64,000 nucleotides of DNA. It comes from a virus (taxonomy: Duplodnaviria; Caudoviricetes). Positions 1 through 64,000 of the stretch are shown one piece after another. Numbering within the stretch: position 1 is the stretch's first letter; each line of letters opens with the position of its first letter. The notes beneath the pieces are model-generated. The model did not search any database. It was not told the DNA's origin and saw only the letters and a program-made list of their open reading frames with translations. The stretch lies in the IMG/VR virus record IMGVR_UViG_3300045391_002568, positions 2,044-66,043 of that record. One strand, written 5' to 3'. Made by a program: the position numbers and the translations under genes.

Positions 1-102
1 CACCTCGGCATAGCAGTGGTCGCATGCCGGCGAGACCTTAGTGCATCCCATCCAGGGATTGAATGTGTGCGAGGCCCACTCGATTTTGGTGTTCTCGCCC
101 AT
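1..102 (-). CDS. Phage Gp37/Gp68 (DUF5131) radical-SAM-like protein, N-terminus only (runs off left edge)
   Basis: Manual translation from ATG at 102: MGENTKIEWASHTFNPWMGCTKVSPACDHCYAEV, the typical DUF5131 start with CxxxxxxCxxC; ATG overlaps the TGA of the upstream ORF (TGATG). Confidence 0.85.
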   Translation of the reverse strand, partial: MGENTKIEWASHTFNPWMGCTKVSPACDHCYAEV

Positions 103-404
103 CAGCGCGATCCCCTGGTGTACTGATCCAGCAGGCTGTAGCGCGCCACAGGACAACTATCGATGGCTCGGAAAAACTCGGTCCGGAGCTTATTCAGATG
201 TGTAGCGGCGACTTCTACCTGCCGCGCGGCGTCACACGTGTTTTGTGGAGTGGGGCTGTTCGGATGCGCGTCGATAGCATCCCTGGTGCGGCGCTGGCGA
301 TAGTTGCGCAGTGCGTTTTCATGCTCCTCGATCGCCGCGCGGTACTTTTCCGCCGCAGCGCAAATCGCCTTACGGCGCGCTTCTATTTCATCGGGTCGAA
401 TCAT
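102..404 (-). CDS. Hypothetical helical protein (100 aa)
   Basis: ORF track; packed between RNase H and DUF5131 with overlapping boundaries. Confidence 0.6.
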   Translation of the reverse strand: MIRPDEIEARRKAICAAAEKYRAAIEEHENALRNYRQRRTRDAIDAHPNSPTPQNTCDAARQVEVAATHLNKLRTEFFRAIDSCPVARYSLLDQYTRGSR

Positions 405-888
405 TGACTTGCTCCTGTAGTCGGGCGGCCCTTCTCAGCGCCGTCCGTTTTTTTCTCATTGCCGCCTTCGCCTTGGCGTCGGCATTGCGCTGCGCGCGCG
501 ATCTGCTGTCCTGGACCCTGGTATGCCCCTTGACGTGCCGAAAGGTGACATTCAGACGGTACTCCTCCCGCATTCGATCGAACTTGTTGCGCACCGCCAT
601 CAGCGTTTCACGAGGCTCCTTGCTCATGGTGCGATCGAGGCAGTGAATTGCGCCCTGGCAATCGGTCTGGACCAGAATGTCATCGCCAGCCGCTGCCAGA
701 TCGAGCGCTATGGCCAGGTGAATTCCATTCACGATAGCCATGGTCTCTGCCACCATCGCGTCGGGGACCGTCACCTTGAACATTCCGGACCCGCCGTTGC
801 TTCCGCGGCTGGATTTGATCCAGTAGCCGTAGCCTGCCGCGAGGGTATCGGAGCAATGCGATGCGTCGGTGATGATGGTGACAAGCAT
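388..888 (-). CDS. Ribonuclease H (RNase HI-like)
   Basis: Start at ATG 888 (TGATG coupling); motifs IITDAS, AETMA, VQTDCQ, RHVKGH, NADAKAK give the D-E-D-D catalytic set. Confidence 0.85.
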   Translation of the reverse strand: MLVTIITDASHCSDTLAAGYGYWIKSSRGSNGGSGMFKVTVPDAMVAETMAIVNGIHLAIALDLAAAGDDILVQTDCQGAIHCLDRTMSKEPRETLMAVRNKFDRMREEYRLNVTFRHVKGHTRVQDSRSRAQRNADAKAKAAMRKKRTALRRAARLQEQVNDSTR

Positions 889-1481
889 CAATCCTCCCAC
901 CACGGCTTCTGTTTCGGGGGCGGCGGCGCGCTGCGCTCGGCAAGCCTTTCGATGCACGTCGAGAATCGCTTGCTTGCACGCTGCACGATCTCCTCGTCGC
1001 TCGGATCTGGCACGCCATTGAGACGCACCAGGTCGTAGAGGCAAAACTTCGCAACCGAACGGACTGCAGCCATCGAGCCGTGGCCATTCGGAATGACCAT
1101 CATCCCGGGCTCGTCCGGGTGCTGATCCAGCCAATGCACGTAGAGCCCTTCCGGGTTTATCGCTACAACGCGCGGTGCCATCGCAAGAACCCATTCCGAG
1201 TTCTTCTGCGAACCGAAGAGCCACACCTGCAGCCCGATCAGCGGTCGAAGGTTTGCGGCCGTATCCATGCCGAGCTCAATCCCGATGAACCCCATCGAAA
1301 ATGCCCGGTCCAGCCGCAGGTTGTTTCCCGGCATCGGCTCGAGTAACCACACCCCGGGTATCCTTGCTCCTGAATGCCTGGCTTTCTCCAGCGCCCGGAA
1401 GTCCTCCAGCGCTTGGCGCTCCATCCTCGAGAGCATTCCAACGTTGGTGCGGACTGTGCCCTTGTGACTTGCTTCGCCCAT
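888..1481 (-). CDS. Hypothetical protein
   Basis: ORF track 888..1616; likely start ATG 1481 (GGAG upstream) or 1436; 5' part overlaps the tail of the replication-initiator ORF. Confidence 0.6.
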   Translation of the reverse strand: MGEASHKGTVRTNVGMLSRMERQALEDFRALEKARHSGARIPGVWLLEPMPGNNLRLDRAFSMGFIGIELGMDTAANLRPLIGLQVWLFGSQKNSEWVLAMAPRVVAINPEGLYVHWLDQHPDEPGMMVIPNGHGSMAAVRSVAKFCLYDLVRLNGVPDPSDEEIVQRASKRFSTCIERLAERSAPPPPKQKPWWED

Positions 1482-2106
1482 TGCTTGCTCCGCTGCCGGC
1501 ATCCGTCGATCCGGCGACAGTGTTCTTCTCGTACAGGTCCAGGCCTTCATCGATGTGCTTGGCGTCGCGCAGTAGCAACTCGATGTCCGTCCAGAGCTTG
1601 TTGCGGTCGTTTTCACCCATGTGGAACGGCGAGAACGTGTATCCGGTGATCGCCCTCGAGAGGTCCTCGGCGGTATACAGGTCCAGAGCTCGGCGGATAA
1701 TTGCGCGCCGCTTGTCGTCGAGCACCGCCCGTGGCTTGCCCATGATCCTGGTGTATTCGCTCCACACCAGCTTGATGCGATCGGCCACCTCCTGCGTGAC
1801 CATTTCGGCCTGCTTCTTTGCCTTGACCACCTTCACATCAAGCTCGCGCACCATCCAGCCCGGCGGATCCGTGGTGGTGACGATAAGGCTCACCGCCTGC
1901 AGGTCGCGCAGCAGATCCAGCACGTTCAGCTCGTCCCCTGGCAGCACCGCGGCATGCAACTGCTTGGCGGTTGCGGTGACCACGCCATCGTTGGCGAGAA
2001 TCCGCATGCCCAGATAGAGCAGGCGGGCCGGGGCCGATACCTCGATCAGCTCCGGCGCCCGAAGCAGCTCCACCGTCACCGGTGGCGTTCTTCTCCCTGC
2101 TGCCAC
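1276..2106 (-). CDS. Putative phage replication initiator (N-terminal wHTH-like region, C-terminal conserved phage replisome-organiser-like domain)
   Basis: ARLLYLGM..ANDG N-terminus; C-domain VWSEY..IMGK...LDDKRR..IRRAL..YTAEDL..AITGY..SPFHMGEND...WTDIELLLRD..HIDEGL; located downstream of recombination genes. Confidence 0.65.
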   Translation of the reverse strand: MAAGRRTPPVTVELLRAPELIEVSAPARLLYLGMRILANDGVVTATAKQLHAAVLPGDELNVLDLLRDLQAVSLIVTTTDPPGWMVRELDVKVVKAKKQAEMVTQEVADRIKLVWSEYTRIMGKPRAVLDDKRRAIIRRALDLYTAEDLSRAITGYTFSPFHMGENDRNKLWTDIELLLRDAKHIDEGLDLYEKNTVAGSTDAGSGASNGRSKSQGHSPHQRWNALEDGAPSAGGLPGAGESQAFRSKDTRGVVTRADAGKQPAAGPGIFDGVHRD

Positions 2107-2108
2107 GA

Positions 2109-3296
2109 TTACTCCGGCGACTGCTCGGAGCCGTCAGCATCTTCGCCCTCTGCGGCGCGACGGTACTGCTCGGCAGCGTCATCGGTGATCTTCTGCGCGC
2201 GGCGCGCAGCGGCCTGCTTTACAGCCTTCACATCAGCCGGCGGAAGGTGCGCGTATGGCTTCGATGCACCGAACGCGTTCACCTGTTCGACCGTGGTGCA
2301 AAGCTCGAGGCGGGCAATGAGCTCATCCTTGGTCGGCTGGTGACCGGGGACGGGATTCTCGGCGCTGGTTGCCGACTTCTTCTCGCTGGACTCAGACCGC
2401 TCTGCCTTCGCGGCCTTCTCCGCCTGCTGATTTGCGCCCTTCTCGTCAGAGGATGCGCCGGCAGCCTTCCCGGCCTGAACAGAGTCGGACACCGATGGCT
2501 TCTCGAAGAAGTCCTCGACGCGCTGCGCGCCACTTTCGATCGATCTCCAGACGTTGCGCAGCTGCACGTACTCCGCCTCGAGCATTTCGATCAGAGGCCT
2601 GCCGCGCAGGTACTTGACCAACATCGCTTCAGTGACGCCGAGCGCCGCGAATCCCGGGACGAGTTGCTGCAGGCGATCCTTCAGCGGCTTCTTCGCGGCT
2701 TCGTTCTTGAGCGTGTCCTGGCACAGCTGGAAGGCCATGCCGACGATGTGTGGAGGAATCAGATCCTCCAGGCACGCGCGCAGGCGCCGGGAACCGACAT
2801 TTGCCCAGACCTCGTAGATGTCGCGCTGTGACGTGACCGCCTTGCCGCCGGCGTTGCCGTCGTCGTCGTTCTTGTCGCGGATGTGCGGGACGATGACCGT
2901 GCGGGAAGCGCGAGCATTGGTCTCAAGGTCGATCGCAACCACCAGCACCACGCTTTCACCTGATCTGCGGTCAATCTCCTGCATCGAGAAATCGATGTTT
3001 CCCCAGTACCGCGCGCAGATCTTCAACAGGTCGATGGATGGGCCGGTAATGACCGCGCCGCCACGCTTGTAGCTGTAGAAGCTGTTCTCGGCCACACCCA
3101 GCAGCTGACAGGCATTGCGAATGCGCGTCGTAGCCAGTTGCTCATCGCGCGGGAATTTTTTGGCGATAACCATCGCCCCCTGCACCTGGGCGATAGCCCG
3201 GTCGGATTCAACACTCATTCCGGACGACATCGCCGGAAGGTTATTGCTGCCAGGCGCCATCAGCGCGCCCTTCAGATCGTCAATGCTTGTGGACAT
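2109..3296 (-). CDS. Putative single-strand annealing/recombination protein
   Basis: AIAQVQGAMVIAKKFPRDE...FYSYKRGG..ITGPSI...WGNI motif of a widespread phage family; adjacent to a Cas4-like exonuclease (exo+SSAP pairing; function inferred). Confidence 0.6.
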   Translation of the reverse strand: MSTSIDDLKGALMAPGSNNLPAMSSGMSVESDRAIAQVQGAMVIAKKFPRDEQLATTRIRNACQLLGVAENSFYSYKRGGAVITGPSIDLLKICARYWGNIDFSMQEIDRRSGESVVLVVAIDLETNARASRTVIVPHIRDKNDDDGNAGGKAVTSQRDIYEVWANVGSRRLRACLEDLIPPHIVGMAFQLCQDTLKNEAAKKPLKDRLQQLVPGFAALGVTEAMLVKYLRGRPLIEMLEAEYVQLRNVWRSIESGAQRVEDFFEKPSVSDSVQAGKAAGASSDEKGANQQAEKAAKAERSESSEKKSATSAENPVPGHQPTKDELIARLELCTTVEQVNAFGASKPYAHLPPADVKAVKQAAARRAQKITDDAAEQYRRAAEGEDADGSEQSPE

Positions 3297-3333
3297 GAAG
3301 TCTCCTTCGTTGTGTGAATCATCATGCGAGCCA

Positions 3334-3588
3334 TCAGGCCCGCGGCATCAAGCTCAAGTGCTCGCCGACCGCATCGGCGTTGCCTTTCTGTATGTTCATC
3401 CGGACCACCTGCATGGCTATCTCTGCGGTCACCTTTCGGGAGTCCTGCAGCGCGATGCATTGGCCGGTCGTGTAGGCAAGGATGCCGAGCATTTCCATTG
3501 CCGAGAGGTGGCCGGCGTGCTTCCTCATCAGCGCCAAGGCCTCCTTGCGAAACGCCTCCATGTCGAGTGTCGGCTCGTGCAGTTTCAT
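3334..3588 (-). CDS. Conserved phage hypothetical protein
   Basis: ORF track; ATG 3588 with GGAGG upstream; helical composition. Confidence 0.65.
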   Translation of the reverse strand: MKLHEPTLDMEAFRKEALALMRKHAGHLSAMEMLGILAYTTGQCIALQDSRKVTAEIAMQVVRMNIQKGNADAVGEHLSLMPRA

Positions 3589-3593
3589 GTTGC

Positions 3594-4475
3594 TCACTTC
3601 ACCCCCCTCCACCAGCAGGTGTGGTACTTCGGGCAGTATTTCTCCGAACAGAGCACCGACTTGGGATTGCCCGGAAACAGCTCGGCTTTCGCCATCTTGG
3701 CGGCCATGTGCAGCAATCCCTGTGGTTGCGCCTCATCGCCCAGCAGCAGACGCGACGGCGACTCGACAGTCGCCACGGAAACCTCGGCGCGAGATCCGGA
3801 CGTGGGAAACGCGATGACCTCGGCCGGCAGCGTGAACTTGTAGCCCAACTTCTGGTGGGCGAGCAGCTGGATCAGTTCGTACTGACCGAGCTGCGCGACG
3901 TGCTTGTCGATCGCAATGGAGCCGTCCGCAGCGACGATGCGCCTGCCGGACTTCACATCGCAGATGCCGTACTTGTTGATCTGCGCGCCGTCATCGGTAT
4001 CCCCATGCTTCCACCACGGTTCATCGATGGGCTGCACGTAGCGCACGCGGTCGGCTTGTCCGGTGAGCGTGATGCGCACACCATCCCCCATGTCGATGGT
4101 CAGTGGCTCGCACCTGACCTCGACCGCGCAAAACAGGTAACGCGGCGCGTGGTTCTCGCAGTAATTGAGGGTGAGCCGCACGCCCACGTCGACGGCTTTC
4201 TGTTTCGGCATGGCACGGTCCCAGACGACCTCGCCATCCTCCTCGTTCGGGTTTTTGCACCGGTCCACGAACAGATCCACCGCATCATCGGTGGTGATGG
4301 GCTTTTCCTCGACCCGCGCCAGGTCAAACTGCGCAGAGGCGTGATGCAGGCTCGTGCCCAGGTGCGCGGCACCGCCGTTCGGCGTCCGCAGGCCTTCCAC
4401 GTTCTGCGCATACCACCTCGCCGCACAATCGAACATCGTGGGGAGTGAGCTGGCGCGGATCAGGATCTCGTTCAT
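3594..4475 (-). CDS. Cas4-like PD-(D/E)XK exonuclease with Fe-S cysteines
   Basis: IRASSL..MFDC, LGTSLH, GQADRV, ICDVKSG, QLGQY, C-terminal LCSEKYCPKYHTC (1+3 Cys). Confidence 0.85.
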   Translation of the reverse strand: MNEILIRASSLPTMFDCAARWYAQNVEGLRTPNGGAAHLGTSLHHASAQFDLARVEEKPITTDDAVDLFVDRCKNPNEEDGEVVWDRAMPKQKAVDVGVRLTLNYCENHAPRYLFCAVEVRCEPLTIDMGDGVRITLTGQADRVRYVQPIDEPWWKHGDTDDGAQINKYGICDVKSGRRIVAADGSIAIDKHVAQLGQYELIQLLAHQKLGYKFTLPAEVIAFPTSGSRAEVSVATVESPSRLLLGDEAQPQGLLHMAAKMAKAELFPGNPKSVLCSEKYCPKYHTCWWRGVK

Positions 4476-4489
4476 ACCTGATGCGTTCC

Positions 4490-4843
4490 CTAAGCCCCGC
4501 GAGCCATCCGCGCCAGCGTCAGCGATCGCAGCGCATTTGCTGCTTCGCGCAGGTGATGCAGTGCCTGCAGGTTCTCTTCGCAGTTGTAGGGGCCGCGCTG
4601 GAAGCCCTCCAGGCGATCGATCAGGATGGCGATCAGCGCTTCGTGCGTCAGCCCATTGACGCCTGCATCCTTGATCGGCCCATCCTGAAACGCGATCGGG
4701 AAGAAGGCCGTGGACCGGCCGATGGGGTCGACGATGTGGATCTCGTACTGGTGATTGGCCCCGCCGTGGCCGGGCTCATCCATGGCGATGATCCGCAGCA
4801 ATCCATTGGCCGGATTGACTTGGTGCGTGGTGATTTCTCGCAT
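4490..4843 (-). CDS. tad1: Tad1-like anti-Thoeris nucleotide sponge, C-terminally truncated by in-frame TAG (apparent ancestral end 4472)
   Basis: EPGHGGANHQYEI...IAFQDGPIKDAGVNGLTHEALIAILIDRLEGFQRGPYNCEENLQALHHL matches the Tad1 pattern as recalled (GPGGAYHEY, IxFQxG, DRLxxFQxGP, ENxxALxH); TGATG coupling at 4843. Confidence 0.8.
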   Translation of the reverse strand: MREITTHQVNPANGLLRIIAMDEPGHGGANHQYEIHIVDPIGRSTAFFPIAFQDGPIKDAGVNGLTHEALIAILIDRLEGFQRGPYNCEENLQALHHLREAANALRSLTLARMARGA

Positions 4844-5094
4844 CACGACACCATCACGGACAGCCTGCGCCCGCTCCATGTGCATGTGATCGCCTTCGCA
4901 AGGCGCGGCCACGCCGCCGGAATCCTGCATCCGCTGGCCTTGAGGATTGTGGCGAGGTTCCTGCGCACGCCGCGGTACTGTTTGAACCCCTCGGATGCGG
5001 CCTGCGTGATTTTTCCGTTGCGAGCGATCATTCGCCAGCGCAGTTCCCCGCGGTGATCCTTGTAGACGACGAGTTTATGTGGACGATTCGACAT
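4843..5094 (-). CDS. DUF1508 (YegP-like) domain protein
   Basis: KLVVYKDHRGELRWRMIARNGKITQAASEGF..YRGVRRNL; ATG 5094 preceded by GGAGG. Confidence 0.75.
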   Translation of the reverse strand: MSNRPHKLVVYKDHRGELRWRMIARNGKITQAASEGFKQYRGVRRNLATILKASGCRIPAAWPRLAKAITCTWSGRRLSVMVS

Positions 5095-5439
5095 CGAAGA
5101 TCCTCCGTTCTGATTCCCATCTGACCCATGTTTGATCCACGAAACCCCCTTACCCCCAAGAGGGTAAAAGAGTTTCGTCGTGACCCACGTCCCGACCCTT
5201 TCGGCCACGAAGCACTTAGGTTTACGTCCTGCTTCGGGTGGCACCTCCCCCTGAGACGCAGCAGATTTCGCATGCTGAGGCGTCGCATGCCGGATAGTCC
5301 GAGGGGAGGGTTGAAGGGCAGGGCTTGACAGGGCAGAATGCCCTCAAGCGATGCGCCGTTCCCGCTCGCCCCGGCTGGTAACCGGATGCGCGCCCCGTAG
5401 GAGAAATCCTGCGGGGCGTTGTCATTTCTACCTACAGCA
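5095..5439 (-). ncRNA. Candidate structured RNA / 5' leader
   Basis: No convincing ORF; several hairpins including an 18-19 bp stem (5139-5178) whose G-U pairs form only on the minus strand, and a three-way junction (5244-5309). Confidence 0.5.
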
Positions 5440-6138
5440 TTACGGATTTGCAACACTGGACGCGAACTCGAACGCCTTCAGCAGAATGGTCGAAGGTCGA
5501 TCCAGCATCCCGTTCGACTCCCATCCGGCATCCATTGCCTCGAGCATCCATCCCGGTTTGCTCACGTAAAACGGCACGTAGCCATTGACCTTTGAGGCCG
5601 CCCAGCCCTCCGGCGGAGCCTCCCCGGACTGGTACGTCAGCTCCGGGTGAGCCCCTACGTGACGCAGTAAGTCGGCGCGAGCTAGCGGTTCCGTCAGGGC
5701 GGCCAGTGGCGCCATGAGCGACACGTCGGTACTGCTGGGCAATGGCGCCATGGATATCGGGGCCTTCCCGCCTGCCGCGCGGTTGATCGCCGCGGTGGCG
5801 CCGTGCAGGCAGAGCCATAGCGAGTGGTCCGCCCACCTTGCCCACTGCTGCTCCGTGCTTTCGCTCGGATCTAGCTCCTGCAGGACGCTCAGGTGATGTC
5901 TGATCATTTCGACGTTGGCCTCGGACAAGGCGGCAACACGATCAGCAGGGGCTCGGTCGCTCCTGCTCTCACAGCAGCCCTTGACGAACGCGCCAGCCGC
6001 TCGCAGGCAATCCTCGTGCGTGCGGCTGAAGCGCGGAATGATCCGCGCTGCAGCTTCAGCCTCGGCCATCACGCGCAGCAGGATGCTGTCCAGGTTCGGG
6101 AACAGCGCCGCATTGCGCGGCTGCATCCACAGGCGCAC
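5440..6138 (-). CDS. Hypothetical protein (232 aa)
   Basis: ORF track; GTG start 3 nt after the upstream stop with GGAG RBS. Confidence 0.65.
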   Translation of the reverse strand: MRLWMQPRNAALFPNLDSILLRVMAEAEAAARIIPRFSRTHEDCLRAAGAFVKGCCESRSDRAPADRVAALSEANVEMIRHHLSVLQELDPSESTEQQWARWADHSLWLCLHGATAAINRAAGGKAPISMAPLPSSTDVSLMAPLAALTEPLARADLLRHVGAHPELTYQSGEAPPEGWAASKVNGYVPFYVSKPGWMLEAMDAGWESNGMLDRPSTILLKAFEFASSVANP

Positions 6139-6141
6139 GAC

Positions 6142-6528
6142 CTACAACTCCTCGAGCCTGGCCACGAGTGCGCCGATCAACTGGGTCAGATTGACGGCCC
6201 CGCCCACGGTGGCCAGCAGCCTCCCCATGTCATGACCCGGCAGGGGCGCGGCAGCGTCAGCCGAGGCCCCTTCGGCGTCCGTGCGGGGTCCCTGCAGCCT
6301 CTGCGTCAGTTCGGCAAGGCGGTTGGCGATGTTGTTCAGGGACAGGTTGTTGTCAGCCACCATCCCCTCGAGCTCGAGAATCGCGCCACGCCGCTCCTGG
6401 CTTATGGCGACCCTCGCAGCGGCGCTGTCAGATTCAGCGCGCCGGCGACTGGTGGTGGTCGATGCCCGGCCGCGACGCACATGCCGGCTACGGCGCTGGG
6501 TACGGGCCTGCTTATTACGTGAATTCAT
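6142..6528 (-). CDS. Hypothetical protein, basic N-terminus and coiled coil
   Basis: ORF track; GGGAG RBS upstream of ATG 6528. Confidence 0.6.
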   Translation of the reverse strand: MNSRNKQARTQRRSRHVRRGRASTTTSRRRAESDSAAARVAISQERRGAILELEGMVADNNLSLNNIANRLAELTQRLQGPRTDAEGASADAAAPLPGHDMGRLLATVGGAVNLTQLIGALVARLEEL

Positions 6529-6576
6529 TGGTTGTTCACTCCCTTATGCGGAATGTGAATAGGTTGTAGGAGGCAG

Positions 6577-7191
6577 TTATTCCGGGAACTCTTCGTCCTT
6601 CTCGTCCTCGTCGAAGTCCTCATCGCCGTCGTGGCTGTCGTCCGGATCATCCTTCGCGTCCAGCGGCAGATCGCGGTCCACGAGCCACCCGTCGACCACG
6701 ACCTCTTCCAGGACTACAAGGTCGGCCAGGGACGCCAGCAGGTTCGGGGCCTGGTGCTCCAGCGCGAACGTGAGCGTCGCCAAGGCGCCGTTGGTGGCCA
6801 TGGAGAGCACGGCCTTTTTCATTTCGCATGGCATCAGGGTCACCTCTGCGCCGCGCCATGCCACCGAATCGTCCCAGCCCTCGGGCGGCGGGGCCTTGAT
6901 CTTGAAGGCGTAGCGCCGGTCGGCCGATACCTCGAGCTCCATGCGCTTCATGGCGAGGTAGCGCGGCACAGCGTCGGTTTGCGGATTGCCCGGATCCAGC
7001 TCCTTCCAGAACACGCTCGAGGGCTGCGCGCCGGTCAGATGGCCGGAGAAATACTTATCGGTGAAGTCGATCGGGACGTTGATCTCGGCCTTAACCTCAA
7101 CCTTGAGGTTGCCGTGGATGCCCTCCGGGCCGGGCTTTCCCTTGGGTTTGAAAGAGAACGAGCCGCGAGCGCCCGTGAAATCCATGTCCAT
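6577..7191 (-). CDS. Hypothetical beta-rich protein with highly acidic C-terminal tail
   Basis: ORF track; AGGAGA RBS; tail DAKDDPDDSHDGDEDFDEDEKDEEFPE. Confidence 0.7.
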   Translation of the reverse strand: MDMDFTGARGSFSFKPKGKPGPEGIHGNLKVEVKAEINVPIDFTDKYFSGHLTGAQPSSVFWKELDPGNPQTDAVPRYLAMKRMELEVSADRRYAFKIKAPPPEGWDDSVAWRGAEVTLMPCEMKKAVLSMATNGALATLTFALEHQAPNLLASLADLVVLEEVVVDGWLVDRDLPLDAKDDPDDSHDGDEDFDEDEKDEEFPE

Positions 7192-7302
7192 CAGGTTTCT
7201 CCTGTATTGCCCTCTTGGGGCGGTTGTGCTTACGAGCAGATTGATTTATGCATATATTCATGTTTGAGTAAACGACAATCACGCACCACGAAGCACAAAA
7301 TC
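7192..7302. promoter_or_regulatory. AT-rich divergent promoter region
   Basis: Gene orientation switches here; AT-rich core TTGATTTATGCATATATTCATGTTTGAGTAAAC in a GC-rich genome; no clean consensus promoter resolved. Confidence 0.55.
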
Positions 7303-7674
7303 ATGAGCAGAGTCCCGAAGTTATTGACCACCGAAGAAATGATCGACCTTTACCGGCGCGTCCCGCTATTCGTGGAGCAGTTGCGCGCCAAGGTCATAAA
7401 GGCGATGGCAGACGGGGATCAGGTGATTGCCGCGCACGCCCGCAAGGTGCACGACTCGCGGCCATTCCTGATGCGCGTCCGGGCTTTCGGCCGCAACGAG
7501 CTGCCGTACCTGGACCTGTACGACATGCTGGCGCTGTTCGCTGTGATGGTGGACATCGAGGAGCCACGGCTGAAGCGCCTAGTGCGCGGCACCGAGAAGA
7601 ACGGCCGGAGGCCTGGAGCGGGCTTTCCGAGGCCCAAGAAGCTGATCGTGCATCCGGGCCTTGCCGACGATTGA
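7303..7674 (+). CDS. Hypothetical protein, possible regulator
   Basis: First gene of the rightward operon (MSRVPKLLTTEEM...); helical; position typical of regulators (inference). Confidence 0.55.
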   Translation: MSRVPKLLTTEEMIDLYRRVPLFVEQLRAKVIKAMADGDQVIAAHARKVHDSRPFLMRVRAFGRNELPYLDLYDMLALFAVMVDIEEPRLKRLVRGTEKNGRRPGAGFPRPKKLIVHPGLADD

Positions 7675-7696
7675 CCATCCACAACTAGGAGAGGAC

Positions 7697-8560
7697 ATGA
7701 CTGATTCCGCATCCACCGCGGCGCCCGATTTTTTCAATCGCCGCGTGCTGGTGTTCGACACCGAGCTGACGGATCTTCCAGACCGGTGCCCGGAGGGCCC
7801 GGAGATCATCGAAAGCGCGTGGTGCGAGCTGGAGCCTGCCGCGCACATAGGCGGATTTTTCTTCCTGGAGAAGCCGTGGACGGCCGAGTTCATCACCCAG
7901 GCTGCCTACCATGACACGGACCGACCGAGCAGCTGCGGTGCGCTGGCGGTGCATGGAATCCTGCCGCAGGACGTGGCGGGGCAGCCAAAGTTCAGTGTCA
8001 CCGATCACCTTGGTGGAGCTGACGTTGTGCTGATCGGTCACAACATCGATGTCGACTGGAATGCCGCGCGCCGTTACGCCGCCGAGGTGCCCGCCGACGA
8101 CGATCTGTTCGGCAAGCGCGGTGAGCTCGATGATGTGCCGCGGATCTGCACCCTCGCTATGGCGCGGCGCGTCTATGGCCCGGCCGTGCAGCATGGTTTG
8201 GGCGCGCTGATGTTCCACATTCGCGGCTACACCCCGGAGACGCGCGACATGGTGAGGGGCGCTCACAGCGCGCTGTCGGATGTGATGATGACCCTCACGT
8301 TGCTGCTGGACATTGCCAAGCGTCGCCCGGAGATCCGATCGTGGAAGGCGATGTGGGAGTTCAGTGAGGACTGTCGGTTGCCGCGGTTCTGGCCGCTCGG
8401 CAAGTACGGCCCGAAGGAGAATGGCGGCGTTGGCCAGCCGCTCGAGGCGGCGCGCAACGACCTGGGATACCTCGACTGGGTGCGCGACACCTTCTGGCAG
8501 AAGGATCCCTACCTGGTGCGCGCCGTGAACCTGATGCAGCGCGGCGAGCTGAAGCCGTGA
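7697..8560 (+). CDS. DEDDh 3'-5' exonuclease (ExoX-like)
   Basis: VLVFDTELTD, LIGHNIDVD, ICTLAMARR, AHSALSDV; C-terminal WPLGKYG...GYLDW; AGGAGAGG RBS. Confidence 0.85.
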   Translation: MTDSASTAAPDFFNRRVLVFDTELTDLPDRCPEGPEIIESAWCELEPAAHIGGFFFLEKPWTAEFITQAAYHDTDRPSSCGALAVHGILPQDVAGQPKFSVTDHLGGADVVLIGHNIDVDWNAARRYAAEVPADDDLFGKRGELDDVPRICTLAMARRVYGPAVQHGLGALMFHIRGYTPETRDMVRGAHSALSDVMMTLTLLLDIAKRRPEIRSWKAMWEFSEDCRLPRFWPLGKYGPKENGGVGQPLEAARNDLGYLDWVRDTFWQKDPYLVRAVNLMQRGELKP

Positions 8561-8769
8561 GCCGAATCGACAAGGTTATTTCCTCGATTCTGCTGGCGCT
8601 GGTCCTGGCGTTTGTCGTTGCGATTGTGGTGTACGTGCCGGCTTACGCTATCGCCGAGGCGTCCTGCCTCGAGAAGGGGTATCCCTCCTACTCGCTGACA
8701 TGGGATTTGCGGACGTTCTGCAAGAGCCTGGATGGCTCCGTGACCGTCAGCGTGCAGGAGATCCCATGA
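8557..8769 (+). CDS. Small membrane protein
   Basis: One N-terminal hydrophobic helix; GTGA overlap with upstream stop. Confidence 0.65.
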   Translation: MSRIDKVISSILLALVLAFVVAIVVYVPAYAIAEASCLEKGYPSYSLTWDLRTFCKSLDGSVTVSVQEIP

Positions 8770-9041
8770 GGATGCCGGTGGTGCGCATTCGCACGTTGCG
8801 CGGCAAAGCGGTGCGCGTCGCCTGCAAGAGCAATCCGGTAGCAGCCACCGGCGCTGGCTCACTGCGCTGCGAATCGCAGATCCAGCAGCTGGTGGAAGCA
8901 GGAAGTCTGGGCGAGGCGTATCGCCTAGCAATCAATCATTTCGAGGCCTGCGGGCGTGATGTGAAGCGCGTCAAGGCGCACTGCAGGCCTGATCACATCG
9001 CGCGACTCATCGAGGAAAGAAGCAATGGCGAAAGCCGCTGA
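8766..9041 (+). CDS. Hypothetical protein
   Basis: ATGA overlap at 8766; GGAG RBS. Confidence 0.55.
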   Translation: MRMPVVRIRTLRGKAVRVACKSNPVAATGAGSLRCESQIQQLVEAGSLGEAYRLAINHFEACGRDVKRVKAHCRPDHIARLIEERSNGESR

Positions 9042-9252
9042 ACCACTGCACGACTGCAACTGGAAGGGATGCAAAAAGCGCGTGCCGCGCAGCATGTGGG
9101 GCTGCATCGACCACTGGTCGAAGCTGCCGCGCATCTTGCGGGACAAGATCACGCGCACCTGGAATCGCGGACGCGGTTTCGGCACAACGAACTACCAAGC
9201 CGCGTGCCATGAGGCGCAGGCCTGGATCGCAACTCACGGAGACAAGACTTGA
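9025..9252 (+). CDS. Small Cys/His putative zinc-binding phage protein
   Basis: HDCNWKGCKKRVP..MWGC..HW..LP pattern. Confidence 0.7.
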   Translation: MAKAAEPLHDCNWKGCKKRVPRSMWGCIDHWSKLPRILRDKITRTWNRGRGFGTTNYQAACHEAQAWIATHGDKT

Positions 9253-11045
9253 AACTCGAACAACTGACCATCAGGAACTTCATGCGCGTGCGCGAGGCAG
9301 ACATCGACCTGTCGGGCGGCGCGCTGCACTGCTTCTGCGGCGCGAACGAGGCCGGCAAGTCGAGCATCAGCGAGGCAATCCGCTTCGCGCTACTGGGCGA
9401 TACGCCGCGCATCGACCTGAAGAAGAACTTCGGGATGCTGTTGAGCGGGTCCGAGAAGAAGGGCAGTGTGCAGCTGGTCGCCGATGGCGGGACGATCCAG
9501 ATCATGCGCGACGTGGCCAGCGGCAAGGCGGTCACCGATCCCCTGTCGAACCTCGGCGCATCCACTGTTGCGGCCCTGCGCATCGCCCTGGGTGCGCAAG
9601 GCTTCGTCGACATGGACGCCGATGCGCGCCGAAAGATGCTCTTCGATGTGGTCGGCGTTTCGATGAGCCCCGACGAGGTGGCTGATCGCCTGGTGGCCAA
9701 GGGCCTGCCGAAGGAGATCGTCGACAAGCAGATCAAGCCGCTCCTGAAGGCCTCCGTAGATGCGGCGCTGGCCTCGGCAAAGGAAAAGCTGCGCGAGCGC
9801 CGCGCGCAGTGGACCGCCACCGCGCAGGAGCCGTTCGGCGAGCAGAAGGCCTACATGTGGGTAGCGCCGGAGCCCGCCAAGCCGAGCAAAACCGCCGCGG
9901 CCATCAAGGACATAGACGAGGCCGTGAAGGCGGTGGAGCAGCTGGACAGGGACACCGAGGCCGCGGCGACCGATGTGGGCGCCAAGCAGGCCGGCGCGCA
10001 GCAGCGCCGCACGTTCGATGAACAGCTGCATCGCCTCGACAACTTCGTCGCCAACAAGTCTCAGATCCAGGCCGACAAGCGCAAGATCGAGGCCGAAATC
10101 TCTACCCTGAAGGACCAGATCAGCACCCACGAGGAAATGCTCGATCGCATCGCCGCCTCGGAAGTGAAGCACCTGGAGTGCCCGAAGTGCGAGCAGCCCC
10201 TGCAGCTGAGCGCGGATGGCGAGGAGCTCGAGTTCGCAACCCCGCAAGAGCCATTCGTGGATGTCGAAGGCGCGCCTAAGCGCCGCGAGGAGCTGGCCCA
10301 GTTCCGGGCGCGCCTGAAGGTACTGGACGGCGAGCTCGCTCAGAACGTGAAGCGCCTCGATGCCATCGCAAACCAGGCGGAGTTGTCGCGGACCATCAAG
10401 GAACAGCAGGCGAAGCTGCCAACCGAGAAGGACCTTGCGGACGCCGAAAAGAAGCTGAACGATCTGCGCCAGCGCCTGCACGTCGAGCGCGAGACAGTGC
10501 AGGAGGCCCTTGAGCACAGGCGCCGCGTGAATCTGGCGGCCGAGACGACCCGGCGCGCCGCCGAGATCTTCAAGTCCTGGCAGTTCTGGTCGCGCGCCGT
10601 GGAGCTGCTGGAGCCGAGCGGCGTGCCCGGCGAGATCCTCTCCGAAGCGATGGAGAAGATGAATCGCAGGCTGGCCGCATCGGCGGGCCTGGCCGGCTGG
10701 GGCGCGCCGTACATCAATGACGACATGAGCATCGTCCGGATCTCCGAGGACGAGGATGCAGCCGAGCGGCCGTACTCGCTGCTGTCCGAGTCGGCGAAGT
10801 GGCGCGTATCGGCCGTCATCGCCGAGGTCATCAGTTCAATGGCGGGCATGAACCTGCTGATCCTCGATCGCTGGGATGTGCTCGATGGCGCCGGGCGGCT
10901 GCAGTTCATGCGATGGGTGCGCAGGCTCGCTTCCGACAGCTTCGACACGGTTATCACGATGGCCACACTCAAGGGGTCGCCGAAGGAGAAGCCGAAGCTC
11001 GAAGGTTTCGAGGTGCACTGGGTCGAGGATGGTGTGGTGTCATGA
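9249..11045 (+). CDS. SbcC/Rad50-like SMC ATPase
   Basis: Walker A GANEAGKSS, long coiled coils, zinc hook CPKC, signature-like LLSESAKW, Walker B LILDRWD. Confidence 0.85.
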   Translation: MKLEQLTIRNFMRVREADIDLSGGALHCFCGANEAGKSSISEAIRFALLGDTPRIDLKKNFGMLLSGSEKKGSVQLVADGGTIQIMRDVASGKAVTDPLSNLGASTVAALRIALGAQGFVDMDADARRKMLFDVVGVSMSPDEVADRLVAKGLPKEIVDKQIKPLLKASVDAALASAKEKLRERRAQWTATAQEPFGEQKAYMWVAPEPAKPSKTAAAIKDIDEAVKAVEQLDRDTEAAATDVGAKQAGAQQRRTFDEQLHRLDNFVANKSQIQADKRKIEAEISTLKDQISTHEEMLDRIAASEVKHLECPKCEQPLQLSADGEELEFATPQEPFVDVEGAPKRREELAQFRARLKVLDGELAQNVKRLDAIANQAELSRTIKEQQAKLPTEKDLADAEKKLNDLRQRLHVERETVQEALEHRRRVNLAAETTRRAAEIFKSWQFWSRAVELLEPSGVPGEILSEAMEKMNRRLAASAGLAGWGAPYINDDMSIVRISEDEDAAERPYSLLSESAKWRVSAVIAEVISSMAGMNLLILDRWDVLDGAGRLQFMRWVRRLASDSFDTVITMATLKGSPKEKPKLEGFEVHWVEDGVVS

Positions 11046-12808
11046 TCCCCATTCCAGCCGATGTGCTGAAACAGCACGTCATCGCGCTGGGCAAGACGCG
11101 CAGCGCCAAGTCCTCGAAGCTGCGCGTGCTGGTGGAGCACATCCTGTCCGCCGGCCAGCACCCCGTCATCATCATCGACCCGAAAGGGGACTGGTGGGGA
11201 CTGAAAGTATCGGCGGACGGCCGCGGCGCCGGCTTCCCGCTGGTGATCTTCGGCGGCGAGCATGCCGATGTTTCGATCAACGGCGAAAGCGGCGGCCACA
11301 TCGCCGAGCTGCTGTGCAGCGGCAACCGCTCGGCCATTCTGGACGTAAGCGGCATGACCATCGGCGAGCGGACGCGGTTCTTCGTCGATGTCGCGGCCGG
11401 GCTGTTCCGCCACTCGAAGGGCATTCGGTACGTGGTGCCCGACGAGGTGCACAACTTCGCCCCGAAGGGCCGTATGTTCGATCCGGAGGCAGCCAAGTGT
11501 CTGCACTGGGCGAATCGCCTGGCCAGCGAAGGACAGGGGAAGGGTCTGATCCTGCTGGCCGCGAGCCAGCGGCCGCAGAAGGTGCACAACGACTTCCTGA
11601 CGAGTTGCGAGACGCTGATCGCCTGCAAGGTGATTCACAAGGCGGACCGCGACGCAATCAAGGATTGGGTCGATGGCTGCGCCGACCCGGCTGCCGGCAA
11701 GGCGGTCGTCGCCGGCGTCGCGCAGCTGAAGAAGCCCGAAGCGTGGGTGTGGTCACCAGAGATCGACTTCGGGCCGCGCCTGGTGCATTGGCCGATGTTC
11801 TCCACGTTCGACAGTTTCAAGCAGCAAGATCCGGGCGATGTTCCGCCGACCGGCTGGGCGAGCGTCGACCTTGAGGACGTGAAGGCTCGGCTTGCAGCCG
11901 TGGTGAAGGATGCGGTCGACAATGATCCGAAGGCGCTGCGCGCGCGCATCCGCGAGCTGGAGTCGGCGCTGAAGCGCGGCGACGATATGGGCTTCGATGG
12001 CGGCCACAAGAACGGCTACGACACCGGCCATAGCCACGGATACAACAAGGGCATCGCCGAAGGCCGCGAGCAGGGCGCCAGGGAAATGGTATCCCGCCTG
12101 CGCGAGCCGCTGCAGCGGTACATCGAGGCGACGCAACGAATCATGGCAAACTTGCACGCCATGGCCCCAGCGCCGATTGTGTCCGCCGGCGACACACCCG
12201 GAGATCGGATCCGAATCTCGCCACCAGCCAGTGCAGTGTCCCGGCCAGCAGTTCGAGAGGCGCAGAGCGCGCTGAACCTTGGCCGCGCCCGCGCACTGCG
12301 CACTGCGGCCAATGGGCTTGCGCCGGTGCAGCAGCGCATCCTGGACGCGCTGGCCGAGCTGAAGGTCTGGTATGCGATGCCGGCTCCGACGCGACAAGTC
12401 GTGGGCTTCATGGCTGGCTACGCCAACACGCGCAGCAAGGGGTTTGCGAACGCATTGAGCTCTCTGAGCAGCTCGGGCCTGGTGACGTACCCACAGGTCG
12501 GGCAGGTCTCGCTGACCGAGAAGGGGGAGGGCATGGCGCTTCTCAGCGATGCGCCGCGTGACAGCGCCGACCTGCAGAGGCGGGTGTTCGAGCGACTGGA
12601 GCCCGTGCACCGGCGCATCCTTGAGCCGCTGATCGCCGCGTACCCCAAGCCGATGCCGCGCGAGCTAGTGGCGGCGAAGGCGAGCTACGAGAACACGCGC
12701 AGCAAGGGATTCAGCAATGCGATGAGCCGGCTATCATCGCTGGGTCTGGTGCATTACCCACGCAGCGGAGAAGTTGCCGCTGCGCCCGTACTGTTCAGGG
12801 AGTTCTGA
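11042..12808 (+). CDS. HerA/FtsK-like ATPase with tandem C-terminal winged-helix repeats
   Basis: HVIALGKTRSAKS (Walker A variant), IIIDPKGDW, DEVHNFAP, ASQRPQ; two repeats ending GL(V)xYP; ATGA overlap at 11042. Confidence 0.8.
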   Translation: MIPIPADVLKQHVIALGKTRSAKSSKLRVLVEHILSAGQHPVIIIDPKGDWWGLKVSADGRGAGFPLVIFGGEHADVSINGESGGHIAELLCSGNRSAILDVSGMTIGERTRFFVDVAAGLFRHSKGIRYVVPDEVHNFAPKGRMFDPEAAKCLHWANRLASEGQGKGLILLAASQRPQKVHNDFLTSCETLIACKVIHKADRDAIKDWVDGCADPAAGKAVVAGVAQLKKPEAWVWSPEIDFGPRLVHWPMFSTFDSFKQQDPGDVPPTGWASVDLEDVKARLAAVVKDAVDNDPKALRARIRELESALKRGDDMGFDGGHKNGYDTGHSHGYNKGIAEGREQGAREMVSRLREPLQRYIEATQRIMANLHAMAPAPIVSAGDTPGDRIRISPPASAVSRPAVREAQSALNLGRARALRTAANGLAPVQQRILDALAELKVWYAMPAPTRQVVGFMAGYANTRSKGFANALSSLSSSGLVTYPQVGQVSLTEKGEGMALLSDAPRDSADLQRRVFERLEPVHRRILEPLIAAYPKPMPRELVAAKASYENTRSKGFSNAMSRLSSLGLVHYPRSGEVAAAPVLFREF

Positions 12809-12809
12809 A

Positions 12810-13559
12810 ATGAAAAGTTCGAGATCCATCATCATCGCCGCGTTGCTGATCCTATCCACGCCGGCGCTGCCCACCAACACCAAGCCGCCGGCGGATCCTG
12901 CCGCGCAAGTGCCGCAGCCGGTCAGCGCCGCCGCGACCGCTGACGCGCACGCATCCGCCGCCGCGCAGTCCGCCGCCGCGGCGCGCGCGCAGCAGGCGCA
13001 GCAGCAGGTATTGCGCGCCAGCACCGCGAACACCCTGGCGGCATCCGGGGGTGCAGGCGGGGGTGGTGGCGCTGGCGGGGATTCCGCATCCAGCTCGTCA
13101 GCGGAAGGCGGCAGCGCCAGCGGCGTGGGCGATGTCGATGTAGGCGGGGATGTGACGCGTTACCGCAGCACCGCCATCGCGCTGGCAGTGCCCGGCGCCA
13201 CAGCCGCGCCCGCCGTGCCTGGTGAATGCCTGCGCCACACGCGCGGATGGTCTGCCGGCATGGGCGCCGCCGCCGCGTCGGGCGGTACCAAGTTCGATGA
13301 GCGCCAGTGCGATCGCGTGCATTGCCTGGCCATCGCCGATCGCTACGCGCACGCGGGCCTGATGCAGGCGATGGCCGACCAGCTGGCGACATGCGGCGGC
13401 GTGCACGGCGTTCGGGTTGTGGTTCCGCCGGCGGCCGCCGCGTCACCTGCTGCGCGCGTCACCAATGAGCCTGCCGTGAAACCTGCCGACCTGGATGCGC
13501 TGGAGCAGAGGCTGATGGATCGCATGGACCGGCAGTTCATCCGGTCGCTGGGAAAGTAG
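12810..13559 (+). CDS. Exported protein with Ala/Gly/Ser-rich linker and Cys-rich C-domain
   Basis: Signal-like MKSSRSIIIAALLILSTPALP; four Cys in the C-terminal domain. Confidence 0.65.
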   Translation: MKSSRSIIIAALLILSTPALPTNTKPPADPAAQVPQPVSAAATADAHASAAAQSAAAARAQQAQQQVLRASTANTLAASGGAGGGGGAGGDSASSSSAEGGSASGVGDVDVGGDVTRYRSTAIALAVPGATAAPAVPGECLRHTRGWSAGMGAAAASGGTKFDERQCDRVHCLAIADRYAHAGLMQAMADQLATCGGVHGVRVVVPPAAAASPAARVTNEPAVKPADLDALEQRLMDRMDRQFIRSLGK

Positions 13560-13566
13560 CAGGCAA

Positions 13567-13603
13567 GAAAAAAGCCCGGAACCGCGAGGCGCCGGGCTTA
13601 AAA
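13567..13603. terminator. Intrinsic terminator between convergent operons
   Basis: AAGCCCGG-loop-CCGGGCTT stem (13572-13599) with an A-run on the left (U-tract on minus). Confidence 0.7.
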
Positions 13604-13633
13604 GCGCAAGTTCTTCCGGGGTCAGAGCATACC

Positions 13634-13843
13634 CTAACCGCGACCGATTTCGACAGGCTCGTGACTCTTTCGGGCCTCGCGTTCGATGCCATCCATCATC
13701 CGCCGCTCTTCGCGGTCCACCGCCACCTCGCGCGGCGCATTGATCCCGAGCCGCACCTGGTTGCCCTTGATGCCGAGCACCGTCACCGACACGTTGTCAC
13801 CGATGATGATGGACTCGTCCGGTCGTCGCGTGATGATCAGCAT
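13634..13843 (-). CDS. csrA: CsrA/RsmA translational regulator homologue
   Basis: [46 protein letters not shown] closely follows the CsrA consensus; GGAGAGG RBS. Confidence 0.9.
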
Positions 13844-14247
13844 GCTTCCTCTCCAATGATGTTGCTCGATTTCTGACTGAGTTCGTGGTCGCGGCGCTGC
13901 CGGATCTCGCGGAAGGCGAGGTGCCCGCCGATGGCGCGCGCCACTGCAGGCCACACAGACGCAGGAACAATGATGGACACGTTGCGTCCAGTGTCGTGGT
14001 CCGAAGCGGCAAGGCACAGTTTACCGTCTGCACCCACCGAGACGGACACGGGTCGCGCCGGGTCGATGTAGATGGTCTGCCGGCGGGGCCTGCGCGTCGT
14101 GCGCTGAGCCAGCACCCTGCCGCAGTGTCCGCAGTGGCAGTTGGCGCTCGCCGGGTCTATCACGGGGTCATGCGTGCGCCAGAGGACGCACTTGACCCAG
14201 GCGCACAGGGAGAGTGGCGGCGGCTTCACTGGTTCAGTCTCCGGCAC
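13837..14247 (-). CDS. Hypothetical protein with Cys-rich N-terminal motif
   Basis: ORF track; CHCGHC motif. Confidence 0.55.
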
Positions 14248-14594
14248 AGCCTGTCTATCTCGTCCTGGTCGAGCGCCTCGACTTCACCGCAATTGGTTGC
14301 GATGTCGTTCAGCAGTTCGGGCAGGGAGTCCTGGGCATCGGTGTAATACTCCTGGAGCATCCGCAGGCCAGCCAAGACCGATCCGAGCTCGCGGGCATCG
14401 AGCGTGGCAGTGGTGATCGAAGAGTCCTTGCCAGTGTCGTGCGCCGTGAGGACGTTGCGCGCGCCCTCCAGGGCGTCATGGAGCATCTTGCCGTGGTGTT
14501 CCGTCGCCTGACGGAAACTGCACACGACGGCGAGTGCGGTTTCTGCCTTGCGCAGCGCCTCGATGGCGCTGGCCGGCTGGGTGGTGGTTTTCAT
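14226..14594 (-). CDS. Hypothetical protein
   Basis: ATGA overlap at 14594; ELGSVLAGLRMLQ...[12 protein letters not shown]-terminus. Confidence 0.65.
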   Translation of the reverse strand: MKTTTQPASAIEALRKAETALAVVCSFRQATEHHGKMLHDALEGARNVLTAHDTGKDSSITTATLDARELGSVLAGLRMLQEYYTDAQDSLPELLNDIATNCGEVEALDQDEIDRLCRRLNQ

Positions 14595-14791
14595 GGCTTG
14601 CAATCCTCGGCGGTGAATGGCGGCACGCTTATCCCCTCGTGGAGGATCAGCGAGCACTGGTAATTGGTGGGTGGCACCTGCATGCGGTCGCGGTAGGCAA
14701 GGTAGATGCCATTGGCGACGATCAGCAGGAAGGCGATGATGAACAGCACGCCGGCTGCCGTATCGACGCGGTTGCGCTGATCGGAGTTCAT
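14591..14791 (-). CDS. Small single-pass membrane protein
   Basis: Hydrophobic AAGVLFIIAFLLIVANGIYLAY; coupled overlaps on both sides. Confidence 0.65.
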   Translation of the reverse strand: MNSDQRNRVDTAAGVLFIIAFLLIVANGIYLAYRDRMQVPPTNYQCSLILHEGISVPPFTAEDCKP

Positions 14792-15060
14792 GCATCACCA
14801 TCCTTGTCGTCACATCCAGATTCGCGCAACTCGAACCCAGCCTCGCGCATGTGGTCGGCGATGGCCGAGAGCGTGTCACTCTCCCATTCCCGCCCATCCA
14901 TCTCGCCATGAATGGCGGTCAGCGCGCGGTCAGCGGCCTCAATCTGCGCCACGGCAAAGTTGATCTCTTTGGCAGTGAAGTCGCCGCCCCCGATATGCGC
15001 GCCGTTTCCCTGGGCGGCGTGCTTGAGGTTGGCGACCAGCATGCGGAGGTGCTCGTTCAT
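14788..15060 (-). CDS. Hypothetical protein
   Basis: ORF track; coupled overlaps. Confidence 0.65.
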   Translation of the reverse strand: MNEHLRMLVANLKHAAQGNGAHIGGGDFTAKEINFAVAQIEAADRALTAIHGEMDGREWESDTLSAIADHMREAGFELRESGCDDKDGDA

Positions 15061-15305
15061 GATTCGCTCCTGGCCGCGCGCTGGGCGCGGAGTTCAAGGT
15101 TTTCGGCGTGCCGCAGCGCGCCCTCGGCGGATTTGATGGATCGTTGAACGTAGTCGGCAGCCTTGTGGGAGCCGGCGTCGCGCAGGGTCGCGCGCGCAAT
15201 GCGCAGGGACGCGATTGCCGTTTCGATTCTGGTCTTGCGCCCCCATGCCTTGAGGACGGTCAGCTGAACCGGCTCGCGCCGCCCCTTTGGGGTGGCGGCG
15301 CTCAT
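15057..15305 (-). CDS. Hypothetical basic helical protein
   Basis: ORF track; coupled overlaps. Confidence 0.65.
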   Translation of the reverse strand: MSAATPKGRREPVQLTVLKAWGRKTRIETAIASLRIARATLRDAGSHKAADYVQRSIKSAEGALRHAENLELRAQRAARSES

Positions 15306-15772
15306 GGGCGCACGACCTTGGCGACATTCAGCGCCTCCTCGGCCAGCGCCAAGCCGCTGTCACGGTAGGCCATGCGCCGTTCCGCCTCAGAGTCGGAAAA
15401 CTCCGGGTAGACCGCAGATACGGCCGCCCACGGTTCGTGCTTCCATGTCGATGATCGGTAGGCGGCCAATCTTGCGACGAAGCGGCGGGCGTGAGCCTCG
15501 GCGCCCAGCTGCCAGCCCGCGTCAGGGAACGCCAGCACCACCAGCGGTGCGGAACAATCCTCCTCGAAGATGCCCGCGCGATGATCCGGCGTGAACTTGA
15601 GGACATCAGGCATCGCCGCCACGCGTTCGCGTGACAGCAGATACCCGCCATGGCTCGGCGTGCTCACGAAGGCGATGCCGGGCGCGATGACTTCCACCGC
15701 TTCGATGCGGCCCCACGGCGACGTTCCGCCTACCAATGGCGGCGGGGTGTTGGGGAATTCCGGGCTGCTCAC
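15302..15772 (-). CDS. DUF7007-like protein
   Basis: SPWG..EAVEVIAPGIAFVSTPSHGGYLLS.ER..AMP...FEEDC...LVVLAFP motif. Confidence 0.65.
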   Translation of the reverse strand: MSSPEFPNTPPPLVGGTSPWGRIEAVEVIAPGIAFVSTPSHGGYLLSRERVAAMPDVLKFTPDHRAGIFEEDCSAPLVVLAFPDAGWQLGAEAHARRFVARLAAYRSSTWKHEPWAAVSAVYPEFSDSEAERRMAYRDSGLALAEEALNVAKVVRP

Positions 15773-16386
15773 AGCAGCCCCCTTTCGGCAAGGCTCGTCA
15801 CGCGATCCTCGCCAACAATCAAATGATCCAGCACCCGCACATCCACCAGCCCCAGCGCGTCCTTCAATCGCCGCGTGACCAGCTCATCGGCCTGACTGGG
15901 CTCTGCCACGCCGGAAGGATGGTTGTGCGCAAATATCACCGCTGCGGCGTTGTGCTTGAGGGTGTCTCGCACCACCTCGCGCGGATGCACGCTGGCGCCG
16001 TCGATGGTTCCCCGGAACAGTTCGCTGAAGGCGATCAGCCGATGCCGGTTGTCCAGAAACAGGCAGCAGAACACCTCATACGGCCGGTCGCGCAGCTGGG
16101 CCTTGAGGAAGTCGCGCGCAGCGGCTGGCGATGCCAAGAAAGACCCGCGCCGCATTTCTGCCAGCAGCGCGCGGCGGGAGAGTTCGAGCGCCGCCTGAAT
16201 GCGCCCGTAGCGGCCTGGGGTGAGTTCTTGCGGCTCGGACACGCACAGGTCACGCAGCGAGCCAGCCTGCATGAGGCAGCCTGCGGCAATCTTCTCGGTG
16301 GTGCCCATGAGGCGCGCCAGCAGCTGCACATCGGTCAGCTGCGCCACGGCCCTGTCCGCGTAGGACATGACAGAAGCGCCGCTCAC
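15769..16386 (-). CDS. radC: RadC (JAB/MPN domain, UPF0758)
   Basis: YEVFCCLFLD..HRLI...ELFRGTIDGASVHPREV...AVIFAHNHPSG..EPSQAD..VT..L..AL..VDVRVLDHLIVG; shortened N-terminal region. Confidence 0.92.
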   Translation of the reverse strand: MSGASVMSYADRAVAQLTDVQLLARLMGTTEKIAAGCLMQAGSLRDLCVSEPQELTPGRYGRIQAALELSRRALLAEMRRGSFLASPAAARDFLKAQLRDRPYEVFCCLFLDNRHRLIAFSELFRGTIDGASVHPREVVRDTLKHNAAAVIFAHNHPSGVAEPSQADELVTRRLKDALGLVDVRVLDHLIVGEDRVTSLAERGLL

Positions 16387-16886
16387 AGGCAGCGCTCCAC
16401 GTCGAAGGTCGACATCGCGGCGTTGAAGCCGTCCGCGTCGTCCTTGGAATAGCTCCAGTCGGTCAGCACGTCCTGACCGTTGCCCAGCACCAGCAGCACG
16501 CGGTATTCGGACTGCTGGCGCGCAAGGCGCGAGAGGGTGCGCTTCTCGGTGGGGATGAAGCGCAGCGAAACCTCATCCAGATTGAAGGTGAGTTCCATCG
16601 CCTCGCGCTGCGGGTCGGTCACGCGTTCGGTCAGCAGTTCCGTGCGCTCCTCCCCGTCCCACACCGCGTTGATGGAGAACCCATTGGCGGTGAGGTGGCG
16701 AATCAGGTTCCAGACAATGCGCCGCTCCAGCACGCTGTTCGCATGCAGGCTAACCGGCACAGGCGGGGCCATGATCGGCCGCTCGCCCGCATAACGAAGC
16801 CCAGCCCGGATATCGGCAATGCGCCGGTCAATGCTCAGGGCGGGCGGCTGTTCGATGGGAGGCAGGTGTACGGTTGAATCGTTCAT
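16383..16886 (-). CDS. Hypothetical protein
   Basis: ORF track; AGGAG RBS. Confidence 0.65.
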   Translation of the reverse strand: MNDSTVHLPPIEQPPALSIDRRIADIRAGLRYAGERPIMAPPVPVSLHANSVLERRIVWNLIRHLTANGFSINAVWDGEERTELLTERVTDPQREAMELTFNLDEVSLRFIPTEKRTLSRLARQQSEYRVLLVLGNGQDVLTDWSYSKDDADGFNAAMSTFDVERCL

Positions 16887-16933
16887 CGGTGTCGTCTCCT
16901 ACGGTCGTTTGTTGTTCGTGTGTCAGCAGAGGA

Positions 16934-17119
16934 TCAGTCGAGCACTCCGGGGGCCGGCAGGCCCCGCTCGGTGTAACAATCGGTGATGGCCTGATCGGTC
17001 AGTTCACTGGCGCGCGCGCAGGCCAGCGCGGCAGCTTGCGCATCCTGCTGGCGGCTGACGCATCCAGTCAGCGCCACCACCAGCAGGCACGCAGGCAGGA
17101 CAGCGAGCGGCCGGCGCAT
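16934..17119 (-). CDS. Small lipoprotein
   Basis: MRRPLAVLPACLLVVALTG-C lipobox; two further Cys. Confidence 0.7.
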   Translation of the reverse strand: MRRPLAVLPACLLVVALTGCVSRQQDAQAAALACARASELTDQAITDCYTERGLPAPGVLD

Positions 17120-17785
17120 TTACCAGCAGCTCCCCGTAGCGGCCAGTTCCGTGGGATCATCATCCCGGGGTGTGCGGTCATTGCGGGGCGCGGCGCAGTC
17201 ATCCACGTATTCGTGCAACATCCCCTCCACGCCTTCAGCACCCTCGGCCGCATCATGGTCGCCATGGCCAATCCATTGCCGCTGGAGGGCCAGCAGGTCA
17301 TCGAGCCCGCCCTTGGCAGCAGAATCCACCAGCTCGTGCGCCTCCTTGCGGGTGAGAAGGCAGGAGCGGGCCTTTTCCGGGTCAGCAGCAGCCGTCGGAA
17401 CATCCGACGCCACCCGATACCCAGTGCTGTGCGCCCAAGCCGGCACCCGCGCATCCTCACTGACCGGAGTGACCGAACCATCCGGGTGCGCAAAGCCGTG
17501 CACCTCCACCAGCATCCCCATGCGGTAGGCATGAGCCTGCGGGCACCAACCAGCCTCCAGCTCCCACGTGACCTCGTTGCGCTGCAAGCCGAAGCCAATC
17601 ACAGCCCGGTGGGCATTGGCCTCAAACCGGGCATTGGCCTTGGCCAGCGCAAGCATCTGGTCACGGTTCAGGGGCGATGATCCACCAGCGGCAGCGCTGC
17701 CAGCTTGTGCCAGCTCAGCGCGCAGCAGCTCACGAAGCGAGGGCGAGGAAGCGGAAGGAACAGAATTCGGGGTTTTGATCATCAT
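17120..17785 (-). CDS. Hypothetical protein, first gene of the leftward early cluster
   Basis: ORF track; AGGAGG RBS. Confidence 0.65.
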   Translation of the reverse strand: MMIKTPNSVPSASSPSLRELLRAELAQAGSAAAGGSSPLNRDQMLALAKANARFEANAHRAVIGFGLQRNEVTWELEAGWCPQAHAYRMGMLVEVHGFAHPDGSVTPVSEDARVPAWAHSTGYRVASDVPTAAADPEKARSCLLTRKEAHELVDSAAKGGLDDLLALQRQWIGHGDHDAAEGAEGVEGMLHEYVDDCAAPRNDRTPRDDDPTELAATGSCW

Positions 17786-18255
17786 GGGGCGATTCCTCCT
17801 GAATTTGATGTGCGGAAGTCATGCTCCTAGAGATTTGCTTGAATGTCAACACAGCAAGTGACAGGAAGTCATGTAATGATCATTAGAAGTCATGGTTAAG
17901 GCAACGTATGAAGGGTCCAGGAATTCATAACGGAAATGGGGGTAGCTCATAACAAAAGTGGTATTGACAGGCATAGGCAGCGATATGAGACGCTCGCGCG
18001 CGGTCAGGTCAGGCCCGGGTGTGCTCGCAAGAGCACAGTCGGACCGGACCGGGAACAACGGGAAAGTCCGGGAAATCCCGAAAGGTGCGCTGATCCCCAG
18101 AGAGGGCAGAGAGGGTGGGGAAAAGGCAGGCAAGGGTAGGGTGACAGCAGGCCATGGTCACCAGCAGCCCGTGAGGCGCAATCGCCCATCCGGACTACAC
18201 ACCGCACCACGAAACGAATACCCTCAGCAGCTTCTGCATCAGCAAGGGCCGGCTT
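17786..18255. promoter_or_regulatory. Divergent control region with repeats
   Basis: About 470 bp non-coding; GAAGTCATG x3 (17815, 17865, 17886), palindrome TAATGATCATTA (17874-17885), CGGGAA x3 (18050, 18059, 18069), GCAA-loop hairpin 18021-18036. Confidence 0.6.
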
Positions 18256-19416
18256 ATGAGGGGAATGCATAAGGAGGGGCGAGACGCCGACAGCGCATCC
18301 GACCCGCCAGAATTCCCTTCCGCAGTAACTGCGCGGGCAGCAGAACCAATTCGGCGCACCCGTTCAGCGGGCATCAAGAAGCACCGGCGCATGCCCGGCA
18401 CCGACGACCCGCAATCTCGTGGCGAGTACGTGGCCAAAGAGTTCGGGAAGGTCACAGAGCAGCTGGCAGCCGCCTCCAAGCGGGCGAACAATCCCCGCCA
18501 CCAATCCCGCGCCACCCTTTCCGCCCGCCGCGAGCAGACCCTGTACAGCCTCTCCCAGCTGGATGCCGAGCAGGTTGCAGCCATCGAAGTCGACTATCGG
18601 TCCGGCGTGATGCCCGTCGAAGAGTTGTGCCTCAAGCACCGGATTGTCCGATCCACGCTCTACGCGCTGGCCAACAAGCGTTCATGGCCACTGCGGTCAG
18701 AGATACAGCGCGCGATGGCAGAAGCCGTGCAAGAGAGCGTGGTGACGTCCCTCACGATTGACCTTCGGCGCGCGGTAAATGGCGGCACCGGGCCCGTGGA
18801 TGCCGGCACCCTGGCCGCCAGCGGCAAGGACGGAGACCTCGGGGCTGTCATGCCGGACGGCCATGAGTTGCTGGCGCCGGAGGATGGCGAGCCCCTGACC
18901 GAGCGCAGCCTGAACGACATCGCCAAGCAGGATCTGCTGGTTGAGCAATACGCGATTGCGGTCGCGCTGGTCCTCAAAAGCCACCGGGCGATGGCCAAGC
19001 AAGCCGTCGATGCCTGTCGGGATCTCGTGGACATCAACCAGAAGGCCATCGCGGCCGCCAAAGAGCGGGCTCTGGAACTTTTGCACAACCCGAAGGAGCT
19101 GGCTGCCTACCTCGATCCGGTGGCCAAGAGCCTGTCGAGCTCGGTCAAGACGATGCGGGAGGCGATCGACCTGCAGCGGCAAGCGCTGGCCATCGACTCA
19201 ACTGCGGGCAAGGGGCTGGCGCTGGCCGATCTGGCGCGCGTCAGGGCTGTGCAGGCCGGCATGGCTGGGCACGCCGCCATTCAAGGTCAACCGTCCGGGC
19301 CCGCCAGCCGGGAAGAAAGCGATGCCGATGATGAGGCGATGCCCATTCCGGCGGAGGTCGGTTCGTATGAAAGGCTGGTGCGTGAGGCAGAGGCGCGAGG
19401 GGTGAAGCTGGCATGA
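18256..19416 (+). CDS. Putative terminase small subunit (HTH)
   Basis: AAIEVDYRSGVMPVEELCLKHRIVRSTLYALANKRSW resembles TerS N-terminal HTH; upstream of TerL; start uncertain (18265 or 18391). Confidence 0.6.
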   Translation: MRGMHKEGRDADSASDPPEFPSAVTARAAEPIRRTRSAGIKKHRRMPGTDDPQSRGEYVAKEFGKVTEQLAAASKRANNPRHQSRATLSARREQTLYSLSQLDAEQVAAIEVDYRSGVMPVEELCLKHRIVRSTLYALANKRSWPLRSEIQRAMAEAVQESVVTSLTIDLRRAVNGGTGPVDAGTLAASGKDGDLGAVMPDGHELLAPEDGEPLTERSLNDIAKQDLLVEQYAIAVALVLKSHRAMAKQAVDACRDLVDINQKAIAAAKERALELLHNPKELAAYLDPVAKSLSSSVKTMREAIDLQRQALAIDSTAGKGLALADLARVRAVQAGMAGHAAIQGQPSGPASREESDADDEAMPIPAEVGSYERLVREAEARGVKLA

Positions 19417-19691
19417 GCAGGCAGGGCGCGATGGGCGGTCGGGCAGGTAGGCGTGATGGGGCCCCCGGGCGGCTGCCCCCAGGGGGGTGTGCCCGCGGCT
19501 GGAGTCCCGCGCACGAGAGGAGGTATGGGGCCCCCCGTCTCTCCACGGATTGGGTCCCATCTGAGGTACCGGTTACTTCTCGTGGATTGCCGGATGATTT
19601 TTTGGTGGTGCCGCTTCCCGGTGGGTTTGAGGTCTTGCCCCTTATGCGTGGAATGCATGAGCGCGGCGAAGTTGTTTCACGGGGAACATGA
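19413..19691 (+). CDS. Possible hypothetical protein (may be non-coding)
   Basis: ATGA overlap, but G/R/P-rich translation over G/C-run DNA. Confidence 0.3.
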   Translation: MSRQGAMGGRAGRRDGAPGRLPPGGCARGWSPAHERRYGAPRLSTDWVPSEVPVTSRGLPDDFLVVPLPGGFEVLPLMRGMHERGEVVSRGT

Positions 19692-19694
19692 GCG

Positions 19695-19982
19695 ATGCGT
19701 CCCAAGATCACGTTTGAGGGGGTCGATCCGGAGCTGCACCGGCTCGGCATGTCGGTCGTGCGGTTCCTGGAGGAGGTTTCGGAGGCTCACCCGGAGGATG
19801 TACGGGCGATGCTGGCAGCGTTGAAGAGCTGGCACGGGCCGGATTCCCCCACGCTGGCGGACATTGCCACGCTCAATGGGACGGTCCAGGCGCTTGAACT
19901 GCGCATCGAGCATGGTCCGAACGGGCTATCCCTGCGCGAGGAGCTGTTGCGGCTTGACGTGACTGGGATGGTGGGGAACTGA
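19695..19982 (+). CDS. Hypothetical protein
   Basis: ORF track; fills the gap before TerL. Confidence 0.6.
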   Translation: MRPKITFEGVDPELHRLGMSVVRFLEEVSEAHPEDVRAMLAALKSWHGPDSPTLADIATLNGTVQALELRIEHGPNGLSLREELLRLDVTGMVGN

Positions 19983-19987
19983 CGGCC

Positions 19988-21739
19988 ATGACTTCGCTGT
20001 GGCAACGCGAGGCGAGCAAGCTGAAGGAGTTGGCGGGCGCCAATTCGCTCGTCGGGGACTCGATCCGAAAGGCTGTTGATGCGGCTGCGGCGATGAATGA
20101 CGAGGAATCGCGCATGCAGGCTGCTGCGGCGCGGTTCGTGGATACCGGTGTGAAGGCGCTGCAGTTGAGCGCCGCGGGCGGATTTCCTGCCTATGCACGG
20201 GATTACATCCGGATACGGGACAAGCCGGGCCGGCTGATGCCACTGGAAATGAATCGGGCGCAGCTGTACATGCATGAGCTGGCCGAGCGGCAGATGGCGC
20301 AGCGCGGCTACGTGCGGCTGATCGTGCTCAAGGGCCGGCAGATGGGGGCAAGCACCTATATCGCCGGCCGCGGGTACTTCAAGGTCACGCGCAAGAGCGG
20401 CCAGAAGGCGTACATCCTCACGCACGAGCTAAAGGCGACCAATAACCTGTTTAAGCGCGTGAAGGACATCCACTTGCACATGGATCCGCGCTTGAAGCCG
20501 GCCACCGGGCGCTCCAATGCCAACGAGCTGACCTTCCCGGGACTGGCTTCGGAGTACGGAGTGGGCACCGCCAGGGTGGGCGACACGGGTCGTTCGCTGA
20601 CCGTGCAGTTTTTCCACGGCTCGGAGGTTGCTTTCTGGCAGGCGGCCAAGCAGATCGTGCCTGGACTGCTGCAGACAATCGGCACAGAGCCCGGGACCGA
20701 GGTGTGGCTCGAGTCCACCGGCAATGGGCCGTCGAATTTTTTCGCCGCGTCGGTGCAGGAAGCCCGCAAGGGCACCACGGACTTCGAGCTGGTCTTCTGC
20801 CCGTGGTTCTGGGACCCGGGCTATGCCACCCCGACGCACCTGGTCCCGCCGAACTTCGCCGAGTCGCTGAGCATGGACGACATGGAGTATCGCCACGTCC
20901 ATCGCCTGTCGATCGAGCAGATGCACTGGCGGTCGAAGAAGATTGCCGAGTTCACGATGTCCGAGGGCGGCGACGAGGAGGCCGGGCGCGCGACCTTCTG
21001 CCAGGAGTATCCGGCCACCGTCGAGGAGGCGTTCCAGGGCGACTCAGATACAAGTTTCATCCGCTCGGTGAAGGTTGTCCTCGCGCGCCAGGCATGGAGC
21101 GATTACATCGCCAAGAATGGCAAGCGGCCGGAGGGCATCGGCCCGAAGCGCATGGGCATCGACCCGTCGTACACCGGTGGCGATGGCTTTCGACTGTGGT
21201 GCCGGCAGGGCCGCGTCGCGTGGCGCGTCGACAAGTGGTCGCGCAAGCGCACGCAGGAGTCCATCGGCCGCATCCTCGCGGCGCTCGAGCGCGAACAGCC
21301 CGATGAGATCTACATCGACATCGGAAACAACGGCGGACCTATCTACGACATCCTGTCCGAAACGCAGTGGGGCTCGAGGATTATCCCCGTACTCTTCGGT
21401 GAGGCCGCGGATGAACCTGACCGGCACCAGAACAAGCGCTGCGAAATGTGGTTTCGCATCCGCGAATGGCTCAATGAGCGACCGCAGGTGATGCTTGAGG
21501 ACATCGAGGAGATCCAGGCGGACCTCACCGGGGTGCACACGCGGCGCGATGAGGTGGGCACGCGCACCAAGCTGGAGTCGAAGGACGACATGATCAAGCG
21601 ACTCGGCAAGGGATGCTCGCCGGATGACGGTGATGCATTGGCGCTGACCTTCGCATATCCTTCGGGCGGACCGAGGAAGGCCGGCGCGAAGCGACTGGAC
21701 CCCAGACGACAGGTCGTTTGGGGCGGCGGGCTGCGATAG
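19988..21739 (+). CDS. terL: Terminase large subunit
   Basis: LKGRQMGAST, FHGSEVAFW, WLESTGNG, MGIDPS, IYIDIG, SPDDGDALALTF. Confidence 0.92.
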   Translation: MTSLWQREASKLKELAGANSLVGDSIRKAVDAAAAMNDEESRMQAAAARFVDTGVKALQLSAAGGFPAYARDYIRIRDKPGRLMPLEMNRAQLYMHELAERQMAQRGYVRLIVLKGRQMGASTYIAGRGYFKVTRKSGQKAYILTHELKATNNLFKRVKDIHLHMDPRLKPATGRSNANELTFPGLASEYGVGTARVGDTGRSLTVQFFHGSEVAFWQAAKQIVPGLLQTIGTEPGTEVWLESTGNGPSNFFAASVQEARKGTTDFELVFCPWFWDPGYATPTHLVPPNFAESLSMDDMEYRHVHRLSIEQMHWRSKKIAEFTMSEGGDEEAGRATFCQEYPATVEEAFQGDSDTSFIRSVKVVLARQAWSDYIAKNGKRPEGIGPKRMGIDPSYTGGDGFRLWCRQGRVAWRVDKWSRKRTQESIGRILAALEREQPDEIYIDIGNNGGPIYDILSETQWGSRIIPVLFGEAADEPDRHQNKRCEMWFRIREWLNERPQVMLEDIEEIQADLTGVHTRRDEVGTRTKLESKDDMIKRLGKGCSPDDGDALALTFAYPSGGPRKAGAKRLDPRRQVVWGGGLR

Positions 21740-21751
21740 CGAAGGATCGCA

Positions 21752-23980
21752 ATGTTCAGAACCGACACGATGTCGATTGATGCCAGCCGCGCGCCGAAGG
21801 GCGGACTGTCGGTGCAGCAACTCGAAGAGTTCCTGGACGACATGCGATCGCAGCCGTCGTGGCGCCAGCGCGCGGACCTCGAGTGCAACTACTACGACGG
21901 CAACCAGCACTCCCCCGAGGACATCCAGAAGGCCGAGGACCGCAAGCTGCCGGTGGTCACCACCAACCTGATCGCGCCAACGGTCAACATGATCCTCGGC
22001 ATGGAGGCGCGCACCCGCACCGACTGGGTTGTGAAGGCCGATGGCTCCACCGAGGGGCTCACGACAAAGCAGGCCGATGGCCTGACGGCCAAGCTCAACG
22101 AGGCCGAGCGCAACACGCACGCCGACCAGGCCTGCGCCGACGCCTACGAGTCCGAAGTGAAGGCCGGAATTGGCTGGGTCGAAGTTTCCCGATCGCAGAA
22201 TCCTTTCGAGTACCCGCTGCGCGTTACGGCGATAGACCGGCGCGAAATCTGGTGGGACATGCGCGCGAAGGATCGGCTCCTGAAGGATGCGCGCTGGCTG
22301 TGCCGCCGAAAGTGGCACGACCTCGACTCGATCCTGACGATGGTGCCTCCGAGCATGCAGCAGTACGTCTACGATGCGGTCAACAATCCATCAGGTTGGG
22401 ACTATCAGAGCTTCGCGGCGTCGTTCCCGATGCTGCAGGACGGGCTGATCGCGCGCGACTGGTTCGCTGACTCGGCAGAATGGTGCGACACCGCGCGCAA
22501 GCGCGTATGCGCCTACGAAGTCTGGTACCGGGTGCCGACGCGCGGCCTGGTGATGATCTCCGCGGATGGCGCGGCCGCCGAGTACGACAAGCAAAACGCG
22601 GAACACATCGCAATGGTGGGCACCGGCGAGGCGGAACTGCGCTGGGCGACCTACCAGAAGATGCGCGTTTCGTGGTGGGTGGGCCCGTTCCGCCTGTCGG
22701 ACGCGCCGAGCCCCTATGGCATCAACGAATTCCCGTATGTCCCGTTCTGGGGCTACATGGAGGACGATACGCGCACGCCTTACGGGGTGATTCGCGCGAT
22801 GAAGTCGCTGCAGGACGAGGTGAATGCGCGCCGCGCCAAGATGATGTGGCAGTTGAGCGCGCAGCGCGTGATCGCCGAGGGCGATGCGGTGGTCGACCAC
22901 GACGCCGCGGCCGACGAGGTGAACAGGCCTGATGCCTACATCCAGCTGAACCCGAATCGCCGGCAGCGCGGCAGCCAGCCGGCGTTCCAGATCCAGGACC
23001 ATCAGGGCCTCAACACGCAGCAATTCCAGATCTACTCCGACGCCAAGCAGTCCATCCAGCAGGCCGGCGGCGTCTACGCGCCGATGCTGGGCGATGCGAC
23101 ATCCGGCGCAGAGGCTGGCGTTGCGATCGACATGCTGATCCAGCAGGGCACCACGGTCCTTGCCAAGATCAACTCGAACTACAAGTTCGCGCGCGTGGAG
23201 GTAGGTCGCAAGTTGCTGCGCCTGGTCGTGGAAATGATGGGCACGAAGGAGACCACCGTATCACTGCCGGCGAACGCGCCGAGCCAGGCCAAGAGCGTCA
23301 CGTTCAATCAGCGCGTCCAGGATCCGGATACCGGCGCAGTCGTCGTTCGCAACGATGTCACGCGCATGCTGTGGAAGGTGGCGCTGGGCGAGACACCTCA
23401 GAATCCGACCTATCAGCAGGATCGGATGCGCCAGCTCACAGAATTCGCAAAATCCCTGCCGCCGGAACTGCAGGCCGTGTTCGCAGACTTGGTGGTCATG
23501 GCCTCGGACCTGCCGAACAAGGAGCAGATCGCCGCGCGCATCCGCAAGCAGATCGGCACCGCCCCGGAGATCGATCCGGATAAGGCAACGCCAGAAGAGG
23601 TTGCCGAGTACCAGGCGCAAGTGCAGGCGCAGCAGCGCCAGCAGAAGCTGCAGGACCTCGCGCAGCAGATCGAGCTCGAGCAGGGAGCAGCGAAGGCAGA
23701 CATGGATCGCGCGAAAGCGGCGAAACTGCGCGCCGACACCGAAGGAGCGTTTGCGAAGGTCGGCCTCACTCGCGCACAGTCCATCGAAGCGCTGCTTGGC
23801 GGCGGGAAGCCTTCCCCGGCTCCTGCCGGCGGGTCGAAGGATGGCAAGAAGGCCGCAGCACCGGCCCCAAAGAAGCCGAGCGAGGAGGATCTCGTCGACG
23901 CCGGCCGCAAGGGCGCGGCGCTCGAGGAGCCGCGGCACGACGACCGGCTCGCGCTCGGCGCCGGAATGAGCGGCATCTGA
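21752..23980 (+). CDS. Portal protein (P22-like)
   Basis: YYDGNQ...LPVVTTNLIAPTVNMILGME, VKAGIGWVEV, FPYVPFWGY...PYGVIR.MKSLQDEVN.R; follows TerL. Confidence 0.9.
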   Translation: MFRTDTMSIDASRAPKGGLSVQQLEEFLDDMRSQPSWRQRADLECNYYDGNQHSPEDIQKAEDRKLPVVTTNLIAPTVNMILGMEARTRTDWVVKADGSTEGLTTKQADGLTAKLNEAERNTHADQACADAYESEVKAGIGWVEVSRSQNPFEYPLRVTAIDRREIWWDMRAKDRLLKDARWLCRRKWHDLDSILTMVPPSMQQYVYDAVNNPSGWDYQSFAASFPMLQDGLIARDWFADSAEWCDTARKRVCAYEVWYRVPTRGLVMISADGAAAEYDKQNAEHIAMVGTGEAELRWATYQKMRVSWWVGPFRLSDAPSPYGINEFPYVPFWGYMEDDTRTPYGVIRAMKSLQDEVNARRAKMMWQLSAQRVIAEGDAVVDHDAAADEVNRPDAYIQLNPNRRQRGSQPAFQIQDHQGLNTQQFQIYSDAKQSIQQAGGVYAPMLGDATSGAEAGVAIDMLIQQGTTVLAKINSNYKFARVEVGRKLLRLVVEMMGTKETTVSLPANAPSQAKSVTFNQRVQDPDTGAVVVRNDVTRMLWKVALGETPQNPTYQQDRMRQLTEFAKSLPPELQAVFADLVVMASDLPNKEQIAARIRKQIGTAPEIDPDKATPEEVAEYQAQVQAQQRQQKLQDLAQQIELEQGAAKADMDRAKAAKLRADTEGAFAKVGLTRAQSIEALLGGGKPSPAPAGGSKDGKKAAAPAPKKPSEEDLVDAGRKGAALEEPRHDDRLALGAGMSGI

Positions 23981-24233
23981 TGGCATTTTCAATGGTCCAG
24001 CGCTGCGGCAGCATGCCGTCCGTGGAATCATCGGGCTGCGGACGTGCTCCGCGTCCTCCCGCGGGCCGCGGCGCTGGATCTCCAATGAGGGTTTTTCGTC
24101 AAGGCCGAACGCCTTGCCGAAGCGCCCTCGCTTCAATCGGCAACCGCACTGTTGATCGACGCCCTTTCGATATGGGCCAGGCGGCACCCAGCCACGCAAC
24201 TCCTGCGAAGTGGAGTAACAGAGGAAAAGCAGC
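23981..24233 (+). other. Structured portal-scaffold intergenic leader
   Basis: 14-bp stem 23996-24009/24065-24078 enclosing two hairpins; hairpin just upstream of the scaffold RBS. Confidence 0.45.
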
Positions 24234-25421
24234 ATGAGCACCAACGACAGCGCCGCGACGGCGGCAGACGACAAGGGCACCGCCGCAAGCGGGGCCGGAA
24301 GTTTCGACCTGTTGCCTGAGAACAATTCCATGCAGTGGGAAGGCAAAAAGCCGGAAGAGCTCGCAGCTCTGCCGGAAGCCGAGCTCGCGGGCATGAGTCA
24401 TCAGGACATCGAGAAGGCGTTTGGCCTGGACATCCCAGATCGCACCCGGGTCTCAAACCCCACCGGCGCGATGACGGTTGAAGAGGCTGATCGTGCCGTT
24501 GAAAGCGGGGCAGCGAGCATACCGACCGAGGAAATGATCGCCGCCGCTGCAGTCGAGGCGCTCACACCACCGAAAGCGGAGTCCACAGCGGCTGCTCCGG
24601 CGCAAGCCGAAGCTGCAAAGGCTCCGGAGGATGCGTCGGCGGCTACCGCCGCGGAGACCGCATCGCAGGTGGAGCAAGTCGAAGAGAAGCCAGCGGTTGT
24701 CGCGGCTCGTGACGGCAAGGGGACGATTCCGTATTCGGTGCTGGAGGCCGCCCGCGCGCGCGCCGCACAGCTCGAGAACGAATTGGCCATGGAACGTGGC
24801 GAGAAACAGCGAAAGGCCGAGGAAGAATCCATCAAGGGAGCGCTGACAGCAGAGCAGATCGCTGCGATGCGCGGTGAATTCCCTGACGCGGTGGTCGATG
24901 CGATCGAGGCGCAGAACAACGCCATCATCGAAATCCGCAAGGAAAACCTCGAGCTTCGCCGCAAGGCAGGAGCCAGTGAGGTAGATCCCGTCGAGGATGC
25001 CAAGCAGAGAGTGACCGACCTGATAGATCAGGATCCGGTGCTGTCGAAGTGGCGCGATGACGCGGATCAGACCAACTGGAAGCGGGCAACCGCCTTCGAT
25101 GACGTGCTGCGTGCAGATCCAGTGTGGGCAGAGAAGCCTCTTGAGGAACGCTTCAGTGAGGTTCGTCGCCTCATGGGAGCACCGAAGGAGGCGCCTGTTC
25201 AGACCGGTCCGACCGAAGCCCAGCAAGTGGCCAGTCGCGCCGCTGCGGCAGCCGCCGCCGCGACCGCAAGTGCCACCGCACCGACTCACTCAGACCTGCC
25301 TGGCGGGCATCCGCCCGCTTCTAACGACGCATCACGAGTGGATCAACTATCGACCACGCAGCTCGAAAAAATGTTCGAGAGCGGGGCGGATGTTGATGCA
25401 TTGCTCGCAAGATTGGGATAG
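24234..25421 (+). CDS. Capsid scaffolding protein
   Basis: Acidic Ala-rich coiled coil, GKGTIPYSVLEAAR motif, between portal and MCP. Confidence 0.8.
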   Translation: MSTNDSAATAADDKGTAASGAGSFDLLPENNSMQWEGKKPEELAALPEAELAGMSHQDIEKAFGLDIPDRTRVSNPTGAMTVEEADRAVESGAASIPTEEMIAAAAVEALTPPKAESTAAAPAQAEAAKAPEDASAATAAETASQVEQVEEKPAVVAARDGKGTIPYSVLEAARARAAQLENELAMERGEKQRKAEEESIKGALTAEQIAAMRGEFPDAVVDAIEAQNNAIIEIRKENLELRRKAGASEVDPVEDAKQRVTDLIDQDPVLSKWRDDADQTNWKRATAFDDVLRADPVWAEKPLEERFSEVRRLMGAPKEAPVQTGPTEAQQVASRAAAAAAAATASATAPTHSDLPGGHPPASNDASRVDQLSTTQLEKMFESGADVDALLARLG

Positions 25422-25469
25422 ATTCCGCCAGCAGCAGGACGCTAAAGCCCATCTACAGGAGTTATTCAC

Positions 25470-26699
25470 ATGGGACAGACTGTCATTCCCGCAGGCCATG
25501 CGGTCGCGCGGAAGCTCTTTTCGGTGGCTGCGTTCGCCGCTGCGCAGCGAGCACCATCCTTCTCCAAAAACCTCGTGGGCGCAGCCCCGCAGCAGTCCGA
25601 CGCGGAGCGCAGGCTTCGCGGCCAGACAAGCGCAGACATGCCGATCGTGCGCGTCACCGACCTGTCGAAAGGCGGCGGCGACAAGATCAGCGTCGATCTG
25701 TACAACGCCATCGGCGGCAAGCCCACCATGGGCGACAAGAAGCTCGCCGGCAACATGCAGAGCCTGAGCTTCGCGTCGATGGATATCTCCATCAACCAGG
25801 TTCGTCATGGCGTTGACCCGGGCGGTCGCATGACCCAGCAGCGCACGGTGCACAACCTGCGCACGATCGGTGTTGCGAACCTCGCCGGATGGTGGGGCAA
25901 GTTCACCGATCAGACCACGCTGGTGCATCTGGCCGGCGCCCGCGGCTTCCAGACCGGTGCGGACTGGATCATCCCATCGGAGACCGACGCTGACTTCAGC
26001 GAGATCATGATCAATCCGGTGCTCCCGCCCTCGCCCGGCCGGCGCTTCTACGCCGGTGACGCGACCAGCGCCGCCGACCTGGACAACACCGACTATCTGA
26101 AGCTGAAGGACATCGACAAGCTGCGCGCCGCGCTGGACGAAATGCCGTTCCCGCTCGCGCCGATCAAGCTGCCGAAGGATCCAGCGGCTGACGATGAACC
26201 GCTCTACTGCCTGTTCGTGTCGCCACGCCAGTGGTACTGGCTGATGGTGAACTCGGATTCGCAGAACTGGCGTTCGTTCCTGGCAGCCGCCTCGGAGCGC
26301 GGCCGCTGGAGCAATCACCCGCTGTTCATGGGAACTGGCGGCATGTGGAATGGCATCCTCATCAAGAAGATGCGCCGCTGCATCCGCTTCACCCAGGGCA
26401 GCACCGTGCGCGCGTACCAGGCGAACGGCGTCACGATCGCCGACACCACCGCGGCGGTGGATCAGGATCGCGCGTTGCTGCTGGGCGCGCAGGCGCTGGC
26501 ATGGGTCTACGGCAGACACCAGAACAGCGACTACTACATGAGCTGGCACGAGGAGAAGACCGACCACGACAACACCATGGAAATCTCCGTGGCTGCCATG
26601 TTCGGAGCCTCCAAGCTCAAGTTCATGGACCAGAGCAGCGGTATCCCGCAGGATTACGGCGTCTGCACGCTGGACTCCTACGCGCCGACGCCGACGTAA
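25470..26699 (+). CDS. Major capsid protein (N4-gp56/DUF4043 family)
   Basis: MPIVRVTDLSKGGGDKISVDL, INQVRHGVD.GGRMTQQRT.HNLR, LVHLAGARG, DRALLLGAQAL. Confidence 0.9.
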   Translation: MGQTVIPAGHAVARKLFSVAAFAAAQRAPSFSKNLVGAAPQQSDAERRLRGQTSADMPIVRVTDLSKGGGDKISVDLYNAIGGKPTMGDKKLAGNMQSLSFASMDISINQVRHGVDPGGRMTQQRTVHNLRTIGVANLAGWWGKFTDQTTLVHLAGARGFQTGADWIIPSETDADFSEIMINPVLPPSPGRRFYAGDATSAADLDNTDYLKLKDIDKLRAALDEMPFPLAPIKLPKDPAADDEPLYCLFVSPRQWYWLMVNSDSQNWRSFLAAASERGRWSNHPLFMGTGGMWNGILIKKMRRCIRFTQGSTVRAYQANGVTIADTTAAVDQDRALLLGAQALAWVYGRHQNSDYYMSWHEEKTDHDNTMEISVAAMFGASKLKFMDQSSGIPQDYGVCTLDSYAPTPT

Positions 26700-26731
26700 T
26701 CTGGCCCCACCCCTGGAAACGGAGAACTGAC

Positions 26732-27208
26732 ATGGCAACCATCAATCCAAACGCAGAGCGATTCCGTGCGGGCTCGTGGGGCAATGCGGGCGTCAAGACG
26801 CTGCGCTTCACGGTCGCGGCCGGAAATGCCGCTCAGGACGGGACGAATGATGTCCTCGTCATCCCTGCTGGCACGAGGATCATCGACTGGCACTGGGTCC
26901 TCAAGACCAAGAGCTCGGTCGCCAACGGCACGGTTGACGCGGGTTTCGTGGCCGTCGATGGCGGCGGCTACCTCGACCTGGCGAACAGCGTTGCTGACGA
27001 TCCTGACTTCCTCGCGGATGCACTGGTCGTCGGCAGCGGCGGAACCAATGGCACCACCTCCCGCAAGGGCAGTGGCGCCACGGTGCCGGCGAACGGTCCG
27101 CTGCTGCTCGAGCGCGACGCGTATCTGAGGCTCACGAACAACACCGCGGCCGTCACCGACCTGGTGCTGGATCTGGTCCTCAACTACGAGTTCGTCGGCA
27201 ACAAGTAA
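26732..27208 (+). CDS. Putative capsid decoration/cement protein
   Basis: Beta-rich 158 aa directly after MCP; LVIPAGTRIID; GGAG RBS. Confidence 0.65.
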   Translation: MATINPNAERFRAGSWGNAGVKTLRFTVAAGNAAQDGTNDVLVIPAGTRIIDWHWVLKTKSSVANGTVDAGFVAVDGGGYLDLANSVADDPDFLADALVVGSGGTNGTTSRKGSGATVPANGPLLLERDAYLRLTNNTAAVTDLVLDLVLNYEFVGNK

Positions 27209-27230
27209 GGTTGCCGCTCGATCCTGAACC

Positions 27231-27270
27231 GGGGCGCCGCTCTGAATGCAGGGTGGCGCCCCTTTTTCTT
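27231..27270 (+). terminator. Intrinsic terminator
   Basis: GGGGCGCCGCTCTG/CAGGGTGGCGCCCC stem followed by TTTTTCTTT. Confidence 0.8.
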
Positions 27271-27287
27271 TAACGGAGGAAAACGTC

Positions 27288-27836
27288 ATGACCGTGAAGA
27301 TTCGATACATCGGCCTGCAGCCGCAGAAGCGCGCCTCGCGGGTTAACGAGAAGTTCACGACCGTCTGGGAACGGCCCGGCGATGTGCAGGAGGTCTCGGA
27401 AGAAGAGGCCCGCGTGCTGCTGCAGCCCATGTACCGGAAAATATGGGAGCGCGTCAGCGATGATCCGCCGCCCCCGCCGCCCCCGGAGCAGAAGCAGGGA
27501 GTCGACGATCAGGGCAGCGCCGGCGCATCCATTCTCGATGCTGACGAAGATCCGCCCGCCGCTGACGACGACGCCGGCGAAGAAAGCGAACCCGAGATCT
27601 CAGCGGAAGATGTGAAGGCGCGGCTGGTGGAGATCCTGACCATCATTCCGAAGCTCAAGCGCTCGGATTTCGATGCCCAGGGGCGACCGAAGCTGGTATC
27701 GCTGAAGTCGCTGCTGGGACGGGATGTGACGCGCCTCGAGCGTGACGCGGCCTGGGATCTGGCGAAGAAGAACTCCGAGACGCCCGCGGCGAAGGATGAA
27801 GAGTCCGCGCCATCGTCAGAGGTTTCGCCGGAGTAA
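27288..27836 (+). CDS. Head-region hypothetical protein
   Basis: GGAGG RBS; C-terminal DFDAQGRPKL..L..LLGRDVTRLERDAAW motif. Confidence 0.7.
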   Translation: MTVKIRYIGLQPQKRASRVNEKFTTVWERPGDVQEVSEEEARVLLQPMYRKIWERVSDDPPPPPPPEQKQGVDDQGSAGASILDADEDPPAADDDAGEESEPEISAEDVKARLVEILTIIPKLKRSDFDAQGRPKLVSLKSLLGRDVTRLERDAAWDLAKKNSETPAAKDEESAPSSEVSPE

Positions 27837-27839
27837 CAC

Positions 27840-28589
27840 TTGGCCAGCATCACCGCCAAGGCCATTGTTGCAGCCGTCCGGGTCACGCTGGTGGACCCGG
27901 ACGGTGTGCGCTGGACCTCCGAGGAACTTCTCGGATGGTTGAACGATGCGCAGCGGGAAATCGCCATCCTGCGGCCGGATTCGTCGGTTTCAGTGGCCGC
28001 TATCCCGCTCACGTCCTTGAGCACGCTGCAGACGCTTCCGGCCTCTTGTCAGCGCCTGGTCAAGATCACGCGCAACATGGGCACCGATGGCCTGACACCC
28101 GGCCTTCCCATCACCCTTGCAGACCATGGCGAGCTCGATCGCTGCAAGCCCGACTGGCATTCGTCGAGCCCGGCCGACTCGATCAGGCACTACACCTACG
28201 ACGGGAAGAGCCCAAGGAGTTTCTACGCCTACCCGCGGCCATCTACGCCGCCAGGTACCGGCACGCCGACGCGCAAGGTTGAGGCGCACATGCAGGTGGC
28301 GCCAACGGACGCGACCATGGTCGGGGTGAATGGCGGAACGTCCGATTCCGTGATTTCCGTCGACGACATCTACAGCACGGCCATCCACGATTACATCGTG
28401 CACCGGGCGAAGATGAAGGCTACTGACGCATTTGATGCCGAGGCCTCAGAGGCTTCCTACCAGCGGTTCCTCAATCGCCTTGGTCTGAAGCTGCGCGCTG
28501 ACAAGTCCTCGGATCCGCACGCGCCGAAGTCAAACCCTCCAGCGACCACCACGACTTCACCGGAGGCGCGCGATGGCGGAGCTTTCTGA
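27840..28589 (+). CDS. Head-tail adaptor-like protein (DUF6682-like)
   Basis: RVTLVDPDGVRWTSEELLGWLNDAQREIAILRPD; position. Confidence 0.7.
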   Translation: MASITAKAIVAAVRVTLVDPDGVRWTSEELLGWLNDAQREIAILRPDSSVSVAAIPLTSLSTLQTLPASCQRLVKITRNMGTDGLTPGLPITLADHGELDRCKPDWHSSSPADSIRHYTYDGKSPRSFYAYPRPSTPPGTGTPTRKVEAHMQVAPTDATMVGVNGGTSDSVISVDDIYSTAIHDYIVHRAKMKATDAFDAEASEASYQRFLNRLGLKLRADKSSDPHAPKSNPPATTTTSPEARDGGAF

Positions 28590-29301
28590 CCTCACTGAGG
28601 ACGTTCTCGAGCAGCTGGAGAAATGCTCCGCGCCGCAGGCCGAATCCGCGCTCGAGGACACCGCAATCGACTTTTTGAAGCGGTCGAAGCTGTGGAGCAT
28701 CGACCTTGCGCCCATCAGCATCGTGGCGGGCACGGCGCAGTACGCGCTGCCGAACCCGCAAAGCGGCTCCCCGCTCGCCGACTATGCGCAGATCCTTCAC
28801 ATCAGGTCTGCGACCATCGGCGGAAAGCCCCTCACCCTTACCAGTGAGGAATATCTGGACCTGAACTGGCAGGAGCTGTCGAAGAGCTTCAATTGGCGCT
28901 TCCAGTTCAGCGATCCGCCTGCGAGCAGTGCGGCGGTTGATGACTGGCGCCTTGCCGAGTCCGAACAGCCAGGCCTCGCGTATCAGCTCGACCCCAACCA
29001 CATCACTCTGGTCGGCATTCCGACAGTTGCCGCTGCCGATGCGCTGAAGGTGAAGGTCGTCATCTTCCCGTTGCGCGGTGTGACCGCGATCGAAAACTGG
29101 ATCTTCAACAGCTGGCATCAGGTGCTGGTTGCCGGCGCCATCAATAGATTGAAAATGATGCCCGACAAGCCGTGGAGCGATCGCGCCGGCGCGGCGTTGT
29201 TCCTCGATGATTACGAGACCGGCATCGGGTTGGCCGCTGCAGAGTCCCTGCGCGGCTTCAAGCGCAACGATCAACAGGCCCGCAGGACGAAAGTCTGGTA
29301 G
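28573..29301 (+). CDS. Second adaptor/connector-like virion protein
   Basis: ALEDTAIDF.KRS.LW, LVAGAI.RLKMMPDKPWSD; position. Confidence 0.65.
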   Translation: MAELSDLTEDVLEQLEKCSAPQAESALEDTAIDFLKRSKLWSIDLAPISIVAGTAQYALPNPQSGSPLADYAQILHIRSATIGGKPLTLTSEEYLDLNWQELSKSFNWRFQFSDPPASSAAVDDWRLAESEQPGLAYQLDPNHITLVGIPTVAAADALKVKVVIFPLRGVTAIENWIFNSWHQVLVAGAINRLKMMPDKPWSDRAGAALFLDDYETGIGLAAAESLRGFKRNDQQARRTKVW

Positions 29302-29329
29302 CGACGACATGACGCCAGGAGGGCGCGTG

Positions 29330-29734
29330 ATGGCAGTGATGGACAAGATCTCGAAGTGGAACAACCTTCTGACGCTGGTGACGGCCGCGGCGGCGGTTTT
29401 GGGGCTGCTGATCGGCGGCGCGCGCCTGATACTGGTCCCGTGGTTCGTCACGGCAGCATCCAAAGCGCTGTCCGGAAACATCGACTCGAGAATCGACGGA
29501 AAGACCGCGCCTGTGAAGGCTGGCATAGAGTCCATCCTAAACGACAAGATCACCGAGCTGCAGGGGCAGGTTGATCTGCTGCATGCCCGCCGGCAGCGCG
29601 ACCCCTCGAAATGGACGGATCTCGACGTACTCACGCTCACCCAGGCCGAGCAACGGCTCGCCAACGCGCGCGCCGCGCTGGCAAACTTCTTGTCGGAAGA
29701 GGCGCAGTCAAAGCGCTTCGCCAAGGGAGATTGA
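29330..29734 (+). CDS. Single-TM membrane protein of the lysis region
   Basis: AGGAGG RBS; TM LLTLVTAAAAVLGLLIGGARLILVPWFV followed by coiled coil. Confidence 0.6.
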   Translation: MAVMDKISKWNNLLTLVTAAAAVLGLLIGGARLILVPWFVTAASKALSGNIDSRIDGKTAPVKAGIESILNDKITELQGQVDLLHARRQRDPSKWTDLDVLTLTQAEQRLANARAALANFLSEEAQSKRFAKGD

Positions 29735-30226
29735 GTGGACCTCGAGATCGTTCGCTACGCGTACCTACCGAAGATCGCAACGCTGGGATTCCTGCAAGCC
29801 GCGAATCTCAAGCTCGACACGATCGAGGAAGCGTGGTCGCCGGATCCTGACGGCCCCGGCGGGCAGCGCCGCGAAGCAAATCTCGTCGAGTCCTGCGTTC
29901 CTGACGGCCGCTACCGCCTGATCCCGCACGACGGACCGACGAAAAAGGACGTGTGGGCGCTGGTAAACGAGAAACTCGGCGTGTACGCGCCAGGCACGCG
30001 CCCGGCAGGCCAGGCATGGGGGCGGGACGCCATCCTGATCCATGTGGGGAACACCACGAAGGACATCATGGGGTGCATCGCGGTTGGCCTGCGCGCCGGA
30101 TGGGACGCAAATCAGCCCCATGTGTACGACAGCCAGGCTGCCATCAACATCCTGCGCAACATGCTCGGCCGCGACGAGCACAGCCTGATCATCCGCCCCT
30201 CCCGGGGCACCAACGAGTCCCCGTAG
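29735..30226 (+). CDS. DUF5675 family protein, putative endolysin
   Basis: SCVPDGRY, ILIHVGNT.KD..GCIAVG, DSQAA motifs; flanked by membrane genes. Confidence 0.75.
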   Translation: MDLEIVRYAYLPKIATLGFLQAANLKLDTIEEAWSPDPDGPGGQRREANLVESCVPDGRYRLIPHDGPTKKDVWALVNEKLGVYAPGTRPAGQAWGRDAILIHVGNTTKDIMGCIAVGLRAGWDANQPHVYDSQAAINILRNMLGRDEHSLIIRPSRGTNESP

Positions 30227-30235
30227 GAGATCGCC

Positions 30236-30592
30236 ATGACCGCCGAAGACATCAAGGTCATCCTGAACTATCCCGGCATCCTGTACGTGCTCATGGTCCT
30301 CGGCTCGCTATTGAGCATGGGAATGCAGCTGCGCGACGCGCGCAAGAATGGCGCGACCATCCCTATTGCAGAATATTTCCTTCGGCTCGAAACCGTTCTG
30401 GCCATTGGCGCCAACACCATCGCATTTCTGGCGCTGATCGTTACCGACTCCCTCAACTTCGTCGGCGCAATCAGTATCGGGTACGCACTGAACAACCTAG
30501 CCGACTCCAAGTCGGGCGGTCGCACCGCTGCCATCGTGGACAGCATTCCGGACAGCAATACGCAGGTGCAGAAGCCCGTCCAGCAGGAGTAG
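30236..30592 (+). CDS. Putative holin
   Basis: Multiple hydrophobic segments in 118 aa, next to the putative endolysin. Confidence 0.6.
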   Translation: MTAEDIKVILNYPGILYVLMVLGSLLSMGMQLRDARKNGATIPIAEYFLRLETVLAIGANTIAFLALIVTDSLNFVGAISIGYALNNLADSKSGGRTAAIVDSIPDSNTQVQKPVQQE

Positions 30593-30641
30593 GCTTGCAG
30601 CAGCCGGTTTTTTGATCGACAACCACAAGCCTGGAGGACAC

Positions 30642-31112
30642 ATGAAACGTCTGATGATGATTCCGATGCTGGCGCTGATGGTGGGCATGGCCGCATGCTC
30701 CGGATGCGCTTCCACGAACCCGCTTTCTGCCGCTGATGGTATCGACGAGCGCGGATATGCCGTGATGGGCATGTACAACGCCTTCCAGAAAGAAGTTCTG
30801 AAGGTGGCGCTCGATGAATCCCTGCCCGCGAACGTGCGCCTCGCCGCTGCTGACGCCGACAAGGCTGCGGTGGATGTCATCGGGGAGCTCTCTTCGGCGC
30901 TCGCCCTGTATCAGGAGGTGCAGCTGGCGCTGGCGGTCGGTGATACGCCGCAGGAGGACCTCGCGGCCGTGATTGCGCACCTTACGAGCTGGGTCGAGCA
31001 GGGGCAAAAGGTCGTGACGGGCCTGAAACGCGCCGTCGAGGATGCTGCGCGGCTGAAGAAAAAGACCGCCAGTACCGCGACCCCCTTCCACTTCGCACAC
31101 GGAGCGGCCTAA
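30642..31112 (+). CDS. Lipoprotein (possible spanin component)
   Basis: MKRLMMIPMLALMVGMAAC/SGC lipobox-like; helical body; GGAGG RBS. Confidence 0.65.
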   Translation: MKRLMMIPMLALMVGMAACSGCASTNPLSAADGIDERGYAVMGMYNAFQKEVLKVALDESLPANVRLAAADADKAAVDVIGELSSALALYQEVQLALAVGDTPQEDLAAVIAHLTSWVEQGQKVVTGLKRAVEDAARLKKKTASTATPFHFAHGAA

Positions 31113-31115
31113 GCC

Positions 31116-31439
31116 ATGTCCCTCATCAGCACCATTTCCCTGATCGCGGCCGCTCTGCGCCAGCTGGCCGTCCTCGTTCCGATCTTCGTCCGCGACGAGA
31201 AGGTCGATGACATCAGCAAGCTCCTGAACACGCTGGCCAATCTCGGCGAGCGCGGTGCGGAAGCGGTCGAGTCGGTTCGCGCCGACCTCGAAGCCCTCGT
31301 GGAGAAGCTCAATTCCATGCATGGCGTCAGCGTCGAGGACCGCGAGGCACTGATCGGCGAGATCCGCGAACGCAGCCAGCGCATTCAGGATGCGGTTGCG
31401 CACCTGAGACCCGAAACCGAAGCGGGGCCGTCCGACTGA
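31116..31439 (+). CDS. Helical protein with hydrophobic N-terminus (possible spanin partner)
   Basis: MSLISTISLIAAALRQLAVLVPIFV followed by coiled coil. Confidence 0.55.
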   Translation: MSLISTISLIAAALRQLAVLVPIFVRDEKVDDISKLLNTLANLGERGAEAVESVRADLEALVEKLNSMHGVSVEDREALIGEIRERSQRIQDAVAHLRPETEAGPSD

Positions 31440-31466
31440 TCATCGGGCAGCGACCGTGACGATCAA

Positions 31467-31495
31467 GGCCGCCGGCGCAAGCCTGCGGCCTTTTT
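31467..31495 (+). terminator. Intrinsic terminator
   Basis: GGCCGC-loop-GCGGCC followed by TTTTT. Confidence 0.7.
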
Positions 31496-31540
31496 CATTG
31501 GGGGGTATGATCCCCGCGTCGTCAGCCGCAGGATGGGGCC

Positions 31541-31846
31541 GTGAAGATCAAAATCGACGCCTTTTCTGGCATTCGGCCGCGCGTTTCGCCGCGACTCCTT
31601 GGCAACGAAGAAGCAACCATCGCGGTGAACTGCCGGCTGTACAACGGCAAGCTGGTCGCGTTCCGCGAGCCGGAGCGAGTCGCCGAAGGTGCCATCGGTA
31701 CCGCAATGATGGTTACCCAGGTCGGCGTAGATGTGGTCAGCTATGGCCTCTACCTGCACGTTATGCAGGTTGGTGCTGACGTTGTGAGCCAGGCGCAGCC
31801 GGCGCTGCAGGTCACCCAGGCCGGCGCGGATGTGGTGAGCGCCTGA
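31541..31846 (+). CDS. N-terminal fragment of tail nozzle/stabilisation protein fused to three (T/M)Q(V/A)GxDVVS repeats
   Basis: MKIKIDAFSGIRPRVSPRLL..EEATIAVNC.L.NGKL is the usual start of this nozzle family (recalled); same frame as 32930. Confidence 0.7.
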   Translation: MKIKIDAFSGIRPRVSPRLLGNEEATIAVNCRLYNGKLVAFREPERVAEGAIGTAMMVTQVGVDVVSYGLYLHVMQVGADVVSQAQPALQVTQAGADVVSA

Positions 31847-31885
31847 ATAGATATTGCATAACAATGGCATTACAAGGGCATTCCT

Positions 31886-32926
31886 ATGACCATCAAATAC
31901 GCAGACAGCTTCGGCGCCTACAACGCCATTGCTGATGTCCAGAAGGCTGGATACTCGAGCGCCGGAATCGCTGGCTTCGCGCTTCAGGGGGCCACGAGCC
32001 GCCGCGGTGGCAAGGCCCTGCGCGCCTCCTTTGCGGCAACCCCCGCATTCATTCAGGTTCCCGTTCCTGGAGCTGCAGGCGCAACAGTCGCAGTGATTGT
32101 GGCCGGGCGGATATCGGACATCACCCAGGCTGTCGACACCCCGGGCCTGATGGTGGCGTTTGGCGACGACACGGTGGTCCATGTTGGCGTATCGGTGCTC
32201 ACGGACGGATCGATCCGCGTCTACCGCGGCACGGGCGGCGGCTCCACGGTGCTGGGCACCAGCGCCGCCGGCCTGATCTCTTCGGCAACTTACTTCCACC
32301 TCGAGGTGGAGGTGAAGGTGAACAACGCAACGGGCACAGTGCGCGTATTCCTGAACGGCTCCGCCGTGCCAGTGCTCGATCTGAGTGCGCAGGACACCCA
32401 GAATGGTGGAACTGCCACCATCACGAGGGTCGGAATAGGGTCGGATCGCGTCGGCAGCGTGAACTTCGACTTCTGTGACTTGGTGGTGCGTGATGGCACG
32501 ACGCAGCTCGGCGACGTGCGAGTCGATTACCTGCCGGCCAACGGCACAGGTGACACTAACGACTTCGCCACGAACGGGTCGGCCACCTCGTACCAGAATG
32601 TCGACGAGACGAGCCCGAACGATCTGGACTACAACTACTCGAGCAGCCCCGGCGCCGCCGATCTCTATGCCCTGGAGGACGTGTCGTGGGCGCCGGCCAC
32701 CATCTATGCGGTCGTGGAGAAGGTGCGCGCGAAGAAGTCAGATGCCGGAACCCGTAGTCTCACGCACGCGGCGCGCAGCAACGGGATCAGCTACGCGGGT
32801 TCCATATCGCCCTTGACCACGGACACGAAGTATTACCACAACGTCCGAGAGGTCGACCCCAACACCACGGTGGCGTGGATTGAGTCGGGAGTGAACGGTC
32901 TGCAGGTTGGCGCATCGGTGGTCTAG
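31886..32926 (+). CDS. Beta-sandwich (lectin/LamG-like) putative virion accessory protein within the inserted cassette
   Basis: IKYADSFGAY start, YFHLEVEVKV...GTVRVFLNG, DFCDLVV.D...GDVRVDYL..NG.G; AT-rich upstream spacer. Confidence 0.65.
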   Translation: MTIKYADSFGAYNAIADVQKAGYSSAGIAGFALQGATSRRGGKALRASFAATPAFIQVPVPGAAGATVAVIVAGRISDITQAVDTPGLMVAFGDDTVVHVGVSVLTDGSIRVYRGTGGGSTVLGTSAAGLISSATYFHLEVEVKVNNATGTVRVFLNGSAVPVLDLSAQDTQNGGTATITRVGIGSDRVGSVNFDFCDLVVRDGTTQLGDVRVDYLPANGTGDTNDFATNGSATSYQNVDETSPNDLDYNYSSSPGAADLYALEDVSWAPATIYAVVEKVRAKKSDAGTRSLTHAARSNGISYAGSISPLTTDTKYYHNVREVDPNTTVAWIESGVNGLQVGASVV

Positions 32927-32929
32927 GCC

Positions 32930-35215
32930 ATGGCGCGCACCATCTTTGTCTACACGAGGGATGAGTTCGGAACGCCGATATTCTTCCGATCCTCGAACCG
33001 CGCCCACTTCGTCCGCGGACCGGTTGCCGACAACAGCACCCGCCCCGTCTACTTCACCGGCGGCCCAGCGCCGCGCCCCTCGTACACGATGCTGCCTTTC
33101 TCTCTGGCAGGCGTCGGAGACAGGCCATCGGAGTTCTTTACGCTCGGCCTGCCGCGACCAGATATGTCAGCAACGCCGGTGGACTCCTCGAGCACCGAAA
33201 CGCATACCGTCAGCGTGCGCCCCGCGCTCTACAAGCAGGGCGGCAAGGTCACGTATTCGGCAAAGGCGAATGCTGCGTATACCTGGCCGATCGGCGCGAT
33301 ATCGCCCAATGGCCTCGATGACGTGCTGGTGTACATAAACTTGGGCATCCTGCACCAGCATCAAAGCGGCAGTGAGGCGTTCGATGACGGCGACCCGCTG
33401 TCGATCACCATATCCCTCCTGGTGGACACCGAGGTTGTGGACAGCAGGGTCATCAGCAGCGATCAGAGCTTCGGAGATCAGGCGAGCTCGCGGCTCATGG
33501 CTTTCGCCGGATCCTTGCGGGTTCCTGCCGCGCTGGGCACCAAGAACTATGCCCTGAAATTTGAATCAGCTGGCAGCGGCTTCACGATGTCCGAGATAGA
33601 TCGCTCTATCTACATGCTGGATATCGGCGTGTTCCACGAGAACACCACCATCGAAGTCGACCAGGACATGCGTTTCCTGTCCCCCGGGGACAACGTGCAG
33701 GTTTCCGGCGTGGGGGCGTCTTTTACCTCCCAGTCCACCAATTACGTCAACGGAACCGGTTTCTTCCCCGCCCTTTCCGAGATAGCGGAGTTCATGTCGG
33801 GGTATGCGCTGGGGTCCGGCGGGCGCGCCGCCGAGCAGACCGTCCAGACGATCAACGGCTCCAAGGAGATCATCCGGACCACCGCAAATACGATCGTAGT
33901 GCGTGGCGCGTGGCCGTGGGACGTGTCCAGCGGCGCAGGCGGGACTATCTCCTTCGATGGCCTCGAGGATGTTGGAGACGTGTCCTCGGTGCAGTCGGTG
34001 GGCTATGTGGTGACATTCCTCACCACCATCGGAAACCAGGTGCAGGAAGGACCGCCTTCGGCGATGTCCAGCCTGATTCAGACCCGCCCGGGCCTTCCAG
34101 TGCAGATTGCGGGCCTCCCCACCGGCACCAATGAGGAAGGCAGTTTCCGTTTCAGCGGGAAGCGTCTGTACAGGTCAAACGTCACCACGGACGAGATAGG
34201 GGTCCTGCAGTTCGTTGCCGAGCTGCCGATAGAGCAGACCGAATACGTCGATACGGTCAGGGCCGTGGACCTCGGAGAGCAGCTGCAAACGGACACATGG
34301 ATCATGCCGCCATCGGATCTGCACGGCCTTGTGGCGTGCCACAACGGCATGCTGGCGGGAATATCAGGCAACCAGGTGTGCGTTTCAGTTCCGTTTCAGC
34401 CTCACGCCTGGCCGACTCGAAGCCGCTTCAACATCGGCGATCAGCCCGTGGCCCTGGTTGCCGTGGGAGAGACGATCATCGTGCTCACCAAGGGGCGCCC
34501 ATCGGTGATTTATGGCTTTGAGCCAGAATCGATGCGCGTTGTGCCTGGCGATATGCCATTCCCGTGCGTGAGCGCCGATGGCGCTGTGAGCATCGGTGAT
34601 GCAGCGGTCTATCCGTCAACCATCGGCCTCGTCGCAATACCTGCGCGCGGCGCGCCCATCGTGGTGACAGAGAAGATCATGGAGAAGGAGGAATGGGCGC
34701 TCTACAACCCGAGCACCATCATCGCCGCCGAGCACTATGGCAAGTACCTCGGCTTCTATACCAACGGGGACGAGAAAAAGGCATTCCTGCTTGACCCAAC
34801 CTCCAAGATATCGGCGCTGACCGATCTGGATATCGAAGCCGTTGCCTGCTGCACGGACGAGCTCAACGGGCAGGCAATCTTCATGATCGATGACGATGAC
34901 GAGGAAATCCGGCGCTTCGATCCTGCGACCGGCGACCCAATGCCTCTCGTGTGGCGAAGCAAGGTGTTCAGCTATCAGCGCCCGTGGTGCCCTTCATACG
35001 GCCGCGTTGTCGCAGAGCTCTATCCGGTCAACTACAAGCTATACGCAAACAAGCAGCAACCCGGAAGTGTCTCCGGCGATGGCACGAGCGAGGCGAACAT
35101 GGTCCTGGTGCACGAGCAGACCGTAACATCGAGCCGCCCGTTCGCCCTGCCCGGCAACTATCTGGCCAACGCGTTCTCCATCGAAATTTCGACGCACTTC
35201 GCAGTGGTGGAGTGA
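32930..35215 (+). CDS. Tail nozzle/stabilisation protein, main body
   Basis: TIFVY..FVRGPVAD..RPVYFTGG...TLGLPRP; YVVTF.T..G.QEGPPS; KRLYRS; PPSDLHGLV..HNGMLAG..GNQV.VS.PF.PHAWP; VWRSKVF. Confidence 0.8.
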   Translation: MARTIFVYTRDEFGTPIFFRSSNRAHFVRGPVADNSTRPVYFTGGPAPRPSYTMLPFSLAGVGDRPSEFFTLGLPRPDMSATPVDSSSTETHTVSVRPALYKQGGKVTYSAKANAAYTWPIGAISPNGLDDVLVYINLGILHQHQSGSEAFDDGDPLSITISLLVDTEVVDSRVISSDQSFGDQASSRLMAFAGSLRVPAALGTKNYALKFESAGSGFTMSEIDRSIYMLDIGVFHENTTIEVDQDMRFLSPGDNVQVSGVGASFTSQSTNYVNGTGFFPALSEIAEFMSGYALGSGGRAAEQTVQTINGSKEIIRTTANTIVVRGAWPWDVSSGAGGTISFDGLEDVGDVSSVQSVGYVVTFLTTIGNQVQEGPPSAMSSLIQTRPGLPVQIAGLPTGTNEEGSFRFSGKRLYRSNVTTDEIGVLQFVAELPIEQTEYVDTVRAVDLGEQLQTDTWIMPPSDLHGLVACHNGMLAGISGNQVCVSVPFQPHAWPTRSRFNIGDQPVALVAVGETIIVLTKGRPSVIYGFEPESMRVVPGDMPFPCVSADGAVSIGDAAVYPSTIGLVAIPARGAPIVVTEKIMEKEEWALYNPSTIIAAEHYGKYLGFYTNGDEKKAFLLDPTSKISALTDLDIEAVACCTDELNGQAIFMIDDDDEEIRRFDPATGDPMPLVWRSKVFSYQRPWCPSYGRVVAELYPVNYKLYANKQQPGSVSGDGTSEANMVLVHEQTVTSSRPFALPGNYLANAFSIEISTHFAVVE

Positions 35216-35216
35216 G

Positions 35217-36683
35217 ATGCCTACCCAATACTTTTCAGGCAGAGGCCCGAGCCGGGTTCCTCTCAAGGGACAGATAACCTTTCGCGCGACGGAAGACGGC
35301 GCGTGCCTGGTGAATGATCTTCAGGTGATGCTCAACGGGGCGCCATTCACCTTCGATCCGGAGCTGACGAAACTCAAGTCGAGCAGCGGACAGTGGTATT
35401 CGAGCATCCCGAACGAGGCCACGTTCTCCGTGTCGATGAGCAACTACAACGACACGATAGTCGAGACCATGACTATCGATATCACCGGTTCATTCGGCAT
35501 CACGGGCGGCAACATCGACGACGAGCCTGACTTCCCGGGAGAGATCCTGACCGGAACCTTCTCCTTCGATCGCAAGGAGGACGATGGCAACGGCTCGATA
35601 CTATTCTCGCTCGCCGATCAGGAATACGGCCGCGTGGAGACGGACGGCCGCTATTGGAACTGCACTAAGGATCAGATCCAGATATCGATGACCGCGGCGA
35701 ACCTCGGGGATCTGCCGCTGACATTCTTCAGTCGCAGCACCGACTCAAACAGGTTCCTGACGAAGGTCGGGCTCGATTATGACGGAGGCCTATACGACGA
35801 CATCCATTTCACTCCGGCGCCAACCATTCCCCCGTATCCGACCGGGGTCCTTCTGGATGGATGGCGTGCGCGCGATGCCACGGCCGGAAGCCTCACGCTG
35901 CATGGCATAGAGTCGTCGATGCGGATCAACTCCCTGAAGGTGGTGACCGCATTCCTCGGTGGAGCCGAGTACAACCCCTATGTCGAGGTGACCGTAGGCG
36001 GTGTGACTTACGAGCTAAACGCGTCCGTCGATTCAGCGCCGGAGAACAAGGTCGGGACGTGGACACTTCCGCCAGTGGTGGACGGGAAGATCGTCATCGA
36101 CTGGGTGCCATCGTTCCCAGGGAACTCTCAGTTCTGCTTCATGGCGCTCGATCTTTCGTACACGATCATCGGGCCGTACCTTGTTTCTGTGAATGACTCG
36201 CTTCCGATCGGCAAGGGGAGTTCGGGGGTTCCTTTCCAGGGCAGAAACCTCAAGACAATGACCAGTGCCACCATAGATGGGGTCGCCCAAAGCCTCACCA
36301 ATGTGGGCCATTGGGATGTGCGCTTCACGCTGAATCGCGCCACGCTTAACTATGGTCCGCACACCATGCAGGTAAGCGATGGGAGCACTGGCAGCTCTGC
36401 CGAGGCGATCCTTGCTCCGCAGGATGGGTGGCTGCACACCACCATCGGCGCTGCGCTATTCGCAGATATTGGCCTGAGAGTCTCGGCAACGCCGGAGCTC
36501 GAGGAGGACGATCAGGTTGCCTACTCCACCGAGGATGACAAGTTGCTGGTCAATCCGGATGGCAGCTTCGTGTACTACGGCGCGATGCCCGCGGATATTC
36601 CGGCAGAGGTGTGGAGCGATGGGGACTGGACCGAGGGGGAGATTCTTCTCGGCGCCGGCAGTGGAAACGAGGATCTGACATGA
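35217..36683 (+). CDS. Putative virion structural protein (beta-rich)
   Basis: ORF track; T/S/G/D-rich composition in the tail module. Confidence 0.6.
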   Translation: MPTQYFSGRGPSRVPLKGQITFRATEDGACLVNDLQVMLNGAPFTFDPELTKLKSSSGQWYSSIPNEATFSVSMSNYNDTIVETMTIDITGSFGITGGNIDDEPDFPGEILTGTFSFDRKEDDGNGSILFSLADQEYGRVETDGRYWNCTKDQIQISMTAANLGDLPLTFFSRSTDSNRFLTKVGLDYDGGLYDDIHFTPAPTIPPYPTGVLLDGWRARDATAGSLTLHGIESSMRINSLKVVTAFLGGAEYNPYVEVTVGGVTYELNASVDSAPENKVGTWTLPPVVDGKIVIDWVPSFPGNSQFCFMALDLSYTIIGPYLVSVNDSLPIGKGSSGVPFQGRNLKTMTSATIDGVAQSLTNVGHWDVRFTLNRATLNYGPHTMQVSDGSTGSSAEAILAPQDGWLHTTIGAALFADIGLRVSATPELEEDDQVAYSTEDDKLLVNPDGSFVYYGAMPADIPAEVWSDGDWTEGEILLGAGSGNEDLT

Positions 36684-38584
36684 CGATCAAGGTGCTTTCA
36701 GCGATTCGCAAGCAGCTGAACTACCAGGCGAACGGCTGGCGCAGCAAGGAGGTGCCGGACGTTTCGAGCGTGCCGCGCATCCTGTATTGCGTGAGCGACC
36801 ACTGCCCGCCGGCAGATGGGTTGCTTGGCAACGACGGCTCGACAATCGAGGCCGCTCCGGTTGGAAGCGAGGCTGTCTACGGCGGCTACATGAGCGTGTT
36901 CGGCATCAACTTCGGCACGAATCAGAACGGCATCCGCGTTCGCAATCACACCGACGAATCTGATCCCGGGACCGATATCGTGACTCTCGGCGGCCGGATC
37001 ATTGACCTTGGGCCGTGCAATGGACGCCCGGACGTGCAAGTCGTCCATTTTCAGGTCGGGACGAGCGTTACGGGATTCTTCTCCGTGGAGACCGTGAACG
37101 GGACCTCCAACAAGCTCGCGTGGACTGCGCAGCCGGGCCGCATCCTGTACGTCAGCAACAATGACGCGAACGGCTACCCGCTGGGCAATGACTCCACCGC
37201 GCTCATTAATGACTCTGCGCACCCGTGGCGCTATGTGCAGCAACCGCTGAACGCCGGCGCTGACATCTTCAATGATGTCGTGCAGCCCGGAGATCAGGTT
37301 GTCCTACTTCCGACCAGCGAGGGCACGGAATGGAATGACACCGGCTATGCCAATCATTTCTTCCGCGTGCGCCTGAATGGCTTCGTCAGCGGCACCGAGC
37401 CCACCGGCGATCCGGGCGATGGCTACGTGCAGCTGCTGGGATACCCGAGCACGCGCAAGCGCGCGCACATCATTGCAACGGCGGGATTCCGTGGGTGCAT
37501 CGGCGGTCACAGTGACGAGGGCGATGTGCATGTGGGCGGCATTCGTTTCGTCATCGGGAATCTGACCGCAACCTGCCCCGGCGGAGCCGCGGTGAAGTTC
37601 GGAGGCCCTGCCAACCTTGCGGTAGGGGCCGACTACTGGCGCGTGGTGAACAACATCTTCGGAGACTGGGATGCGGAGTGGAGGTCGATCACGGCTGATG
37701 GATCGGGCTCATCGAAGCAGGGCGGGATATCCGGCAACGGCCGGCATCTGTACGTCGTCGGTAACCAGGTACGGAACATCGGCGGCGGCCAGCTCAATCA
37801 CGGCGTCTATTTCGACGACGACTCGCAATACGGAAAGCTAGCCTACAACTGGATCCATAAGGTCTACGGCGGCAACCTGGTGCAGTTCAATGCAAACGCC
37901 GGCGTTACTGACATCCTCGAGTGGGACGTGCACTCGAATCTCCTGGGCAATGGATTTCGGCATGGGTTCAACATCGCGGCGCTGTGCCAGAAGATGCGCT
38001 TCTGGAACAACATCGTCTACAACACCTCCGGCGCCGGCGTGCGCTGGGCCGACACCCCTTCTGGCGATGGGAGCTGGTTTCGCTACAACACCCTGGCGAA
38101 CTGCGGCCTGGCAGGCATCAATGTCCCGTACAACGGCGCGTGCATCATGCTCGACTCGAATGTGCCTGTCGGCAGGGAGATCGACATTTCCGACAACCTG
38201 CTTGTCGGCAGCAATCAGAGCACGGCGTATATCTGGACCGCCGGCGAGACTTACGACGGCCTGACGGTCGACGGGAACCACTACCACGGGGCCGGGGACC
38301 CGCCCGCGATCGACCTGAACGCCGGCTCCGGGGATCCGCTGTTCACCAACACGACGAGCTTCATCACGCAGCGCACCGCGATTGCGCTCGATGACGTGCC
38401 GCGCGCGCTGGCTGCGCCAATTCGCGCCGGAGGAAGGACAGTAGACCTCACGCTCTTGCTGGGCTCACCATGCGACGGTGCTGGCGGAACCGCCGTGCCT
38501 CCTGATGATGATTTCCACATCTTCAAGGACCGGCCATCGCCGCCCTCCATCGGCGCGATGGAAGTTCTTTTCACTGAGGGGTAG
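36680..38584 (+). CDS. IPT/TIG plus right-handed beta-helix protein (putative depolymerase/receptor-binding protein)
   Basis: ATGA overlap; SVFGINFG, repeated NN/NI-type beta-helix turns, C-terminal L.L..GSPC.GAG...SIGAME; paralogue of 53594..55537. Confidence 0.65.
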   Translation: MTIKVLSAIRKQLNYQANGWRSKEVPDVSSVPRILYCVSDHCPPADGLLGNDGSTIEAAPVGSEAVYGGYMSVFGINFGTNQNGIRVRNHTDESDPGTDIVTLGGRIIDLGPCNGRPDVQVVHFQVGTSVTGFFSVETVNGTSNKLAWTAQPGRILYVSNNDANGYPLGNDSTALINDSAHPWRYVQQPLNAGADIFNDVVQPGDQVVLLPTSEGTEWNDTGYANHFFRVRLNGFVSGTEPTGDPGDGYVQLLGYPSTRKRAHIIATAGFRGCIGGHSDEGDVHVGGIRFVIGNLTATCPGGAAVKFGGPANLAVGADYWRVVNNIFGDWDAEWRSITADGSGSSKQGGISGNGRHLYVVGNQVRNIGGGQLNHGVYFDDDSQYGKLAYNWIHKVYGGNLVQFNANAGVTDILEWDVHSNLLGNGFRHGFNIAALCQKMRFWNNIVYNTSGAGVRWADTPSGDGSWFRYNTLANCGLAGINVPYNGACIMLDSNVPVGREIDISDNLLVGSNQSTAYIWTAGETYDGLTVDGNHYHGAGDPPAIDLNAGSGDPLFTNTTSFITQRTAIALDDVPRALAAPIRAGGRTVDLTLLLGSPCDGAGGTAVPPDDDFHIFKDRPSPPSIGAMEVLFTEG

Positions 38585-38588
38585 CGGC

Positions 38589-38738
38589 ATGTCCATGATC
38601 ACGGTGGATGAACTTTCCGGAGATCTCGAGTATTTCGGCCCCGAAGAGACCGATCCGGTGCCGATTGAGGTGCCGGTGGCTGTGGCGGTGATAAGCGTGG
38701 GCCTCGCGTCGACCGTCGAAGAGCTCCTGCGGGATTAA
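38589..38738 (+). CDS. Small acidic hypothetical protein (49 aa)
   Basis: Fills the gap between 38584 and 38740. Confidence 0.45.
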   Translation: MSMITVDELSGDLEYFGPEETDPVPIEVPVAVAVISVGLASTVEELLRD

Positions 38739-38739
38739 C

Positions 38740-39261
38740 GTGAGCACCAAGACGCAGCGGCAGATCAGCGTGGTGAAGAAATCAGCGCTGAGTAACGTTC
38801 CTCGTGGCCTGGACCCAGCTACGCAGAGATTCCTCGACGAGATCCGGTCGGAGCTCATTCGCGTGTCGTCGATCGCTGCCTCGGCGATGCAGGCGATCGG
38901 ATCCATGAACCGCGCGCGCTCCACGGTGGTCGTTGAGACCGGCGTGACGCCTCCGCCAGTGACCTCCGGCGAGGGTAGCCTGAAGCAGACTGGATGGTGG
39001 AACTTCGATGGCGGACTTCAGGTTCGCTGGGGAAGAATCCCGAAGATCAAGAACGGCGGAGAGGTGAGGGTGGACTTCGTTGAGAAGTTCGCCAACGAGT
39101 GCTTCATCGTTATCGCCGGCGGAACCAGCAATCTGGACGGAAACGCCAAGGACAACCCCGTCGACGTCTATACCGCGAAGGATCCCACCACTTCCGGATT
39201 TTCGGTCACGCAGGCGGTGGACGCGGGAAGCATCGGGCATTATTTCGCCCTGGGGTGGTGA
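38740..39261 (+). CDS. Short tail-fibre-like protein with gp53-like C-terminal domain
   Basis: GWWNFDGGLQVRWG...VDFVEKFANECFIV...HYFALGW. Confidence 0.7.
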   Translation: MSTKTQRQISVVKKSALSNVPRGLDPATQRFLDEIRSELIRVSSIAASAMQAIGSMNRARSTVVVETGVTPPPVTSGEGSLKQTGWWNFDGGLQVRWGRIPKIKNGGEVRVDFVEKFANECFIVIAGGTSNLDGNAKDNPVDVYTAKDPTTSGFSVTQAVDAGSIGHYFALGW

Positions 39262-39310
39262 AGCTGCCCCGCGTGGGGTAGATTCCACCCAGTCGCAGGA
39301 GGCGAGTTGT

Positions 39311-39970
39311 ATGGCAGGAGAAGCTCTTTCCGGTGCCGCGTCCGGCGCCGCCGCTGGATCGGCTGCAGGCCCATGGGGCGCAGCAATCGGCGGACTTGTC
39401 GGCCTGGCCAGCGGCATCATCGGTGGCAACGCAGCCTCCAAAGCCCGAAAAAAGGCCAATGCCATCGAAGAGAAGCGTCTCGCGCTGGCATCGTCCCTGC
39501 AGAAGCGCTACTTCGATACGTTCGTTCCGCTGCAGGACCGCGCACTGTCTCTTGCTGGCCGCAGAATCGACCCGGGCGTCGAAGCAGCAGCCGCTGGCGC
39601 TGATGTTGAGCGTCAGGCCGCCACGCAGCGCGCCATCATGTTGCGGGACTTGGGTCGGCGCGGCATAGATCCGTCGTCCGGTGCAGCCGTCGACGCCACC
39701 ACGCGCCTGTCCCTTGGGACCGCCCTGGGCCGCGCCGCTGCAGAAACAGTCGCGCGCCGCAACGCCGGACGCGATGAGCTGAGCAACCTGCTGGCCGTGT
39801 CGGACATGGGGGCGCCCCTTCTCGGACAGGCCTCTGCGGGCCTTTCGAGCGTCGGCGCGGCCCGTGATGCGCGCGCGGCCGCAGCGGAGCAGGCGCAGGG
39901 GCAGGCGTGGAACAACGTCGGCGAGAACGTGGCCGACCTGATCAACTACTTCACCACCCGCAAGACCTGA
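39311..39970 (+). CDS. Ejection (DNA transfer) protein, P22 gp7-like
   Basis: GAASGAAAGSAAGPWGAAIGGLVG N-terminus; Ala-rich helices. Confidence 0.7.
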   Translation: MAGEALSGAASGAAAGSAAGPWGAAIGGLVGLASGIIGGNAASKARKKANAIEEKRLALASSLQKRYFDTFVPLQDRALSLAGRRIDPGVEAAAAGADVERQAATQRAIMLRDLGRRGIDPSSGAAVDATTRLSLGTALGRAAAETVARRNAGRDELSNLLAVSDMGAPLLGQASAGLSSVGAARDARAAAAEQAQGQAWNNVGENVADLINYFTTRKT

Positions 39971-39971
39971 C

Positions 39972-41198
39972 ATGGGCGCCACGAACGCACTCATTGGTCT
40001 CTCAAGCGGCCTGCGGTCCGGCATGGAGCGCAACCGCGAGCAGCGCCGCGAGGACGAGGATCGCCAGATGCGCTTGGCAGATGCCGCCACCCAGCGCGAA
40101 AGGCAGAAGACCGCTGACGAACGGGCGGCCGAAGAGTACGACTACCGAAAGAAGCAGCGCGACAAGGAGACCAGCCTCCGTGATGCGCAGACGAAGCAGC
40201 AAGAGGATGAGCGCGCACGCTTGCAGCGGGAGAGGCAGGGGAGGGCACTGTACGGGCTCGCTCGCGTGGCAGACGAGGGCCATGACCCGTCCATCTACCT
40301 GAACCAGGCTGGGGCCGATCTGCCGGCCGGAACGTCGTATGACGCGACCACCGGTGAAATCGTCATTCCAGGGGCGGACGGCTCGGAGCCGCGGCGCTAC
40401 AAGGCAAAGGAAGTGCGGCAGGGGCTGGAGGAGACCTACGGCACGAAGGAAAAGCCAAACGTCCAGAAGTTGAGCCCTGGCGAAAGACTGGTGGATGTTG
40501 ACAAAAAGACGACCATCGTCGAGAACCCGGCGACGAACGCCACCAACGGCCTGACCGACACTGGTAGAAAGACGCCGGACGGCGCGCGCATCTTGCGCCT
40601 CGGCAACACCGGCAACTTCGTCCGCGAGGATACGTTCGAGAAGGTTGGCGGATCCGCCGGCGGCGGCGGCGCGACGAGAGAGATTACGCCGGCAGAAATA
40701 CGCCTGCGATCGGGCGCTTTCAGGAGCGCCCTCGACACGCGCACGCGGGATCAGTTTGGCCGCGGCAGCACCCTGACCGGAGAGCAGAAGCAGCAATATG
40801 GAGCGATCGCCGACAGGATGATCGCCAAGTACGGCGCTGCGGCTCCCGGCGCCGATGACCTTGCGCAAATCATCATGGGGAAGATGTCGGCCCTCCCGTC
40901 GCTGTCAGAGCTGACCGATCAGGAGGTTCAGAACATGAAGGCCTCCGGAACCACGAAGAAGACCGGGTGGTTCGACGGGATCTCAGACAGTGATGCGACT
41001 CGCAAGGCCGCGCAGGAGACCGCCAAGGCGAAGCTCAAAGTCGCGCACCAGCTGGCTGAAACTGAGATCGAGCAGGAAGTCGCAGACATCGCCACGTCGT
41101 TTTACGGCTTCGGAGCAGCAGGTGGTGGAGAAGGGCGGCCAGCAGCGCGTGGCGGCGGAAGCGCGCCTGTCGGTGTAGACGGCAAGCCCCTCTGGTAG
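39972..41198 (+). CDS. Ejection protein
   Basis: GLSSGLRSG followed by charged coiled coil; between the gp7-like gene and the giant protein. Confidence 0.65.
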   Translation: MGATNALIGLSSGLRSGMERNREQRREDEDRQMRLADAATQRERQKTADERAAEEYDYRKKQRDKETSLRDAQTKQQEDERARLQRERQGRALYGLARVADEGHDPSIYLNQAGADLPAGTSYDATTGEIVIPGADGSEPRRYKAKEVRQGLEETYGTKEKPNVQKLSPGERLVDVDKKTTIVENPATNATNGLTDTGRKTPDGARILRLGNTGNFVREDTFEKVGGSAGGGGATREITPAEIRLRSGAFRSALDTRTRDQFGRGSTLTGEQKQQYGAIADRMIAKYGAAAPGADDLAQIIMGKMSALPSLSELTDQEVQNMKASGTTKKTGWFDGISDSDATRKAAQETAKAKLKVAHQLAETEIEQEVADIATSFYGFGAAGGGEGRPAARGGGSAPVGVDGKPLW

Positions 41199-41207
41199 GC
41201 TTCGCGC

Positions 41208-44200
41208 ATGGCGCGTCCATGGGCTGAAGTAGCCGAAGACCCGAACTACCTTGGCCTCGATCCGCAGGCGCGCGAGGCTGTGCGTAGCGCGTATTTCGAG
41301 CAAAACGTTGCTCCGCGCATCGCCCCCGATCAGGACCACGACCAGGTGCGCGCGCTGTTCGACAAGAGCACGCGTGAAGATCTGGTGGCGGCGGCACAGG
41401 CCCGAGGATCCGGAGAGCCGCAGCGAGGCGCCGTGCGGCGCGCAGAGCCAGCGGTAGCGACCCCAAAGGTTCCGGGCAACATCGATCTGAACAACCGTCC
41501 GCGCGTGCAAAACGAGGACGGCACGATATCGACTGTGCGCAGCATGTCCATCGGCACCGACCAGGGAGAGGTGCTGATTCCCACCGTCTCTGATGACGGT
41601 CGAATCCTGAGCGACGACGAGGCGATAAAGCAGTACCGCAACACCGGCCGGCACCTGGGTATCTTCAACTCCCCGCAGGAGGCGACCTCATACGCGCAGG
41701 CTCTTCACCAGCAGCAGGAGAAGCAATACGCGGATTCGCAGCCGGCCGCCGGAGTCCTGGAATCCATCGCGCACGCCGGTCGCAGCATCATGCGCAACTG
41801 GCAGCAGGCTGCTGTTGGTGAGAAGCTCCTGAACGCAGAGCTGGGCGTGCCGGACAACCTTGAGAGGCAGCGCCGCAAGAAATTCATCGGAAAACGCGCC
41901 GATGAGGCTGCGGCCGCCGGCGACACGGAGAAAGCGGCGAGCATCCGCGCATTCCTGGCCGATGAAGAGCAGGACCGCGAGAAGCTGCGCGAAGCTGCCC
42001 GCGCGCGCGCGCCGGAGTTGCTCGAGCGCGCGAAGAAGCTGGACGCCGAGGATCGTGCTGACCCCATCAAGCACGCCGGAAAGATCGGCCAGTGGCTACA
42101 TGATGCCGCTGTAAGCATCGGCGCAACCGGCCCCTCGGTAGGCGCCGGCATTCTCACGTCGATCGTTGCGACTCCTGCCGGTGGAACGGCCGTCACGCTG
42201 GGGTCGATGCTCGAGCAGACGCGGGCGCAGAGCTACCAGAAATATCGCCTGCAGGGGCTGAGTCCCGATCGCGCGAACCGGCTGGCCAGCATCGATGGCT
42301 TCGTGGAGGCTGGAACCGAACTTCTACCGTTCAGCGCGCTGATCAAGCGCACGCCGCTGCTGAAAAAGGCGATCACCGAGATCCTGTCGGACATTCCCGG
42401 TGAAGAGGTCGCCAACTTCTTCCAGAGCTATACCGAGGCCGTTGCAGGGGCTGGAGACAACCCAACCCCGGAGCAGGTCAATGCCGCCATGCATGCGGCA
42501 TGGGAAAAGACGAAGCGCGAGGCGCTGGACGTGGCGGCGGTATCCACCATCCAGGGTGGAGTGATGGCCGGCGCGTCTCGCCTGGCGCTGGGAAAGGAAG
42601 AGGAGCAGAGAAGGAGGCCGCCTTCCCCGAGCGAACCCGGCGCGCCAGCGGCAGAGAAGCCAGCCGCAAAGCCCAAGGCCGGAGATATCAGCCTCGACGA
42701 GGCTGTCGGTACGACGGTTGCGCCGGATGAAGGCGCGGCAGTAGAGTCAGCTTCACCACCAACGCATGCACCCCCCGCGAAGCAAGCTGAACCGGGGGCG
42801 GTCTCGAAAGAGGCCGCCCCCGGGGAGGCCGGGGCAACGGAAGAGGATCCTTTCTCTCCGGAAGCCACGCAGCGCGCAGACGATCTGCGCACCGCAATCA
42901 GCTACGTCTCCCCTCCTCCGCCGGAAAACGGCCGCGGCATCGTCCCTGATCCGGAAGTGTTCCAGACGCACGCCGACATGGAGCGCGCGCCGCGCGGGCG
43001 CATCGGAATCCCCGGGCACCCGGCCTGGGCGTCCCGGCCGGACAAGATCAGTGCCAAGGATGGCGCTGCGGCGCTGGAGAAAGCCGGCCGCGGCGATACG
43101 CTGACGCCCAAGGAGCAGCGTTTCGTCGACCACATGCTGCAGTACGTGTCCGAGGAGCGTGCTTACCAGCAGTCGGTTCCCGAGGAGCAGCGCATCACGG
43201 CAGATGACATGCGCGACTCCATGCTCGAGCCGCAGGACATGCAGTTGGCGATGCTCGCGCAGCGCGCGCGACAGGTCGGCGCTGACCCTGATATGGTTGA
43301 TGCCGCGCTCGAGGCCCAGACCGATGAAATGGCCGCCTCAAAGCTGAACGAGCTGATTTCCGGAGCGACCCGTGAAAAATCCGCAGAAGAGCCCGAAGCG
43401 AATCAAACGCCTGCTGCAGCACCTGGAGAAGAAGGGCAAGCTGCCGCCGCGGAAGAAGGCGTAGGTGCTGATCATCGAGCAGCGGTACCAGCTGCCGTTG
43501 CCACAACCGTCCCTACTGGAGCGGCAGCTGATGGCGCGACTCCTGCGAGAGGAAGCGCGGCAGAGGATGTATCACGCGGAGCAGCTGGTGCTGCTGGCAC
43601 TGACCTCTTCGGAGCAGACAATTCCCGTCAGGAAGCCCTCAACGCGCGGAATGGTAGAGTTGCCAGAAAGCTAGGCGAGGGCCGCAAGGCGCCTCCGCCT
43701 GGCGGCATGTTCGAGGCCGCCGATCAGCAGGAAGTCGCGCGCGCCGCGGCCGCGCAAACCGACCTCGATGCCGCTGCGCACGCGGCCGCCACCTCCCCGC
43801 AGAACGACCTTCCGCAGCCCACGCCGGCGCAGCACGAGGCTGGCAACTATCAGAAGGGCCACCTGCGCGTGCAGGGCCTGGACATCTCGATCGAGAACCC
43901 CAAGGGCAGCGAGCGCAGCAGCAAGCCAGATGCTGCGCGGCCGTGGAAAACCACGATGCAGGCCCACTACGGCTACATCCGCGGCACGGTGGGCAAGGAC
44001 AAGGACCACATCGATGTATTCGTGGGCCCGGAGGCCGAGGACGAGGCCAACACGGTCTACGTGGTCGATCAGCCGCAGTTCGATGGCACTGGCTTCGATG
44101 AGCACAAGGTCTTGCTGGGCTTCGACAGCCTGAAGTCGGCACTCGCGGCCTACCGCGGTAGCTACGACAAGGCTGCCAGCAAGATGACCTCGCTCGCCAA

Positions 44201-47200
44201 GACGCGCGCTTTCACGGCGGATGAGTTCAAGGACTGGCTGGCCAATGGGGACCACACCAAGCCAGCGAGCACGTTTCGACCCAGTAAAAACCCAGTAAAA
44301 ACCCCGTCAGAGCCCGGCGCCGCCGCCCAGGAGCAGCGGCCGCAGGCCGGAGCGCCGGAACTCAATGCGAATGGGGTGTACCCGCGCGACGCCGGCGAGA
44401 CCATCAGCATGCCTACCGGCAAAGGCCGGCCGAAGTCGGAGCATTCGGTGCAGGTGGTGGAGACGCCGCAGGGCTGGGTCTTCGGCATGCAGTCCTTCTT
44501 CAACATCGGTGATATGTCGGGCACGTCGCATGGCGCCTCGGCCACCCATGGCGGCAAGAGCGCGACGCGCGAGGAAGCGCTGCGCAAGGGGCTCGAGCAG
44601 ATCCTGAAGCACGCCACCAGCGTCGCAACCGGGCCCATTCACAGCCCGCGCAATGAGGCGCAGGTGGCCGAGGCGAAGCGCGTCATGGAGTGGGCGCAGC
44701 AGCAGATCAATGCCATACAGAAAAACCCACCGCCGGCTCCCGCGACCGCGCGTAATGCGCCTCCCGCGAGCAGAAACACGATTTTTACCGAGGACGCGGC
44801 GGCCAAGGCTCGCGCCATCCTAAAGTCGAAGCTCGGACAGGTGAGTAGCGGCTTGGATCCGGAGTTGATGCAGGCCGGCATCACGCTGGCCGGCTATCAC
44901 ATCGAGCGCGGCGCGCGCACGTTCGCCGCCTATTCCAAGGCGATGATCGAGGACCTTGGCGAGGCGGTGAAGCCGTACCTGCGCAGTTGGTACGAGGCTG
45001 TAAGGTGGGATCCGCGCGCGACCGCCATCGCGGCGGACATGACCGGAGCCACAGAGATCGATCAGGAGGCCGCGCCGCGCGCCCAAGAAGCAAGCAGTTC
45101 GCAGCAAGATACCGGCTCTTCCGAGCAGAATCCTGAAAATGACGATCAGGAGGCGGCCGCTGCGGCGCGCGCGCCGGAGGGGCTCGAGCAGTTCGTTCTG
45201 CGCGAACTGCGATCTGGCGAGCAGATCTCCAAGCGCAACCTTGAGCGCTACAGCGGGATCTCCGGCAAGGAGCTCGAGGAGGCCATCGAGCTGGCCATCG
45301 TCATGCGCGCGCGCGAGATAGTGGCCTCAAGGCAGTCCCCGGAGGACACCTTCATGGCGCTGCAGCGGCTGTACAACCAGCAGCCGAACCTCTCCACGCG
45401 CACCAGCACCAGCGTCGAGCAGCAGGCCTACAGCACGCCGGCGCCGCTGGCCTACCTCGCCAGCAGGCTCGCCGACATCGGCCGCCACGACACCGTGCTG
45501 GAGCCCACGGCGGGCAACGGCATGCTCCTGATCGAGGCGACGCCGCGACTGGCCGTGGTCAATGAGCTGAATCCGGATCGATGGAAGGCGCTGCGAAAGC
45601 AGGGCTTCAAAGTGGACAGCAGCGACGCCACGACATGGACGCCGTCGCGATCTGGGTCGGTCAACGTGGTGATTGCCAATCCACCATTCGGTACGGTTCG
45701 GCTGCCAAGCGGCATCACCAGATCCTTCGCGGCGCCGCTGCCAGACGGCAAGATCTTCCAGACCAACGAAATAGACCACGCGATCAGCATGCGTGCATTG
45801 CAGCACATGCACCCGAATGGTCGCGCGGTGCTGATCATCGGCTCGGTCAACAAGCAGGCCAAGGGAGTGGCCCGATCGGACGCCTACAACGGCGCGGCGA
45901 AGCGCCAGTTCTTCTATCACCTGTACCAGCATTACAACGTCACCGACCACTTCACGGTGGACGGCAAGCTGTATGCGAAGCAGGGCGCGGCCTGGCCGGT
46001 GGATGTCATTGTCATAGAGGGTCGCGGTAGGAGCTCGAGGGCCCTGCCCGCGGCGGATGTCCCGAGGGTGTACGATTCATGGGAGGCCTTGCGAGGCCTC
46101 ATATCCGGAGAGTCCGATGAACGCGCAGCAAATGATCGCGTGGGCGCCGAGCAGGAAGCTGGCCGTGGTGGTGACGCTGGGGTCGATACTGACCAGCAGC
46201 AAGACGAAGCTGGATCGGGAGATATATCTCTCGGAACTGAGCAACCGGCTCCAGAAGCTGCTGGAGAGCCAGCCGGACCCGAAGCTGTCACTGGTGAGGA
46301 TGGAGGGCCTGCTGGAGGAGGCCGGCCTGTGGGAGGGCGAAACGCCACCACTGGAAGAGGCAGCGAGCAGGCTGATACTGAGCAATCCCCTGGTATGGGA
46401 TCGCCTGGAACAGCACGGGCTGGAACTGAACGATCTGCCGCCGAATCCGGACGAGACGCCGGAAGCGAGGCTGCAGATCAGGGCGGACCTGCAGGATCCA
46501 GTGAGCGCGCTCGAGAACTGGCTGGGGCAGTTGACAGCGCAGCCCTAGCCGGGCACCAGGTTCCCTACAATCCGGCATCCAGCGTTCCTGCGATCGGGAC
46601 GCTGGTGCCGACGAACATGCGCAACGCAACCGCGAACGCGCTGGCCGCGCTCGAGGCGCGCGTCGGGAAGCTCGAATCCTACGTGGCGCAGCAGCTGGGA
46701 TGGGAAGAGTCCGACGTAGGCAGGTACCTCGGCGCTGAGCAGGTAGACGGCGTGGCGCTGGCGCTGGACCAGATCAGCCAGAACAAGGCGCTGGTGATTG
46801 GCGACCAGACCGGCGTAGGCAAGGGCCGGCAAGTCGCGTCGGCCATCCGGTTCGCGCTGCGGCAGGGACTTATTCCGATCTTCGTCACCGAGAAGCCGAA
46901 TCTCTACTCGGACATCTATCGGGATCTTGTCGACATCGGCCAGGAGGACATCCGGCCGCTGGTGACCAACTCGGGATTGAAACTTCCGCTCGACGACAAC
47001 GAAACGGTGTTCCTCACCACGGCCAGCGGCAACGTCCACGAAAGGACCCTTGCGTCTGCGCGCGACACCGGTGATCTCGGTGATTTTAATATGGTGTTCA
47101 CCACCTACAACCAGATGCAGACGGTCAAGGGAAATCCCACGACGCGCATGGGGATGCTCGGCGCGCTTGGACCCCGGGCGATGCTGATTCTGGATGAGGC

Positions 47201-50200
47201 GCACAACGCTGGCGGCCAGCAAGTCAGCCGGCGCGGCGCGGCGGACCCTGATGCGACCCCCGAGAAGGAGGGGCGTGCGGGATTCGTGCGCGATCTGGTG
47301 AATGCGGCGCGCGCGGTTGTATACAGCTCCGCCACCTGGGCGAAGCGCCCGGACGTAATGGACCTCTACAGCAAGACCGATATGTCTCTTGCGGTGGATA
47401 AAATTTCAGATCTTCCGGCGGCGATCGCGCGCGGCGGCGTGCCCCTGCAGCAAGCGGTAGCCGCAATGCTGGCCAAGGCTGGTCAGTACATCCGGCGTGA
47501 GAAGTCTTTCGACGGCATCGAGTACAACACACCGGTGGTTCCGGTTGATCTGGAGGCGGCAGAATCCCTGAGCGCCGTGATGCTTGCGGTCCGCGAGTTC
47601 GACACCGCCAAGGCGGGAGCCGTTGCGGCCCTGAAGGAAGAGGCGAAGGCGGCCGCGCGCCTGGTCAGCGAGACCAACTCCACCGGTGGAGCTGGCGCGC
47701 AGTCCACGAACTTCACGTCAGTGATGCACAACCTGATTGACCAGATGCTGTTGGCACTGAAGGCCGAAGCCGCAGTGAAGCGCGCCATCGAGCGCAAGGC
47801 TGAAGGCAAGAAGGTCACCATCACGGTCTCCAACACGATGGGCAGCTTCATAGGCGAGTACGCCAGCGAGGCGGGACTGAAGCCTGGCGACAAAATAGCC
47901 CTGTCGTTCGCCGACCTGATGATGCGCTACCTCGAGAAATCACGAGAAGTGCTGATCAAGGGGCCGGATGGCGCCACAACGCGCCGCCGCCTGACAGATG
48001 GTGAGCTCGGCGGCCACGGACTTAGTAAGTACAACGCGGCAGTGAAGCTGATCAAGTCGTCCGACAAGATCGGCAGGCTGCCGGTGAGCCCGATCGATTA
48101 TATGCACGCGAAGTTGCAGGCCGCGGGCATCAAGACTGCCGAGATCACCGGCCGCAGCCAAATGATCGATTACACCGGGGCCTTCCCAGTGTACCGCTTG
48201 CGACCGGCAGCTGAGATCAAGCCGGAGGGCAGGAAGCGCACGATCAACGCGTTCAACTCCGGCGTGATCGACATGCTGATCCTGAACCAGGCAGGCGCCA
48301 CCGGCCTGTCGCTGCATGCGAGCAAGAAGTTCAAGGACCAGTCGCGGCGCTGGATGGTGCTGGCGCAGGCCGAGAAGAACATCGACACCCACATGCAGAT
48401 GCTTGGGCGCATCAATCGCACAGGCCAGGTGCAGACGCCGGGCTACGACCAGCTGACCGCTGATATTCCTGCGGAGAAGCGGCCGGCAGCGGTGCTCGCC
48501 AAGAAGATGGCAAGCCTCAACGCAAACACCACTGCATCGCGCGATTCGGCCGTCACGTCGAAGGAGACTGTCGACTTCCTCAACCTGTACGGCGATGAAG
48601 TGGTTGCGCAGCTGATGGAGGACATGCCCGACATTCACGAGAAGCTCGGCGAGCCGCTGGATCCTTCCAGCACTGGAGAGGGCTATGAACGAGAAGATGC
48701 CGCCCGCAAGGTCAGCGGCCGCATCCCGCTGCTTCCTGTAGCCGAGCAGGAGGCGCTGTACGAGCTCATTGAGAGCGGATACAAGGCCGCGCTGGAACAG
48801 GCCGATGCCATGGGAGAAAACGCGCTAGAGGCGAAGACGATGGATCTGGACGCGCGAACCACCGCGCGCACCCCGCTTTTCGAGGGCAAGAGCGGGTCGT
48901 CGTCACCTTTCGCTCAGGGCGCGTGGCTTGAGGAAGCGAACGTGAAACGGCTCGGCAAGCCGTATACGTCCGAGCAGGTGCGCAGCATGGTGGCCGACTC
49001 GCTCGGCGTCGATTCCGGCGCGAAGTGGGATCAGCTGCGTCGCGCCGGCGCCGACAACACTGACAGCCGCGGGCGGGATGTGGGCAAGGAGGCGGCATCA
49101 TTCCGTGACGGCCTGAGCGCCAAGTTGCTGATCATGGACATCAAGGAGTCCGAGAAGCAGGGGCGTCTCCAGCAGTTTGAGGGCCTCGTGACGCGCTGGG
49201 TGGATATCAGTCATCGACTGATGGTCGGGTCTGCGTACCGGCTCTCTTCTGGCGATAACGTAATCTATGGCGTGCTTCTGAAGGTGACCCGCAAAAAGGG
49301 CGTGAAGCTGCCGGTCGCCTTGGGCTCATGGGAAGCGCACTTCGCCCTGGCTGACGCGAGCCGGCACATTACGCTGCCCTTCAGCCGTCTTGCGGCGAGC
49401 GCCGGTGGGCTCGGAGAGATCGGCAAGATTGCGTTCCGAGTCGCAGATCGCACTGACCTCACTGAAAAGCCGATCCTACAGGCCTTCGATGAAGGGCAAC
49501 TGCAGTCCCGCGAGGACCGCATCATCGTCACCGGAAACTTGCTGGCCGGCTTTGCCAAAGTGAAGGGCGGAGCGATCGTCAACTACACGACCAGCCAGGG
49601 CGAGGTGCGGCAGGGAATCCTCATGCCGCGCAACTTCGACATCGAGGAATTCTCGAAAGAGCAGCCCGTGGAGCTCACGGCGGAGCAGGTGATTCCGTTC
49701 TTCCGCGAGGCGCCGAAGGGCATCATCGAGAACGCATCCGGGGCGCTGACGGTGCGGCGCGCTGGCGGTGACTACTTCCTGTCAGTGCCGAAATCGAAGG
49801 CCGACGGCGGCAAGTTCTTCCTCGATCGTGTGCTAACGAATATCACCCGCGATTTCTCAAGTCGCGGCGATCGCATGATCGCAACTATCAGCAGCGCGGA
49901 GTTGCTGCCGGCCCTGCAGTACCTGCAGCGCAATGGCGAAAAGTTCCAGACCAAGAGTTTCTCGCTCGAGGCGCGCGCGGTTGGCGGAAAGCAGCTCGCA
50001 GGTGGCGATCGCGCAGAGATCTCCAATGACCTGGCGCCCATGGCGAGCGCTCCGAAGGGCTGGAGGTCAGTGGAGGCAATGCCACGCACCGATGGCGTGA
50101 AGAATGGCCTGGCCATCAGAAAGGCGCTCGACGCGAAGTTTGGGGCCAGCGCCATTCAGGCGCTGATCGACAAGGGCTTGCTGCGCATCGTTGCCGGGTT

Positions 50201-53200
50201 CGAGAACCTGCCGCAGGACATGCGGAACAACATCATCCAGCGAATCGGCAACAAAGGCCGCGCGGCCAATGCCTGGATGAACCCCAAGACGGGCACCTCC
50301 TACATCATCGGCGAGAACGCGACGCCGGACCACGCCCCTTCCATCCTGCTGCATGAGATCGGCGAGCACTATGGGCTGCGCAAGTTGCTCGGCGAGGACG
50401 CCTATCACCGCCTCCACCGCGACCTGGTGAACCTGAACGGCAAGGACCCGGCCGTTACCGCGGCGTGGAGTGCCGTCAAAGCAGCATACGGCCATGAGGT
50501 GGAAGGCAGCGAGCGGTTCCTCAAGGAGGTTACCGCGCACCTGGCCAATGACCAGTCGGTGCTCGACGCGCCGTGGTTCAAGCGCGTGGTGTGGGCTGTG
50601 CGGAGATTCCTGTACCAGCTCGGCTGGACATTCGCCTTCAAGATCGACGCCAACGATATCCGCGGAATGCTCGCCGCTAGCCTCGGAAAGGCCATCGAGG
50701 ATGCGAAGGCTGCAGCTCCCGCAGCGTCCACGGCAAGGGCCTCAACCGCCGAAGCACCGCTGGCCAGCCTCGACACTGGGAGCAGGGACCCGGCCGACAC
50801 CACGAGGCAATTCGTCCGCGAAAGCATCTTCCGGATGCCAGTCGATCGGGTATTCCGGACCCTTGTCATGAGTCCGATGGGGCGATTCCAGAACGGCAAG
50901 TTCGTTCCGTGGGAACCGGTTGATGCCGCCGTGAAGTCCGTACTCGCAAGCGCCAAGCGCATGTCCAGCGGCGCATTCGACTGGCTGCACCCCTCCATAC
51001 AGAGCGCAGCAAACAACAGCGTTCAGTGGCTGAAGAACGCGTTCGTTGATCGCGCCGGCACGCCGGAAGAATTCAAGACGCGCGAGGCGCAGAAGGAGGG
51101 CGAGATTCGATCCTCGCTGCGCAACATCCAGGAGCTCGGCGCGAAGCTTATGGAGAGCGTCACCGACGAGAACGAGAAGCTGGCCCTGCAGCAGGTGATG
51201 ACTGGCGAAGAAATCGGGGACGAGCAGGTAAAGGCCATCGCCGCGCCGTTCATCGATGCGATCGAGGACATGGGAAGGCAACTGGCCGAGCTCGGCTTCC
51301 TCACCCGCGAGACTTGGGAAAAGAATCGCCGCAAGTACCTGCACCGCAGTTACCTGCGCCACGAGACGGCGTTTGCGGGCGCCCTGACGCGCCGCATAGA
51401 CGATATGGTCTCGAGGAGAGCGGCCAACCGCCGCGTGCGAATCATCGGGGACGCATTCCGCGGCCGAGGAATGTTCCAGAAGGTCTCAATTGACGCCCTG
51501 AAGAAGGGCGCCGGGAGCGAATTCTGGGGCCGCAGATTCGACCCCGAGACCTCCATCGATGTGAACCTGAAGAACACCGAATGGACGATCCTCGACAAGG
51601 TAATCGCGCGCGAGGTGGATGAGCAGCGCCAGCTGCTGCCCGGATCTTCCGGTCGCGCCGATCGCAAGGTGCGCCGCATCTACTGGCCGGCCGACGAGCC
51701 GATCCCGAATCGATACGCCGGGTGGGAGAATCGCGGGACGTTCCGCGTGCGCGACGTGGGCAAGGGCGAAGTGACTCTGCACCGCGACTATACGAAGCAG
51801 GAACGGCTGCGCATGGGGGAGATCCTCGACGCGCGCTACAACATCGTGAAAACGATGTCGCTGATGAGCAGGGACCTCGCTACCGGAAAGTTCTTCAAGG
51901 ACATCGCCGCGAATCCGGAGTGGGCGCGCACGGAGGAGCCGAGAAACGCCGACGGCTCGCCGGCCTGGGTCTATGCCGCTGAGTCAACGTGGAACAGGAC
52001 GATACACCGCACGCCGGAATGGGTCAGAGTTCCCATGTCGAAGGTCGGCGGGGAGAAGGGCCCGTACCGGTACGGGCAGCTCGCCGGCAAGTACGTGCAG
52101 GGCGCGATCTGGCGCGACATAGCCGAGCAGGAGGCATTCATGACGCCGGGCGTGTGGCGCACGCTCCTGAAGGCGTGGAAGATCTCAAAGACCGCCCTCT
52201 CCCCGGTCGTGCACGTCAACAACATCGTCTCGAACTTCTTCCTGATGGATCTGCAGGATGTGTCCCTTGCTGACCTGAAGGATGGCTTCGTGAGTCGGTT
52301 CGGAAGGGACCAGGACTACAAGGACGCGCTGGATCACGGGCTGTTCGGCAGCAGCGCACTGGACAAGGAGATCAGCGACGAGATCCTGATTCCTATTCTC
52401 AACGAAATCCGCGAAGCGAACTTCGTCGGCCCCACGGCGCGCATAAAGATGGTCACGAAAATCGTCGACGCCATCTGGGGGGCCGGAAAGCTGACCATCG
52501 ACAAGGCGACCCTCGTCTATCAGCTCGAGGACGAGGTTTTCCGCATGGCGACTTACAAGAAGTTGCTCGCCGATGGAGTTCCGGCCTTCGAGGCGGCGCA
52601 GCGCGCGCGCCGCGCATTCATCGACTACGACATCAGGGCGCCAGGCATCAACGCACTTCGCCGGACCGTCGTTCCGTTCATTTCGTACACCTATCGCGCC
52701 ATCCCATTGGTGGCCGGGGCGGTGGCGAAGCGGCCGTGGAAGCTGGCGAAGTATTACGCGATCGCCTACGCGCTCCAGAGCCTCGCTTACTGGTGGATGG
52801 ACGAGGACGATGACGATAAGGAGGCCTATCAGCGCCTGATGGACGAGCAGTACCAGGGAAATGTCTGGCTGGGCGTCCCGCGCATGATGCGCATGCCGTT
52901 CGACGACAAATACGGCAACCCGATGTTTCTGGACATCAGGCGGTGGATTCCTGCCGGCGACGTTTTCGAGACCGGCGAGGCGATCGAGTGGATGCCGTCC
53001 TGGTTGCAGATTGGCGGACCCCTACTGATGGGCATCGAGGTTGGGCTGAACGTCGATACGTTCAAGGACAGCCAGATATACAACCGCCGCACCGACACGG
53101 CCGGCGAGAAGATCTCCAAGTCCGCGGCCTTCCTGTGGCGCGGGATGGCGCCTAACGTCGCGCTGGTCCCGGGCTCGTATGCGAACCAAAACCTCATGTC

Positions 53201-53513
53201 AGCATGGCGTAGCAATCAAGAGGACTTCAATTTTGCCGGCGAGAAGAAGTCTCTCGGGCAAGCCGTCGCCGGAGGTCTCGGCGTGAAGATGCGCCCCCTG
53301 AGCCTCGAGGGAAGGAAGGGCGAGATTCAGGCCCAGTACGAGTCGATTATCTCGGATCTGCGGCGCCAGCTCGCCGCGCTGCGCACCCAAACGTCCCGCG
53401 GCAAGATGTCAGAGGAAGAGTACCTGCAGAATGCTGGCATCATCGAAATGAAGATCTCGGACGCCGAAGAGAAGATGCGCCGCAAGCTGTACGGCGACCG
53501 CCAGCCGCAGTGA
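41208..53513 (+). CDS. Giant DarB-like polyvalent protein (4101 aa): inorganic-pyrophosphatase-like domain, N6 DNA methyltransferase, strawberry-notch-type SF2 helicase, HExxxH metallopeptidase-like domain, LPD38-like C-terminus
   Basis: AGNYQKGH...ISIENPKG...[17 protein letters not shown]...[10 protein letters not shown] (~43.8-44.2 kb); [16 protein letters not shown] (~45.4-46.0 kb); [40 protein letters not shown] (~46.7-48.5 kb); [10 protein letters not shown] (~50.35 kb). Confidence 0.88.
43372..43674 (+). CDS. Two tandem candidate overprinted ORFs (+1 frame): 43372-43464 (30 aa, basic) and 43465-43674 (69 aa)
   Basis: GGAG then GTG 43372; [30 protein letters not shown] immediately followed by GTG; CTG/AAG/GAG/CAG codons dominate the +1 frame. 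Confidence 0.35.
46117..46548 (+). CDS. Candidate overprinted gene (+1 frame, 143 aa, Leu/Glu-rich helical)
   Basis: GGAGAG RBS before ATG 46117; GC-ending codons in the +1 frame, while the host frame becomes A/T-ending and low-complexity. Confidence 0.55.
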
Positions 53514-53593
53514 AGTGGCTATAGGGGCAATCGCGGGGTAGTATCCGCGTCAATTGGCCCACCAACACAGGACGTGTGAGGCGCTGAAGCGTT

Positions 53594-55537
53594 ATGCGCA
53601 TCAGGGTTCTTAATCGCAGGATATTTCTCGGTATCGGCGCCACCAGCCTGCTGGCAGCTTCCGTCGCGCGCGCGCTCGGCGTCATTTCCATCGCCGGCGC
53701 CGGCAACAAATATTACGCCGCCGCTCCAGGTGGCGGGGGCGGCGGGTCCAGCAGCATCCTGATGCTGTACACGGACATCACGGCGGGCCCCACGACAGGT
53801 GGCGAGAACAACAAGGGCACCTACATTTCGGTGTTCGGAATCGGCCTCGGATCGTTCAGCGACTGGGGCGTCAGCAAGAAGCTGATGATCGGCGGCGTTG
53901 AGGTGGATAACTACCGCTGCCTGCAGAATGCAACCGGTCAGGGATCCGGAGGTCCTGGCCGCGGCGTCTACGAAACGTGGGGCATCCAGCGCATCGTGGC
54001 GCAGGTGGGCGCGCTGGGCTCGCCCACTGCTGGCACCGCGCTGGCCATCGACATCGTCGACGGCTCTGGTACCTCGCTGCTGCTGAATACTGTCGTGTCC
54101 GGCAAGGCGCGCGATCTCGACGGCGCTGATATCACGTTCACACCGCAGCCTGGCGCCATCATTTTCGTGGCCCCGGCCGGCAGCGGTGGCAGCGATGCGA
54201 ACCCCGGCACGATTGCTTCGCCGAAGCTGTCGCTCCAGACCACCGGCGGCGCCGGCGTATTCACGGTGCACAGCGGCGCCAATACGACGGACGGCATCAA
54301 GCCAGGCACGCACGTCATCCTGCGCGGCGGCAGTCACACGGTCACCGGCCGCAACAGCCGCATGGTGGATCTGTTTCGGATTACCGGGACAGCTCCCACC
54401 GGCGCCAGCGATCGCGGGCCGATCGTTGTGACGGCATACCCGGGCGCAGCGGGCGCGGACTCTCCTGAGACTGCCGTCATGTCCTGCCAGACCGGCATCG
54501 GTGGCTGCTGGAACGGCAACGATTCGACGCGCGCCACCGAGGTGAGCACGAGTTACGGTGGGTTCACTGGCTGGTGCCAGTACATCCACATCTGCAACCT
54601 GACGATGATCTCGAGTCCAACGTCGCAGAACGATGGTGGACCGGTCAATTTCCAGAACGCCGCCAAGAACTGGCGCGTGATCAACAACAACATCACCTGG
54701 CAGAACACCGTCACCGGCGTGAACCACCCGCGCGCGGCCGGCATCGTCGGCAATGGCAACGGCTGCGCAGTGCACGGCAACTATGTGCACGACATTTACG
54801 GCGACACATCCGCCAACGAGAACCACGGCATCTACTTCGATGGCGGCGCTGCGCCGACCGTCAACATGCGGGTGTCGTTCTGCTGCATCTACAACATTTC
54901 CGGCGGCAACGGCTATCAGTCGTACGACGCAAACTCGACCGGCTCGACGGGCAACATCGTCCATCACCTGTGGATCGAAACCTACAACAAGAACGGCCTG
55001 AACATCGCCGACCAGACCATCAGCCTGCAGGCCTACAACATCGTGATCGTCGACGGCGGGGAGAGTCCGATCCGCTTCAACACCGCAGATGTCGCGGCCG
55101 CAAACGGCATCGACATCTGGAATATCACCGCCTATGGGTGGGGTCGCGTGGCGTCAAACCGCGGCGCGGTGCAGGATGACTGGTCGATCGGGGCTGGCAG
55201 CGTCCGGATCCGAAACAGTATCTTCATGCAGAAGGCGTCGCACTCGGCCAACAGCTATTCGTTCACGAATCTGAACACGCCGGCGAAGTTCACGATGAAC
55301 AATAACCGCTACTACGACCCGGACGGTCGGCTGACCACGAAGCCTTCTGAGGACTCCAACGGCACCGTGGGAACGCCTGGATTCACTGATATTTCGACCC
55401 GCGACTTCTCGCTCGCCAACGGCAGCGCGTGCATCAACGCCGGCACGGCGCCAGCCTCCCGCGCCTATGGCTTCCTGCTGAATGCGGCGCCGCAGGGAGC
55501 ATCGCACGACATCGGCGCCTACGAGAGGGACACGTAA
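53594..55537 (+). CDS. Tat-signal IPT/TIG plus beta-helix protein (putative polysaccharide-binding/depolymerase)
   Basis: NRRIFLG twin-arginine motif, h-region, ARA cleavage site; YISVFGIGLG; beta-helix turns; DFSLANGSACINAG...DIGAYE. Confidence 0.7.
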   Translation: MRIRVLNRRIFLGIGATSLLAASVARALGVISIAGAGNKYYAAAPGGGGGGSSSILMLYTDITAGPTTGGENNKGTYISVFGIGLGSFSDWGVSKKLMIGGVEVDNYRCLQNATGQGSGGPGRGVYETWGIQRIVAQVGALGSPTAGTALAIDIVDGSGTSLLLNTVVSGKARDLDGADITFTPQPGAIIFVAPAGSGGSDANPGTIASPKLSLQTTGGAGVFTVHSGANTTDGIKPGTHVILRGGSHTVTGRNSRMVDLFRITGTAPTGASDRGPIVVTAYPGAAGADSPETAVMSCQTGIGGCWNGNDSTRATEVSTSYGGFTGWCQYIHICNLTMISSPTSQNDGGPVNFQNAAKNWRVINNNITWQNTVTGVNHPRAAGIVGNGNGCAVHGNYVHDIYGDTSANENHGIYFDGGAAPTVNMRVSFCCIYNISGGNGYQSYDANSTGSTGNIVHHLWIETYNKNGLNIADQTISLQAYNIVIVDGGESPIRFNTADVAAANGIDIWNITAYGWGRVASNRGAVQDDWSIGAGSVRIRNSIFMQKASHSANSYSFTNLNTPAKFTMNNNRYYDPDGRLTTKPSEDSNGTVGTPGFTDISTRDFSLANGSACINAGTAPASRAYGFLLNAAPQGASHDIGAYERDT

Positions 55538-56682
55538 TGAAGCTGCTGCGCGCGCTTCCGCTCCTGCTGCTGGCCTGCCTGCCTGATATCTCAAGGGCCG
55601 CCATTTCTGTCTCTGTCGGTGGCAACGCCGCGGCTGCAGGCTCCGCATCGAGCCTCGCTGTAGCCTCGGTGGTCGAGGCCTCCGGGGATCGCATCGTCCA
55701 CGCGTGCCGCTGGAGAAACGCGACCGCCACCGCCACGGTCTCTGACGGCACCAACACCTTCAATCAGATCGGTTCGTATTCCGACAACGGCTCGGACCGT
55801 TACGCCTGGTGGGAATCCATCAATGTCACCGCCGGCACTCGCACGATCACGACAACCTTCAGCGCGGCGGCCACATTCCGCTACTGCGTCTCGCTGAAGG
55901 TCAGCGGCAGCGACTCAAACGCCTCGCAGGCCAGCACCTTGGTGAGCAATCTGGCCGGAAACTGGACCAACGCGACCGACAACGCCACGTCCGGCAACAT
56001 GACGCCCACTGCGCAGCCGAACGCGATCATCGGTGTCATCGGGACGATCTACAACGCGCGCACCATCAGCGCCGGAACAGGTTTCACGAGCCTTGGGGCG
56101 CTGGCGAACTGGGACACTGCGAACGGCGACACGTCGCTGGCGGAATGGCGCCGCACGACATCCACGTCAGCCGCGGCCGCCACTTTCACGTTGAGCGGCG
56201 CGGAAGGCGGATTCATCTGGGGCCTCGTGGTCGGCGAGGCGGCCGCAACGCCTGCAACCCTGTCGTCAGCCACGCCAAGCGGAACGATTGGCACGTCAAC
56301 GTCAGCCACCGTGGGGGCTACGACGGACCAGTCCAGCGGGACGCTCTACGCGGTCCTGAGCACGTCGAACAATGTCTCGACGGCAACCGCCAGCCAGGTG
56401 AAGGCTGGTCAGAACAGCACGGGCGCGGCAGCGAGCTTCTCCGGCAGCAACACCGTGTCGACCACAACTCCGAGCGTGACGATCGGTAGCCTTTCGGCCG
56501 CGACGCTGTACTACTACGCCGAGGTGCAGAACAACACCAATGGCGACTCGAACGTCGTCAGCGGCTCCTTCACGACGGCCGCCGCATCCTCAATCGTCCC
56601 GAAGATCATGCAGCAGGCTCGGCTACTGCCAGCCAACGACCCAAATTTTGACGCGCCCCTTGTGGCGGGAGTTGTGAAATGA
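55537..56682 (+). CDS. Signal-peptide-bearing S/T/A-rich fibre-like protein with FN3/Ig-like domain
   Basis: TAATG coupling; MKLLRALPLLLLACLPDISRA; TTDQSSGTLYAV...QVKAGQ...GSL...TLYYY...SFTT. Confidence 0.7.
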   Translation: MKLLRALPLLLLACLPDISRAAISVSVGGNAAAAGSASSLAVASVVEASGDRIVHACRWRNATATATVSDGTNTFNQIGSYSDNGSDRYAWWESINVTAGTRTITTTFSAAATFRYCVSLKVSGSDSNASQASTLVSNLAGNWTNATDNATSGNMTPTAQPNAIIGVIGTIYNARTISAGTGFTSLGALANWDTANGDTSLAEWRRTTSTSAAAATFTLSGAEGGFIWGLVVGEAAATPATLSSATPSGTIGTSTSATVGATTDQSSGTLYAVLSTSNNVSTATASQVKAGQNSTGAAASFSGSNTVSTTTPSVTIGSLSAATLYYYAEVQNNTNGDSNVVSGSFTTAAASSIVPKIMQQARLLPANDPNFDAPLVAGVVK

Positions 56683-58622
56683 AGCGAAACAACCTGATTG
56701 CACTGGTTTGTGTCGCGGCGCTCGCCGCCGTCACGTCATACCCGTCGCTCGCCAACACCTGCCCCACATTGCGGGCTGGTGCAACGAGCCAGACGATCAA
56801 CGTCACGTTCATCGACAACACGACCGGATTGCCGGCTTCTGGGTTGGCCTTCAACTCCAGCGGCATGGACATCAACTACACCCGCCCAGGTGCGGCACAG
56901 ACCGCCGTAACCGAGGCGACACAAACCGCCGCCGGTGCGTGGTCGTCCGGCGGGTTCGTCTCCAACGGCCAGGGCACGTATCGCTTCGACATTCCCAATG
57001 CTGCGATAGCAACCGGCGTCCCGTATGTGGTCGTCACTGGCGTTGCGACCGGCTACACCATGCTTCCCTGCACGGTGCAGCTGACCGCGGTGGACCTGCA
57101 GGACTCGGTGCGCGCCGGCATGACTGCGCTGCCGAATGCTGCCGCCGAGGCAGCGGGTGGTCTGTACACCCGAGGCAGCGGCGCCGGCCAGATCGCCCAG
57201 GATGCCAACGGTCGCATCAGCGTGAATAACGTGGCGTTCGGCGGAGTCGCCGGCACGTATTCTGGCGGCCGCCCCGAGGTCAATACGACGCATTGGGCTG
57301 GTACCGCGGTCGGCAGCGCCACGGTGCGCGCCGACTTGATCAACATCGGCGGCGCTGCGGTGAGCACCTCGACCGCCCAGCTCGGCGTCAATGTCGTGAA
57401 CTTCGGTGGATCGGCTGGCACATTCGCCAGCGGCAGGCCGGAGGTCAAAACCCAGAGCATTACGAACGGGGCCATCACCGAGGCTTCCTTCGACACCACG
57501 GCCGGCAGCTTCAAGCCTTTCGGGATCGTCGACCAGGGTACTGCGCAGTCCGCATCAGGCACGACACTGGTGTTGCGATCGGCGCTAGCCATGGGCGATG
57601 ACACCGCCAATGGCATGACGCTTGTGGCGTGCGGATCCACGCAGGGCTACTGCCAGAGCCGTCTGGTGACGGACTACGTGGGATCCACGGACACCGCCAC
57701 GGTGGACACCTGGACGGTAACCCCCTCCGGAACCATCACGTACTACTTGCTCGGAACGGCTCCGTCGTCTGGCAGCGGCAGCGGCCTTGACGCGGCCGGC
57801 GTCCGCTCGGCGCTCGGCATGTCGTCGGCAAACCTCGACACACAGCTGTCGACGATCGCCGGCTACATCGACACGGAGGTCGGGGCGATCAAGACCAAGA
57901 CGGACTTCCTTCCCTCCGCGACGGCTGGAGCTTCTGGCGGCGTGTTCATCGCCGGCTCGAACGCGGCGACGACCGTGAACTTCACCGGAAACCTCTCGGG
58001 ATCGGTGGGCAGCATCGGAGCTGGTGGCATCACAGCATCGAGCATCGCCACGGACGCCATTGGCGCGGCCGAACTCGCCTCGGATGCCGTCACGGAGATC
58101 CAGTCCGGCCTGGCCACCTCGTCGGCGCTGTCAACCGTGGCTGGGTACGTCGACACCGAGGTTGCGGCCATCAAGTCGGTGACCGACAAGCTGGATACCG
58201 CGCTCGAGTTGGACGGCAGCGTGTACCGCTACACGACGAACGCGCTCGAGCAGGGCCCGGCCGGTGGTGGTGGTGGAACGAACATCACCCAGATTGAGGG
58301 CGTGGATGCGACCGACCAGATCGACGCGCGTATCGCGGCGGCAGCGCTGGCCACGGCCGCGAACCTCGCGTCGCTCAACACCAAGATCGGGACGCCGGCT
58401 GGCGCCAGCGTGAGTGCGGATATCGCGGCTGTGAAGTCGGATACGGCCGCGACGCTGACTGACACCGGCACGACCCTCGATGCGAAGGTCGACGCCATCA
58501 AGGCCAAGACGGACAGCCTGACCTTCACCAAGGCCGGAGAGGTCGACGCCAACGTTCAGAGCATGAACGGCGCCACGGTGCTGGGAGACGGCACGAGCGG
58601 GGACAAGTGGAGGGGCGAGTGA
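56679..58622 (+). CDS. Signal-peptide-bearing fibre-like protein
   Basis: MKRNNLIALVCVAALAAVTSYPSLA; AWSSGGF...G.YRFDIPNAA; repeated IAGY(I/V)DTEVxAIK; ends AIKAKTDSLTFT...GDGTSGDKW. Confidence 0.7.
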   Translation: MKRNNLIALVCVAALAAVTSYPSLANTCPTLRAGATSQTINVTFIDNTTGLPASGLAFNSSGMDINYTRPGAAQTAVTEATQTAAGAWSSGGFVSNGQGTYRFDIPNAAIATGVPYVVVTGVATGYTMLPCTVQLTAVDLQDSVRAGMTALPNAAAEAAGGLYTRGSGAGQIAQDANGRISVNNVAFGGVAGTYSGGRPEVNTTHWAGTAVGSATVRADLINIGGAAVSTSTAQLGVNVVNFGGSAGTFASGRPEVKTQSITNGAITEASFDTTAGSFKPFGIVDQGTAQSASGTTLVLRSALAMGDDTANGMTLVACGSTQGYCQSRLVTDYVGSTDTATVDTWTVTPSGTITYYLLGTAPSSGSGSGLDAAGVRSALGMSSANLDTQLSTIAGYIDTEVGAIKTKTDFLPSATAGASGGVFIAGSNAATTVNFTGNLSGSVGSIGAGGITASSIATDAIGAAELASDAVTEIQSGLATSSALSTVAGYVDTEVAAIKSVTDKLDTALELDGSVYRYTTNALEQGPAGGGGGTNITQIEGVDATDQIDARIAAAALATAANLASLNTKIGTPAGASVSADIAAVKSDTAATLTDTGTTLDAKVDAIKAKTDSLTFTKAGEVDANVQSMNGATVLGDGTSGDKWRGE

Positions 58623-59002
58623 CCCTTCGCCGGGTCATCGCGGCCTCGGCGCTGGCGCTGGCAATGATGCCGGCGCTGGCCAACTTCGACGAGGCAGCGT
58701 TCAGCCAAGGATCCTTCGGGCAGGAGAGCTTCCAGATCGCCGAGCTCGTCATGGTTCCGGATTGCTCCGGCGATGACGAAGCGACATGCGTTGCCACAGT
58801 CGAAGGCGCTGGTTTCACCACCTCCGTGGTGATGGCCTGCAGCAATACCGTTGCAGTCGGGAACGTGATCGGTACCGCGCCGCCCGGCGGGTCCGAGGCG
58901 GAGGCCGGGAGTGCCGTCGTTATCAGGGTCTCGGATGGGACCGAATGCAAAGTGAGCCGCGGCCGTAGAATGGGCGTAGGGCTTGGAATCGGACTGAACT
59001 GA
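58619..59002 (+). CDS. Signal-peptide-bearing PASTA-like domain protein
   Basis: GTGA overlap, GGAGG RBS; MTLRRVIAASALALAMMPALA; VMVPDCSG...A.VEGAGF...SNTVAVGNVIGTAPPGGSEAEAGSAVVIRVS. Confidence 0.7.
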   Translation: MTLRRVIAASALALAMMPALANFDEAAFSQGSFGQESFQIAELVMVPDCSGDDEATCVATVEGAGFTTSVVMACSNTVAVGNVIGTAPPGGSEAEAGSAVVIRVSDGTECKVSRGRRMGVGLGIGLN

Positions 59003-59013
59003 GGGGTACGAAC

Positions 59014-59397
59014 ATGATTCTTTCACGACGCAACCTGATGCGCCTGAACGTCCTGCTGGGCGTGGCGGTGATCGGCATGGTGTTTATGCTGGGCTCCTCG
59101 ATGGGAGCTCGAGGTGCCGCGCAGGATCCTTGGGGCGCAAGCCCGGTTGGATCAGGCGGGCTTGCGGCAATGACAATTGCGGCGCAGCGCGCCGTGGCGG
59201 TGACGCCGAGCAACACCACGGACCTGGCGCTGGTGGCGCGCGCGATCTACAGTCATGACGGTGGCAACGTGGCGTGTCGATTCGCCGATGCGACCTCAGC
59301 GGTGTTTCTGTTCGCTGCCGGAGAGATCAAACCGATTCGGTGCGCGCGCATCCTCTCCACGGGCACCGACTCGACCGCAATCACTGCGCTGTACTAG
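59014..59397 (+). CDS. Head-spike base protein (RcGTA Rcc01079-like) with N-terminal signal/TM
   Basis: AVAVTPSNTTDL...RAIY...GGNVACRF...AGEIKPIR..RILSTGT...ITALY; N-terminal SRRNLM plus hydrophobic stretch. Confidence 0.75.
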   Translation: MILSRRNLMRLNVLLGVAVIGMVFMLGSSMGARGAAQDPWGASPVGSGGLAAMTIAAQRAVAVTPSNTTDLALVARAIYSHDGGNVACRFADATSAVFLFAAGEIKPIRCARILSTGTDSTAITALY

Positions 59398-59572
59398 CGT
59401 CGCTCGACTTGTCCTGTGGTGGTGGTGGCATCATGACCGGCACCACGGGACCGACCCGAAACTTGCACGTTTCGGCCAGCTCCTTGCTCTCGTAGACCAC
59501 CGGCCAGGCCTGCTTGTCGAGCGGTCTGCGGTGCCAGAACAGATACAACTCGCGGGCTTCTGCCGTGGTCAC
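59381..59572 (-). CDS. Hypothetical protein
   Basis: GTGA overlap with the resolvase stop. Confidence 0.5.
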   Translation of the reverse strand: MTTAEARELYLFWHRRPLDKQAWPVVYESKELAETCKFRVGPVVPVMMPPPPQDKSSDASTAQ

Positions 59573-60072
59573 GGCGCGCCCTGCAGTGATTCCTGGGTCA
59601 TGCCGTAATAGCCGAGCAACGCTGCCTCGGCGCGATTGTGGTCCTTCTTGCGGTCCAGAGAGTCACACATCCACGGAAACAGCATGCGCGCCTTCGCGCG
59701 GCAGAATTCCTTGTCCTTGCCGACCAGATCCATGCGGCGCTTCCAGCGCGCCGGGGCGACGATCTCGAACGGGATGCCAGAGATCTGGATGACCGAAAGC
59801 ATGGAGCCGAGCGTCCTTCCCATGGAGTTGGCGGCAATGGTGCCGTTCTTGGCCATCGCCTGCGTGAGCTCGAGCGTGATGAAGCACTCGGCAGAGGCGT
59901 GGTTGAGTCGCGCCCTTCGCAGCAGTTCGATGAACTGCAGCCCGTCTATCCACTTCACCTTGCCGTACTCGAACACCGGCAGGTCCTCGAGGATGTACTC
60001 CTGCCCGATGCGCGACTGGGCGCACAGCGCGCCGGTCAGCCCCGGATCAATACCTATGTGAACCTTGAACAT
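59569..60072 (-). CDS. RuvC-like Holliday junction resolvase
   Basis: HIGIDPGLTGA, ITLE, MGRTLG, VAPARWK, DHNRAEAALL. Confidence 0.85.
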   Translation of the reverse strand: MFKVHIGIDPGLTGALCAQSRIGQEYILEDLPVFEYGKVKWIDGLQFIELLRRARLNHASAECFITLELTQAMAKNGTIAANSMGRTLGSMLSVIQISGIPFEIVAPARWKRRMDLVGKDKEFCRAKARMLFPWMCDSLDRKKDHNRAEAALLGYYGMTQESLQGAP

Positions 60073-60087
60073 CGTGATTTCCCTCCC

Positions 60088-61122
60088 TCAAAATCCAATC
60101 TGCTCACCCTCGACGCCGTAAAGTCGGTCATCGTAGGGGTTGCGCTTCTCGAACTTGATCTGCAGCGCCGAGTACATATCGTCCGGCATGAACCGCCTGT
60201 GTCCGTGCTCCGGATGAAGTGCCCACTGCCGGCCCCGCGGCAGATATGCGAGCTCGAGCATCCCGACCCTGTTCCAGTCACCGCGCTGCTTCCACGCGCG
60301 CAGCACGCTGTCGCACTTATCGCCAAGGCTGCCGGGGCCGCCTATTCCCCACTCCTCACGCTTCTTTGGCGATGACGGCGCGCGCTGGATGGTTGCGACG
60401 GTGTGCGCCAGGGCGACGAGCTCCTGCGCGCCCTGGATGTCGTACATATCCATCATGTCCTGCGAGCTGGTGGTCTTGCGCGGGTGCACGACCAGGTGGA
60501 AATGGATGCCGTACTGGCGCGTGGCGCGATTCAATTTCATGCCGAGCTCTTTCTGCGCATCGAAGTCATCTTTGCGGATACTGAGCATCATCAGCGAGTC
60601 GATGACCGCGTGCGTGATGCCGAACTCCTTGGCGGCATAGATTGCGGCCCCGATCACGACATCGGGTTCTATGAACCCGGAATGGTTGAATATCACGAGC
60701 CGGTCATCGAGCCAATCAATCGCGTCCTCGACCCGCCGCTCATCCAGCTGGCGCATCGTCAATACGGTCGTGCAAAACTCCTTCGCAACGAGAACCGGCT
60801 CCTCTTCGAGCGAGGCGAAGAACACGCGCTCGCCTTCCTTGATGGCGTGAGTCATCAGGAAGCGCAGGAATGCCGTCTTGCCGGAGAACGCCGGCCCAGA
60901 CCACAGTGACCATCGCCCCGGAACGAACCGCAGCAGTGATGTGCCAGCGAAAGGGAGGCCGAGGCCGGTGGGTTGGTGCTTTATGTGGCGCTTCAGGTCG
61001 TCAAGCAGATTCGCCGGATAGGCCAGGTACGGCCTGCTCTCGAGCTCCGCAATCTGTTCCAGGTAGTCGACATCTTGTTTCATCACAAGGCCCTTCAGCG
61101 CCTTGTCCATCCTGCTGCTCAT
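60088..61122 (-). CDS. DnaB-like (SF4) replicative helicase
   Basis: SGPAFSGKT, FASLEE, VIDSLM, HLVVHPRK, DIQGAQ; ATGA overlap at 61122. Confidence 0.85.
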   Translation of the reverse strand: MSSRMDKALKGLVMKQDVDYLEQIAELESRPYLAYPANLLDDLKRHIKHQPTGLGLPFAGTSLLRFVPGRWSLWSGPAFSGKTAFLRFLMTHAIKEGERVFFASLEEEPVLVAKEFCTTVLTMRQLDERRVEDAIDWLDDRLVIFNHSGFIEPDVVIGAAIYAAKEFGITHAVIDSLMMLSIRKDDFDAQKELGMKLNRATRQYGIHFHLVVHPRKTTSSQDMMDMYDIQGAQELVALAHTVATIQRAPSSPKKREEWGIGGPGSLGDKCDSVLRAWKQRGDWNRVGMLELAYLPRGRQWALHPEHGHRRFMPDDMYSALQIKFEKRNPYDDRLYGVEGEQIGF

Positions 61123-62303
61123 CGAGATCTCCTGTTCTGATTCACCGGCGGAAGTGCCAGTTGGAAGTTTCGGTATTGGTATGCGGCCTTCACGTACTCC
61201 GCATTTAATTCGGTGCCGACGAACTGCCTGCCGAGCTGACACGCCGCCTCGAACGTCGCGCCGCTGCCAGTGAACGGATCGAGAATCACATCACCTGGTC
61301 GACTGCCGGCAAGAATTGCCCTGCGCGGGATCTCTGGCGGGAAGGTTGCGAAATGGGGTCCGCTGAATTTCTCCGTGGGAATGCGCCAAACGCTGCGCAC
61401 ATTGCGCCACGCGAGCCGCGGCCCACTGATCGACTCGGACATGCTGGCATTGGCGCGCGGCCGCGCCTTGAACTTCGTCACCCGCCCGGCATCCCGCGCA
61501 TGGTCCACAGCCTCGTGACTTCCCGGCCCATACATCCAGCCGGCAACCGCCTTCGGATTGACGCCTTTCGGTCTGGTTCTGGGCTGTCCCTCTGCCTCGC
61601 ACACCGCCGGCAGGAGTGCCTTCATGGGGCGATCCGGTCGCGTGCCGCCATTGGCCCTCGTCGACCCCCTCTGCCTAGCAACCTCCTGCGAGACGCGCAG
61701 GTGGGTATTTGGCGACACCGGCTCCAGCAGGGCGTCGTAGTCCCAGTAGTAGTGGCGCGCCTTGGCGAAGATGAAGATGTGGCTATGGCTTGTGGTGGGC
61801 CTGTCCTTCGTGCTTTCAGGCATGGCCCCCGGCTTCTCCCAGATGACCTCTTGCCGGAGTATCCAGCCGCGATCCTGCAGTGCGAATGCGAGGCGCCACG
61901 GCTGGCCCATCATGTCCTTGAAGTGCCTCCCCGCGCGACGCGCGCTGTTGCCGATCAGATTGCGCTGCGTGTGCCGACGAATATTCCGCGCGCCGTGCTT
62001 GCCTTGCATGCCTGTGCCGCCGCTCGAGTAATAGGCATCCCCCATTTCCACCCACAACGTCCCGTCCTTCTCCAGTACCTCCCAGACCGCATCGAACACG
62101 TCAGCCACGCGCTCGATGAATGCTGGAAGTGAAGCGTCCAGACCGATCTCCTTCGCCTTGTCTGGATGATTGTCTGGCAGGTACGAGCGCAACCCGTAAA
62201 AGGGCGGACTGGTGACGCACACCTTGGCGCGCACGCCATCTTCGGCCATGGCGCGCAGCAGCGGCGCGGCGTCGCCGACATGGATCTTGTTGAGCCAGTT
62301 CAC
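61119..62303 (-). CDS. Solitary N4/N6 DNA methyltransferase (beta class)
   Basis: CVTSPPFYGLRSY, IWEKP..MPES..DR.T..H, HFATFP, VILDPFTGSGAT. Confidence 0.9.
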   Translation of the reverse strand: MNWLNKIHVGDAAPLLRAMAEDGVRAKVCVTSPPFYGLRSYLPDNHPDKAKEIGLDASLPAFIERVADVFDAVWEVLEKDGTLWVEMGDAYYSSGGTGMQGKHGARNIRRHTQRNLIGNSARRAGRHFKDMMGQPWRLAFALQDRGWILRQEVIWEKPGAMPESTKDRPTTSHSHIFIFAKARHYYWDYDALLEPVSPNTHLRVSQEVARQRGSTRANGGTRPDRPMKALLPAVCEAEGQPRTRPKGVNPKAVAGWMYGPGSHEAVDHARDAGRVTKFKARPRANASMSESISGPRLAWRNVRSVWRIPTEKFSGPHFATFPPEIPRRAILAGSRPGDVILDPFTGSGATFEAACQLGRQFVGTELNAEYVKAAYQYRNFQLALPPVNQNRRSR

Positions 62304-62416
62304 TGTTTAAGGTGCCCTTTGAGCAGGGCAATGGCGTCAGGGCGTACCATGAAGAAATAATCGCCGCTCTTTGACGGGCGCACGGTCGCATGACCCAGGC
62401 CGTCACGCACGGACAT
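62300..62416 (-). CDS. Small hypothetical protein (38 aa)
   Basis: MSVRDGLGHATVRP...; its stop overlaps the MTase start. Confidence 0.4.
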   Translation of the reverse strand: MSVRDGLGHATVRPSKSGDYFFMVRPDAIALLKGHLKQ

Positions 62417-62711
62417 GAGCGCCTCTTGATTGAGCGTCGAGACCTCGATGATTCTGAAGCGATGCCAGCCCTTTATCCGTGATGTAGAAATCTCCACGAC
62501 AGCCGCAGGTGCATCCATCCACCAAGCCGCGCTTTATCAACCGGCCCATCTTCGCCAGCCGCAGCTTCTCTGGCGTTCCTGCTGGCATGCAATCAACCAC
62601 CGATGGCATGCCGCCAGGACGCGGCTCCCAATGCGTTGCCCACTTAAACTCGTGCGTGTTATCACGCAGCCATTCAAGGATCGGACGGTCGGGAATGTCA
62701 GAGCACTTCAC
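62403..62711 (-). CDS. Conserved phage protein, winged-helix-like with CxCGCRG
   Basis: DIPDRPILEW...PEKL.LAKM..LIKRGLVDGCTCGCRGDFYITDKG. Confidence 0.7.
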   Translation of the reverse strand: MKCSDIPDRPILEWLRDNTHEFKWATHWEPRPGGMPSVVDCMPAGTPEKLRLAKMGRLIKRGLVDGCTCGCRGDFYITDKGLASLQNHRGLDAQSRGAHVRA

Positions 62712-62959
62712 AGCTTGCCGTCTCCGCTAGACGATATGCACTTTGGGCAGGTGACTGTCTCGTTCGCAGTGTCCCACCATGAATTCTTTCCAGGGGTAGC
62801 GCCGCAGACTGCAGACCACCGCTCATACGGCCCTTTCAGCGTGACCGAGTGAACGATCAATCCCGGACGGCGACCACCAATGCGGTGTCCGAAATAGACT
62901 CGTGCCGTCTCTGAAGCGGCGACACCGATATTCCCGTGCTGTAACCTCGCCATAGTCAT
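62708..62959 (-). CDS. Small putative zinc-binding protein
   Basis: H..., VCG, VTCPKC. Confidence 0.6.
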   Translation of the reverse strand: MTMARLQHGNIGVAASETARVYFGHRIGGRRPGLIVHSVTLKGPYERWSAVCGATPGKNSWWDTANETVTCPKCISSSGDGKL

Positions 62960-62978
62960 CCTCCCGCCGATGGGCGCA

Positions 62979-63134
62979 TCACTGCGCCCGCCGTTTGTTG
63001 ACTCGCTTCAGGTAGGTCTGCACCCGATCCCAGTCCTTCGGGTGGACCCAGAACTGGCGAAGCACAAAGCCGGCGGCGCGCATCCGTGCGCGCTCGTCGG
63101 CCTTGCGTTCGGCTGCTGACTTGGCAGCGCTCAT
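62979..63134 (-). CDS. Small putative DNA-binding protein (51 aa; RHH/DUF3018-like), absent from the ORF track
   Basis: Manual translation MSAAKSAAERKADERARMRAAGFVLRQFWVHPKDWDRVQTYLKRVNKRRAQ*; ATGA overlap. Confidence 0.7.
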   Translation of the reverse strand: MSAAKSAAERKADERARMRAAGFVLRQFWVHPKDWDRVQTYLKRVNKRRAQ

Positions 63135-63367
63135 GCCCTGGCAGCCTGCAACTGCTCGTTGAGCTGCGTGGCGAAGGCATGTGGATCTGCCTGGGCAGCC
63201 GGGTCAACGAAGCGGGCGAATACGCCTTCTCCTTCGATCCGAACGTCGCACTGGCCGTCGCCATAGTCACGTACCACGATGGCGCGCTCGCACTCAACGA
63301 ACACCCTGCCGCTGTAGGTGGTGTTGAGAACCGCGACGCGGTCGCCCTTCTTGTATCGCTTTGCCAT
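63131..63367 (-). CDS. Small SH3/KOW-like protein
   Basis: YKKGDRVAVL...RAIVV...CDVRIEG; AGGAGA RBS; directly behind a consensus promoter. Confidence 0.65.
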   Translation of the reverse strand: MAKRYKKGDRVAVLNTTYSGRVFVECERAIVVRDYGDGQCDVRIEGEGVFARFVDPAAQADPHAFATQLNEQLQAARA

Positions 63368-63405
63368 GCCATTTCTCCTGTTGGTTTACCGACTCGACAG
63401 GATGC

Positions 63406-63449
63406 AGTATAGCACAGTGACATGTCACAGTCAAGAAGTGACATGTCAC
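63406..63449 (-). promoter_or_regulatory. Sigma70 promoter with two palindromic operators
   Basis: Minus strand TTGACT (63434-63429), 17 bp spacer, TATACT (63411-63406) with extended TG; GTGACATGTCAC at 63417-63428 and 63438-63449. Confidence 0.8.
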
Positions 63450-63664
63450 GCATGAGGCTTATCCGATGGACTCGCTGGCGTACAGGCCCACTTGGCTTTG
63501 TAGGCCTCGATAAATTCCGGCTCGAATGAAGATGTCCAGCCGCATCTGCACTCGAACTGTTGTCCATTGAAGCGCGTGCGCGGTGCCTGCCATGCCGGCA
63601 TGTGGGTGCCGCAGTACGGGCTATAGCCGGGCCGCGTCATCAAGTTTTCGCGGACGATGCTCAT
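63446..63664 (-). CDS. Conserved small phage protein
   Basis: SIVRENLMTRPGYSPYCG...PRT.FNG.QF.C.CGW.S.F..EFI..YKAKW. Confidence 0.7.
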   Translation of the reverse strand: MSIVRENLMTRPGYSPYCGTHMPAWQAPRTRFNGQQFECRCGWTSSFEPEFIEAYKAKWACTPASPSDKPHA

Positions 63665-63921
63665 GCGTCACCAGACCCGTTCGCAGCGCGCCACCGCTTT
63701 ACGGTCTTGCACGCCGCGATCTGTTTACGACAGTTTGGGCAGGTAATCAGATCGCCTGGCTGCGCGACGTTCGGCGTCAACGCGTCCGTGTCGTCACCCT
63801 TGCATAGATCGAAGGCATCGCCGCAAAGGGTGAATTCGGGCTGCACAGCGCTTTGTATGCAGACGAATGGGGACCGTTCCGGCGCGGCATCAGGGTCGCC
63901 ATGCGGGTAGCGCGGGCTCAT
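63661..63921 (-). CDS. Small putative zinc-binding protein
   Basis: TLCGDAFD...ITCPNC; coupled overlaps. Confidence 0.65.
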   Translation of the reverse strand: MSPRYPHGDPDAAPERSPFVCIQSAVQPEFTLCGDAFDLCKGDDTDALTPNVAQPGDLITCPNCRKQIAACKTVKRWRAANGSGDA

Positions 63922-64000
63922 GGGTCAACTCTCCCGTTCTCGGATGACGTTTCGTATCGGAAGGCATAGCCTAGTTCGCCCTCGATCTCATGCCCCGTCT
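63918..64000 (-). CDS. C-terminal end of a gene entering from the right edge
   Basis: Open frame ...TGHEIEGELGYAFRYETSSENGRVDP*; its TGA overlaps ATG 63921. Confidence 0.45.
   Translation of the reverse strand, partial: TGHEIEGELGYAFRYETSSENGRVDP

Follow-up and report, generated by a model that had tools for sequence, protein, structure and literature searches.

A podophage nozzle gene split by a complete lectin-fold tail protein gene

Essential virion genes are seldom found in pieces. How should one read a phage locus in which the N-terminal segment of a tail nozzle protein (about 50 amino acids) is present, but as a separate open reading frame (ORF) 1.1 kb upstream of the nozzle body instead of in one polypeptide with it? 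Such a locus lies in the window, a stretch of 64,000 nucleotides from the viral record IMGVR_UViG_3300045391_002568 (positions 2,044 to 66,043 of that record). A preceding sequence-only reading described it as a nozzle gene interrupted in frame by a 1236-bp cassette bordered by GCCAT direct repeats. Its coordinates, frame, 1236-bp arithmetic and 812-aa product are all correct, since deletion of the 1236 bp between the two GCCAT copies arithmetically gives a seamless protein of 51 + 761 = 812 aa. The features of the locus, numbered from the first position of the window, are as follows.

31541-31846, plus strand: ORF1, 101 aa with a GTG start, comprising the nozzle N-segment and a repeat tail.
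31541..31705, plus strand: ORF1 residues 1-55, the true nozzle N-terminal segment (HMM, Bcep22 gp67 and PHROG 511 matches).
31691-31695 (left) and 32927-32931 (right), plus strand: the GCCAT pair, with copies 1236 bp apart.
31706..31846, plus strand: ORF1 tail, residues 56-101 and the TGA stop, with three Q(V/A)GxDVVS-type repeats.
31718-31738, 31766-31786 and 31817-31837, plus strand: the Q(V/A)GxDVVS-type repeats of the ORF1 tail.
31847..31885, plus strand: AT-rich spacer of 39 nt (~36% GC); a further in-frame stop (TAA) and a weak ribosome-binding site (AAGGG) can be read from the sequence.
31886..32926, plus strand: ORF2, 346 aa, a phage tail protein predicted to be concanavalin-A-like (lectin/glucanase fold; PHROG 2448, AlphaFold, Foldseek).
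32903-32923, plus strand: last strand of ORF2, carrying the ORF1 repeat motif.
32930..35215, plus strand: ORF3, 761 aa, the nozzle body (PHROG 511, PDB 8jov_A, Bcep22 gp67).

Are ORF1 and ORF3 two parts of one nozzle? A profile HMM was built from the N-termini of 18 unsplit, insert-free nozzles. ORF1 residues 1-55 match positions 2-57 of this model (E 4e-24), and ORF3 residues 3-74 match positions 58-125 (E 2e-9) with neither a gap nor an overlap relative to the ORF1 match. Because the start of ORF3 coincides with the end of the nozzle homology of ORF1, the split of the nozzle gene is real. On the PHROG 511 profile, ORF1 residues 1-52 align at positions 320-369, and ORF3 residues 17-756 align at positions 383-843 (E 5e-94 for ORF3). 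Bcep22 gp67 aligns with both pieces, using residues 4-48 for ORF1 residues 3-47 (47% identity) and residues 133-453 for ORF3 (33% identity, E 5e-49). The contiguous coverage and the gp67 alignments bear out the earlier assignment of ORF1 as the nozzle N-terminus and ORF3 as its continuation. ORF3 also matches PDB 8jov_A (E 1e-72), a protein of Ralstonia phage GP4 present there as six chains, and the GP4 homologue is named a hexameric nozzle in the phi24B preprint. Across the nozzle family, no block is better conserved than the N-segment carried by ORF1. ORF1 and ORF3 together cover the family of GP4 (PDB 8jov), Burkholderia phage Bcep22 gp67 and Stx phage phi24B gp57 from end to end, whereas those nozzles are single chains of ~580 aa and the nozzle gene of the window is in two pieces separated by another gene, and its body has extra inserted regions (761 aa). 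Homology searches confirm that, ~55 codons in, a podophage nozzle gene of the GP4/Bcep22/phi24B type is interrupted by an entire gene for a lectin-fold tail protein.

What is the gene that separates the two pieces? ORF2 matches PHROG 2448 (E 3e-23), and its AlphaFold model reaches a pLDDT of >90. Foldseek searches with this model retrieve the alginate lyase Aly36B, calreticulin and the ERGIC-53 lectin domains, with an E value of 1e-7 for lectin and lyase jelly rolls, as well as phage virion proteins with TM scores of up to 0.9. The model identifies ORF2 as a tail protein of the concanavalin-A-like fold, a fold that does not by itself discriminate between lectin and lyase. With a start of its own and termini typical of its family, ORF2 is a full-length representative of a group of ~340-aa tail proteins that are encoded as free-standing genes, and homologues of it are found within tail modules elsewhere among phages. 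A Pfam search with ORF1, ORF2 and ORF3 gave zero matches, with no transposase, reverse transcriptase or nuclease detected, and Pfam Laminin_G_3 was reached by just 2 of 41 members of the ORF2 family. The earlier description of the insert as a complete lectin-like gene devoid of these three enzymes is supported by the fold and by the empty Pfam search.

The remaining 46 residues of ORF1 form a tail that shares its motif with ORF2. In a six-frame translation of the window, the motif is confined to four places, three of them in the ORF1 tail and the fourth within the final 8 residues of ORF2, against an expectation of 0.23, and the same pattern of ORF1 tail and ORF2 end is found in a related contig, L004. 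The tail is conserved in L004, P0077, P0078 and P0126, and P0127 and P0128 carry four repeats; the repeat number thereby varies from three to four. In every ORF1 tail, a scoring matrix made from the C-termini of distant ORF2-family members singles out exactly the three repeats, at p values of 0.0002-0.006 in four of five tails and a weak value of 0.13 in the tail of the window itself. Bcep22 gp63, a small virion protein encoded upstream of the Bcep22 fibre genes, has no such repeats. AlphaFold gave low confidence for ORF1 alone. When ORF1 and ORF2 were read through as a single chain, the tail had a pLDDT of <50 and no confident docking, and in a donor-strand test with the tail and ORF2 minus its last strand the tail stayed disordered (pLDDT <50). 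A MAFFT alignment hinted that the tail could have arisen by duplication and divergence of nozzle residues 58-126, a relationship rejected by an HMM score of -0.9, which indicates no homology.

How old is the split? The three-gene set is apparently shared by no fewer than five further metagenomic phages (60-75% identity), and its parts diverge in parallel. L004, found by a viral-contig scan with ORF2, is the sole relative with its DNA read, and ORF1, ORF2 and ORF3 were all read there at the DNA level. For four more contigs (Logan/JGI; 70176, 15164, 33172 and 42843 bp), co-location was judged solely from identical contig sizes; ORF2 and ORF3 homologues are apparently together on them, with an ORF1 homologue as well on one, and the identity ranking is the same. 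Among ORF3 relatives, the closest five (60-69% identity) share a start at the same MAR(T/S) residue, and the length (101-103 aa) and sequence of ORF1 are kept in five relatives. Many short matches to the ORF1 N-segment in a representative search are apparent contig-end or frameshifted fragments and were excluded from the split count. No related locus was found when ORF3 or an ORF3 alignment was scanned against viral, metagenome and genome contigs, no locus when metagenome contigs were scanned with ORF2, and no match in a blastn search of the region against GenBank phages. The dN/dS values of the four parts are 0.15, 0.45, 0.19 and 0.37, the first two being those of the ORF1 N-segment and the ORF1 tail against L004, and by this measure all parts are under purifying selection. 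Judged from these comparisons, the split is old and maintained and does not represent a fresh insertion.

A sister clade (P0007-P0015) has unsplit nozzles of ~930 aa with an in-frame insert of ~190 aa at the same site, for which a jelly-roll or Laminin_G_3 lead was obtained. The sister clade thus resembles the window in placing a sugar-binding-type module right after the N-terminal segment. However, its module is covalent and in frame, lacks a repeat tail and is unrelated in sequence to ORF2, with no homology by BLASTP or hhalign.

Several routes could have led to this arrangement. The sequence-only reading proposed that a circular 1236-bp cassette had integrated by a single crossover at GCCAT, leaving a nozzle that works as two polypeptides or needs excision or splicing; taken as a recent event, this would mean that any division of the nozzle is of late date. 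GCCAT does border the insert, and removal of the insert is seamless; furthermore, if the insert is circularised on paper, the three ORF1 repeats follow the terminal strand of ORF2 at a regular period of 16-17 residues, a point in favor of a permuted cassette. Nevertheless, when random pairs of zones matched in size are compared, a common 5-mer turns up in 72% and an in-frame one in 36%; the window itself holds another in-frame 5-mer, CCATC, and L004 lacks both copies of GCCAT. The repeats are present as described but do not constitute evidence of microhomology, because a shared 5-mer is at chance level and is absent in L004. The permuted origin also has against it that a C-terminal repeat extension was found in none of 45 ORF2-family members (41 aligned and 4 longer). 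Six or more genomes with a common layout at 60-75% identity contradict the recent date, as does an insert GC content equal to that of the flanks, without a composition anomaly. The insert does not have the marks of a mobile cassette: its repeat is at chance level, its GC is flank-like, it carries no recombinase or nuclease gene, and its divergence keeps pace with that of the nozzle. Neither excision nor splicing is likely, because the ORF1 tail, which lies inside the stretch to be excised, is conserved as a protein and because no intron was found with Rfam (group I/II, E up to 1) and no intein or Hint domain with Pfam; of the two outcomes foreseen for the nozzle, separate polypeptides are the most likely one. 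Circular integration as a recent event is largely refuted, and we regard this account as very improbable.

The common frame of the three genes invites two other readings. ORF1, ORF2 and ORF3 share one frame both in the window (offsets 345 and 1389) and in L004 (offsets 324 and 1368), despite spacers of 39 nt in the former and 18 nt in the latter, where the spacer is GC-rich and has no extra stop. The ATG of ORF3 lies 3 nt past the ORF2 stop, a gap of one sense codon (two counting the stop). These features, together with the in-frame domain of the sister clade at the same site, would fit fission of an ancestral single protein that first acquired an in-frame lectin-type domain and only later stops and starts, a history that differs from the explanation favored below in origin and not in present function. 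Fission is, however, difficult to reconcile with the complete, independently starting ORF2 of a free-standing family and with the lack of homology between ORF2 and the sister-clade insert, and it leaves the repeats upstream of ORF2 unexplained. A shared frame would arise by accident in ~1 in 9 to 1 in 27 cases and is hence not decisive. We consider fission unlikely. The same frame could instead yield a single long polypeptide by read-through of in-frame stops, but three different stops (TGA, TAA and TAG) would have to be passed in the window and two TAA stops in L004, a conserved recoding signal or structure was not found, and ORF2 and ORF3 each have their own start codon and a weak ribosome-binding site. 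Read-through is the least probable of all of the explanations weighed here. Finally, ORF1 may be a decaying leftover, with ORF3 working alone as an N-terminally truncated nozzle. The low AlphaFold confidence of isolated ORF1 would agree with decay. The preservation of its length and sequence in five relatives, the low dN/dS of 0.15 of its N-segment and the position of that segment as the most conserved block of the family argue against it, and we give this reading very little credence.

We therefore favor, as the probable explanation, an old and fixed split of a hexameric nozzle gene in which the ORF2 gene sits in the nozzle frame after approximately residue 55, and the locus would be expressed as three separate proteins: ORF1 (N-segment and 46-residue repeat tail), the lectin-fold ORF2 and the nozzle body ORF3. 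Translation of ORF3 is probably coupled to that of ORF2, given an ATG 3 nt past the ORF2 stop; no promoter or terminator was found for the 31847..31885 spacer or the insert. The ORF1 N-segment would pack non-covalently on ORF3 and restore the nozzle fold, and such complementation is likely given the homology of the two pieces to unsplit nozzles. In a last step, the ORF1 tail may tether ORF2, or a partner of the C-terminal strand of ORF2, to the nozzle via strand pairing, an arrangement that we consider possible but would not presume. The outcome would be an equivalent of the sugar-binding domain that the sister clade displays covalently.

The closest precedent, and the only split nozzle found in a literature search, is that of the Pseudomonas podophage A1002, which was published in November 2026 and recognised from structure (PMC13730344, PLoS Biol 2026). 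The A1002 nozzle consists of gp39 ('nozzle-rope') and gp42 ('nozzle-base'), the fibre genes gp40 and gp41 falling between the two by number, and its rope of ~300 Å docks fibres at 11 sites by beta-augmentation (PMC13730344). In both phages, the nozzle fold is distributed over two polypeptides whose genes flank fibre-type genes, and one piece has an extended repeat region, the repeats being fibre docking sites in A1002 and putative ones here. The A1002 pieces complement each other via added beta-strands, whereas complementation in the window is deduced from homology. The complementing parts also differ, being the C-terminal platform and propeller parts of the rope in A1002 and the first ~55 residues here, and the 11-site rope compares with only three or four repeats, all short, in the present case. 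What is encoded between the nozzle pieces is a ConA-like protein here and small fibre dimers there. The present locus appears to be a second, independent split nozzle, readable from sequence alone.

By analogy, the 46-residue tail might be a miniature 'rope', in which three to four copies of the last beta-strand of ORF2 bind ORF2 by strand mimicry in a donor-strand style and place several sugar-binding modules on each nozzle subunit. The locus would then be a preserved intermediate between whole-gene and domain insertion at one permissive loop, perhaps derived from a circularly permuted cassette. We put forward this extended proposal only tentatively. Another precedent is nrdA of Aeromonas phage Aeh1, an essential gene split by the mobE endonuclease gene, in which the tails born from the insertion act as interaction domains (PMC3045599). 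An essential gene is likewise cut by an inserted gene at the present locus, and the Aeh1 product is functional as two polypeptides. However, the inserted gene encodes a homing endonuclease in Aeh1 and a structural tail protein here, with no nuclease, and the role of the tail here is putative.

For annotation, the locus illustrates that gene callers treat the 761-aa piece as a whole protein and label the 101-aa piece hypothetical. For the biology of the nozzle family, the site is empty in some nozzles, occupied by an in-frame domain in others and by an entire gene in still others, which provides a natural comparison series. This series makes it testable how receptor-binding modules are grafted onto a conserved tail core and whether short strand-mimic repeats may replace a covalent link.

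The nozzle gene of this phage, an essential tail gene, is split by a whole structural gene, and the split is real and conserved. The IMG/VR virus record (66,043 bp, rated complete; the window covers 64 kb) carries three consecutive genes on one strand:

31541-31846, + strand, ORF1: nozzle N-segment and repeat tail, 101 aa, GTG start
31886-32926, + strand, ORF2: inserted lectin-fold gene, 346 aa
32930-35215, + strand, ORF3: nozzle body, 761 aa, ATG start

ORF1 and ORF2 are separated by an AT-rich spacer (~36% GC) of 39 nt (31847-31885) that contains a second in-frame stop, and the ORF2/ORF3 gap consists only of TAG-GCC before the ORF3 ATG. One reading frame is common to all three ORFs (window offsets 345 and 1389). 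L004, a relative on an IMG/VR contig, likewise uses one frame (offsets 324 and 1368) despite a spacer of only 18 nt (7983-8000), which is GC-rich; both spacer lengths are multiples of three.

The sequence-only reading of a nozzle gene split in-frame holds, as three comparisons give contiguous coverage by ORF1 and ORF3. In PHROG 511, profile positions 320-369 correspond to ORF1 residues 1-52 and positions 383-843 to ORF3 residues 17-756. Bcep22 gp67, from a phage with a single-chain nozzle, aligns through residues 4-48 with ORF1 residues 3-47 (47% identity) and through residues 133-453 with ORF3 residues 359-685. In an HMM of the nozzle N-terminus, built from residues 1-125 of 18 family members that have neither a split nor an insert, positions 2-57 are matched by ORF1 residues 1-55 (E 4e-24) and positions 58-125 by ORF3 residues 3-74 (E 2e-9), and L004 ORF3' gives the same pattern as ORF3. 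Because the two matches abut, the cut lies between two adjacent profile positions, with no loss and no duplication. The ORF1 N-segment is the most conserved block in the whole nozzle family. By homology, this family is that of the hexameric tail nozzle: in the PDB, a profile combining ORF3 with its relatives matches 8jov_A (six chains) at E 1e-72, and the GP4 and phi24B homologues have been named the hexameric nozzle (phi24B preprint).

How old is the insertion? A circular cassette had been proposed to have integrated recently at GCCAT microhomology, and our reading of the sequence reproduces the underlying observations, with GCCAT at 31691 and 32927 and an 812-aa protein upon removal of the 1236 bp between the copies. 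However, 72% of equally sized zone pairs drawn at random have a common 5-mer (36% in frame), and CCATC is a second in-frame 5-mer common to both junction zones, and the GCCAT repeat has no evidential weight. The same MAR(T/S) residue is the start of all five of the closest relatives of ORF3 (60-69% identity, 753-784 aa). Four of these relatives come from contigs of 70176, 15164, 33172 and 42843 bp, and ORF2 homologues with 63-75% identity occur on contigs of those lengths; the four are known as proteins only, and co-location of ORF2 and ORF3 was judged by equal contig sizes. A 102-aa ORF1 homologue is likewise on a contig of 70176 bp. In L004, the one relative read as DNA, ORF1' (101 aa) is followed by ORF2' (346 aa) and then by the beginning of ORF3', as in the window, and neither junction has GCCAT. 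The insert matches its flanks in GC content, and a search of it for promoters and terminators found none. On these grounds, recent integration is not supported, and the layout is old, as judged by its distribution among relatives. Misassembly of the junction, also raised by the sequence-only reading, is excluded by the same layout in independent assemblies. The dN/dS values against L004 (ORF1 N-segment, 0.15; ORF1 tail, 0.45; ORF2, 0.19; ORF3 N-terminus, 0.37) indicate that all four parts are kept as protein.

ORF2 matches PHROG 2448, which has no assigned function, and has no Pfam match. Its AlphaFold model (pLDDT > 90) is a concanavalin-A-like beta-sandwich, so that the earlier term "lectin-like" stands for the fold; the best PDB matches are alginate lyase Aly36B and the lectin domains of calreticulin and ERGIC-53. 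In function, ORF2 may alternatively be a polysaccharide lyase. Many phage proteins of 320-360 aa resemble the model (TM up to 0.9), among them one annotated as a virion structural protein. ORF2 homologues are situated in tail modules, as in Tetraselmis viridis virus S20, where the homologue follows the tape-measure gene, and Sphingomonas phage Lucius, where it forms part of a putative tail fibre. As had been read, the insert lacks a transposase, reverse transcriptase or nuclease in PHROG/Pfam searches, and profile and RNA-family searches gave no signal of an intein or intron at the locus.

A sister clade has unsplit nozzles of ~930 aa (32-42% identity) with an in-frame ~190-aa domain at exactly the split point, for which the protein atlas gives a jelly-roll lead of Laminin_G_3/CBM type. 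Sequence comparison detected no homology between this domain and ORF2. Unrelated modules at the same point imply that the loop took up a sugar-binding-type module at least twice, as a domain and as a gene.

Directly upstream of the nozzle lies a lysis-type block (29735-31112, +) with a PHROG 1501 protein, a 118-aa membrane-rich ORF and a 166-aa ORF whose lipoprotein-type signal ends in a Cys lipobox; at the same place, L004 has an ORF pair resembling an embedded spanin pair (7160-7648, with 7332-7580 embedded). A stretch just upstream of ORF1 (31435-31500, +) weakly matches BjrC68, a Bradyrhizobiaceae sRNA family (24 bits, below the gathering score of 39; E 0.002), and may be a mere hairpin or a hint of an alphaproteobacterial host. 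A host of that class is also suggested by the ORF2 homologues in phages of Caulobacter, Brevundimonas and Sphingomonas. Immediately 3' of the nozzle, a 488-aa ORF (35217-36683, +) has no PHROG or Pfam match, and the sole match of the following ORF, which ends at 38584, is a faint one to a beta-helix.

The ORF1 tail, conserved in four relatives, is not junk. It contains three repeats (four in the ORF1-type relatives P0127 and P0128) of a Q(V/A)GxDVVS-type motif, which ORF2 also has as its final eight residues. Across the six frames of the window, a loose motif pattern is found four times and no more (expected 0.23), in the ORF1-tail repeats and the ORF2 end, and is likewise restricted to the corresponding places in L004. 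When each of the five ORF1 tails was scored with a matrix made only from distant ORF2-family C-termini, its three highest-scoring positions were the three repeats; against shuffles, this was significant in four tails (p 0.0002-0.006) but not in that of the window (p 0.13). ORF2-type proteins have the C-terminal strand throughout the family. The HMM test rejected the tail as a diverged copy of a nozzle segment after the cut. P0127 (JGI, 1759-bp contig) is a 230-aa protein with the nozzle N-segment, four repeats and an extra ~100-aa domain; the repeat tail can thus differ in length and bear its own module.

The arrangement may have arisen when a free-standing tail gene entered a nozzle loop, by fission of what had been an in-frame fusion (favoured by the frame common to ORF1-ORF3), or by an ancient circular integration, favoured by the regular spacing of 16-17 residues at which a circularised insert would hold the four motif copies. 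A C-terminal repeat extension was found in none of 45 ORF2-family members examined.

Most likely, the locus makes three separate proteins. The ORF1 N-segment would pack onto ORF3 as within single-chain nozzles, and the tail may, tentatively, tether ORF2, or a partner of its terminal strand, to the nozzle via strand pairing. In single-chain AlphaFold models of ORF1 and ORF2 read through, and of the tail with ORF2 minus its last strand, the tail was disordered (pLDDT < 50). The closest precedent is the Pseudomonas podophage A1002, whose nozzle comprises two polypeptides, "nozzle-rope" and "nozzle-base"; by their numbers, the fibre proteins gp40 and gp41 fall between gp39 and gp42, and 11 fibre dimers dock on the rope by beta-augmentation (PMC13730344). 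A second precedent, for a tail at a split point acting as an interaction domain, is NrdA of Aeromonas phage Aeh1, which is split by mobE and whose insertion-created tails are interaction domains (PMC3045599). The split nozzle is a kind only just described, and the present locus differs as a new form of that kind.

Follow-up and report, generated by a model that had tools for sequence, protein, structure and literature searches.

A late-operon cassette of spike- and fibre-type proteins with predicted export signals in a podovirus-type phage

The window analysed here is a stretch of 64,000 nucleotides (IMG/VR record IMGVR_UViG_3300045391_002568, positions 2,044 to 66,043), in which the last five late genes of a complete podovirus-type phage form a cassette at 53594-59397, designated g1 to g5 (Table 1). 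All five open reading frames were found as earlier described. The TAA stop of g1 overlaps the ATG of g2 at 55537, g2 and g3 overlap by ATGA and g3 and g4 by GTGA, while g5 follows g4 after a gap of 11 nt. Each start is preceded, 5-12 nt upstream, by a ribosome-binding site (RBS) of the GGAG/GAGG type, that of g4 being GGAGG at 5 nt. A search for a promoter or terminator between the cassette and the late operon, which is a weak test, found none. Scanning of genome contigs returned matches in MAG contigs of many phyla, with no single host indicated.

Table 1. Genes of the cassette, their N-terminal signals and the paralogue of g1 (positions in the window)
Feature	Position	Strand	Description and basis
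g1	53594..55537	+	647 aa; ORF and RBS; homologues named beta-helix proteins
g1 Tat-type signal	codons 1-27, 53594-53674	+	RRIFLG ... ARA
g2	55537..56682	+	381 aa; AF2, Foldseek, N-termini of homologues
g2 Sec-type signal	codons 1-21, 55537-55599	+	predicted cleavage SRA/AISVS
g3	56679..58622	+	647 aa; fibre; 3482 homologues
g3 Sec-type signal	codons 1-25, 56679-56753	+	predicted cleavage SLA/NTC
g4	58619..59002	+	127 aa, GTG start; Pfam PF03793
g4 Sec-type signal	codons 1-21, 58619-58681	+	predicted cleavage ALA/NF
g5	59014..59397	+	127 aa; PDB 6tb9 Rcc01079 match
g5 N-terminal add-on	codons 1-35, 59014-59118	+	Tat-like or signal anchor; ARGA/AQDPWG
Unsignalled beta-helix paralogue of g1	36680..38584	+	BLASTP against g1; in tail module

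By sequence inspection, g1 has the features of a Tat substrate (S/T-R-R-x-F-L-K type motif, mildly hydrophobic h-region, A-x-A), in that N-R-R-I-F-L-G is followed by a Gly/Ala/Ser-rich h-region (GATSLLAASV) and then A-R-A. The basic n-region, core of 7-15 residues and small residues at -3/-1 expected of Sec and signal peptidase I substrates are present in g2 (MKLLR, a Leu-rich core, S-R-A), g3 (MKRNN, a 13-residue core, S-L-A) and g4 (MTLRR, a core, A-L-A). In g5, SRRNLMR precedes an uncharged stretch of 21 residues and A-R-G-A. Signal calls were made with our own crude n/h/c heuristic, not with SignalP or TatP. In its first version, g1 escaped detection and 3 of the other late-strand ORFs (about 30) were called positive, among them one lipoprotein and one membrane protein; the second version, which has a Tat branch, flagged all five cassette proteins. 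The reading frames, their overlaps and this heuristic thus agree with the earlier note, which had described five coupled genes each with a signal-like N-terminus. Canonical Tat signals were also seen in a related cassette (L056) and in homologues of g1 (P0042) and of the base (P0370).

Past its signal, g1 has a hydrophobic, Gly-containing peptide (LGVISIAGAG) joined by a poly-Gly linker to an IPT-like domain from ILMLYTDITAGP and a predicted right-handed beta-helix. Its homologues carry PF13229/PF17161; g1 itself matches just DUF5123 in Pfam, below the cut-off. Searches with g1 found no match in PDB (phmmer) or among GenBank phages (tblastn), and no related loci in viral contigs when it served as the sole query. 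The homologues in cells are secreted and bear signals of the Sec, Tat or lipoprotein kind; phage homologues have short hydrophobic N-peptides and poly-Gly linkers without a basic n-region. The paralogue of g1, likely a tailspike, shares 25% identity with it over 456 aa (E 2e-14) and begins MTIKVLSAIRK, without a signal; it is a natural unsignalled comparator for g1.

The AF2 model of g2 (pLDDT 85.6) comprises a jelly-roll/lectin-like beta-sandwich, an FN3 domain and short C-terminal helices, and Foldseek returned FN3 and ephrin-receptor/MAM-type matches for it. In the g3 model, an Ig-like N-domain (~26-140) is followed by low-confidence repeats, a second beta domain at 275-360 and, beyond it, a long coiled coil, and only weak Ig-V matches were obtained with Foldseek; the N-domain used as a query retrieved two uncultured records and no others. 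Neither g2 nor g3 had a phmmer match in PDB, and the g2 profile gave a weak FN3 match alone. Residues 44-106 of g4 form a PASTA domain (PF03793, E 1.5e-8, 34.9 bits against a gathering cut-off of 23.2). At the cassette position of g4, signal-bearing PASTA homologues occur in the related loci L006 and L109, and a PASTA-profile match in L090. The idea that PASTA here means binding of periplasmic peptidoglycan was weakened by L083, in which a signal-less PASTA protein lies between fibre and scaffold/capsid genes.

The cassette had been said to contain an Rcc01079-like base, and this was confirmed for g5. Past the add-on, its residues 55-123 correspond to an Rcc01079-type spike-base jelly-roll and match residues 13-81 of the 84 in Rcc01079 (PDB 6tb9, 'Head spike base Rcc01079'; phmmer E 1.3e-9); g5 also matches PDB 8cjz, 'Spike Base Protein' (E 8e-5), and phrog_12296 (E 9e-18), with RcapNL gp29 as a further related protein. 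Assignment of the Rcc01079-like part to g1 or g2 was rejected, the PDB match being to g5. Among 150 listed representatives of the g5 family, most are 77-100 aa long, and a signal or anchor at the N-terminus was seen in about 12; g5, with 127 aa and an export-type add-on, departs from the small signal-less base, ~77-100 aa in length, whose N-terminal arm is free. The region of this arm, which in Rcc01079 binds the capsid, is kept in the exported members of the family. Overall, the domain calls of the earlier note hold (g5 Rcc01079-like, g4 PASTA, FN3 at the C-terminus of g2, beta-helix in g1, fibre repeats in g3), and the mature parts do fall into families of virion type, one of them being a true homologue of Rcc01079. 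Its description of a head-spike/fibre module stands as regards these families, but head-spike homology extends to g5 only and not to all five proteins.

As to whether the signals are family-wide or specific to this lineage, a point raised earlier, comparison of the homologues revealed signal-bearing members as a recurrent minority or sub-clade in the g1, g2, g3 and g5 families. Judged from the predicted cleavage sites, the signals are precise add-ons, as in g2, g3 and g5 these sites coincide with, or lie beside, the starts of signal-less homologues. Cleavage of g2 is predicted to expose AISVS, matching its closest homologues (P0188-P0190; 61-63% identity), which are signal-less and start MAIS(V/A)S. 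Signal-less g3 homologues start 2-8 residues from the conserved N-domain, directly before which the signal-bearing ones have A-x-A. The predicted mature ends of g5 and its homologue P0246 are AQDPWG and ADNWG, and signal-less P0249 starts M-ADNWG.

By our own heuristic, the gene upstream of the fibre gene was also signal-bearing at 8 of 8 loci with a signal-bearing fibre, versus 1 of 53 otherwise (p 3e-9); when both upstream genes were counted, the figures were 15/16 and 4/102. On these calls, signal state appears to belong to the whole module. In L006 and L109, whose phage backbones differ, six of six cassette genes are signal-bearing. An even number of cysteines in the mature part was found in 94 of 102 signal-bearing versus 65 of 193 signal-less homologues (p 4e-24), the direction agreeing in all four families. 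In the window, the counts are 2, 4, 4 and 2 for the Sec-type proteins (mature g2, g3 and g4 having 2, 4 and 4), 9 for mature Tat-type g1, and 9, 3, 1 and 3 for unsignalled virion proteins. Signal state switches at least 3-6 times on the fibre (g3) tree, which offers three supported independent contrast pairs, among which the cysteine-parity trend is not significant. The related phage L124 carries a signal-less g1/g2/g3-like set in its tail module, adjoining a 79%-identical homologue of the g1 paralogue, and in other phages signal-less relatives of g1-g3 lie between head genes. A base of the Rcc01079 type is absent from the vicinity of most signal-less g3-type fibres. The position of the cassette varies among phages, and a small HTH_8 gene precedes it in L006.

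In the textbook account, tailed-phage assembly is entirely cytoplasmic, and a signal peptide in a phage gene is usually taken as 'not structural'; exported late proteins outside the virion include spanins, SAR endolysins, T4 RI, Lom, Cor and Llp. These resemble the cassette as late-region genes with Sec signals, anchors or lipoboxes, acting in the envelope (for RI as an exported late protein, see PMC8385771), but they are small single lysis or exclusion proteins, not homologues of spike bases, tailspikes or fibres, and form no module of five genes whose signal state is coordinated. As with podovirus tailspikes and branched receptor-binding proteins of the P22 gp9 type, genes for a beta-helix enzyme, here putative, and for fibres end the structural operon, and signal-less cassette relatives adjoin the tailspike in L124; known tailspikes, however, are cytoplasmic, with an N-terminal particle-binding domain and no Sec/Tat signal. 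The head spike of RcGTA consists of the base Rcc01079, whose N-terminal arm binds the capsid (PMC7296036), and the fibre Rcc01080, whose hydrophobic N-peptide plugs into the base pentamer (PMC7296036; spike structures PDB 6tb9/6tba/6tsu; PMC7296036, PMC5026251). Common to both systems is a small base gene clustered with fibre and glycan-binding genes, and in L111 an exported-type fibre has, directly after its signal, a (VG)5 peptide, Gly-alternating and hydrophobic as in Rcc01080. Rcc01079, in contrast, is a capsid-bound base of 84 aa with no signal, whereas g5, a predicted base, has an export-type add-on of 35-50 aa, is last in gene order, and has partner genes that are all signal-bearing; a homologue of Rcc01080 was not detected. 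Pantoea stewartii WceF (PMC7949094) has a tailspike-type right-handed beta-helix behind a twin-arginine signal, an arrangement also predicted for g1, and both probably act on surface polysaccharide (for g1, a prediction). The PDB search gave no sequence match between them, and the gene for WceF lies on the chromosome within an EPS locus, not in the late operon of a phage beside genes for fibres and a spike base.

The best explanation of these sequence comparisons is that a mobile phage cassette for spike and fibre parts occurs here in an exported form, with g1 as a putative glycan enzyme of the beta-helix type, g2 as a lectin-like protein with FN3, g3 as a fibre with a coiled coil, g4 as a small protein with a PASTA domain and g5 as a spike base of the Rcc01079 type. 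A literature search found no published case of such an exported cassette, in keeping with the earlier statement that no described case was known in tailed phages. Given the precise add-on signals, the module-wide signal state and the even cysteine counts of signal-bearing homologues, export of the cassette proteins is probably real; in their n/h/c structure, add-on position and cysteine parity, the N-termini behave as the export signals they had been proposed to be. Since all five virion-type proteins start with secretion signals, the parts probably mature outside the cytoplasm.

Our best guess, although it falls somewhat short of an even chance, is that they mature in the periplasm and attach to particles at lysis. 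In its full form, which we put forward tentatively, outer parts would leave through Sec/Tat, undergo disulfide folding in the periplasm and join finished particles at lysis, by a route gained or lost repeatedly in a mobile cassette common to many uncultured phages. The cassette would be transcribed with the late operon, as the absence of a separate promoter or terminator suggests; g1 would exit folded via Tat, g2-g4 unfolded via Sec, and g5 by either route. Signal peptidase would trim the add-ons, leaving the same N-termini as in cytoplasmic homologues, a match that is seen, and Sec substrates would acquire periplasmic disulfide bonds, to which the cysteine parity points. The parts would be held in the periplasm, perhaps assembled on the base pentamer, and would bind particles once lysis mixes the two compartments; at an earlier stage, envelope glycans may be a further target of the putative g1 enzyme. 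Attachment to particles is favoured by the homology of g5 to a solved capsid-vertex base and the retention of its N-terminal arm region in exported members, by the resemblance of the L111 peptide to that of Rcc01080, and by the signal-less relatives among structural genes, the switches of signal state and the lack of a separate promoter or terminator. This periplasm-then-lysis reading is weakened in that attachment after lysis must overcome dilution, an unsignalled tailspike-like protein is already in the tail module, the cassette shifts position like an accessory module, independent contrasts are few, and most signal-less g3-type fibres lack a nearby base.

That the proteins begin downstream, leaving the signal-like stretches untranslated, is very improbable. 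In-frame ATGs do exist at codon 56 of g1, coinciding with the start of one homologue (P0059), and at codon 53 of g5, but both have weaker RBSs and their use would leave gaps of 165 or 156 nt. For g2 and g3, no start codon was present near the onset of the signal-less homologues, and a later start would cut conserved domains, so that downstream starts, earlier named as a refuting outcome, are excluded for these two genes and disfavoured for g1 and g5. The five upstream starts, moreover, have RBSs and overlap or closely follow the preceding stop, and signal-bearing homologues exist in the g1, g2, g3 and g5 families, as do signal-bearing PASTA proteins in related cassettes. It is also unlikely, if less so, that the hydrophobic N-termini are docking or membrane-tether peptides like that of Rcc01080, with assembly wholly cytoplasmic. 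In RcGTA, the hydrophobic peptide IALGLGLGL at the N-terminus of the head fibre mediates binding to the base (PMC7296036), and the short N-peptides with poly-Gly linkers of phage g1 homologues, devoid of a basic n-region, fit this idea; the hydrophobic segments in the window, however, lie upstream of the starts of signal-less homologues and are thus extra to any docking peptide, they come with basic n-regions, A-x-A sites and, in g1, an exact twin-arginine motif, and cysteine parity tracks them.

The main rival, somewhat less likely still than our best guess, accepts export and places the cassette outside the virion, at work within or upon the envelope of an infected or lysogenic cell. There it might, for instance, cleave or mask polysaccharide of the cell surface or periplasm and so block superinfection, keep progeny from adhering to debris, or loosen the capsule or biofilm ahead of release. 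The established assembly of particles in the cytoplasm, the secreted cellular homologues of g1, the Tat-exported tailspike-like EPS hydrolase WceF of Pantoea (PMC7949094), the separate unsignalled beta-helix kept in the tail module and the differing site of the cassette, as after the HTH_8 gene in L006, all speak for such a role. Against it, exported cassettes of several lineages keep a capsid-vertex base homologue with its N-terminal arm, the predicted post-cleavage N-termini are those of signal-less homologues in structural modules, no promoter of the cassette's own was found (a weak test), and Sec or Tat alone gets proteins no further than the periplasm of a diderm host.

If periplasmic manufacture and addition at lysis hold true, the way in which virion genes are recognized and the view of how host-range modules evolve would change, and engineered expression of such proteins would need oxidative folding. 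If the function lies in the envelope, the cassette would be a phage accessory module of a new class, made of virion parts. On either reading, the paired signal-bearing and signal-less homologues provide clean natural controls for experiments.

The five consecutive, coupled open reading frames described in the earlier note (g1 to g5) were all present, with successive overlaps of TAATG, ATGA and GTGA and then an 11-nt gap, and a GGAG/GAGG-type site lies upstream of every start. The signal-like N-termini ascribed to all five were likewise recovered. That of g1 comprises an exact RR-x-F-L twin-arginine (Tat) motif, a Gly/Ala/Ser-rich core and a final A-R-A; g2, g3 and g4 have the n/h/c organisation of a textbook Sec signal, closed by S-R-A, S-L-A and A-L-A, respectively; and g5 opens with SRRNLMR, an uncharged stretch of 21 residues and A-R-G-A, which we read as a putative Tat-like signal or signal anchor. 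Of about 30 other late-strand ORFs, the first version of our crude predictor flagged 3, including a lipoprotein and a membrane protein; five signals in a row are therefore not due to chance. Within g1 (53594-53760), an in-frame ATG forms codon 56, exactly where the conserved domain begins; homologues have Leu or Ile at this position, and internal initiation could in principle give an unsignalled, cytoplasmic form.

Coordinates of the cassette, other genes of the phage and loci on related contigs
Feature	Position	Strand	Remark
Large terminase	19988	+	podovirus-type late operon
Portal	21752	+	late operon
Major capsid protein, 933W/F116 type	25470	+	late operon
134-aa protein with membrane segment	within 29330-31439		
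107-aa protein, membrane segment at N-terminus	within 29330-31439		
DUF5675 protein	29735-30226		within envelope-type gene group
156-aa lipoprotein	30642-31112		MKRLMM... start, Cys after MAA
Tailspike-like gene	36680-38584		tail module; unsignalled
Giant internal virion protein, 4101 aa	41208-53513	+	one of several internal virion proteins, late operon
g1	53594-55537	+	
g2	55537-56682	+	
g3	56679-58622	+	
g4	58619-59002	+	
g5	59014-59397	+	
HTH_8 (Fis-type) gene, 78 aa	L006:6920-7156		just 5' of all-signal cassette
Fibre gene	L111:5195-6133		next after base gene
Region with homologue of the tailspike-like gene and g1-, g2- and g3-like genes	L124:2079-8749		tailspike-like homologue 79% identical

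The Rcc01079-like base proposed for this module proved real, its cassette member being g5, of which residues 55-123 match the solved structure of Rcc01079, the head-spike base of the gene transfer agent RcGTA (6tb9, E 1.3e-9), as well as a second 'Spike Base Protein' (8cjz) and RcapNL gp29; in RcapNL, an rcc01079 homologue is reported to be annotated 'tail fiber protein' (Hynes et al., PMC5026251). The other anticipated folds were also borne out, namely a PASTA domain in g4 (score above the Pfam cut-off), a beta-helix family assignment for g1, paralogous (E 2e-14) to the tailspike-like gene, and an FN3-like domain next to a jelly-roll in the predicted structure of g2 (pLDDT 85.6). In the model of g3, an Ig-like N-domain is joined by another beta domain and an extended coiled coil.

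The putative cassette signals are precise add-ons. Predicted cleavage of g2 would yield AISVS..., and its closest homologues (61-63% identity) begin with M-AIS(V/A)S. More than half of the best 120 matches to g3 bear a Sec signal with A-x-A immediately before the conserved N-domain, and the remainder start 2-8 residues ahead of it. Relatives of g5 are mostly 77-100 aa long; a signal or anchor occurs in about 12 of the 150 representatives listed, with a canonical Tat motif in one, and the N-terminal arm of the exported members (AQDPWG, ADNWG) also opens the signal-less homologue P0249. In phage homologues of g1 (one 86% identical), a poly-Gly linker accompanies a short hydrophobic peptide, and there is no basic n-region; in g1 the Tat signal stands ahead of a hydrophobic peptide of this type. 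Clear Sec, Tat or lipoprotein signals are present in distant homologues from cells.

Only four signal-bearing loci were found among the 80 best IMG/VR loci. The predicted signal state is a property of the whole module. An SU10-like phage (L006) and a locus with another backbone (L109) share the gene order enzyme, g2-like, fibre, PASTA and small last gene, and in each 6/6 cassette genes are signal-bearing; for the small last gene, the base profile gave a match in L109 and none in L006. The all-signal pattern recurs in L005, L013, L044, L056 (with two canonical Tat signals) and L090. By our own predictor, and across loci that are not phylogenetically independent, the gene directly upstream of the fibre is signal-bearing in 8/8 cases when the fibre is signal-bearing versus 1/53 when it is signal-less (Fisher P = 3e-9), the corresponding counts for the two upstream genes being 15/16 and 4/102. 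The HTH_8 gene next to the cassette of the SU10-like phage hints that this cassette may be separately regulated.

The cysteine count of exported bacterial proteins tends to be even, as reportedly described by Dutton et al. in 2008. In their mature parts, 94/102 signal-bearing homologues have an even count versus 65/193 signal-less ones (P = 4e-24), with one direction across all four families tested; this parity would be an independent sign of export. The Sec-type proteins of the window contain 2, 4, 4 and 2 cysteines, and four of its unsignalled virion proteins 9, 3, 1 and 3; g1 has 9 and is of Tat type, so that its folding would be cytoplasmic. A tree of 73 fibre N-domains requires at least six changes of signal state, at least three of them forced by supported branches. 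Only three independent contrasts are supported; on supported branches, parity goes with signal state in two or all three of these and is almost never opposite to it, a trend that alone is not significant.

Signal-less relatives of the cassette sit among structural genes or before lysis genes. In L124, signal-less g1-, g2- and g3-like genes lie immediately 5' of the tailspike-like homologue, which places this cassette inside the tail module rather than at the operon end. L004 has the signal-less form in a P22-like tail region, L083 has it flanked by portal and scaffold/capsid genes, and L007 has it ahead of lysis genes. An Rcc01079-type base is absent near most signal-less g3-type fibres.

Judging from the sequences, export of the cassette proteins is likely; consistent with the earlier note, which knew of no described case, a literature search of incomplete coverage, and hence no proof, turned up no account of tailed-phage virion parts exported by Sec or Tat. 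Two readings remain: the parts may mature in the periplasm and join particles at lysis, or the exported cassette may act on the envelope or on glycans without being part of the virion. The envelope role is favoured by the assembly of particles in the cytoplasm, by a spare tailspike-like gene within the tail module, by a mobility of the cassette like that of morons, and by secreted cellular relatives such as WceF, Tat-exported and tailspike-like. Assembly after export is favoured by the homologue of a capsid-vertex base together with the arm retained in exported cassettes, by predicted post-cleavage N-termini that match signal-less homologues, and by the repeated flips of signal state. It is also favoured by L111, where the fibre gene follows a Sec-signalled Rcc01079-type base gene and its signal peptide leads directly into FVGVGVGVGVGG, a (VG)5 peptide resembling the N-terminal peptide of Rcc01080, the RcGTA head fibre, which plugs into the base pentamer (PMC7296036).

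The source record (66,043 bases, IMG/VR) is rated complete by CheckV and is nearly all covered by the window. The cassette lies directly 3' of a podovirus-type late operon, and beyond it are convergent replication genes (RuvC-like resolvase, primase/helicase and methyltransferase). In the stretch separating the giant gene from g1, a scan, itself a weak test, found neither a sigma-70-like promoter nor a plus-strand terminator-like site, so the cassette probably belongs to the late transcript. A scan of the ten larger ORFs of the left arm (1-18000) revealed no integrase; matches were to RNase H, a replication initiator, exonucleases and an SbcC-like protein. A group of small envelope-type genes occupies 29330-31439 within the structural module and may be a lysis cassette including a spanin, which, if true, would suggest a diderm host.
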